36,084 nt of DNA from Alphaproteobacteria bacterium (GCA_017958895.1 JAGDBT010000087.1:1-36084); one strand, 5' to 3'; positions 1 through 36,084 are shown, counted from the stretch's first letter. Numbers and translations: made by a program. The notes: generated by a model not told the origin, from the sequence alone.

Positions 1-1916
1 AACCACCATCTTGATTTATTGCTCGGTGCGCCGTCAACTTTCTTGGCGCGGGTGATATAAACTTCCGGCGCCTTCAATAAATGGGCAAAATCAGCAGCCG
101 CCACCCCTACGGCTCTTTCCGGTTGCGGCAACCCGAAGTCCTTTTTCATCGGTCTCGACATCCACATATCGGCTTTCGGCATCTGCGGCCAACAACCTTC
201 GTTAGCCTCCCCGATTATAACCGTATCATATTGCGTTAATCGTGCTTCTATCGGTCCCAAAATCTTTACACGCGGATGCATTCCGTAACGCGAGCGCACA
301 TTATATTCCGAAAGAAACATATTGAAAAAGCCTTCGTAATCTATGGTTTGAATGTTTTCCAGATTATTGCACTTTTCCATAAACGACGTAATAAAATCGC
401 CGGCCGTTTTACCGGCATCCTGTCGCCATATTATTTTATCTCCGCTTTTTAAATCCGTATCCGCCAAACTTTCCGCAACTTTTATGTGCGCACAAAACAG
501 TTGTTTAACATCGGCCACGGAGTTTTCATAAATTTCCGCTAACGGGTGTAACCGCTCTTCAAAATTTTTAAGCAAATCTTTTTGTTCGTCGGATAATTCT
601 TTGCCGCGCCGCCAGGTTAATTCCAAATGCCGAACTTTCTGGTTAAATTCCGCATAAGACTCACCGCAAGCCGTAAACGGATGTTTCAACAAAGCCATCA
701 TTGCCGTTTGCGATTTTTCCGCGGCATAATTCAAAATCAAACGCAAATAAATACCTATCGGCGATAAATTTAACGGCTGGCCGGCCGAATCATCCGCACT
801 TACTCCCCACTTCGCAAGTTCGGATATTACCCGCCGCGACAAATTACGATCCATAGTTACCAATGCCGTGATTTTTTCGGGAGTTTCCAAATTTTTACGA
901 ATAATCAGCGCTATGGCTTTAGCCTCTTGGCGCACATCATCGCAATTTACCAACTTTATGTTTTCAAACGCCGAATCGGGCAAAGGATTTACATTTAAAT
1001 TACGCCAAGCTCCGGAACTCTCGGCCGGCAACATAATTTTTGAAACCAGTTCTTCTCTTGCAGAAACGGGCGCTTCTCCCAAATCAGCCACCTCTTCGCG
1101 ATTGATTTCAAGAAATTCCAAAAGTTCTTTAAGTTCATATTGCGGATGAGTTTCTTCAATATTTTTCCAAGCTTCTTCATCAAGATATTTATCCAGTCCG
1201 TAAAGATAGCATTTGCCGTTCTTCAACTCCGTAACGGTTTTAACCAATCGCTTTAAAATCGGAAAAGCGGCTGTGCTGCCGGCCACAATTATATGCCGCT
1301 TTGAGTTGTCCTTTTTCCAAATATTCATTTGGGTTTCCAGAAGCTTACACCGCCGTTCTGCCGCATTAACCGCCCCGCGTTCCCGCAAAATTTGCGGCCA
1401 ATATTGAGTGATTATTTTCAGCAATTCCAAAGTTTGTTGCCAATGGACGGCATATTTTTCCGTAACAATTCCCGCCAAATCGGCAAACGATAATTCCTGG
1501 AGATAAACATTATCCATCAGCGAAGAAAGATTTTTCGCCAAAGCATAAGCCTGTACCAAAGATACTCTTTTGCCGCCCCAGTCCGGTTTTTGCAAAATCA
1601 TTCTGGTAAAAAGCAATACTCTCTCTGAACTGTCGATTGCCGGCAACAAGCCGTCCAACAATTCTTTATTTCCGCTCAAATATATTTCATCTTCTTCAAC
1701 ATCCGCCAACGGCGACATTTCCGGCAAAATCGTAGGTGATAATCCGCGCAACCGTACAAAAGCCTCGGCCAAGCTTTGACAAGCACGTCTGTTCGGCAAC
1801 AAAATCAAAACTTTAGACAGTTCTTCCTGCTTGTTTTCATATTTTTGCAAAAGATGTGCCGCCAAAACATCAACAAAAGAAAATCCCGCTCTGATGTTAT
1901 AAATTTTGCCGTCCAT
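1..1916 (-). CDS. addB: Double-strand break repair protein AddB (alphaproteobacterial AddAB type). N-terminal ~638 aa; the 3' end runs off the window.
   Basis: Absent from the ORF track because no stop codon lies inside the window. Hand translation of the minus strand from the ATG (complement of 1914-1916) gives MDGKIYNIRAGFSFVDVLAAHLLQKYENKQEELSKVLILLPNRRA. Spot checks in the same frame are open at 1141-1200 (GLDKYLDEEAWKNIEETHPQ) and 1-60 (YITRAKKVDGAPSNKSRWW). No other frame here has an ORF above 93 aa. The N-terminal pattern and the PSRW-type motif are typical of AddB. Only spot-checked, not translated in full. Confidence 0.72.
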   Translation of the reverse strand, partial: MDGKIYNIRAGFSFVDVLAAHLLQKYENKQEELSKVLILLPNRRACQSLAEAFVRLRGLSPTILPEMSPLADVEEDEIYLSGNKELLDGLLPAIDSSERVLLFTRMILQKPDWGGKRVSLVQAYALAKNLSSLMDNVYLQELSFADLAGIVTEKYAVHWQQTLELLKIITQYWPQILRERGAVNAAERRCKLLETQMNIWKKDNSKRHIIVAGSTAAFPILKRLVKTVTELKNGKCYLYGLDKYLDEEAWKNIEETHPQYELKELLEFLEINREEVADLGEAPVSAREELVSKIMLPAESSGAWRNLNVNPLPDSAFENIKLVNCDDVRQEAKAIALIIRKNLETPEKITALVTMDRNLSRRVISELAKWGVSADDSAGQPLNLSPIGIYLRLILNYAAEKSQTAMMALLKHPFTACGESYAEFNQKVRHLELTWRRGKELSDEQKDLLKNFEERLHPLAEIYENSVADVKQLFCAHIKVAESLADTDLKSGDKIIWRQDAGKTAGDFITSFMEKCNNLENIQTIDYEGFFNMFLSEYNVRSRYGMHPRVKILGPIEARLTQYDTVIIGEANEGCWPQMPKADMWMSRPMKKDFGLPQPERAVGVAAADFAHLLKAPEVYITRAKKVDGAPSNKSRWW

Positions 1917-1926
1917 CTTATTTTTC

Positions 1927-2520
1927 CTACATGGTTTCCAGATAAGCTTTCAAAAGATTCATGGCTCTGCCGCGATGCGATATTTTATTTTTGGCTTCTT
2001 TTCCCATTTGCGCAAAACTGCAATCATACCCGTCCGGAATAAATAACGGGTCATAACCGAATCCGTCGGGACCGCACATTTTTTCCGGTGCTATCTGCCC
2101 ATCGACTCTTCCTTCAAACAGATTATATTCCCCGTTCGGATATGCCAAAGAAATCACACAAGAAAAATGTGCTTTACGGCTTTGATTTCCGCTTGCCGCC
2201 ATTTCCGCCAACAGTTTATCCATACCGCGATTAAAATCTCTATCCGGCGCATAACGTGCCGAATAAACGCCCGGAGCACCGTTTAAGGCATCCACACATA
2301 AACCGGAATCGTCGGCAATACAGGCAATCCCTGTAAGTTCCGCAATGGTTTTTGATTTTAACAACGAATTTTCGGCAAAAGTCGAACCGGTTTCTTCAAC
2401 ATCGGGAAGTTCCATATCCAAAGCCGATTTAACCGCAATTCTCAAAGGTTTCAGCATTTCCGTAATTTCGGCTATTTTGCCTTTATTATGGCTGGCAAAG
2501 ATAATCTCGTTTATTTTCAT
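1927..2520 (-). CDS. rdgB: dITP/XTP pyrophosphatase (RdgB/HAM1 family)
   Basis: 197-aa ORF with ASHNKGK, EETGSTFAENS and ADDSGLCVDALNGAPGVYSARY motifs. The ATGA 4-nt overlap with the rph stop gives the common rph-rdgB order. Confidence 0.92.
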   Translation of the reverse strand: MKINEIIFASHNKGKIAEITEMLKPLRIAVKSALDMELPDVEETGSTFAENSLLKSKTIAELTGIACIADDSGLCVDALNGAPGVYSARYAPDRDFNRGMDKLLAEMAASGNQSRKAHFSCVISLAYPNGEYNLFEGRVDGQIAPEKMCGPDGFGYDPLFIPDGYDCSFAQMGKEAKNKISHRGRAMNLLKAYLETM

Positions 2521-3230
2521 TTTTCCCCCAGAACTCTTTTTTGTTCTTTAATGATTTGCCGTATTCCGGATTTTGCCAAACGGAACAATTCATTAAACTC
2601 CGCCTCGCTGAATGTTGCTCCTTCGGCGGTAGCGCCTATTTCCACAATTCTGCCGCTTTCGGTTAAAACAAAATTTGTATCGGCATCAGCATGCGAATCT
2701 TCTTCGTAATCCAAATCCAAAACTGCTTCGCCTCCGCAAATTCCGCAAGAAATTGCACCGACATATTCCCTTATCGGATTACGCGGCAACTTGCCCTCCG
2801 ACACCAACTTTTGCAAAGCCAGATATAAGGCTACAAACCCTCCGGAAATTGAGGCTGTTCGGGTGCCGCCGTCAGCCTGCAAAACATCACAATCTATCTG
2901 AATGCAAATTTCCGGCATCGCCGATAAATCCGTAACCGCCCGCAACGACCTGCCGATTAAGCGCTGAATTTCATGCGTTCTGCCGCCTACTCCCTTCGTC
3001 TCGCGCGCAACTCTGGTTTGGGTGGCACGCGGCAAAAGAGAATATTCGGCGGTTATCCAACCTCTTTCCTGTCCTTTCAGCCAAGCCGGTACGGCATCCG
3101 CAACACTGGCCGTGCATAAAACTTTGGTATTGCCGCATTTTATTAAACACGAACCCTCGGCATATAAATTAACTCCCGTCGTTATTTCCAACGGGCGCAT
3201 TTGTTCGGCTGTTCGGCTGTTTTTACGCAT
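2517..3230 (-). CDS. rph: Ribonuclease PH
   Basis: MRKNSRTAEQMRPLEITTGVNLYAEGSCLIKCGNTKVLCTASV matches the RNase PH N-terminus. I moved the start to Met21 of the track ORF (complement of 3228-3230); the longer form adds a K-rich extension. This start overlaps the aroK stop by 8 nt. Confidence 0.9.
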   Translation of the reverse strand: MRKNSRTAEQMRPLEITTGVNLYAEGSCLIKCGNTKVLCTASVADAVPAWLKGQERGWITAEYSLLPRATQTRVARETKGVGGRTHEIQRLIGRSLRAVTDLSAMPEICIQIDCDVLQADGGTRTASISGGFVALYLALQKLVSEGKLPRNPIREYVGAISCGICGGEAVLDLDYEEDSHADADTNFVLTESGRIVEIGATAEGATFSEAEFNELFRLAKSGIRQIIKEQKRVLGEK

Positions 3231-3792
3231 TTTCTTCTTTCCTTTCGGCTGACTGTTTTTGTCCTTTATAATATCTGTTGATGGCAGCAATCACATGGCG
3301 CACGGTGTTTTCCACCCGTTCATCTTTGGTTTCCACCACAATATCAGCCTCGGAATAATACGGATATTCTTCGGCAATATATTCTTGCAATTTGGCCTTT
3401 ACCGTGTCGTTATCCCCCAGCAAAAACGGTCTTCTCGTGCGGCCGGCAGTACGGTGATAAAGCGTATCAATATCTGCTTTCAGCCATACGGTCAGCGCAT
3501 TATTTTTTGCCAGTTCCCGGGTTTTTTCGGCCACAAACGAACCACCGCCCGAAGCCAAAACACAAGGCGCTCCCTGCAAAAGACGTTTCATAACCCTTTC
3601 TTCGCCGGCACGATATTCTTTTTCACCGAAGCACTTTAAAACATCGACCAAGGACAAACCGGCCGCTTTTTCTATTTCCTGATCTCCGTCAACAAACGGC
3701 AAAGACAGACGACGAGCCAATCTTTTCCCCACGCTGGTCTTACCGCTTCCCATCAGGCCGACCAATAAAATTATTTTGTTAATTCTAGGCAT
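3223..3792 (-). CDS. aroK: Shikimate kinase
   Basis: P-loop GLMGSGKTSVGKRLA followed by PFVDGDQEIE, with the usual short-kinase length plus a charged C-terminal tail. Confidence 0.85.
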   Translation of the reverse strand: MPRINKIILLVGLMGSGKTSVGKRLARRLSLPFVDGDQEIEKAAGLSLVDVLKCFGEKEYRAGEERVMKRLLQGAPCVLASGGGSFVAEKTRELAKNNALTVWLKADIDTLYHRTAGRTRRPFLLGDNDTVKAKLQEYIAEEYPYYSEADIVVETKDERVENTVRHVIAAINRYYKGQKQSAERKEENA

Positions 3793-3827
3793 TTTTCGTT
3801 CTTTATTATCTTTTCTTAACTATTGAC

Positions 3828-3856
3828 CTTACAATATAACCTTGTTAAGATATAAT
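3828..3856 (+). promoter_or_regulatory. Candidate sigma-70 promoter for the small ORF and xerD operon
   Basis: CTTACA (3828-3833), a 17-nt spacer, then a perfect TATAAT (3851-3856), about 34 nt upstream of the ATG at 3890. It lies in the divergent aroK/xerD intergenic region. Sequence pattern only. Confidence 0.4.
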
Positions 3857-3889
3857 CAACATTTTTTAACAGTTTATGAGGAAAAAACC

Positions 3890-4045
3890 ATGCGCAGTTC
3901 TTTTGCCAAACAAAACAACACCAAAATCATTTTATGGGCGATTATTTTAGCCGTTATTTGTGCCGCCGGATTTATTGTGGTGCAAGAAATTGAAGTTCCG
4001 ACCGAACATATTTCGCAACCGATCAGCGTCAATTCAGAAAAATAA
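3890..4045 (+). CDS. Small single-pass membrane protein (51 aa), unknown function
   Basis: An internal ATG of track ORF 3842-4045 is preceded by GAGGAAAAAA. The product MRSSFAKQNNTKIILWAIILAVICAAGFIVVQEI has one clear TM helix. Its stop TAA is 1 nt before the xerD ATG, suggesting coupling. Confidence 0.45.
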   Translation: MRSSFAKQNNTKIILWAIILAVICAAGFIVVQEIEVPTEHISQPISVNSEK

Positions 4046-4046
4046 T

Positions 4047-4976
4047 ATGCTCTCGCGGGAAATTGAAAATTTTTTACAAATGATTGCGGCCGAAAAAGGG
4101 GTTGCACAAAATTCACTTATCGCTTATGAAAACGATTTGCGACAATTTTTGCTGTTCGGCAATCTTTATGAGCCGCAGGATATTACTGAAGAAAAAATCA
4201 AACTCTTCCTGCAAGATTTAAGCAACAGAGGATTTTCACCCAAAACCTCCGCACGCAAACTCTCGGCCATTAAAGAATTTTGCAAATTTTTGTTCTCGGA
4301 AAAAAAAATAAATACCAATCCGGCTCAAAACATTTTAACCCCGAAACAACAAAAACCGTTGCCGAAATTTTTAACCGTGGAGGAAATTGCGGCAATCATA
4401 GAAACCGCCAAAGAAAGTCGAGATTATCGCTGGCATCGAATTGCCGTAATGATTGAACTTATGTATGCTTCCGGAATGCGTGTTTCGGAATTGGTGGCTT
4501 TGCCTCTTAATGCCGTTAATTCCAAAAAAGGATTGGTGACCATTTTCGGAAAAGGCTCAAAAGAACGACTGGTTCCGCTGGCTGAAAAAGCCGTTGAAAC
4601 CTTGGAACAATATAAAGAACTCCGTCAACACTTTATTGCACCGCGTGGCGAATCTCCGTGGCTTTTTCCTTCTTTGCAAGCAGCCGACGGGCACTTAACT
4701 CGTGATGCTTTTTATAAAGATTTGAAAACCCTGGCGGCCAAATGCGGAATTTTTCCTTCACGGATTTCACCGCATGTTTTGCGCCATTCTTTTGCCACAC
4801 ATCTTATAAATAACGATGCCGATTTACGTTCCGTGCAAAAAATGCTGGGGCATGAAAATATTTCCACAACCGAAATTTATACCCATATAATTTCGCAAAA
4901 ACTTCTGGAAACCGTAAGAAACCTGCACCCTTTGGCAAAATATAAAGAAGAGGAAGAAAATGGCAAAAAAAATTGA
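4047..4976 (+). CDS. xerD: Site-specific tyrosine recombinase XerD
   Basis: Start reset to the ATG at 4047 (MLSREIENFLQMIAAEKGVAQNSLIAYENDL is the typical Xer N-terminus). Also has ARKLSAIKEF and C-terminal HVLRHSFATHL...LGHENISTTEIYTHI with the catalytic Tyr. Confidence 0.85.
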   Translation: MLSREIENFLQMIAAEKGVAQNSLIAYENDLRQFLLFGNLYEPQDITEEKIKLFLQDLSNRGFSPKTSARKLSAIKEFCKFLFSEKKINTNPAQNILTPKQQKPLPKFLTVEEIAAIIETAKESRDYRWHRIAVMIELMYASGMRVSELVALPLNAVNSKKGLVTIFGKGSKERLVPLAEKAVETLEQYKELRQHFIAPRGESPWLFPSLQAADGHLTRDAFYKDLKTLAAKCGIFPSRISPHVLRHSFATHLINNDADLRSVQKMLGHENISTTEIYTHIISQKLLETVRNLHPLAKYKEEEENGKKN

Positions 4977-5487
4977 AATAAATTCCGAACATCGTTTGAG
5001 CGATTTGACTGCCATAGCCAAAACGGCCTCGCCGGTTGCCCGACAACTCCTCGGCAAAAGAGGATTTTTGTTGGTTGATTTATTGTCGGCCTGGCAAGAA
5101 ATTGTCGGTGCGGAAATCGCTTCATACACTTTGCCGCAAAAAATTACCTTTCCCAAAGATGAACAGACAAACGGTTGTTTGTTGCTTACCGTTTCGGCAG
5201 GAGCTTTTGCCATGGAAATAAAACAAAAAGAAAACCGAATTATTGATAAAATCAATGTTTTTTTCGGTTATCCCGCCATATCTTCCCTGAAAATCTCACA
5301 AACCGACAATGTCGATAATTTTTTAATTGCTAAAAAACAACCTGATAAACTCAAAAAAAAGGTTGTATCCGCCGAGGAAGAATCATATATTACGGAAGTA
5401 ACTGGAGAAATTAAAGACAACAATTTACGCAACACCTTAGAAAATATCGGCAGAGCCGTATTTTCCAAGAAGCATAAACAGGAGTAA
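4960..5487 (+). CDS. DUF721-domain protein (DciA-like family)
   Basis: The LLSAWQEIVGAEIASYTLPQKI...GCLLLTVSAGAFAMEIKQKENRIIDKINVFFGY pattern is typical of DUF721. An SD-like GAGGAAGAAA lies upstream. Overlaps the xerD end by 17 nt. Confidence 0.6.
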   Translation: MAKKIEINSEHRLSDLTAIAKTASPVARQLLGKRGFLLVDLLSAWQEIVGAEIASYTLPQKITFPKDEQTNGCLLLTVSAGAFAMEIKQKENRIIDKINVFFGYPAISSLKISQTDNVDNFLIAKKQPDKLKKKVVSAEEESYITEVTGEIKDNNLRNTLENIGRAVFSKKHKQE

Positions 5488-5491
5488 AGTT

Positions 5492-6217
5492 TTGGAAAAG
5501 TTTATAAGAAAAATCAGCAGTATCTTATCTTTTATAGTGATTTTTTTCGCTTCGGCAATTTTTTATTTTAACTTTAAGGGCTTTGACTATGTTGACGGCC
5601 AAATAGTTCTTAAACCGCAAGAAGCTCAGGCGGTTGAAAAGAAAACTTTTGCCGAATTGCCGGCCAATTTGGTAATTAACGCTTCGCAAAAATATGCCGA
5701 GGGCTCGAAAGATGCACCGTTGACCATGTATGAATATTCGTCTTTTGATTGCCCGCACTGTGCCGATTTCCATTTGGATATTATGCCTGACATAGAAAAA
5801 GAATATGTTGAAAAAGGTTTGTTACGCGTGATTTTTGTTAATTTTCCTTTGAGCAAAAATGCCATGAATGTTGCTCTGCTCTCAAGATGTATTCCTTATG
5901 ACCAATACAAACAGTTTGTTAATACCATGTTTTTGGAACAGCGTTCATGGTGGAACGATAAAAACAATAAAACCATATTCAAGTTGGCTGCCAAATTCGG
6001 CTTGACCAATGAAGAAGCGGAGATTTGCATAAAAAATAATACGGAAGCACAAAATATTATTGCTGACAGACAGGAAGCCATGACCCGTTTAAACATGCAA
6101 GGAACTCCGGCCTTTTTGTTCAGCGGCACGGATGGTAATGAAATAATTTACGGCGTGCCGACCAAAACCAGACTTACCGAATATCTTAATGACCGACTGG
6201 CCAGACTATCCCATTAG
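5492..6217 (+). CDS. DsbA-family thiol:disulfide oxidoreductase (membrane-anchored or exported)
   Basis: N-terminal TM/signal anchor and a thioredoxin-fold CPHC active site (SSFDCPHCADFH). TTG start 7 nt after AGGAG. Confidence 0.8.
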   Translation: MEKFIRKISSILSFIVIFFASAIFYFNFKGFDYVDGQIVLKPQEAQAVEKKTFAELPANLVINASQKYAEGSKDAPLTMYEYSSFDCPHCADFHLDIMPDIEKEYVEKGLLRVIFVNFPLSKNAMNVALLSRCIPYDQYKQFVNTMFLEQRSWWNDKNNKTIFKLAAKFGLTNEEAEICIKNNTEAQNIIADRQEAMTRLNMQGTPAFLFSGTDGNEIIYGVPTKTRLTEYLNDRLARLSH

Positions 6218-6229
6218 AAAGCCGATAAA

Positions 6230-6535
6230 ATGACTGAGCTGCCAAACGACATAAAAGATATTGACCGGCGTTTGCAACAGGCAAAAAAAAGCAAAAAACA
6301 AACCCGCCGTACCCAAAATTCTTTTGTCGTTTTCACTGAGGCCGCCTTTCGGGTTACTTTGGATTTTGCCGCGCCGATTATCGTGGCTTTTGCCATCGGC
6401 TATGTTGCGGACAAACTCTTAAACACCCGACCGATTATAATGATTGTTTGCATTGTTTTCGGTGTGTTGGCCGGCATGCTTAATTTATATAAATCGGCCC
6501 GCCGGTTGGAAAATAAAATTTCCGAGGAGAAGTAG
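6230..6535 (+). CDS. atpI: AtpI/AtpZ-family ATP synthase protein I
   Basis: 101-aa basic N-terminus plus two TM helices, immediately upstream of atpB with no gap. Confidence 0.7.
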   Translation: MTELPNDIKDIDRRLQQAKKSKKQTRRTQNSFVVFTEAAFRVTLDFAAPIIVAFAIGYVADKLLNTRPIIMIVCIVFGVLAGMLNLYKSARRLENKISEEK

Positions 6536-7261
6536 ATGAGCAATCCGTTGGAACAATTTGCCATAAAGAAAATCGTCCCGCTGAATATCAACGGAATGGA
6601 TATTTCTTTTACAAATTCTTCTTTATGTATGCTTATCACGGTTTTTGTGGTTTTCTCTACTTTGTTTTGGTGTTTAAGAAAAAGAAATATAATTCCCTCT
6701 CCCGCCCAAAGTTTTGCCGAAATGACCTATGACTTTGTTACAAACATCATCGGCGACACTCTGGGACACGACGGCTATAAATATGTGGCACTTATTTTCA
6801 GCATTTTCACCTTTATTGCCCGCGGCAATCTTTTGGGACTGTTCCCGTACAGTTTTACCTTTACCTCTCATTTGGCCGCCGTCGGCACTTTATCGCTGTT
6901 TTGCTTGATTTTGAACATTATTTTCGGCCTCAAACATCGCGGTTGGGATTATTTTCATACCTTTTTCCCGAAAGGTGTGCCGTGGATTATGGCTCCGCTG
7001 ATTGTACCGGTCGAAATTTTTTCACTGATCGGAAAGTCTTTCAGTTTAACTATTCGTCTGGTTGTTAATATGTCAATCGGCCATATAATTTTAAAAATTA
7101 TCGGCACTTTTATAATTGCCATGAAATTATTCGGCTTTATCCCTTTATTTGCCGATATGGGAATAATTATGTTCGAACTGTTTGTCGCCTTACTGCAAGC
7201 TTATATATACACCACCTTGAGTTGTGTATATTTAAGCCAATCCATCAGTGAGGAAGAGTAA
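6536..7261 (+). CDS. atpB: F0F1 ATP synthase subunit a
   Basis: 241-aa polytopic protein with the conserved SLTIRLVVNMSIGH region (essential Arg) and LQAYIYTTL near the C-terminus. Confidence 0.93.
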   Translation: MSNPLEQFAIKKIVPLNINGMDISFTNSSLCMLITVFVVFSTLFWCLRKRNIIPSPAQSFAEMTYDFVTNIIGDTLGHDGYKYVALIFSIFTFIARGNLLGLFPYSFTFTSHLAAVGTLSLFCLILNIIFGLKHRGWDYFHTFFPKGVPWIMAPLIVPVEIFSLIGKSFSLTIRLVVNMSIGHIILKIIGTFIIAMKLFGFIPLFADMGIIMFELFVALLQAYIYTTLSCVYLSQSISEEE

Positions 7262-7285
7262 CTAACCTTAAGAAAGGATAAAAAA

Positions 7286-7522
7286 ATGGAAAACGAAATT
7301 TTACAAGATAAATCCATAGCTTTCATTGCCGCCTGCGTATGTTCCGTGGCTATGACGGTTGTGGCCTGGGGCTTAACAAAATTATGGACCACTTTGATTG
7401 AAACGGTAGGCCGCAATCCGCAAGCACGCAAAGATGTATCTTTGTTCGGTTTTGTCGGCATGGGCTCAATTGAAGCTATTGCTTTGTATATTTTGGTAAT
7501 TGCGGTTTTAATCATCCTGTAA
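7286..7522 (+). CDS. atpE: F0F1 ATP synthase subunit c
   Basis: 78-aa hairpin protein with the GRNPQA loop and a carboxylate in the GSIEAIALY helix. Confidence 0.93.
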   Translation: MENEILQDKSIAFIAACVCSVAMTVVAWGLTKLWTTLIETVGRNPQARKDVSLFGFVGMGSIEAIALYILVIAVLIIL

Positions 7523-7536
7523 TTTGAAGGTTTTTA

Positions 7537-8022
7537 ATGCCTCAGTTAGACATTTCCACTTATCTTTCGCAGGCTTTTTGGCTTTTACTCAGTTTTATTC
7601 TGTTATGGATATTACTGTCGGTTTTTATTACGCCGAAAATAGCCGATATAATTGAGCAAAGAAAGCGCAAAATTGATGATTACCTGCAAAAAGCGGAAAT
7701 TATGAATAACAAGGCAAAAGAAACCAACGACCGCTATAACACGACCCTGAATGCCGCCAAAAATGCGGCGGAAAACAATTTTAACGAGGGCAAAGAGCAT
7801 CTTGATAATTATTTGCATAACTTTGAAAATAAATTTATCAAAGAATTGAGCTCTCAACTCGCCGACAATGAATTTCAACTGGCCAAACAAAAGAAGGAAA
7901 TCTTGCAACAGGCGGAAGATCTTGCTACCGATTTGGCTTTTGATATTGTGCAAAAACTGGGGTTTACGCATATCTCCCGACAAGATATAATCAATGTTTC
8001 GCAGCAACGAGGGGAAAAATGA
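7537..8022 (+). CDS. F0F1 ATP synthase subunit b'
   Basis: One N-terminal TM plus a long charged helix. It is the first of two tandem b-type genes, as in alphaproteobacterial F0 operons. Confidence 0.8.
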   Translation: MPQLDISTYLSQAFWLLLSFILLWILLSVFITPKIADIIEQRKRKIDDYLQKAEIMNNKAKETNDRYNTTLNAAKNAAENNFNEGKEHLDNYLHNFENKFIKELSSQLADNEFQLAKQKKEILQQAEDLATDLAFDIVQKLGFTHISRQDIINVSQQRGEK

Positions 8023-8660
8023 CCGAAGCAACCGACATTTTATCCGAGACCGGCGAAAAATTGATTGATGCCACGCAAAATGTGATTATGGACGCGGCCG
8101 AAAACGTTTCGCAGGTTATAGAAACTGCCGCCGAAAAATCAATCATTCACGAACCCAGCCCCGTTCCTTTTTATACCGAAATAGAATTCTGGGTAGGCCT
8201 ATCTTTTGTTTTGACTATCCTTTTATTATATAAATTTGCCGGAAAATTGTTCAAAAATCTGTTGCTCGGACACTCGCAAAAAGTGGTTTCGGAAATAGAA
8301 GAGGCCGTAAAATTACGGGACGATGCTCAAAAACTCTTGGCAAAATATGAACGTCAGGCTCTTAATTTAAACAGCGAAGCCGAACAAATATTTAACGAAT
8401 CGCAGAAAAATCTGCAGAATCTTAAAAATCGCAAAACTGCCGATTTAAAAAAGAAGCTTCGTCATAAGCAACAAGAAACCGCCTTGCGCATTTCTGCGGC
8501 AACGGAAAAAAATCAATCCGAAATAAATGCCGTAATCAGTCTGCGGGCCACTGAACTGGCTCATAAGGCCATAGAAAAATATATAAACAACACCGAGAAA
8601 AGTTTATTGATTGATGAAGCAATTGCCGATTTGGATAAAATAATAACCTCCGAGAACTGA
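8019..8660 (+). CDS. atpF: F0F1 ATP synthase subunit b
   Basis: Second b-type protein, with a TM after an N-terminal extension and then a coiled coil. ATGA overlap with the b' gene. Confidence 0.8.
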   Translation: MTEATDILSETGEKLIDATQNVIMDAAENVSQVIETAAEKSIIHEPSPVPFYTEIEFWVGLSFVLTILLLYKFAGKLFKNLLLGHSQKVVSEIEEAVKLRDDAQKLLAKYERQALNLNSEAEQIFNESQKNLQNLKNRKTADLKKKLRHKQQETALRISAATEKNQSEINAVISLRATELAHKAIEKYINNTEKSLLIDEAIADLDKIITSEN

Positions 8661-8675
8661 TCCTCGGAGGTTATT
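8642..8675. terminator. Bidirectional stem-loop between convergent atpF and fba
   Basis: Perfect 13-bp inverted repeat AATAACCTCCGAG (8642-8654) / CTCGGAGGTTATT (8663-8675) with an 8-nt loop that contains the atpF stop codon. A/T-rich flanks on both sides. Confidence 0.6.
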
Positions 8676-8692
8676 AAATAATATCGGCTCGA

Positions 8693-9742
8693 TTAAATTT
8701 CTCCGGCCGCGTATTTTTTAGCCATATCGCAAAGTCTTATGGCTTTAATTTTGTCGGCATTGCCGGCCGCCCCGAAAGCGATATAACGATCCTCGCAAAC
8801 CTTCTGCATTTCTTCGATTGCCGGTTTAAGATATTTACGCGGATCAAATTCCGAAGGATGCTCTGCATATATGCGACGAATTGCTCCGGTCATAGCCATA
8901 CGCGAATCCGTATCAACATTGACTTTTCTGACCCCGGATTTAATACCGCGAACAATTTCTTCTACCGGAACACCGTAAGTTTGCGGAATTTGCCCGCCGT
9001 AAGCATTAATCAAATCTTGTAATTCTTGCGGAACTGAAGAAGAACCGTGCATTACCAAGTGAGTATTCGGCAATTTGGCATGAATTTTTTCAATTACATC
9101 AATAGCCAGAATTTCGCCGTCCGGTTTGCGCGTAAACTTATAAGCGCCGTGCGATGTACCAACCGCCACCGCCAAAGCATCAAGCCCTGTCAGGCTTACA
9201 AATTCAGCCGCCTCATCCGGATCGGTAACCAAACGTTTTTTATCCAGTTTACCTTCCGCACCTATACCGTCTTCCTTATCGGCTTTACCGGTTTCAAGAG
9301 AACCGATAACTCCCAACTCGCCTTCAACGGATGCTCCCACGGCATGAGCGCGAGACACAACTTCCTTGGTTACTTTTACATTATATTCAAAAGAAGAAGG
9401 GGTTTTACCGTCAGTTTCCAAAGAACCGTCCATCATTACCGAAGAATATCCGTTTACAATGGCCGATTGGCAAATATCAACCGAAGTTCCGTGATCCTGA
9501 TGCAAGCAAATAGGCAATTCCGGAAACATTTCAATTCCCGCGGCAATCATATGACGAATCATCGGGTCGCCGGCATATTTGCGGGCACCGGTTGAAGTTT
9601 GAATAATCACCGGAGCATTAACTTTTTTGGCCGCCTGTAAAACGGCAATAATTTGTTCCATATCATTAATATTAAACGCCGGAACACCATAGTTGTGTTC
9701 TGCCGCATGGTCAAGAATTTGACGCATAGAAACTAAAGGCAT
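8693..9742 (-). CDS. fba: Class II fructose-bisphosphate aldolase
   Basis: MPLVSMRQILDHAAEHNYGVPAFNINDMEQ...; the HQDHG and HGSSSVP regions are typical of class II FBA (349 aa). Confidence 0.93.
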   Translation of the reverse strand: MPLVSMRQILDHAAEHNYGVPAFNINDMEQIIAVLQAAKKVNAPVIIQTSTGARKYAGDPMIRHMIAAGIEMFPELPICLHQDHGTSVDICQSAIVNGYSSVMMDGSLETDGKTPSSFEYNVKVTKEVVSRAHAVGASVEGELGVIGSLETGKADKEDGIGAEGKLDKKRLVTDPDEAAEFVSLTGLDALAVAVGTSHGAYKFTRKPDGEILAIDVIEKIHAKLPNTHLVMHGSSSVPQELQDLINAYGGQIPQTYGVPVEEIVRGIKSGVRKVNVDTDSRMAMTGAIRRIYAEHPSEFDPRKYLKPAIEEMQKVCEDRYIAFGAAGNADKIKAIRLCDMAKKYAAGEI

Positions 9743-9775
9743 TTTTTTCTCCTAAATTAAATTTTAACTGGCTCA

Positions 9776-9803
9776 AATATAAAAGTTTTATGTATTTTTG
9801 CAA
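9776..9803 (-). promoter_or_regulatory. Candidate sigma-70 promoter for fba
   Basis: On the minus strand: TTGCAA (9803-9798), a 16-nt spacer, then TATATT (9781-9776), about 35 nt upstream of the fba ATG. Pattern only. Confidence 0.35.
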
Positions 9804-9808
9804 GTCTT

Positions 9809-11545
9809 TTATTTATTAAGACTCTGCATTTGATAAAAATCGTAATAAATTCCCTTTTTGGCCAATAAATCTTTGTGAGAACCTTCTTCGACAATTCTGC
9901 CGTTATCCATAACCACCAAACGGTCCATTTCTTTGAGAGTTGATAAACGATGTGCAATAGCAATTACCGTTTTGCCCTTCATTAACCTCTTCAGTGATTT
10001 TTGAATATACTGTTCACTTTTACTGTCAAGTGCCGAGGTGGCCTCATCCAAAATCAAAATCGGAGCGTTTTTCAAAATGGCACGAGCAATTGCCACACGT
10101 TGCCTTTCGCCTCCGGAAAGCATAACCCCGCGCTCTCCGACTCTGCTGTCATAACCGTTCGGAAGCTCTTTGATAAATTCATCGGCATAGGCCTGTTTTG
10201 CCGCCGCAATAACCTCCTCATCAGAGGCATTCACATTACCGTAACGAATATTTTCCAAAATTGTACGATTAAATAAAGTCGTATCTTGCGGAATAACGGC
10301 AATTTGCGCACGCAGACTCTCCTGACGAACTTTGCGAATATCTTCTCCGCCCACCGTAATCCGCCCAGAATCCACATCAAAATAGCGAATTAAAAGTTTT
10401 ATAAGCGTAGATTTTCCGCTGCCGGAATGACCGACCAATCCGACCTTTTCGCCCGACTTTATCTTGAGATTAAAATTATTAAATAAGCGGCTTTTATCTT
10501 TATAGTGATAGTCAATATTTTCAAAATTTATCGTGCGATCACGCAATTTTAAGTTATAGGCATCCGGCGCATCTTCAACCAAGCACGGTTTGAAAAGCAA
10601 ATCCAACCCGTCTTTTACCTGCCCGTAAGCCTGCGAAAATTCGCCGGCAAAAAAGCCTATGTTGTTAACTTCCATCATCAATCCCTGCATCAGGGTTATA
10701 CACATAACCACATCGGCAAGCTGCAATTTTCCCAAATACCAATAATAAAAAATACTTATACAGCAAAGCAAATACGACAGATAGAAAATCCATTTTCCCT
10801 GCAAATCAAACCAGGCATCTTTAGTGCGCTCTTTTTGTTCGGCTCTTACCGCCGTTCGTAAAGTGTGGTAAAAATGTCCCTTTTCATAAAAATAATTGGC
10901 AAAACTTTTTACCAAATCGGAATTGGTAACCGTATCGATAAAAACTCCGTCGGTTTCCGCACTGAAACGCGCTCTTTTTTCCGAAAAAGACCCTATTCTG
11001 CGCCGCACCAAAACAATCGAGATCATAAAGATCATACTTAAAGCAAAGATAATAAAGCCGAGTTGCACATTTGCGTAAAAAACCAAAAACAAGGTTACGG
11101 CAATACCGGTAACCGGACGAATTAAGCCGAAAACCACTTCTCCGTATATTTCTTTGATGCCGGAAACCACATTTTTGGTTTTTGAAGCAATTTTGCCGGC
11201 CATTTCTTCATTAAAAAATCCGATGGAATGGTGATGTACGGCAATAAATATATCTTTATATACCAGACTGCAAAAGTACGGCATAAATTTGCCACCGTAA
11301 TAGCGCCACAAAAAATTGGCCACGCTCTCAAAAATCAAAAAGAAAGTCAATAGTCCCACAAAAAAGAAAATATGTTTAATCAGTGTGTGGTCCTTGGCAT
11401 AATCCGGAAGTATTCCGATAACTTGAGCCAAAGCATAAGTTTCTCCGCGGTCTGCTATACTGCGTGCAATCAGCGCCACCAAAATAATGGTGGCCATCAT
11501 TTTTGTCTTTTTCAAATATTTTAAAATAAAGGCAAAAACGCTCAT
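9809..11545 (-). CDS. ABC exporter, fused permease/ATPase (MsbA/ABCB-like)
   Basis: 578 aa. N-terminal six-TM domain, Walker A GHSGSGKST, signature LSGGERQR and Walker B ILILDEATSALD. Confidence 0.88.
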   Translation of the reverse strand: MSVFAFILKYLKKTKMMATIILVALIARSIADRGETYALAQVIGILPDYAKDHTLIKHIFFFVGLLTFFLIFESVANFLWRYYGGKFMPYFCSLVYKDIFIAVHHHSIGFFNEEMAGKIASKTKNVVSGIKEIYGEVVFGLIRPVTGIAVTLFLVFYANVQLGFIIFALSMIFMISIVLVRRRIGSFSEKRARFSAETDGVFIDTVTNSDLVKSFANYFYEKGHFYHTLRTAVRAEQKERTKDAWFDLQGKWIFYLSYLLCCISIFYYWYLGKLQLADVVMCITLMQGLMMEVNNIGFFAGEFSQAYGQVKDGLDLLFKPCLVEDAPDAYNLKLRDRTINFENIDYHYKDKSRLFNNFNLKIKSGEKVGLVGHSGSGKSTLIKLLIRYFDVDSGRITVGGEDIRKVRQESLRAQIAVIPQDTTLFNRTILENIRYGNVNASDEEVIAAAKQAYADEFIKELPNGYDSRVGERGVMLSGGERQRVAIARAILKNAPILILDEATSALDSKSEQYIQKSLKRLMKGKTVIAIAHRLSTLKEMDRLVVMDNGRIVEEGSHKDLLAKKGIYYDFYQMQSLNK

Positions 11546-12558
11546 ACTTTCTTCTCTTTATTACGTTTTTTAAGTTTTGACAGTTTATCGCTTACTTCGC
11601 CCGTATCTTTGCCGGTTTGCACCAGACGGGAATACATTTTTTCAATTTCTCTTTCCAAATAGGCGGCCTCAATTTCTCCCTGTAATGATTGTATTTCATC
11701 ATTAACACCTTTTTCTTTAACTGCCATAATTTGGTCGTAACAGCTTTCAACATCTATGCCGTTGACAGTTTTCTGTTTAATAAAATACGGCAGTTCATAA
11801 ATCAGTTTACGAGCCTGATAATAAGCTTCAGTTCCGTCCCAATCTTTATGGTAACGTTTTTTGAGCAGATGGAAAGCTATTTCCAATTCTTCGGCATTAT
11901 CAACCACAATAAACGGCACGGGATAGGCAAACCCTTCATGAGCAATAAATTTTAAGTATTCCAGCAAATGGTGGAAAAAGCCGTTAATGTTATAAATAAT
12001 AAAAGGCTTAATCGGCAACATGCCGTCTTGCATGGCCACGCAATCATAAGCCAATTCATCAAGGGTTCCCACTCCGCCCGGGGCAAAAACCACATAATCG
12101 GCTTTCAACAATTTGCGTTTACGTTCTTCCAATGTTCGCGTAACCACTACTTCCATTTTAGAAATCAAATCTTCGTCACTTGAATACAAATCAAAATATT
12201 TTTTGGTGGTTATGCCCTGAATAGGCACCTCTTTTAATTCATGTTCTCTTTCGTTCCAACCGTCCAAAACACCTCTGGCCACCGCGCCCATAATTCCACT
12301 GTTTGAAAGGCCGAAATCCAGTTTAAAATTCATTTTGATGATTTTTTTGCCTAAATTATAGGCTTCTTCGGCATAAACGGCATCATTTCCCGAACGCGAA
12401 CCGCCGGCAACAAAAACTCGAATTCCTTCACCGCTGTTATCTTTTTTAAACCTCTCCAGAACTTCATTTTCCGGTGTTTCTTTCGATACCTCTTCGATTA
12501 CTTCTTCTTTGCCGTCTTCTTCTTCGATTTCCCACGAACGCAAGTGTTTATGTGTCAT
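11542..12558 (-). CDS. LOG-family (TIGR00730-like) nucleotide N-glycosidase with N- and C-terminal extensions
   Basis: Has GGSRSGND...GLSNSGIMGAVARG and the PGGVGTLDEL motif. Start reset to Met25 (complement of 12556-12558), 1 nt after the tgt stop. ATGA overlap with the ABC gene. Confidence 0.7.
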   Translation of the reverse strand: MTHKHLRSWEIEEEDGKEEVIEEVSKETPENEVLERFKKDNSGEGIRVFVAGGSRSGNDAVYAEEAYNLGKKIIKMNFKLDFGLSNSGIMGAVARGVLDGWNEREHELKEVPIQGITTKKYFDLYSSDEDLISKMEVVVTRTLEERKRKLLKADYVVFAPGGVGTLDELAYDCVAMQDGMLPIKPFIIYNINGFFHHLLEYLKFIAHEGFAYPVPFIVVDNAEELEIAFHLLKKRYHKDWDGTEAYYQARKLIYELPYFIKQKTVNGIDVESCYDQIMAVKEKGVNDEIQSLQGEIEAAYLEREIEKMYSRLVQTGKDTGEVSDKLSKLKKRNKEKKV

Positions 12559-12559
12559 C

Positions 12560-13684
12560 TCATAACTCCTCAATATCGCCTTGAGCTTGATTTTTATAAA
12601 ATTCTGCCGCGAACTCCTCAAGTTTATCATTTTTTATTGCTTCGCGCAAGCCCTGCATTAAACGTTCATAATAACGTACATTATGCCAGGTAAGGAGCAT
12701 TATCCCCAAAACTTCGTTGCATTTTTGCAAATGATGAATATAAGCGCGCGAATAATGCGAGCAGAGCGGACAATCACAACCTTCTTCCAAAGGACGATAA
12801 TCTTCACGATGACGAGCGTTGCGAACATTTATTGCCCCATATTTCGTAAAGGCCTGAGCCGTGCGACCGGAACGTGTCGGCATAACGCAATCAAACATAT
12901 CAACGCCGCGTAAAACCGCTCCAACAATATCATCCGAACGGCCAACTCCCATAAGGTAACGAGGTTTATCTACCGGCAACATACCCGGTGCATAATCCAA
13001 AACCTCAAACATTTTTTCCTGGCCTTCGCCTATAGCCAAACCACCTATGGCATAGCCGTCAAACCCTATTTCTTGCAAAGCCTTTGCTGATTCTTCACGC
13101 AAATCCTTAAAAATATTGCCCTGCTGAATTCCGAAAATTCCGTAACCTTCTCGGTCAATAAAAGCTTCTTTACTGCGTCTGGCCCACCGCATTGACAAAC
13201 GCATGGATTTTGCACAAGTTTCGTAAGTTGACGGGAAAGGCGTACACTCATCAAAACACATTGTAATATCGGCATCCAATTTATGCTGTATTTTTATTGA
13301 TTCTTCCGGGCTTAAAAAGAATTTCTGGCCATCGACATGCGACCGAAAAGTAACTCCGTCTTCTTTAAGTTTACGCAAACCGCTCAAGCTCATAACCTGA
13401 AAACCGCCCGAATCGGTCAATATCGGTTTATCCCAGTTCATAAACTTATGCAACCCGCCCATTTTTTCGACCAAATCCGCACCCGGACGCAACATCAGAT
13501 GGTAAGTATTACCCAACAAAATTTCGGCTCCGGTTGCCGCCACGCTTTCCGGCATCATCGCCTTTACGGTTCCGCAAGTCCCGACCGGCATAAACGCCGG
13601 TGTATGAACAACGCCGTGCTTTGTAATCAGTCGTCCTAAACGGCTTTTACCCGATGTTTTCTCTATTTCGAATTTTAAGCTCAT
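12560..13684 (-). CDS. tgt: tRNA-guanine (queuine) transglycosylase
   Basis: Has [42 protein letters not shown] and the zinc site [17 protein letters not shown]. Confidence 0.93.
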
Positions 13685-13686
13685 TA

Positions 13687-14844
13687 TCAGTTTCCTTTAT
13701 AAACTTGACTGCCGAACGGTACCGGATTGCCCATCCCTTTCGCAATATCTTCCCTGCGCACATAAACTCGTTCACCGTTATCAACTATAACCTGATACCA
13801 CTTTTTATCATAAGTGTATCCGGTAATTCTGACCGTGTGTCCTTCATCAATTTCGCCCATAACATCATACTTGGTACTCGGGCCGTAATATACATTACAA
13901 TCTTTATTGAAATGCACCAAATATTCGGAACTGCGCGGATCACTGTCCACTTTCAATATTTTGTTTTCAACCATATCCGACGGCATGATAGCCCCGCCGA
14001 CCATTCGTTCTTCAAAATATTTATCATTTGCGCCGATCTGGCTGGCATAAAAAGAAGTTTTGGCCGCCAACATAACAACGCACAATATTATAACAAGTCC
14101 CAAAACCAACGGTGCCAAAAATTGCCGGCGTCTTATTTCCGCACCGTTCCAACGCGGAATTTTTACGGATTTACGCGGCATAAAATTAAGTCCCGCCACA
14201 AATTTTTCCAACAGTTTTTTGGCTTCCGTCTCATTTTTAAGCAACATTTCTGCCTGCTTGGCATAAACCCAGGCCATTTCGGCATTATTTTCCTGAGCAT
14301 AGGCTAACGCATTATGAATTAACAACTTCAGATTATCTTCATCGTTGCCGTCTGCCTCGCGCAAATTAAAGCGTATTGCTTGCATGGTGTTGGAAAATCC
14401 TCTTTTTCCCCACCAACCTTTAAACCAGTTATTCATGGAAGTCGAAAGGGCCAAACCGTTAGCCTCCGATACATTGCAAATATCTTTGCTTTCTCTGACC
14501 ACTCCCTTATTGACTCTTCGTTGTTTAAGTACCCGCAAAGCTTTATCTTCCTTACCTGCCTGATTTTTATAAACCTTTAAAGAGCCTATTTTCGGAAAAT
14601 CTCCTTCATCATAAACCAGCGAAAGCAAATCATAATACAAGCGAGATTTTTCATCTTTCATCACATCGTAAGCAATTGAAATTCTGCGAAAAATTTCCAA
14701 AGACCGCTCATCTTGATTATGGTCGGGATGCCAATACTTAGCTTTTTCGTAATAACGTTCTTTAATAACGGAAATATCATCTTGAGGATAAACCTCTAAA
14801 ATTGCATAATAACCGAGTGCATCAGATTTTATTTTCATTATCAA
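13687..14844 (-). CDS. J-domain protein with a central TM helix and a C-terminal SH3b-like domain
   Basis: N-terminal J domain (YYAILEV...[12 protein letters not shown]...[14 protein letters not shown]), TM helix [20 protein letters not shown], and a C-terminal [35 protein letters not shown]3-type pattern. Confidence 0.75.
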
Positions 14845-15619
14845 TCTCCTTGTTTAACAATTTTCGGGCGATTTGCATTACATCCGAGGCGGCTTTGCTG
14901 TCGGCATAACGATTTAGCAATAACGAATGACTGCGAATGGCATCTCTTACCAGCATATCTTTGCGGACAACGCCCAACAAATCAGGTATATATTTAAGAT
15001 GCTGTTCACAAGCCCTACGTAAAGTATTATAGGTTTGCAAGCCTTCCTCATACGAATTTGCATAATTAACCACGATGCTCAACTTTTCACAACTGATTAA
15101 CGACATATCGTTTTGCAAAAAATTATAGGTTGCCACCAAATTTGAAGGATCGTTGGTGCAAACAAGCAACAAATTTTTCAGCGGCGGTAAAAAATGATTG
15201 ATTATTTTTTCCGTTGCCGGCAAATCAATTACCACTTCATCATATTTTTTAGCGGTGATGGTCAGATATTCGCGAAAAATCTGCAATCTGCCTTCCGGCA
15301 TTTCTTCCATTATATTGCTGCCGGCTATTCCGGCCATAATGTCAAAATTCTTTTTGGTTACGGGCATTACGGCATTATTAAAACATATTTTATCGACCGC
15401 CGCCGCATTAAGCGAATTTTCCGCAGACAACCCTAATTGCACTTCCGTATTCAGCAAACCGTTATCGGCATCAAAAAGCAAAACATTACGGCGCAAAATG
15501 CTTAAGGCATGCGCCAGAGTTATTGCCAACCAGGTTTTCCCCATACTTCCCACACCGGAAGTGATGGCCGAAATATTTTCCGCCGGCTGTAAAAATAAGT
15601 TTTTACCTGTATTTACCAT
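14822..15619 (-). CDS. ParA/MinD/FlhG-like P-loop ATPase with a degenerate deviant Walker A
   Basis: ISAITSGVGSMGKTWLAITLAHALSILRRNVLLFDADNGLLN resembles FlhG/MinD (SGKGGVGKT...DADxGL), and Walker B is VVIDLP. The gene end overlaps the J-protein start by 23 nt. Confidence 0.7.
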   Translation of the reverse strand: MVNTGKNLFLQPAENISAITSGVGSMGKTWLAITLAHALSILRRNVLLFDADNGLLNTEVQLGLSAENSLNAAAVDKICFNNAVMPVTKKNFDIMAGIAGSNIMEEMPEGRLQIFREYLTITAKKYDEVVIDLPATEKIINHFLPPLKNLLLVCTNDPSNLVATYNFLQNDMSLISCEKLSIVVNYANSYEEGLQTYNTLRRACEQHLKYIPDLLGVVRKDMLVRDAIRSHSLLLNRYADSKAASDVMQIARKLLNKEIDNENKI

Positions 15620-15763
15620 CTTGTACTTTTTATTTTTCTCCTGTAATATGTTACAAGATAATAGCTTTTATGCAATCAGTTAAAGTCTTTTTAACACAAT
15701 TTATTTACACTCTATACCATCTGAATGAATAAAAAGAGATTTTCGGGCTTAAAAGGGGACAAA

Positions 15764-16765
15764 ATGAAAAGACTGTTGTTGATTTGTTTCATGATATTGT
15801 TTGTTGCCACGGGAGTAATGGCTTCTAATTTGGTAAAAAAAGAAAGCTATTTATCTACCACGCTCAATGTTGTCGGACTTCCGGATTTTCCTCCTTTTTC
15901 CGAATATATAAAGAACGATCGTGATGCTTATATATTGAAAAGTGCCTTTTTGCAGCCTTTAATTCATGCGGCACAACGTAATGATATAAAAATGAAAACG
16001 GCTGATTTAAAAGATACTCCTGACTTAAAAATGTTGCTGTTAGGAATGAAATCAGGTGATTATCATGTGTTTATCGGCACTTATTCCGACACTAAAATGT
16101 TTGCCGGTCTGGAAATTTTGTATCCGGCCGTAATATCCAACCCCGTTCATTTGATTACTTTGCCGGAAACTCAGGAACAAATCAAAACTTATGCCGACTT
16201 AAAAAACTTGCGCGGTATTGCCTCCAAAAGCGAATATTTCAGTGATTTTGTTTTGCGCAAATTCAAAGAATTAAACATCACTTATGTTGATAATTCTCTG
16301 GAAGCTTATGAAAAATTGATTATCGGAGAAGCAGATTACATGATGGGCGGTCTGTATTATAACAAAATAGCCGCCAGTCAATACGGAGTTAGCGATTTTA
16401 TAGCCTATTCCAAAAAACCTCTTTTCAAAATTCCGCTTTTTCTTTCCTTATCGAAAGAAACCCCTGTTTTATCGGAATATGTACGAATCTTAAAACAAGA
16501 ACTTTCCAAACCGGAATTTGCCACGGAAGTTAAAAATGAAATTATTCGTTTGGTAGGCGAGGAAATTGAAAAAAATGATGGTACGGTTCCGCCTTCTTTT
16601 GCCACAATCATGAGGGAAAAGGCTCAGAGTCAACAAGATTCCGCCGTTGAAGAATCTCCGTTTGAAGAGGATAAACCGCAACAAAATAACGCCATCCGAC
16701 ACGGACGAATCGTAGAACATGAACAACATCAAACAACTTTTGATGAAGCTCTTGACGGTATTTAG
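15764..16765 (+). CDS. Periplasmic solute-binding protein (family 3-like) with an acidic, Q-rich C-terminal tail
   Basis: Start reset to the ATG after AAAGGGGA. Signal peptide MKRLLLICFMILFVATGVMA. The PDFPPFSEY...GDYHVFIGTYSDTKMF...LKNLRGIASKSEYF pattern is typical of SBP_bac_3. Confidence 0.6.
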   Translation: MKRLLLICFMILFVATGVMASNLVKKESYLSTTLNVVGLPDFPPFSEYIKNDRDAYILKSAFLQPLIHAAQRNDIKMKTADLKDTPDLKMLLLGMKSGDYHVFIGTYSDTKMFAGLEILYPAVISNPVHLITLPETQEQIKTYADLKNLRGIASKSEYFSDFVLRKFKELNITYVDNSLEAYEKLIIGEADYMMGGLYYNKIAASQYGVSDFIAYSKKPLFKIPLFLSLSKETPVLSEYVRILKQELSKPEFATEVKNEIIRLVGEEIEKNDGTVPPSFATIMREKAQSQQDSAVEESPFEEDKPQQNNAIRHGRIVEHEQHQTTFDEALDGI

Positions 16766-16776
16766 GAGAGAAAAAT

Positions 16777-17442
16777 ATGGTTTTATTGGTACATAGCAAT
16801 ATATCTCCGCACTGCCGTAAAATTCGGATTTTAATGGCAGAAAAGAAAATGCTTTTCGTGTTAAAAGAAGAGAATCCTTGGGCACTTTCCAAAGATGTTT
16901 TGAAAATAAATCCGGCCGGAGAACTGCCGGTGTTTATATTTGACGGCAACATTATTGCCGGCAATTATGCCATAACCGAGTTTTTGGAAGAAACTTACAC
17001 GCAAAACAGACTGATTTACGGAAACAACAAAGCCCGCGCCGAAACCAGACGTCTTATAGACTGGTTTGATAATAAATTTTATCGGGAAGTTTATCAATAT
17101 ATCGCCGGAGAAAAAATTTATAAACGTTTTGTGTTGCGACAACCACCGGAATCAAAACGCATCAAAGCGGGGATAAATAATTTGCGCTATCATTTGGAAT
17201 ATATTGATTGGATTGTAGAAAGAAATAATTATTTGGTCGGAAACGATTTTTCTCTGGCAGATATCAGCGCCGCCGCACAATTGTCCGTGATTGATTATCT
17301 GGGAGATATACCTTGGGATGATTATAAAAACACCAAACTCTGGTATTCAAAAATAAAATCCCGTCCGAGCTTTAAAGAAATACTGAATGACCGCATAAAA
17401 GGCATTTATCCTTCTAACCACTACGCAGATTTGGATTTTTAA
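16777..17442 (+). CDS. Glutathione S-transferase family protein
   Basis: N-terminal thioredoxin-like fold (SPHCRKIRILMAEKK...INPAGELPVF...AITEFLEE) and a C-terminal helical domain (FSLADISAAAQLS). Confidence 0.72.
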   Translation: MVLLVHSNISPHCRKIRILMAEKKMLFVLKEENPWALSKDVLKINPAGELPVFIFDGNIIAGNYAITEFLEETYTQNRLIYGNNKARAETRRLIDWFDNKFYREVYQYIAGEKIYKRFVLRQPPESKRIKAGINNLRYHLEYIDWIVERNNYLVGNDFSLADISAAAQLSVIDYLGDIPWDDYKNTKLWYSKIKSRPSFKEILNDRIKGIYPSNHYADLDF

Positions 17443-17443
17443 C

Positions 17444-17899
17444 ATGAAAAAGTTATTGATTTTATTTTCTCTTGTTCTTGCTTCCTGTTCCTCCGGAGGA
17501 AAAGGGCAGATTATTTATAACTGGGAACGTGAAAATACCGGAGTAGCCAAATTTTCCCGCGACCATTCGGAATGTTTGCGAAAAGCCGAAGGTTGGTTTC
17601 ATTGGCCGAATATTTCAAACTGGTTTTATTCTGAAGAATATCGTTACAATATTCATGTAAACTGGCATAAAGAAAAGGGAATTTGGGCCAGTTATGTTCC
17701 GCATCGCGGAGCTGATCCGATTTTGATAAATTCCATCCGAGATTCTGCCGATTCAAATCCGCGAGATTATCGTTTGTGTATGGAAGAAAAGGGATATTGG
17801 CATCGCACTTATGACATCCCTTCCGTTACAAACATTTATGTTTATAATCCGCAGAAGCCTTCCGATCGCATTCCGTTTGAAGAGCTTAATTATCAATAG
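17444..17899 (+). CDS. Lipoprotein, unknown function
   Basis: The lipobox LVLASC follows MKKLLILFS. The 151-aa Trp/Tyr-rich mature part has two conserved-looking Cys contexts (HSECLRKAEGW, YRLCMEEKGYW). Confidence 0.6.
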   Translation: MKKLLILFSLVLASCSSGGKGQIIYNWERENTGVAKFSRDHSECLRKAEGWFHWPNISNWFYSEEYRYNIHVNWHKEKGIWASYVPHRGADPILINSIRDSADSNPRDYRLCMEEKGYWHRTYDIPSVTNIYVYNPQKPSDRIPFEELNYQ

Positions 17900-19283
17900 G
17901 TGCGCCGGTCGCCTTGTAATATGCCGCCAATGCCGTATTTATCGCCGCTTTTGACGATATATAAGACTTTTGAGCACTCAATAAATTTTGTTGGGCTTTT
18001 AAAACTTCGGAAAATTCCGTAAGCCCGTTTTGATATTTGCGATTTACCGAATCGGAAGCTTTTTTCATATTGTTGACCGCCGCCCCGTAACGATTAAATT
18101 GTTGCAGTGCCGATTTATAGCCGGCCATACTGTTTTTGAGTTCGGAAACGGCCTGTAAAACCGCCGTTTTATATGCAACAAGGCTTTCTTCGGTTTTATA
18201 TTTTTGCAATTTTATCTGATTTTGTAAACGATTCCAATCCAACAACGGCAAAGAGACAACCGGCGCATAATTATAGGTTTTGCTTTTTGCCGACAGTAAA
18301 GATGAACCTCCTTGTGAAGCAAATCCGAATAATCCGCTGATACTGACGTCCGGATATAACTCGGCAACCGCCTTTCCGACCAAAGCATTCTGCGAAATTA
18401 ATAGCTGTTCGGCCGCAGACACATCCGGGCGCAGACGAATTACCGTTGCCGGAAGATTATGAAGTCCTGCGCTTTCATCTTTATAATGACCGGAAAACAA
18501 AGGCGATTTATAGCTTTCACTTAAATCCAATTCCGAAGGCAGAACCCCTGCCGCCACCGCTAAAGCATTTTTATATTCTTCAGCCGCCAAGGTGTTGACC
18601 GGAATTTGTGCTTCCGTATCATTCAGCAAATAAGCCGCTTCGTTATACGATTGTTCATCGGTCAGCCCGCTGTAATATTTGCTTTCTGCCGTTTTCAACA
18701 AATCCCGCTGAAAAGCCGCATTCTGTCGAGCCAAATGCAAATTTTCTATGCTTTCGCACCACTTCACATAAAGAGTGATAATTTCTGCCGCCAACACCGT
18801 TTTCACATTGGCCAGATTATATTCTTGTGCCTTCAACTGTGCTTTATATGCTTCATTTTGCCGTCTTCCCGCTCCCCAAATATCGATTTCCCAAGAGGCA
18901 TCAAAACCGGCATTGTAATAATGTGAATCTTCCGCCATTTTGATATTTCTACTGCTTTTTTCATAATTATATCCGCCCTGAAAATTGATTTGCGGCAAAT
19001 ATTCACTGCGGCTGATGGCCAATTCCGCCCTGGCCGCACGTAATCGGGCAACGGCAGTTTGCACATTCGGACTGTTTTTCAACCCTTTTTCCAATATTGC
19101 TTGCAGTTTGTTATCCTTAAATCGCTTATACCATTTATCAGGCAACTTAATATTTGCACCGTTCAACCGCAATTCTTTGGCAAGCTGAGTATTGTCATAA
19201 AATTCCGGCTGACGATAATTATCGCCTAATGTACATGCCGACAACGCAATAAATGCGGCGATTAAAAATTCTTTTTTAATCAT
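17886..19283 (-). CDS. RND efflux outer-membrane factor lipoprotein (NodT family)
   Basis: Start reset to [17 protein letters not shown] (lipobox). Has [10 protein letters not shown]...[14 protein letters not shown] and the duplicated TolC-like repeat pattern. Overlaps the RND gene end by 8 nt. Confidence 0.88.
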
Positions 19284-22200
19284 GGCTTTTCCTTTGCAAA
19301 ACAGGCTTTTGAAAATGTTCTTTAATCGTTTCAAAAAAAGCAAATAGTGACGGCACGAAAATAATACCTATAAGCGTGGCAAAAATCATACCGAAAAACA
19401 CCGAAGAGCCAATTGCTATTTGCGAATTTGCTCCCGCTCCTTTTGCCACCACCATCGGAAACACGCCCAAAATAAAGGTTAAGGCCGTCATCAAAACCGC
19501 ACGATAACGTTCCTCCGCTCCTTTGAGTGCCGCTTCCATTATGGAAAATCCCTGCTCACGATACATTTTGGTAAATTCCACAATCAGAATGGCATTTTTG
19601 GAAGCCAAGCCTATTAACATTACCAATCCCAACTGGGCATAAATACTTAACGATTGCCCCATCAAAAATAATCCGATTAAAGCCCCTAAAATCGCAAAAA
19701 CCGTTGAAAAAATAACCGATAAAGCCACCAACCAACTCTCGTAAAGCGCCACCAAAAACAAATATCCGAAAATAACCGCCAGAGTTATAAGAATTATCGC
19801 CAGACCTCTCGTTTCAACCTCTTGCAGACTTAATCCCGTCCAAGCAATCGAATAATCATCGGAAAGATTTTTTTCCAATTCTTCCAATTTGGCCAATGAA
19901 GTACCGCTACTTACTCCGGGTGCGGATACAGCGGTTATTTCCGCCGCCGTATATTGATTGAAGCGGTAAATTATCTTCGGTGAAATCACATTTTTTAAGG
20001 TAGCGAAACTATCCGCCCTGACAAGTTCTCCGGTTTGCGAACGAACACGTAATCTGCCTATGTCTTCAAAATTGCGACGATAATCGTAATCCGCCTCTAC
20101 AATTACTTTATTAACCTGTCCGCCCAATGTTATATTGTTTATATATCGCGAACCCAAATTATTTTGCAAAGCGGCAAAAAAATCAGCCACGGAAACTTGA
20201 TAATATTCCAATTTTCGGCGGTCTATTTCCAAATAAATATGCGGAGTATCGGCACTGAAGGTTGTAAAAGCGTAGGCTATTTCCGAACTGGAATTTATCG
20301 CTTGCAGATATTTTTGCAATTCCTTACTTAACTCTGCGGCGGATATATCGCCGTCGGACGTTAAAAATTCCAAAGAAATGCCGTCGCTGTCGCCTATTCC
20401 GGGAATTGACGGCGGTGCAAAAAAGTTTATTTGCGCACCTTTATCGGCGGCAAATAAAGCATTTAATTTATCTGTTATGGCGCTTAAAGATTCTTCTTTA
20501 TTTGTTCTTTGCGCCCACGGTTTAAGCCCCACAACGCCCAAGGCCACATTTTCCCCGCCACCGCCGAGCATGCTGTAACCGGCAACCGAAATAAAGTAAT
20601 TTACACCGGAAATTTTTAAAATTTTATCATTCATTTTTCCCAATTGCTCGGTGGTCTGGTTTATACCGGCCGTATCGGGAAGTTGTAGGTTTACGAAGAT
20701 AATCCCCTGATCTTCCTGAGGCAAAAATGATGACGGACTGTATTTGAAAATTCCTAAAATAAGTAAAATTGTCAGCAATATAAAACCCGTGCTCAATTTC
20801 AGATTTTTCACCGCAAAATTCACCGCCTTAAGATAATAAGATTTGCTCAAATCAAGGTATTTATCAAAATATTTGAAAAAACCGCGCCCCTGCTCCTCTT
20901 GATAGTTTTTCAAAAAAATACCGCACAGTGCCGGGCTCAAGGTTAAGGCATTAATTGAAGAAAAAGATACGGCTGTGGCAATTGTAACCGCAAACTGCTG
21001 ATAAATTTTTCCGGTAATTCCGGCCATCAATCCTACCGGCACGAAAATGGCCAACAAAACAAAAGTTGTTGCTATCACCGCACTGCCTATCTGTTCCATG
21101 GCTTTAACTGCCGCTTTATCCGATTCCAGACCTTCGTTAATCATCAGATATTGCACGCGTTCCACAACAATTATGGCATCATCGACCACCAAACCTATCG
21201 CCAATATCATGGCAAACAAAGTCAATATATTTATATTAAATCCCAAAACATAAATTACCGCAAACGTGGCAATTAACGAAACGGGAATTGTAAAAACCGG
21301 AATTAAAGTAGTCTTCCATTTTTGCAAAAAAACATAAGTTACCAACACCACCAACAAAAAAGTAATTACCAATGTATCAAAAATACTCTTAAGCGATGCA
21401 CGAACATAATCGGTCGAATCGTAAGCCACCTTAAATTCCATATCTTTCGGCATTTTACGCGACAGTTCACTCATCTTGCGCCTCAGCTGTTGCATGGTCT
21501 GCAATGAATTGGTGTTAGGTGTTTGATTTATACCCATAATCAGCGCCGGCGAATTATTGTAACTTGATTTAAGATTATAAATATCCGCACCGAGTTCAAT
21601 ATAAGCAACATCTTTCAGATAAATCACCCCGCCGTCATTACCGGCAGCAACAACTATATTTTCAAAATCTTGTACGGTTTTTAACAAGCCTTTTGCCGCC
21701 AAAGAAAGGACTATCTTGTTGTTTTGCGGGCTGGGTGCCGCGCCTATACTGCCCACGGAGGCTTGTATATTCTGATTTTTTACGGCAGATATTACATCTG
21801 TTCCCACCAAACCTAAACTGTTAAGTTTATCGCTGTTAAGCCAAATTCGCATACTGTACTGCGGACCGAAAATTTGCACATCACCGACACCTTTTACTCG
21901 GGAAAGAGCATTTTTTATGTTGGTATGCGCATAATTGCTCAAAAACAAATCATCATAACTGTGGTTCGGAGAACGCAGCACCAACATGGCCAACATATTA
22001 TTATTTTGAGTTTTTACATCGAATCCGTATTTGGTAACATCTTCCGGCAAATCCGCCATGGCCTGCTGCAAGCGATTTTGTACTTTTACCTGAGCAATAT
22101 CCGCATCCGTTCCGGCTTCAAAAGTAACCGTAAGTTTGTACGAACCGTTATCATCACAAGAAGATGACATATAAAGCATATTATCAATGCCGTTAATTTC

Positions 22201-22404
22201 GTTTTCCAGCGGTATTGCCACCGTTTCGCTCAAAACCTCGGCATTTGCGCCGGGATAATTTGCCGATACCACCACTTGCGGCGGTGTAATTTCCGGATAT
22301 TGTGCCACCGGAAGAACCGCAATCGCCATGATCCCCAACAAAATCATAACCGTTGATATTACTATGGCGAATCGCGGACGATTTATAAAAAATGCCGAAA
22401 ACAT
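19276..22404 (-). CDS. RND multidrug efflux permease (HAE1/AcrB family)
   Basis: Start reset to [17 protein letters not shown] (the canonical AcrB N-terminus). About 1040 aa with the 12-TM plus two large loops architecture. Confidence 0.93.
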
Positions 22405-22405
22405 T

Positions 22406-23518
22406 TTATTTCTCCGCACTTATAAATTCTGTTTTAACTTTTTGACCGACTTCGCTTTGCAACGCCCCGTAAGCGATGAATTCATCCTTGGCAAAAATGT
22501 TTTTTATCGCATACTCATTATTGATTTCGCCGATAATTTCCACTTGCTTTTCTTCAAGCACCCCGTTTTGCACCGTCAGAACAAAATAGCCGTCGTTTTT
22601 CATGATAACCTGTTCTTTGGGTAGCAAAATTACATCTTCATATTCTTTGAGCACCAAAACATTAACATAGGCATTCGGCAGCAATTTTCCCTCGGGATTT
22701 GCAAATTCCGCATATACCGCAACCGACGAAGTGTTTTTATCTACTTCATTGGCCGAATATTTGATTTGCCCGATTTCCGGATACAAAGTGCCGTCTGACA
22801 GGCGCAAGCGAACTTTAATTTTTTTATCGTCCTTAAATCCTCTCAAATATTCCTTATCCGTAATTGAAAAAACCACTCTTATCGGGTTATATTGCACCAA
22901 TTTCATTAAATCTTTGCTTTGCGGTGAAATATAATCACCGGGCGATAAAGAAACATCGCCCAAAACTCCGTCAAAAGGCGCCGTCAGATAAGTATATTTG
23001 AAATTCAATACGGCATTTTGATAAGCCGCATGAGCCTGTTTAAGTTTTCCTTTGGCATTCATATAAGCCGTTTTTCCGTCATCGATTTCGCTTAACGAAA
23101 CCGCCTGTTCTCCGGCATTTAATAAACGATGATAGTGAATTTTGCTGTTCGCAAACTCGGCTTTGGCGGCAAAAAGCGCCGCATCGGCGGCCGAAAGTTC
23201 CGCCAGATATTGTTCTTGCTGCAAAATTGCCAGAATTTCTCCCTTTTTTACTTCTTGTCCGCCTTTTGCTTCAATTTTTATTACATAACCACTGATATAG
23301 GGCACTATTTGCGTGTGATTAACCGCTTGCACGACACCTATGTAATTTGAAGTAATAACAACCTTTTCGCCTTGCGGTTTTTGCACCGAAACGATTATAT
23401 CTTTTTCCACACTTTCCTTTGGTGTGTTTTTGTGTAAACGCTTAACGATGTAAAATCCGAAAAGCACATTCAGACAAAGCAAGATTATAATCAACCCTAT
23501 CGCAAATTTTTTGCCCAT
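22406..23518 (-). CDS. RND efflux periplasmic adaptor (MFP)
   Basis: Start reset to [16 protein letters not shown] after GGAGGGAAAA. Has a lipoyl/coiled-coil hairpin pattern ([29 protein letters not shown]) and a beta-barrel region. Confidence 0.85.
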
Positions 23519-23579
23519 TTTTCCCTCCGAAAGATTTTTGCTATAACTTAATGGCAGAAAATGCTTTTTCAAGCGGTGC

Positions 23580-24449
23580 TTATTGCATCAATTCTATGGC
23601 TTTGGAAATTTTGCGAATCGAATTAAGTTCAATCTGTCGGACGCGCTCTTTGGAAATATTATAAATCTGGCTCAATTCATCAAGCGTTGTATTCTCATCG
23701 CTCATACGTCTTTTATACAATATATCTTTCTCGCGCGGATTTAATACCGTAATGGCTTTGTAAAACAGTTTTCGACGATAATTCATGGTTTCCCGATAAG
23801 AAAACTGTTCTTCCTGATTCGGTTTGTTATCATAAATAAAATCAATCCATTCGCTTCCGCTTTCCGAATCGTTATTCATCGAAACATTTAGCGATCCGTC
23901 ATGGGCTTTCAGCCGCATATTCATATCCGTAACCTCTTGAATGCTGACATCAAGCGTATCGGCAATTTCTTTTAACACCTCGCTTGAAAGTTCCCTGTCA
24001 TCATTCAACTTCAAATTGTTTTTTATCTTGCGCAAATTAAAAAATAATTTTTTTTGCGCTGCGGTTGTGCCCAATTTAACCAAAGACCACGAATTTAAAA
24101 TATATTTTTGCACCGCCGCTTTTATCCACCACAAAGCATAAGTCGAAAAGCGGAACCCTTTATCCGGTTCAAATTTGTTGACGGCATAAATCAGACCGAT
24201 ATTACCTTCCGAAATCATCTCGTTAATCGGCAGGCCGTAACCTTTATAAGTTGACACCACCTTTACTACCAAGCGCAAGTGCGAAGTTATCAATTTATAG
24301 GCTATTTCTTTGTTATGAGTTTTTTTGTATTCAATCGCCAAATTATATTCTTCTTCTTGAGTAAGCAACGGATAGCGACGAATATTTTGTAAATAACGTG
24401 CCAGATTTATCTCCGGCGAAAAGTCAAGTCCGGTAAGAGCAGTTTCCAT
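23580..24449 (-). CDS. rpoH: RNA polymerase sigma-32 (RpoH)
   Basis: RpoH box QKKLFFNLRKIK plus regions 2 and 4 (YKGYGLPINEMISEGNIGL..., ISKERVRQIE). Start set at METALTGL (complement of 24447-24449), 5 nt after AGGAGAA. Two upstream in-frame ATGs (24494, 24482) lack an SD. Confidence 0.9.
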   Translation of the reverse strand: METALTGLDFSPEINLARYLQNIRRYPLLTQEEEYNLAIEYKKTHNKEIAYKLITSHLRLVVKVVSTYKGYGLPINEMISEGNIGLIYAVNKFEPDKGFRFSTYALWWIKAAVQKYILNSWSLVKLGTTAAQKKLFFNLRKIKNNLKLNDDRELSSEVLKEIADTLDVSIQEVTDMNMRLKAHDGSLNVSMNNDSESGSEWIDFIYDNKPNQEEQFSYRETMNYRRKLFYKAITVLNPREKDILYKRRMSDENTTLDELSQIYNISKERVRQIELNSIRKISKAIELMQ

Positions 24450-24549
24450 AATTGTTCTCCTTTGAATGACCGTATCAATCATAAGAACGACCATTCAAAC
24501 TCTCAAGCCGTACTTTGGTTATAAAAACAAACTATCTGTTATATAAAAA

Positions 24550-25542
24550 TCAGATTCCGGATGATAATTTTTCCAATAACTCGGTCATATCCGCCGGTAA
24601 TTTTGAATCAAATTGCAAAAATTCTCCGCTCCGCGGATGAACAAACCCCAGCGTTTTGGCATGTAGTGCCTGACGAGGAAAGGTGTTTACATAAGTTTTA
24701 AGTTCCGGCGGCAAAGCCAATTCGGATTTTTTATTTTTAACATAAAGTTTATCGCCTATCAGCGCGTGTCCTTGCGTGCTTAAATGCACTCTTATCTGGT
24801 GTGTGCGACCGGTTTCCAAATTACATTGTACCAATGAAGCGAATCGGCCGAAAATTTGCAATGTTTTATAATTGGTTGCCGCAAATTTGCCGCCTTTTTC
24901 CACTATAGCCATTTTTTTGCGATCAAACGGGCTGCGCCCTATATTTCCTTCAATACGACCGCTTAATTCCGTAAAAACGCCATAGATGACCGCCTCATAA
25001 GTCCTTTCCGAAGAATGCTCGGCAAATTGCGCACTCAAAAAGTTATGGGCCGTATCATTTTTTGCCACCACCAGCAAACCGCTGGTTTCTTTATCTATGC
25101 GATGCACAATTCCCGGACGCTTTACACCGCCGATGCCGGAAAGCTTATCGCCGCAGTGATACAGCAAGGCATTTACCAAAGTACCGGAATATGCTCCGGC
25201 CGCCGGATGTACGGTCATCCCTGCCGGTTTGTTTACAACAATTAAATCATCATCTTCATAAACAATATCCAAAGGAATATTCTCGGCTATAGGTTCTGCC
25301 TCTTCGGCCGGCGGAATCGTTATTTGATAGCAATCACCTTCTTTAACCCTAAAAGAATTGTCGGCAATTACTATTTCTTCGCACTCCACATTGCCGCCGG
25401 AAATAAGTTTTTGCAATCGGGAACGCGACATATCGGGCAACCTTAAAGACAAAAACTTATCCAAGCGCAGATTTTTTTCTGCCGCCGCAACTTCTGAAAC
25501 TGTAATCACTTCTTCCGTCATTTTTTTAACATTATTAAGCAT
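24550..25542 (-). CDS. rluD: 23S rRNA pseudouridine synthase, RluA family (RluD-like), with an N-terminal S4 domain
   Basis: Has an S4-like LRLDKFLS...SRSRLQKLI, the catalytic HRIDKETSGLLVVAKN, and LHAKTLGFVHPRSGE. The start is ambiguous between 25542 and Met8 at 25521. Confidence 0.88.
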   Translation of the reverse strand: MLNNVKKMTEEVITVSEVAAAEKNLRLDKFLSLRLPDMSRSRLQKLISGGNVECEEIVIADNSFRVKEGDCYQITIPPAEEAEPIAENIPLDIVYEDDDLIVVNKPAGMTVHPAAGAYSGTLVNALLYHCGDKLSGIGGVKRPGIVHRIDKETSGLLVVAKNDTAHNFLSAQFAEHSSERTYEAVIYGVFTELSGRIEGNIGRSPFDRKKMAIVEKGGKFAATNYKTLQIFGRFASLVQCNLETGRTHQIRVHLSTQGHALIGDKLYVKNKKSELALPPELKTYVNTFPRQALHAKTLGFVHPRSGEFLQFDSKLPADMTELLEKLSSGI

Positions 25543-25630
25543 ATTTTATAAAATATCTTTTATTTTTGCATCATAAGAGTTATTATATCCAAAAGCAAGA
25601 AGAGTTTGCAATTCACGCAAGGAGATATCT

Positions 25631-26587
25631 ATGAGTGAAGAAAATAATGAAATTATCAGCGCTGATGACGATTTTGAAAAACTTTTGCAAAGTTTTATAA
25701 ACTCCAACATAGACGATGCAGATGAGAAACCGGCTAAAAAAACCGAAGAAGTTCCGGAGCCGAAAAAGGATGCGAGCAGCCCTTCTTTGAGCGAAGAAGG
25801 AAAACGGCAAAACGAAGAAGCCTCCAGACTCTTTGAACAAGAATTGGCAAACACTTTTGCCGAAGTACGTAATGATATAGAAAGAGAAAAAAACACTCCG
25901 ACCTTAAAATCCGAGGAATCGGAGTTGGCACAAGCGTTTATTAACTATAAAACCTCTATTGAAAAATTGACAACCACGCATTTGCAACAAAAATTTGAAA
26001 CCAAATTTTTCATTGATTTGCTTTATCCGAATTATAAACCGAGTGTCGGAAGAATTTTATCTTATGACTTGGCTGCCGGTTGGACTGCTTTGTGCAAAAT
26101 GTTTCCGAATGATGTCGGAAAATTTCCGGTAACCTCTTCCGACGAAGAATTTTTAAATTTTGCCGAAAAATTACGCGATCAGGATTTGCAATTGGCCGTC
26201 ATTTCTTATGTGGAAATTTTGATTGATATGGAAGGCTGTGAAATAACCTATCAGATGAAATTGGCCAAATATCAGGAACAGCATATCAAAAAAATAATGT
26301 ACGAAGAATATTTGGCTCGCAAAGAAAGGCAAAAACGTTTTATTGAAATCTTGCAAACCAAAAACTTTCCGATAGATGTTGAAAAATTGATAAGTAATTA
26401 TTTTCGGGTGGCCCAGAAAGACGCTGATGGCGCTTATAAGGCTTTAATCACCAATCCGGCTGTTTTTGCGCCTATTGATTTCAGCAAAATTAAACCTCGC
26501 TTTTTCGGATTGGTAAAAGTTTCGCCAAAAGACGGCATTCGCGTAAACAAAGAAATCGGTGATTTCTTGAAAAATATTAAAGCTTAG
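25631..26587 (+). CDS. Hypothetical soluble protein, 318 aa, acidic N-terminal third; first gene of the T4CP cluster
   Basis: ATG 6 nt after AAGGAG. No TM helix or signal peptide. The N-terminal ~100 aa are D/E/K-rich, followed by a globular-looking region (FFIDLLYPNYKPSVGRILSYDLAAGWTALCKMFP...). No family recognised. Confidence 0.6.
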   Translation: MSEENNEIISADDDFEKLLQSFINSNIDDADEKPAKKTEEVPEPKKDASSPSLSEEGKRQNEEASRLFEQELANTFAEVRNDIEREKNTPTLKSEESELAQAFINYKTSIEKLTTTHLQQKFETKFFIDLLYPNYKPSVGRILSYDLAAGWTALCKMFPNDVGKFPVTSSDEEFLNFAEKLRDQDLQLAVISYVEILIDMEGCEITYQMKLAKYQEQHIKKIMYEEYLARKERQKRFIEILQTKNFPIDVEKLISNYFRVAQKDADGAYKALITNPAVFAPIDFSKIKPRFFGLVKVSPKDGIRVNKEIGDFLKNIKA

Positions 26588-26601
26588 AGGAAATTTTATT
26601 G

Positions 26602-26630
26602 TAGACAAAAAAGTTTTTTTGTGTTACATT
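26602..26630 (+). promoter_or_regulatory. Candidate extended -10 promoter for the 683-aa gene
   Basis: TAGACA (26602-26607), a 17-nt spacer ending in TGT (26622-24), then TACATT (26625-26630). An AAGGGAG SD lies 8 nt before the ATG at 26666. Pattern only. Confidence 0.4.
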
Positions 26631-26665
26631 GAGTAAAAAGAATACGGTTAAAGGGAGTATTTACC

Positions 26666-28717
26666 ATGGCAGAGATAGTGGATGACAAAACAGCAAAAAC
26701 CCCTACTGAAGAAAAAACAACCTCAGCGGGTGATAAGTTTGACCTGTTCTTAAAAGAACTGCAAAAAGCCGAACCCGACATGGAAATCATCAAAGATGGT
26801 CTGAAGAATTTCGGTACTATGAGCTTGTCTGAAACCCAAAAAGAGAATTTTATGAAAGCTTTGTATCCGGATTTGACATCTTCTTCTTTATCTCAAGGTT
26901 TTGAAGATGTTTCTCGCTTAAAGACCGTTCTCAATGCTGTTGTTGAAATACAAAAAGAAGACGAGCTTATTAAAGACCGGTTTATTAAATTAAATGCCGG
27001 CAACGACACCGTTGTTTCGGCTGAGCCTTCCGTAAGCGATGAGACGATTAAAAGTATTTTGGCTCCCGAGGGCGGAAAAAATGCTTTGGATACCTTAATC
27101 ATAAACGCTTATGCCGCAGATTTTAAGAGTGATAAAATAACCGATCCGGAAACTAGGGAAATTCTGAAAAATAATAAAAGCAATATTGATGAAACCTTAA
27201 AACTTTTCGCTCAAATAAAATCTCCCGTTTTACAAGATTTGCTGGAAACCAGTCGCAACGGTGAATATAAGGCTATCATCAAGAATCCTTATTATTCCGA
27301 GTCCGTAACTTCGTTTATCAATTCCGCGGAAGCCCATCACGAAGACGAAGGTGTTACTTCCGTGGGCGGAATTCCGGAAACCAAGGACGGTGTATCCATC
27401 GCTCCGGGCGAAGCTCCTGCCGCCGTGACCATTGGTGAAAAAGAAGCAGAAGACAAAAATATAGCTAACATAGAACCGGGACCTAAAGATAATTCCAAAG
27501 AAAACTTTAAGCCGGAGATTGTTCGTGAACAAGATATCATCAAGTATATGTTTGAAAAATGGTTTTTGGAATTTATGGTTTCCGGTACAATCAATATGCT
27601 CAATAAGGTAGTAAACGGCGCCGTAAATTATTTGGCTGAACACCTGGAAATGCCGGGCGGCTCGCATCCGGAATATGTTACAGCAAACACCGCTTCTGCC
27701 AAATATTTGCAAAAAACAACCAAAAACTTAGAAAACTCCTGTGACGAATTTGTAAATCCGCAGAATCGTTTCTATAAGGCAATGTATAAATGCTTAACCC
27801 ATAATGCCGAAAAAAATGTAGATTCTTGGAATATTCCGAATGTTGACGGTCAACCTTTGTTTGACTTGGCAGATAAACATGACCGCGACATGATGATTAA
27901 ATTCAAAAGAGCGTATGAGGCGAATCCGACCAAATTCAAAGAACAGTTAAAGGCCTTTGACCAGTTTGTTCAATCAGATTCTAAGCAAATTAAAAACATG
28001 CTCAAAGTGGCTGCTAAATTGGCTCTGGTACAGCATTTGTCGGCGAATATAGATAAAGATTTCGGTCCGCAAGATGAAGCCAGCGCCTCAACCAGAATGT
28101 TTGCCATTGCCGATGATCTGCATAAGAGCATGGTAAGAATAACCATGCAGGTTGAAAAAGACTATCGTCTGCAAAAAGGGCTCACGCCTGATGAAGAACT
28201 CGGTAAGGACGCCAAAAAAGAAGTAGAAACCAAAGCTCAGGTTGCTACAATGGAATATATACAACACTTAACCGATGCCGCTAACAACACGCACGATAAT
28301 TTGAAACAATATTACAAATCCGTAACCGACCACGACAAACAAAAGTATAAAACGGAAGTATCAAACGGCAATATGCAACTTGACAGCTTACTGGATGGTA
28401 ATTTTGAATTTTCTTCCCTCAAAAAAGCTGACGGCAAACCGATGTCTTTAAGAGAACTGGCTGCCGATGATGCTCGTGCCGCACGTATTGAGGAAATGTA
28501 CACCGGTCTGATTAAAATAGATGCCGGCGCCAATGAAACCTCAAAAGAAGCTAATGACAGAAGAAAAGAAAGCTTCAAAAAAATGATGGAAAGCGGAGAA
28601 TTTTCGCGCAAATCAGATGTAAAGGAAGTTGTCAACAAGGTTCAAAAAGAACAAAAAGCCATTCATTTATCTGATTTATTGACAAGATCATCCGCCGGCT
28701 CGGGAATGTTAAAATAA
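26666..28717 (+). CDS. Hypothetical soluble protein, 683 aa, K/E/D-rich, largely helical-looking
   Basis: Long uninterrupted ORF with a good SD. No TM helix or signal peptide and no catalytic motif I recognise. Its stop overlaps the next ATG (TAATG). Confidence 0.6.
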   Translation: MAEIVDDKTAKTPTEEKTTSAGDKFDLFLKELQKAEPDMEIIKDGLKNFGTMSLSETQKENFMKALYPDLTSSSLSQGFEDVSRLKTVLNAVVEIQKEDELIKDRFIKLNAGNDTVVSAEPSVSDETIKSILAPEGGKNALDTLIINAYAADFKSDKITDPETREILKNNKSNIDETLKLFAQIKSPVLQDLLETSRNGEYKAIIKNPYYSESVTSFINSAEAHHEDEGVTSVGGIPETKDGVSIAPGEAPAAVTIGEKEAEDKNIANIEPGPKDNSKENFKPEIVREQDIIKYMFEKWFLEFMVSGTINMLNKVVNGAVNYLAEHLEMPGGSHPEYVTANTASAKYLQKTTKNLENSCDEFVNPQNRFYKAMYKCLTHNAEKNVDSWNIPNVDGQPLFDLADKHDRDMMIKFKRAYEANPTKFKEQLKAFDQFVQSDSKQIKNMLKVAAKLALVQHLSANIDKDFGPQDEASASTRMFAIADDLHKSMVRITMQVEKDYRLQKGLTPDEELGKDAKKEVETKAQVATMEYIQHLTDAANNTHDNLKQYYKSVTDHDKQKYKTEVSNGNMQLDSLLDGNFEFSSLKKADGKPMSLRELAADDARAARIEEMYTGLIKIDAGANETSKEANDRRKESFKKMMESGEFSRKSDVKEVVNKVQKEQKAIHLSDLLTRSSAGSGMLK

Positions 28718-29199
28718 TGAAAAAATTTTTGCATTATATTTGCTTTATTGTTTTCGGCCTTATCTGGATTGTGGCTTTAGCCTTGTTATTCAGGTCGGTT
28801 TTTATTTTAACCAATCGGGTTGATATTCTTTCGCCGAAAACCTATCGCCTGCTGTCTGCTTTCTGGAATCACGGCGGCGTTTTGCGTGCCAAAGATTTAA
28901 TGATGTTCTTGGGAATAATTATATATTTTCCTCTTTGCTGGTACGGACTTCGTAAGCTTTATCGCTTTAAATATCTGAATATTTTATCCGTTCCTTTGAA
29001 TTGGATTGCCAATTACGGTGCCGATCATTACAAAACACCGAGTGTAAACATAAAAAATCTAAAAGTCGAAGAAAAGAAAACCTTAGAGCAAATCGTGCAG
29101 GAACGCCTGGACAAGGAAAAAAAGAAACAGGCAAACGCGCAACCTCAGGATTTGCGAAAAAAAATTATTGAACAAATTGAAGAAAATAAAAATTTATAA
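28717..29199 (+). CDS. Small two-TM membrane protein with a charged coiled-coil tail (160 aa)
   Basis: TM1 is ICFIVFGLIWIVALALLF and TM2 is MMFLGIIIYFPLCWYGL. The tail is EEKKTLEQIVQERLDKEKKKQ. The N-terminal 80 aa align without gaps to the N-terminus of the next gene product. Confidence 0.6.
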   Translation: MKKFLHYICFIVFGLIWIVALALLFRSVFILTNRVDILSPKTYRLLSAFWNHGGVLRAKDLMMFLGIIIYFPLCWYGLRKLYRFKYLNILSVPLNWIANYGADHYKTPSVNIKNLKVEEKKTLEQIVQERLDKEKKKQANAQPQDLRKKIIEQIEENKNL

Positions 29200-29267
29200 T
29201 CACTTTTTTAATAAATTGCGGATTATAAATATGAGATAGAATTGGGATAATAACGCGGAGTGAACAT

Positions 29268-30707
29268 TTGAAAGCCTTTTTGGTCTTTTTGAGAATTATC
29301 ATCGTCGGTTGTCTGTGGGGAATTGTCTTCACGGAAGGTATTCGTGTTATTATGCTTTGCAATTGGCATTTTGATATCTTTTGGCCTGACCACTGGCGGC
29401 AGGCAATTGCTTTGTGGAAAGCCGGTTGGGTGGTCCGTGCGCCGAAAGAATGGGCTTTTGTGCTTTTGATTATTACCTTTATTCCGATGCTTATTACCGG
29501 CTGGTGGACTTTAAGTTTGGTTTCGTGGGAAAAGATTATCTATAATATCATCACATTCCCATATACTCTGTATTGCAAATTGGTTAAAACACCGGTTAAT
29601 CTTATTACCACCAACAATCGTTACGGTGTTACAAAACGCAAGTCTTATAAACAGATTCGCCCGACTGCCATCAACACTTTGCGCGTTCCGATTTCCGATT
29701 ACGGAACTACCGCACCGACACAAGCTCCGGCTTTATCGCCTGCTCCGAGCTATACCACATCTTCTTACTCTTCTCCGTCAACGAGAGTTAATGATAAAGT
29801 GAAGAAGACTGATGTGTCGGCCACAATCGACCATGCTTTGTTCAAATTTGACGACGATGACGATGATTTTGATTTGGATATCGATTCTTTTGAAAAGGCC
29901 AGCGCCGTTAAACCGAAACGTCAGGAAACCAAAAAATCCTCTCCGAAATACGATTTTGATGATGAGGAAGAAGATGCACCTAAAAAATCCAGAAACACTC
30001 GTCGTAAAAATTACGAAGAAGACGAAGATGATGATGATGAGGGTTTCGAATATGAAAAAACTTCGCGTCGTTCACGCACTGATGAAAAATCCAATAAACG
30101 CGCGACTAAAGACGAAAACACTTCGCGTAATCATGAAAAAGCCGATACAAAAAAGAATCGTCGAGAAGTTTCGGAAAATAATGAAACATCCCGAAGCACT
30201 CAGGGACAATACGGTCCGGTGTATGAAGCCTTATCTCAAAAAGGTTATGATATTATCACCAATGTTACCGTAAATGATACTTTGATAGATTTTGTCGGTG
30301 TTTCCGAAGGCGAAATCTGTTTATGTCTTGTTGATAAAGAATCCGGTGATTGGTTGGCCGATGAAGAAATGTTCAACGGCGAAGAACCTCTTTGGTTCTC
30401 CGAAAACAGCCATCGCATTTCTCCGGTTTGCAAATTAAATAAGGTCGGCGGTGTTATTAAGTCGGCACTCGCTTCTGAGGAATTTCAACAAAAAATATCG
30501 TCCTTTGTGGTAATCCAAATGGCCAATATTATCAATGCCGACGATATGTTTGATGTTTGGAATGAAATGAACATAAATGTAACGCGTATCAACCGCGGTT
30601 CTCCAAAAGAAATTCGTCTGTTTTCCAAAACTCTCAATGAGGCTGACGGACATCTCGGAAAGGCCGATATTGAGCGCTTGACCAACCTGCTGAAAAGCCT
30701 GAAATAA
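29268..30707 (+). CDS. Membrane protein (479 aa): two-TM module, charged disordered linker and a NERD / PD-(D/E)XK-like C-terminal domain
   Basis: TTG start 7 nt after GGAG, supported by alignment of MKAFL... to MKKFL... of the upstream paralogue. Residues ~145-312 are low complexity (S/T/P, then poly-D/E alternating with K/R). Residues ~313-479 read GPVYEALSQKGYDIITNVTVNDTLIDFVGVSEGEICLCLVDKESGDW...ISPVCKLNKVGGVIKSAL...ISSFVVI. Confidence 0.6.
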   Translation: MKAFLVFLRIIIVGCLWGIVFTEGIRVIMLCNWHFDIFWPDHWRQAIALWKAGWVVRAPKEWAFVLLIITFIPMLITGWWTLSLVSWEKIIYNIITFPYTLYCKLVKTPVNLITTNNRYGVTKRKSYKQIRPTAINTLRVPISDYGTTAPTQAPALSPAPSYTTSSYSSPSTRVNDKVKKTDVSATIDHALFKFDDDDDDFDLDIDSFEKASAVKPKRQETKKSSPKYDFDDEEEDAPKKSRNTRRKNYEEDEDDDDEGFEYEKTSRRSRTDEKSNKRATKDENTSRNHEKADTKKNRREVSENNETSRSTQGQYGPVYEALSQKGYDIITNVTVNDTLIDFVGVSEGEICLCLVDKESGDWLADEEMFNGEEPLWFSENSHRISPVCKLNKVGGVIKSALASEEFQQKISSFVVIQMANIINADDMFDVWNEMNINVTRINRGSPKEIRLFSKTLNEADGHLGKADIERLTNLLKSLK

Positions 30708-30716
30708 GGGGATATC

Positions 30717-32942
30717 ATGTCATCAGAGCGCGGAGAAGAATGGAAAGAATATGACAAAGCCGTAAGGTGGATGCTTATCACTTTTGCAATTTGTTTGGTT
30801 CTCAGCATTTTGCTGTTTATTTTTGCCATGCCTATTTCTCACCTCATCAGACACGGTGTTTCAAAGGAATCGGTTGATGTGGCCAAAAAAGCCACAAAAC
30901 TCATATTTTCCGACTCCTCTTATTTGTTCGGTCTGTATAAAGTGTGGTTCAACAAAATATTAATCGGCAACCACGGAAGCTCCGCTCTGTGGATGTGGAT
31001 TCCTTTGTTGCCGTTTTTGATTATTCCGTTCGGGCTGATTTTCAGTGCCATGTTCTGTCCGTATAAATTCCAAATCAACTATCACGGTCAGGCTAAAGTG
31101 GCTGATTTGCGCGATGTTAAAAAGATGCCGTTATTGGGATTTGACGGTTTCTGTCAGGTTGTGGGGAAATTCCACGGCAGATTTTTACTCTTAAAAGAAA
31201 CTCTTTCAACTCTTTGCTGTGCACCTCCTGGTACCGGTAAAACCGCCAGCGTGGTTATTCCTACCATTTTCCACTCCGAAAAACTCAGTTTAGTCATCAA
31301 CGACCCGAAACCGGAATTGTGTTTCAGTACTTCCGGCGCTCGCGCTAAGGTCGGACCGGTATTCATAATTAACTGGGGTGCCGAAGATAATCCGAGTGAA
31401 GGTATTTATTATCCGAGTTGGAATCCGCTTTCTCCGAACTGTATTCCGGAGCAAGGGCCGGATCGTGATATGTACGTCGACTCCATGTGCAACATTTTGG
31501 TTGAAGATCCGAAAGGCGGTGCCGATCCTCACTGGTCACAAACCGGCCGTGCGGCTCTAACCGGTTTTATTCAATTTGTGGTTTCAAAATGCGAGCGCGC
31601 CAGAGCCAACGATTATTTTATCGGCCGCATTTATGAAGGAAAACTCGACGACAAAGATAAAGAGGTTTTGGAAGGCTATTATATGGATATGCGTGATCCG
31701 AATGCTCCGCGTGCCATCCAAAATCTGAAAAATAATACACTTACCATGGAAAATTATCTTCCTATCGGTACTTGGAATTTGCTTCCTTCGCGTTGGATGG
31801 GCCGTGAAGCCAGTATTGCCATGATTATGGAATGGATTACGGAAGCGCAAATTAACGCCGCTCATGAAATTCAGCGCCGTTTGGATGAAGGTGATCAAAT
31901 GGCCGCTATGGCAGACCCTACGCACGATATGTTGGAAGAAGCCATTAAAGAAGCTCGCAATTTCGGCTATGCGCAACGTGCCGTTACCGAATTGAGCCAG
32001 CTCAGCAACACTCCTGATAAGGAACGCGGTTCAATTCTTTCTACGGCTTTTGCCGGAATTAATGTATTCAAAAACCAGGCCGTTAAGGCGCGTACCAGCT
32101 TTTCAGATTTGTTGTTCAAAGATTTGCGCGGTATGAAAGATCCGGTTACCGGCGAATGGAAACCGATTTCCGTTTATCTTTCGGTTAACCAGGTTGATGC
32201 TCGCGCTTTAGGCGTTATCAGCAGTACCTTTATTGAGCTGATGTCTTCATACCTTATTTCCAACCCGCCGAATCATGTCAATCGTACCGATGGCAAAATG
32301 GGACCGTTCCCGGCTCTGTTTGTTTTGGACGAGTTTCCGCAAATGCCGAAAATGAAAGCTATTATTGACGGTCCGGCCGTAGGTCGTGGTCAAAAAGTTT
32401 CATACCTGTTAATCGGACAAGATTTAGGGCAAATATCCGGTAAATACGGTAAAGATGATTTGGAAACCGTAATTTCTACCACGGCGTGCAAGGTTATCTT
32501 ATCGCAAAACAACGAAGTTACCGCCCAAAGATTTTCCAAGATGATAGGTAATAAAACTGTTCGTATTTCTTCTTTCTCACGTACGGAAGGCAGTTTAGGT
32601 AAGGACTTTAACCCGCTTGCTAAAAACGTTAACTATCAGTTGCAGGGAACGCCGGTAATCAGCTCCACACAGCTTTTGAGCTTGCCGATGTTAAAACAGG
32701 TGGTTTTAATGCAAAGTCATATTGACCGTCCGATTATTGCCGATTCTCCACGTTGGTATTTGGATAAACAGATGAAAAAAATGGCCTCTATTCCTCCTTG
32801 TCCGAATGTTCCGGATTGGATTGTGGCACAACGTGAAGATATCAATGATGATATGTTAGCTAAACTCGGCATTGAATACGGAAACGAAGAGACTAACGAC
32901 AACTTTGAAATTGACTCGGAAACATCTGCTACCGAAGCCTAA
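30717..32942 (+). CDS. virD4: TraG/VirD4-family type IV secretion coupling protein (T4CP), 741 aa
   Basis: Two N-terminal TM helices, then HGQAKVADLRDV. Walker A is APPGTGKTASVVIPT (31221-31244), followed by NDPKPE. Walker B is LFVLDEF (32316-32333). The GQDLGQISGKYGKDDLETVISTTACKVILSQNN block is typical of the family. Acidic C-terminal tail. Confidence 0.82.
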   Translation: MSSERGEEWKEYDKAVRWMLITFAICLVLSILLFIFAMPISHLIRHGVSKESVDVAKKATKLIFSDSSYLFGLYKVWFNKILIGNHGSSALWMWIPLLPFLIIPFGLIFSAMFCPYKFQINYHGQAKVADLRDVKKMPLLGFDGFCQVVGKFHGRFLLLKETLSTLCCAPPGTGKTASVVIPTIFHSEKLSLVINDPKPELCFSTSGARAKVGPVFIINWGAEDNPSEGIYYPSWNPLSPNCIPEQGPDRDMYVDSMCNILVEDPKGGADPHWSQTGRAALTGFIQFVVSKCERARANDYFIGRIYEGKLDDKDKEVLEGYYMDMRDPNAPRAIQNLKNNTLTMENYLPIGTWNLLPSRWMGREASIAMIMEWITEAQINAAHEIQRRLDEGDQMAAMADPTHDMLEEAIKEARNFGYAQRAVTELSQLSNTPDKERGSILSTAFAGINVFKNQAVKARTSFSDLLFKDLRGMKDPVTGEWKPISVYLSVNQVDARALGVISSTFIELMSSYLISNPPNHVNRTDGKMGPFPALFVLDEFPQMPKMKAIIDGPAVGRGQKVSYLLIGQDLGQISGKYGKDDLETVISTTACKVILSQNNEVTAQRFSKMIGNKTVRISSFSRTEGSLGKDFNPLAKNVNYQLQGTPVISSTQLLSLPMLKQVVLMQSHIDRPIIADSPRWYLDKQMKKMASIPPCPNVPDWIVAQREDINDDMLAKLGIEYGNEETNDNFEIDSETSATEA

Positions 32943-32945
32943 AAA

Positions 32946-33839
32946 TTACTTCTTACGGGATTTTTTGTTTTTCTTCTTTTGCTTGGTTGTTGACGGTTGT
33001 TTTTCTTCAACCGCGACCACCGGAACATCTTCGCTGTCTTCCTGATCTTCCATCATTTCATATTGGGCGCGGAAAAAAGCCATAAATGCCGTAACACAAA
33101 ACAGTTTAATCAAATATCCGCAATATTCTGCCCCTAAAGCCATTGTAAAAATCGTTGTCCCCAATGTCAAACGCAGCAATATTACCTGGCAGTGCAACAA
33201 TAAAGCAACCGACAGCAAAAGAATAAATAGAAACATTATTATACCGATATACGAGCGCTCTTTGGTATTCTCATATATTTTTTTCCAAGGAATCTTTTTC
33301 TCTTCGTTCAAAAAATAAGCCACAGACGCCGAGAAACGCATCGCCGCAAACGGAATCACAACCATTACGAACAACATCAGGAAAAAGACAAATTCAACGT
33401 GCCAGTCCGGATTTGCCGGCTTTTTCAAAATTATCCATGAAATAAGCATACAACCCAGAAAACAAATTATATATAAAAGCAAAAAACCAAGTCCTTTTAA
33501 TTTCTTGCCGGACATCAAAAAGATATTTTGCCATTTAAATACACCGTTCAGAAAACATTTTTCATAAAAATCATAAGCGAACGACATATAGGTAAAAATA
33601 TTGATAAAAACGAAAACCAAACCTAAAGAAAAAGCTTTGGCTTCAGAAGATACGGTATAGCACCAAAATTGTTTTGCCGAGCCGTTACAACTGTATGACC
33701 ACTGGCAAAAAATCGCACTCAAAACGGTTAAGATTGCCGCATAAACAAGGTATAAACGCCATTGTTTGAAACCTTCGGCCAACAATTTTACAAATCGACC
33801 GGAAACTCGCAGTAAAGTATATTTTTTGCTTCTATCCAT
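32946..33839 (-). CDS. Polytopic membrane protein (297 aa) with an acidic then poly-Lys C-terminal tail, unknown function
   Basis: About 6 hydrophobic helices. The ATG is 1 nt after the dnaE stop, and the stop is 3 nt from the convergent T4CP stop. No family recognised. Confidence 0.5.
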   Translation of the reverse strand: MDRSKKYTLLRVSGRFVKLLAEGFKQWRLYLVYAAILTVLSAIFCQWSYSCNGSAKQFWCYTVSSEAKAFSLGLVFVFINIFTYMSFAYDFYEKCFLNGVFKWQNIFLMSGKKLKGLGFLLLYIICFLGCMLISWIILKKPANPDWHVEFVFFLMLFVMVVIPFAAMRFSASVAYFLNEEKKIPWKKIYENTKERSYIGIIMFLFILLLSVALLLHCQVILLRLTLGTTIFTMALGAEYCGYLIKLFCVTAFMAFFRAQYEMMEDQEDSEDVPVVAVEEKQPSTTKQKKKNKKSRKK

Positions 33840-33840
33840 A

Positions 33841-36084
33841 TCACAATTCCTTTACATTCAAAACACCGCTAATTGCCCTAAGTTCCGACATCAACGCCCC
33901 GTTATCCAAAGCATAACCGTTTTTCAATTCTATTCGCACATCCCAATCGGCTAATTCCGGCTTCAAATAAATTTTATAAGGTCCGTAATGCTCATGCGCC
34001 AAACATTCTCTGATTTTGCGAGCCGCACTCGGCGCATTAAGCTCAATCACCAAACCTTTGGAATTTTCCGTAATTTCTTCATCTAAAGTCTTAATTGCGT
34101 TATACATTATGCGCGGAGGCGCATCTTCCGCCTGTTGTTCGATTTTTACTCTCACATAAAGCGGCAATCCGCTCTCCAAACTTCTTTCGCAACTTTTGAG
34201 CATATCCGAAAAAACAAACCCCTCATATGACGAAGAAGTATCCGACAATTTTAATAAAACAAACGGTTTACCCGTCTTACCCATTTTCTTTTGACACGAC
34301 TGAACACAACCCGCCAAATTCGCCATTATAACATCGCCCGGTTTTATGCCCTTTACCGCTTCGGTATACGAGGTTATTCCCAATCTCTCCATGCTGTCTT
34401 TATAAACATCCAACGGATGCGCCGACAAATAAAAACCGATGGCTTCCGCTTCGTTTTGCAACCGTTCCAAAGTCGGCCATTCTTCCGTATCGCGAATTTT
34501 TACTTCCGCCCCCAACTCCTGAACTCCGAACAAAGAGGTTTGAGAACTGTTTTTCATTTCGCAATCGGCCGCCATATGACGCAATATATTCTCAATATTT
34601 TCAAACAAACGACGGCGGTTATTATCAAGACAATCAAAAGCGCCGGCCTTTATTAAAGCTTCTAATTGCTTGCGGTTCATAAATTTTATATCAACCCGAT
34701 GAATAAAGTCCGATAAACTGCGGAATTTGCCGTTTTTATTGCGCTCGGCCACAATCTCATTCATATTACTTTCGCCAACTCCTTTAACTCCGGCCAGCGC
34801 AAAACGAATATTGCCGTCTTCCACCGAAAACAGTGCCTCGGATTCATTTATGTCCGGAGGCAAAACCTTAAAGCCCATTTTTTTGACTTCGTCGGTGTAA
34901 AAAGCTAATTTATCCGTATTCGCAATATCAAAATCCATAACCGCGCACATAAATTCCACCGGATAATGAGCTTTTAAATAAGCGGTCTGATAAGAAATAA
35001 GTGAATATGCTGCCGCATGTGACTTATTAAATCCGTAAGAAGCAAATTTTTCCATCTGGTCAAAAATTGTTGCCGCAACCGCCGCATCTATACCGTTTTT
35101 AATAGCGCCTTCCGTAAACAATTTGCGCTGAACAGGTATTTCGTCACGCAGTTTTTTACCCATAACTTTACGCAATTTATCGGCACCGCCCAAGGTATAT
35201 CCGCCCAGCACCTGAGCAATTTTCATAACCTGCTCCTGATAAACCATAATGCCGTAAGTTTCATCGAGAATAGGCGCCAAATCGGGATGAACATATTCTA
35301 TTTTTTCTTTACCGTGCTTGCGGTTTATAAAGGTAGGAATATTTGCCATCGGTCCCGGACGATATAAAGCAATAATAGCGATTAAATCTTCAAAACGGTC
35401 CGGTTTTATTTGTTTCATAACATCGCGCATACCGCCGGATTCAAATTGGAAAACCGCACTCGTATCGCCTCTTTGCATCATTTCGTAGGTTAAAGTATCA
35501 TCCAAAGGTACTTCGGCCATATTGAGCTCTATGCCATGAATTTTTTTCACCCAATCAACCGCACAATTGATTACCGTTAAAGTTTTTAAGCCTAAAAAGT
35601 CAAATTTAATCAGGCCAGTTTCTTCCACATATTTCATGTCATATTGCGTAACCGGCATATCGGCGCGCGGATCTTTATACAGCGGCACCAACTCGTCAAG
35701 CGGACGGTCGCCGATAACCACACCCGCGGCATGCATGCCGGAATTTCTGTATAAACCTTCCAATTGAATGGCTATTTCAAACAATTTATTGACTTGCGGG
35801 TCTTTATCGCGCATTTCCCGCAATTCCGGCACCAACTCCAAAGCTTCAGGAAGAGTCGGATTTTTCCCGTTTTGCCCCGGCGGAATCATTTTTGAAATCC
35901 GATCCGCCTGACTGTACGGCATTTGCAAAACACGCGCCACATCGCGGATTACCGCTTTTGATTGCAACTTACCGTAAGTAATAATTTGCGCCACATGATC
36001 ATGACCGTATTTTTCCTGCACATATTCAATCGTCTTATGGCGGTTTTCCTGACACAAGTCCACATCAAAATCCGGCATGTTTAC
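33841..36084 (-). CDS. dnaE: DNA polymerase III alpha subunit, C-terminal ~748 aa; the 5' end lies outside the window
   Basis: The frame is open to the window edge. It has MPDFDVDLCQ (end of the PHP domain), the palm/fingers region (GMHAAGVVI, FDFLGLKTL, ALYRPGP, FNKSHAAAYS) and a C-terminal OB-fold region. Confidence 0.93.
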   Translation of the reverse strand, partial: VNMPDFDVDLCQENRHKTIEYVQEKYGHDHVAQIITYGKLQSKAVIRDVARVLQMPYSQADRISKMIPPGQNGKNPTLPEALELVPELREMRDKDPQVNKLFEIAIQLEGLYRNSGMHAAGVVIGDRPLDELVPLYKDPRADMPVTQYDMKYVEETGLIKFDFLGLKTLTVINCAVDWVKKIHGIELNMAEVPLDDTLTYEMMQRGDTSAVFQFESGGMRDVMKQIKPDRFEDLIAIIALYRPGPMANIPTFINRKHGKEKIEYVHPDLAPILDETYGIMVYQEQVMKIAQVLGGYTLGGADKLRKVMGKKLRDEIPVQRKLFTEGAIKNGIDAAVAATIFDQMEKFASYGFNKSHAAAYSLISYQTAYLKAHYPVEFMCAVMDFDIANTDKLAFYTDEVKKMGFKVLPPDINESEALFSVEDGNIRFALAGVKGVGESNMNEIVAERNKNGKFRSLSDFIHRVDIKFMNRKQLEALIKAGAFDCLDNNRRRLFENIENILRHMAADCEMKNSSQTSLFGVQELGAEVKIRDTEEWPTLERLQNEAEAIGFYLSAHPLDVYKDSMERLGITSYTEAVKGIKPGDVIMANLAGCVQSCQKKMGKTGKPFVLLKLSDTSSSYEGFVFSDMLKSCERSLESGLPLYVRVKIEQQAEDAPPRIMYNAIKTLDEEITENSKGLVIELNAPSAARKIRECLAHEHYGPYKIYLKPELADWDVRIELKNGYALDNGALMSELRAISGVLNVKEL

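What the first reader, a model, noticed from the sequence alone, without database searches (positions are those of the whole stretch)
25631..32942. Five-gene cluster ending in an orphan VirD4/TraG coupling ATPase, with four partners from no family I recognise
Seen in sequence:
- Five co-directional genes with short or negative spacers: a 78-nt gap holding a promoter-like element, a TAATG overlap, a 68-nt gap and a 9-nt gap.
- The last gene is a TraG/VirD4-type T4CP with intact Walker A and B motifs.
- The window has no VirB/Trb/Dot-Icm apparatus gene, relaxase, integrase, tRNA or flanking direct repeat.
- The block sits between core genes: rluD-rpoH on the left and the dnaE operon on the right.

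Established knowledge: T4CPs normally sit next to a mating-pair-formation or effector-translocation apparatus, or next to a relaxase.

Inference, two readings:
- A stand-alone substrate-recruitment module serving a T4SS encoded elsewhere. The position of the 479-aa membrane protein directly upstream of the T4CP recalls DotM-DotL. The 318-aa and 683-aa proteins could then be adaptors or substrates.
- A T4SS-independent membrane DNA-handling module pairing a translocase-family ATPase with a membrane-anchored nuclease-like domain.
Basis: partly seen in the sequence, partly recalled or inferred. Interest (0 to 1): 0.85.

Follow-up and report, generated by a model that had tools for sequence, protein, structure and literature searches.

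The report
Core-like orphan VirD4 ATPase operon
A conjugation-type "coupling" ATPase has become a fixed, very slowly evolving chromosomal gene in hundreds of gut and rumen Alphaproteobacteria species, where it is always co-encoded with membrane and soluble partners of no described family and has no secretion-apparatus gene nearby.

Summary
Five co-directional genes lie at the stated coordinates with gaps of 78, -1, 68 and 9 nt. The last is a VirD4/TraG-type coupling protein (T4CP; Pfam PF02534, E = 3e-56) with intact Walker A and B motifs.

The block is not a mobile remnant:
- 67 of 71 related species loci with enough flank keep g1-g2-g3-g4-T4CP next to rluD-rpoH. g3-g4-T4CP is kept wherever there is room.
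- The T4CP is more conserved than RpoH, RluD and DnaE.
- No VirB gene lies within about 10 kb in 1.55 Mb of related loci.
- g1 and g4 have no homologue on 72,556 plasmids.

The nearest outside relatives (31-36% identity) are ordinary VirD4s ending virB operons on alphaproteobacterial megaplasmids.

The partners:
- g1 is an all-alpha protein with no fold match.
- g2 is hypervariable.
- g3 and g4 share a paralogous two-helix membrane domain.
- g4 ends in a divergent NERD/restriction-endonuclease-like domain. Its wider family also occurs without a T4CP.

In one subclade a candidate HNH toxin and SUKH immunity pair follows the T4CP gene.

Best reading: a domesticated coupling complex feeding a channel encoded elsewhere (about 0.45). 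Rival: a T4SS-independent machine (about 0.3). I could not test whether a T4SS exists elsewhere in these genomes.

The parts
25526..25554 (+). Promoter-like site (TTAACA-17-TAAAAT) in the 88-nt divergent rluD/g1 spacer. Candidate operon promoter.
   Evidence: 10 of 12 matches; the count of such sites is not above shuffles, so weak. Sequence, with AAGGAGA before the g1 ATG.
25631..26587 (+). g1: a 318-aa soluble protein. It has an N-terminal acidic amphipathic motif (DDDFEKLLQSFI, aa 12-23), a disordered acidic linker, and a conserved all-alpha domain (aa ~95-318) of no known fold.
   Evidence: F15, L18, L19 and F22 conserved; 603 homologues, all unnamed; AF2 pLDDT 76.6, above 90 for aa 100-210; no fold match in PDB or BFVD; absent from plasmids.
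26666..28717 (+). g2: a 683-aa hypervariable, charged, low-complexity soluble protein with no TM helix. Its stop overlaps the g3 start (TAATG).
   Evidence: the positional orthologue is 427-1069 aa and mostly undetectable by tblastn; no PDB relative. (the Gly/Arg tail is the embedded SD for g3).
28717..29199 (+). g3: a 160-aa inner-membrane protein with two TM helices (about aa 5-30 and 60-78) and a basic C-terminal tail. Its membrane domain is paralogous to that of g4.
   Evidence: (hhalign probability 98.7%, E = 3.2e-16 against the g4 N-terminus).
29268..29585 (+). g4 N-terminal Trp-rich two-helix membrane domain (aa 1-106).
   Evidence: many invariant W, E and R residues; helices 2-30, 40-51 and 59-107.
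29832..29897 (+). g4 conserved acidic linear motif (HALFKFDDDDDDFDLDIDSFEK, aa 189-210) inside a roughly 200-aa disordered linker.
   Evidence: H189, F192, D202, D206 and F208 invariant; pLDDT below 50 over aa 114-311.
30201..30707 (+). g4 C-terminal domain (aa 312-479), a divergent NERD/restriction-endonuclease-like fold. The invariant block is GDWLADEE-FN-E-PLWFSE-SH-SPV (aa 360-387).
   Evidence: NERD E = 0.0074, below cut-off; much of the domain above pLDDT 90, but 57 over aa 361-380; alpha-beta-beta-beta-alpha-beta-alpha-beta; top Foldseek hits are R2 RLE, Nt.BspD6I, AF1548, McrC and Can2/Card1; E = 6e-3 to 0.4; 408 representative relatives; signature W362, A364, E366, P374, W376, S378, S385, P386, N423, W431.
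29268..30707 (+). g4 whole gene (479 aa, TTG start).
   Evidence: 767 homologues, all 'hypothetical'; absent from plasmids.
30717..32942 (+). g5: a VirD4/TraG-type type IV coupling protein (741 aa).
30768..31064 (+). T4CP membrane anchor: two TM helices (about aa 18-42 and 92-116) flanking the most variable, presumably periplasmic, loop.
   Evidence: (variable consensus over aa ~45-90).
31221..31244 (+). Walker A motif (APPGTGKT, aa 169-176).
   Evidence: (G172, G174, K175 and T176 invariant, including in plasmid VirD4s).
31614..31772 (+). Clade-specific insertion of about 50 aa in the all-alpha domain (aa ~300-352). It is absent from the plasmid VirD4 relatives.
   Evidence: alignment columns about 500-560; nearly invariant within the clade.
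32316..32339 (+). Walker B motif (LFVLDEFP, aa 534-541).
   Evidence: (D538 and E539 invariant).

Best explanation
The five genes form one operon, inherited vertically in a large clade of uncultured gut and rumen Alphaproteobacteria. It is built around a VirD4-type coupling ATPase that descends from the VirD4 of conjugative virB/virD4 systems.

Shown:
- The ATPase keeps the full T4CP architecture: two N-terminal membrane helices, a nucleotide-binding domain with intact Walker A and B motifs, an all-alpha domain and an acidic C-terminal tail.
- It evolves more slowly than DnaE and RpoH.
- It is always co-encoded with g3 and g4, which share a two-helix membrane domain, and nearly always with g1 and g2.

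Inferred:
- g3 and g4 sit beside the T4CP in the inner membrane.
- g4 holds a cytoplasmic REase/NERD-like domain and an acidic linear motif on a long disordered tether. These act as a substrate- or DNA-binding platform rather than a classical nuclease.
- g1 (an acidic N-terminal motif plus a new all-alpha domain) is an adaptor or a substrate.
- The hypervariable g2 is a substrate or scaffold.
- Together they form a coupling (substrate-receptor) complex. It uses ATP to hand protein substrates, or DNA, to a translocation channel encoded elsewhere in the genome. In one subclade the substrate is probably an HNH-type toxin encoded just downstream.
For: - T4CP identity and intact motifs.
- Descent from virB-operon VirD4s. 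The best plasmid matches are 31-36% identical over up to 93% of the length (E down to 2e-102), against about 1e-20 for most other listed plasmid T4CPs. They sit at the end of virB2..B11-virD4 operons.
- Operon structure (overlap, short gaps, embedded SD, no intergenic terminator-like site).
- Conserved co-occurrence. 67 of 71 loci are colinear, and g3-g4-g5 is present in every locus with room. 405 species genomes carry the T4CP subfamily.
- Purifying selection. T4CP identity exceeds RpoH in 53 of 61 loci, RluD in 61 of 61 and DnaE in 20 of 20.
- g3/g4 paralogous membrane domain. Topology and fold of g4.
- Conserved linear motifs in disordered regions.
- A clade-specific insert in the all-alpha domain (the substrate-binding domain of T4CPs, from my knowledge of the family).
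- A candidate HNH toxin and SUKH immunity pair 3-24 nt behind the T4CP gene in 11 loci.
Against: - No T4SS channel gene lies in the window or within about 10 kb in 85 related loci, and no relaxase domain was found in the window's scanned ORFs. Known T4CPs normally sit beside such genes.
- I could not show that a T4SS exists anywhere in these genomes.
- g1 and g4 are absent from 72,556 plasmids, so they are not conjugation accessories.
- Distant g4-family members are stand-alone housekeeping-context genes with no T4CP. The g4-T4CP link could therefore be only a clade-specific adjacency.
- No physical interaction was tested.
- The HNH assignment is weak (E = 0.23, motif-level only). The SUKH hits are below Pfam gathering scores. 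The pair is absent from the window.
- Conservation above that of DnaE is unusual for a secretion accessory.
Confidence: 0.45

Rival explanations
1. A T4SS-independent inner-membrane machine. The VirD4 ATPase has been domesticated for a near-housekeeping job and works only with g1-g4. One possibility is pumping or processing DNA (or unfolding protein) at the membrane together with the tethered REase-fold domain of g4. That would resemble the HerA-NurA and HerA-DUF4297 pairs of the same ATPase superfamily with a nuclease.
For: - No VirB gene near the T4CP in 1.55 Mb of related loci.
- A fixed chromosomal position between core genes, and conservation above DnaE, RpoH and RluD.
- Absent from plasmids and viral contigs.
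- g4's C-terminal domain has a nuclease-type fold. A HerA-DUF (REase-like) complex appears among its weak fold matches (rank 20).
- The same domain is fused to other NTPases: AAA and Roc-COR.
- The periplasmic loop of the T4CP, where I would expect channel contacts, is its least conserved part.
Against: - As far as I know, no T4CP has been shown to act without a T4SS, and the paper searches found no such report.
- The canonical catalytic positions of g4 are not invariant. D341 and D356 are about 80% conserved, E358 is 53% and K357 is not conserved across the family. Single species have lost D356 or E358.
- g2's hypervariability and the toxin/immunity-like pair fit export better than housekeeping.
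- Absence of a T4SS elsewhere in the genome was not shown.
Confidence: 0.3
2. The adjacency is a historical accident. The g3/g4 (and g1/g2) genes are lineage-specific envelope or housekeeping genes. A VirD4 gene was captured next to them and kept for an unrelated role, such as serving transient conjugative elements.
For: - Distant g4-like genes are singletons among trpS/argS/plsY/dprA and accB/accC, with no T4CP.
- g1 is missing from the block in 4 of 71 loci.
- Synteny of unrelated genes (rluD-rpoH) is equally well kept in this clade.
Against: - g3-g4-g5 is never broken in 83 loci, while both flanks change.
- The g4-g5 gap is about 9-30 nt with an SD overlapping the g4 stop. g2-g3 are translationally coupled.
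- A T4CP that served changing mobile elements would not be expected to be more conserved than DnaE.
Confidence: 0.12
3. An anti-plasmid or anti-phage defence system. A decoy coupling ATPase captures incoming or resident transfer intermediates and hands them to the g4 nuclease-like domain.
For: - A nuclease-fold domain paired with an FtsK/HerA-superfamily ATPase recalls HerA-based defence systems.
- The g4 C-terminal domain also occurs in TPR-Roc-COR-TIR giants, which look like conflict-system proteins.
Against: - No PADLOC hit for any of the five proteins.
- The block is core-like, single-copy, at a fixed locus and slowly evolving in 80 or more species. That is the opposite of the patchy, island-borne pattern typical of defence systems.
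- No neighbouring defence genes.
Confidence: 0.05

Closest known systems
VirD4 coupling proteins of alphaproteobacterial megaplasmid virB/virD4 (MPF_T-like) systems, e.g. Sphingosinicella sp. BN140058 p1, Erythrobacter aureus YH-07 plasmid, Microvirga sp. VF16 pMVF16-3
   Same: Colinear over almost the whole length at 31-36% identity (E down to 2e-102). They share the two-TM anchor, Walker A and B motifs, the TraG-D_C region and part of the N-terminal tail.
   Different: Those genes end canonical virB2..virB11 operons on plasmids, next to topB, primase and Rad52 genes. Here the gene is chromosomal, has no virB gene within 10 kb, carries a roughly 50-aa insert in the all-alpha domain, and follows g1-g4, which those plasmids lack.
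Legionella Dot/Icm type IVB coupling complex (DotL with DotM, DotN, IcmS/W, LvgA)
   Same: A working analogy only. A T4CP is co-encoded with a membrane protein directly upstream that has N-terminal TM helices and a cytoplasmic domain, plus small soluble partners. Acidic motifs could play the role of the Glu-rich signals read by DotM (my knowledge of the system; PMC7251119 was listed but not read).
   Different: No sequence or fold relationship. No Dot/Icm-named model was among the T4CP's NCBIfam hits. The g4 model matched REase-like folds, not DotM. g1 matched nothing. No dot/icm apparatus genes are nearby.
Rickettsiales vir homologue (rvh) T4SS, a vertically inherited T4SS scattered over several chromosomal islets
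   Same: The T4CP is kept as a slowly evolving, vertically inherited chromosomal gene in a reduced-genome alphaproteobacterial lineage, and T4SS genes need not be in one locus (from my knowledge; PMC2653234 was listed but not read).
   Different: As I recall, rvhD4 stays clustered with rvhB8-B11. Here no virB gene accompanies the T4CP and the partners are unrelated proteins.
Xanthomonadales bacteria-killing X-T4SS (VirD4 recruiting toxic effectors with cognate immunity proteins)
   Same: In 11 related loci the T4CP gene is directly followed by a candidate HNH nuclease toxin and a SUKH-family immunity candidate. That is the layout expected for T4CP-recruited antibacterial effectors.
   Different: No virB locus is adjacent. 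None of the proteins scanned against Pfam (g1-g4 and the HNH-like proteins) matched a known effector-recruitment domain, so nothing like the XVIPCD signal that marks X-T4SS effectors (my recollection) was detected. The pair is absent from the window, and the assignments are weak.
NERD domain (PF08378) and other PD-(D/E)xK restriction-endonuclease-fold domains; HerA-NurA and HerA-DUF4297 ATPase-nuclease pairs
   Same: The g4 C-terminal domain has the alpha-beta-beta-beta-alpha-beta core. Its best fold matches are all REase-like. It gives sub-threshold NERD hits at 17.2 bits, and 22.0 bits in a distant relative against a cut-off of 22.1. It is paired in an operon with an FtsK/HerA-superfamily ATPase.
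   Different: The family's invariant residues (W-x-A-D-E ... P-x-W-F-S-E ... S-P ... N ... W) lie in a loop after strand 3, not at the canonical D...(D/E)xK positions. The canonical Lys is not conserved. The domain is tethered to the membrane by a disordered linker of about 200 aa.

Membership tests
Type IV coupling protein (VirD4/TraG/TrwB; Pfam PF02534, PF10412, PF12696) | Significant match to the family profiles above the curated cut-offs | tested here: met
   PF02534 191.6 bits (cut-off 20.1), PF12696 77.2 bits (22), PF10412 64.4 bits (20.5).
Type IV coupling protein (VirD4/TraG/TrwB) | N-terminal two-helix membrane anchor plus a cytoplasmic NTPase with Walker A and Walker B motifs | tested here: met
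   (TM about aa 18-42 and 92-116; APPGTGKT; LFVLDEFP). Invariant.
Type IV coupling protein (VirD4/TraG/TrwB) | Genomic association with a mating-pair-formation/T4SS apparatus or a relaxase | tested here: not met
   No VirB2-B11 homologue (tblastn, E <= 1e-3) in the window or in 85 related loci, 1.55 Mb in all. No T4SS or relaxase domain in the window's 20 other large ORFs that I scanned. The rest of the genome could not be searched.
Curated VirD4/TraG equivalogs of NCBIfam (PRK13897, PRK13850, PRK13876, PRK13880, TIGR02767, conju_CD1115) | Score above the model's curated cut-off | tested here: not met
   the best is conju_CD1115 at 142.8 bits (cut-off 250). VirD4 PRK13897 scores 113.6 bits (cut-off 728). 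The protein belongs to none of the named subfamilies.
Dot/Icm type IVB coupling complex (DotL-DotM-DotN-IcmSW) | Partners homologous in sequence or fold to DotM, DotN, IcmS, IcmW or LvgA | tested here: not met
   No Pfam or NCBIfam hits for g1-g4. PDB profile searches of g4 and g1 were negative. Foldseek of the g4 and g1 models against the PDB returned no Dot/Icm protein.
NERD / PD-(D/E)xK nuclease superfamily (g4 C-terminal domain) | Sequence match to PF08378 above the gathering score | tested here: not met
   17.2 bits against a 22.1 cut-off (E = 0.0074). The distant relative P0486 scores 22.0 bits.
NERD / PD-(D/E)xK nuclease superfamily (g4 C-terminal domain) | Restriction-endonuclease-like alpha-beta-beta-beta-alpha-beta core fold | tested here: inconclusive
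   The AF2 model is confident for most of aa 312-479 (blocks above pLDDT 90; 57 over aa 361-380) and has the expected strand order. Most of the top Foldseek PDB hits are REase-like, but E is only 5.7e-3 to 0.4.
NERD / PD-(D/E)xK nuclease superfamily (g4 C-terminal domain) | Conserved catalytic D...(D/E)xK residues | tested here: inconclusive
   (90 diverse domains): D341 80%, D356 81% (plus 8% E), position 358 is E in 53%, position 357 is not conserved. A BamHI-like D...DxE variant is possible, but single species have lost D356 or E358.
Integrative/conjugative or other mobile element | Integrase, relaxase, flanking tRNA or repeats, patchy distribution, presence on plasmids or viral contigs | tested here: not met
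   No tRNA. The only recombinase is XerC/D-like and 21 kb away. Same chromosomal site in 67 of 71 loci. g1 and g4 are absent from plasmids. The T4CP subfamily is absent from viral contigs. GC content is not distinct from the flanks. Flanking direct repeats were not searched.
Known anti-phage defence systems (PADLOC-DB) | Match of any component to a defence-system model | tested here: not met
   no hits for any of the six proteins scanned (g1-g5 and the 297-aa ORF).
Polymorphic toxin / SUKH immunity cassette (downstream pair in related loci only) | HNH (His-Me finger) motif in the toxin, and a SUKH/SMI1-KNR4 profile match in the next gene | tested here: inconclusive
   H-x14-N-x9-H-x3-H with P-x2-FGG is invariant in 9 sequences. 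It aligns on the HNH motif of the pyocin AP41 DNase, but at E = 0.23. SUKH-clan hits occur in 7 of 9 members (best E = 1.8e-4), all below gathering scores.

The most novel reading that the evidence does not exclude
A conjugation-derived VirD4 ATPase has been domesticated into a T4SS-independent, near-essential inner-membrane machine in a whole order-level clade of gut Alphaproteobacteria. It would work only with four new protein families, one of them a tethered REase-fold domain, to move or process DNA or protein at the membrane. As far as I know, this would be the first coupling protein with a function outside type IV secretion.
Probability: 0.28. Interest if true: 0.88.

Novelty: new variant of a known kind. 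Interest (0 to 1): 0.62.

Why it matters
Coupling proteins are understood only as the substrate gate of type IV secretion and conjugation, and they are usually encoded on mobile DNA. Here one is fixed in the chromosome of at least 405 species-level genomes of gut and rumen Alphaproteobacteria. It is conserved more tightly than the DNA polymerase III alpha subunit. It is wired to four partner families that nobody has described.

There are two main possibilities. One is a new kind of coupling complex, with new adaptors and perhaps toxin cargo in abundant but uncultured gut bacteria. The other is the first coupling ATPase working without a T4SS. Either outcome gives a concrete set of proteins for asking how T4CPs choose substrates.

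The work also defines a broad uncharacterised membrane-tethered NERD-like family: 408 representative clusters at 50% identity.

Tried and rejected
1. **g2 C-terminal Gly/Arg tail as a secretion signal.** G-x0-1-R occurs in the last 8 residues in 37 of 70 orthologues, against 2% of internal windows. Rejected as evidence: the tail coincides with the purine-rich SD of g3 embedded in g2's last codons (SD-like in 50 of 69 loci; g2-g3 gap mostly -4 to +11).

2. **DotM-like identity of g4.** No support from sequence or fold.

3. **g3-like proteins among small ORFs next to plasmid VirD4s** (Microvirga, Erythrobacter). hhalign probability is below 0.1%.

4. **The 297-aa convergent membrane ORF as an inverted copy of the membrane protein that follows the T4CP in other subclades.** No similarity.

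5. **T4CP against solved structures.** No hit with either the single sequence or the 12-member profile, so no PDB-based subfamily assignment was possible.

6. **PDB profile searches for g4, g1, g2 and the SUKH-like set.** Nothing significant.

7. **Literature searches** for orphan T4CPs, NERD plus T4CP, and T4SS in RF32/CAG-239-type gut Alphaproteobacteria. Nothing relevant found.

8. **Context of a distant g4 subfamily through the one metagenome scan.** Only 6 loci came back, none with a T4CP.

9. **Exact-sequence look-up of the window's T4CP.** Not on record.

10. **Tandem repeats in the block.** None of note.

Full report
**1. What is in the window**

- g1: 318 aa
- g2: 683 aa
- g3: 160 aa
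- g4: 479 aa, TTG start
- g5: 741 aa

The spacers are 78 nt, a 1-nt TAATG overlap, 68 nt and 9 nt. SD-like sequences precede g2 (AAAGGGAG), g4 (GCGGAG) and g5 (AAGGGGA, overlapping the g4 stop). No terminator-like site falls in an intergenic gap of the block. The best promoter-like match (10 of 12) lies in the divergent rluD/g1 spacer at 25526-25554, although such sites are not enriched over shuffles. The g5 stop is 3 nt from the stop of a convergent 297-aa membrane ORF, which is followed by dnaE.

The rest of the window is core chromosome: rdgB, rph, aroK, a XerC/D-like tyrosine recombinase, dciA, a dsbA-like gene, atpB/F/F', fba, an ABC transporter, tgt, a DnaJ-domain gene, a parA-like gene, GST, a TolC-RND-MFP efflux set, an rpoH-like sigma factor and rluD. 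There is no tRNA and no compositional break.

**2. The ATPase (g5)**

g5 is an unambiguous type IV coupling protein: PF02534 E = 3.2e-56, PF12696 E = 1.3e-21 and PF10412 E = 1.1e-17. It has two N-terminal TM helices, Walker A APPGTGKT and Walker B LFVLDEFP. It reaches none of the curated NCBIfam VirD4, TraG or TraD cut-offs. It has no sequence-detectable relative in the PDB, even with a profile.

Against 72,556 plasmids, the best matches are VirD4s of alphaproteobacterial megaplasmids (Sphingosinicella, Erythrobacter, Microvirga, Thalassospira). They are 31-36% identical, colinear over up to 93% of the length, with E down to 2e-102, against about 1e-20 for most other listed plasmid T4CPs. Those genes close canonical virB2...virB11-virD4 operons. 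So the protein descends from the VirD4 of virB/virD4-type systems. Relative to them it has a clade-specific insertion of about 50 residues in the all-alpha domain, and a conserved C-terminal NVPDWIVAQREDINDDMLAKLG segment followed by an acidic tail.

**3. Distribution and inheritance**

The T4CP has 1,864 database homologues. The best 120 are all 72-88% identical, and those that carry a source name are from uncultured Alphaproteobacteria. A scan of one genome per GTDB species found 405 species genomes encoding the subfamily. The best 80 are gut, rumen or faecal MAGs, for example Ca. Scatocola faecigallinarum, which NCBI places in Rhodospirillales.

Among the loci with at least 5.3 kb upstream:
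- 67 of 71 show the same order: rpoH, then rluD (both on the - strand), then g1, g2, g3, g4, T4CP.
- The other four have a class I aminoacyl-tRNA synthetase gene in place of g1.
- g3-g4-T4CP is present in every locus that has room for it.

The right flank changes between subclades (dnaE, trkA, ABC transporter, ECF sigma and others). In 34 of the 70 loci analysed, mostly the more distant subclades, a sixth gene precedes g1. This gene, g0, encodes about 93 aa: a signal-anchor plus a small beta-rich domain. It is absent from the window.

Identity to the window's proteins averages as follows:

| Protein | Mean identity |
|---|---|
| T4CP | 78.6% |
| DnaE fragment | 77.8% |
| RpoH | 75.2% |
| RluD | 67.9% |
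| g1 | 49% |
| g4 | 48% |
| g3 | 37% |

The T4CP beats RpoH in 53 of 61 loci, RluD in 61 of 61 and DnaE in 20 of 20. g2 is usually undetectable, although a long ORF (427-1069 aa) always fills its place.

The subfamily is absent from viral contigs. g1 and g4 have no tblastn match on any plasmid. This is a vertically inherited, strongly constrained chromosomal module, not a decaying mobile element.

**4. No apparatus nearby**

I searched VirB2, B3, B4, B5-like, B6-like, B8, B9, B10 and B11 from the Erythrobacter plasmid by tblastn against the window plus 85 related loci (1.55 Mb). Only VirD4 gave hits. Whether a T4SS is encoded elsewhere remains the key open point.

**5. The partners**

- **g1** has an N-terminal acidic amphipathic motif (DDEFEKLLxxFI; F15, L18, L19 and F22 conserved), a disordered acidic linker and a conserved C-terminal domain. 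AlphaFold2 with a 53-sequence alignment gives a confident all-alpha model (pLDDT 76.6, above 90 for residues 100-210). It has no match in the PDB (best E = 0.35) or in BFVD. A PDB profile search was negative.
- **g2** is soluble, charged and hypervariable, with short repeats (TTVNE-like) in some species.
- **g3 and g4** share a paralogous Trp-rich two-helix membrane domain (hhalign probability 98.7%, E = 3.2e-16).
- **g4** continues with a conserved basic KKKSYKEIRP stretch and a disordered linker of about 200 residues. The linker contains an invariant acidic motif (FDDDDDDFDLDIDSF). A C-terminal domain of about 165 residues follows, predicted with blocks above pLDDT 90 and the order alpha-beta-beta-beta-alpha-beta-alpha-beta. 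By the positive-inside rule and the charged linker, this domain is cytoplasmic (inference).

Most of the best Foldseek matches for the g4 C-terminal domain are restriction-endonuclease-like: the R2 retrotransposon RLE, Nt.BspD6I, AF1548, McrC and Can2/Card1. The E-values are only 5.7e-3 to 0.4. Pfam NERD scores 17.2 bits against a cut-off of 22.1, and 22.0 bits in a distant relative.

**6. The g4 family is wider than the block**

A profile search of 1.84 billion representatives found 408 relatives. Most have the same plan: a membrane domain, a linker and the C-terminal domain.
- A few carry the C-terminal domain inside TPR-Roc-COR-TIR giants, or in front of AAA ATPases.
- Across 90 diverse domains the conserved signature is W362, A364, E366, P374, W376, S378, S385, P386, N423 and W431.
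- The canonical nuclease positions are weaker: D341 80%, D356 81%, E358 53%, and no conserved Lys.

So the domain is probably a binding module or a non-canonical enzyme.

A distant subfamily, recovered from metagenomes, is a lone gene between trpS/argS/plsY/dprA and accB/accC, with no T4CP in reach. The g4 family is therefore not obligately tied to a T4CP. Its fusion into a T4CP operon is specific to this clade, or at least I could not trace it further.

**7. A clue to cargo**

In 11 related loci the T4CP gene is followed within 3-24 nt by two genes.
- The first encodes a protein of about 200 aa with an invariant motif: PEN-x-N-x-H-x-K-x-P-x2-F-x-G-x5-N-x2-LI-x-T-x-P-x-H-x3-H. In a PDB profile search this aligns exactly on the HNH motif of the pyocin AP41 DNase, but only at E = 0.23.
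- The second encodes a protein of about 160 aa. Seven of nine members hit SMI1/KNR4 (SUKH) immunity families, with a best E of 1.8e-4, all below gathering scores.

The pair is always at that position and nowhere else in the loci. It is absent from the window. This is the layout of a toxin/immunity cassette, and it points to export of proteins recruited by the T4CP. The assignments are weak, and the subclade is not the window's own.

**8. An artefact avoided**

g2 orthologues, otherwise unalignable, end in a Gly/Arg-rich tail. This could be read as a C-terminal T4SS signal. It is better explained by the SD for g3 lying in g2's last codons. That in turn documents translational coupling of g2 and g3.

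**9. Interpretation**

Shown:
- An operon-like, vertically inherited block.
- An intact, highly constrained VirD4-type ATPase derived from virB-operon VirD4s.
- Four partners of no known family, two of which share a membrane domain.
- A tethered REase-fold domain.
- No apparatus gene within 10 kb.

Inferred:
- The proteins form one inner-membrane complex.
- The acidic linear motifs of g1 and g4, and the insert in the all-alpha domain, mediate recognition.
- g2, and the HNH-like protein elsewhere, are substrates.

I rate the readings as follows:
- A coupling complex that feeds a channel encoded elsewhere: about 0.45.
- A T4SS-independent machine: about 0.30. By analogy with HerA-nuclease pairs, this would be a pumping ATPase working with a nuclease-fold partner.
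- Accidental adjacency: about 0.12.
- Defence: about 0.05. This is disfavoured by the absence of PADLOC hits and by the core-like distribution.

**10. Novelty**

All homologues of g1 and g4 that carry a source name are annotated 'hypothetical protein'. The T4CP carries only the generic family name. Full-text searches found no description of such a module, or of a T4CP acting away from a T4SS.

I class it as a new variant of a known kind: a T4CP-centred module with new partners and an unusual, housekeeping-like evolutionary regime. Interest is moderate to high (0.62). It would rise sharply if whole-genome scans show that the clade has no T4SS.

Noticed in passing
L061, L062, L063, L067, L068, L069, L071, L074, L076, L080, L082 (e.g. 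L061:12226-12849 and L061:12743-13291): A candidate HNH-type nuclease toxin (~185-208 aa) and a SUKH/SMI1-KNR4-like immunity protein (~155-180 aa) follow the T4CP gene within 3-24 nt on the same strand. The pair is absent from the window.
   Followed up: partly
34 related loci, mostly the more distant subclades (e.g. L061:5245-5526, L067:5263-5538): An extra first gene, g0 (~93 aa), lies between rluD and g1. It has an N-terminal signal-anchor helix and a small beta-rich, presumably periplasmic, domain with a conserved DGG-x-DRI motif. It has no counterpart in the window.
   Followed up: partly
P0440, P0456 (1513 and 1565 aa); P0501, P0507: The g4 C-terminal domain also occurs inside giant TPR-[domain]-Roc-COR-TIR proteins and N-terminal to CbxX-like AAA ATPases. 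It therefore looks like a mobile module of conflict- or signalling-type architectures.
   Followed up: partly
L089-L092 (GC 28-32%) and L093-L094 (GC 54%): A distant g4-like subfamily (tail ...ILEKAEIPE) is a stand-alone gene. In L089, L090 and L092 it lies between housekeeping genes (trpS, argS, plsY, dprA on one side; accB, accC on the other). No T4CP is nearby in any of the six loci.
   Followed up: yes
window 28690-28717 and the equivalent g2/g3 junctions in 69 loci: The hypervariable g2 proteins share a Gly/Arg-rich C-terminal tail. It is explained by the Shine-Dalgarno sequence of g3 embedded in g2's last codons.
   Followed up: yes
window 30717-32942 compared with 23580-24494, 24550-25542 and 33841-36078: The T4CP is more conserved across species than the neighbouring RpoH-like sigma factor, RluD and the DnaE fragment. 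This is unusual for a conjugation-family protein.
   Followed up: yes
window 3960-4976 (+): A tyrosine recombinase (Phage_integrase plus Phage_int_SAM_1) lies between aroK and dciA. It is probably XerC/XerD rather than a mobile-element integrase, but it contradicts the statement that the window has no integrase.
   Followed up: partly
L011, L013, L016, L038: In four species the block lacks g1 and the rluD-rpoH flank. A class I aminoacyl-tRNA synthetase gene (KMSKS motif) precedes g2 instead.
   Followed up: partly
L002, L040, L041, L044-L048, L051, L052, L054, L070 (e.g. L002:12220-12981): In another subclade a 240-253 aa multi-TM protein of no Pfam family follows the T4CP gene by 3-21 nt in most of these loci. 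It is unrelated to the window's convergent 297-aa membrane ORF.
   Followed up: partly
L022, L023, L034, L035, L052 (record titles): Contigs carrying this alphaproteobacterial block are titled Bacteroidaceae, [Ruminococcus] gnavus, Eubacteriales or Lachnospiraceae in their assemblies. This is probably mis-binning or mislabelling.
   Followed up: no
window 15725-16765 (+) and 17444-17899 (+): Two further ORFs (346 and 151 aa) in the core-gene part of the window have no Pfam match.
   Followed up: no
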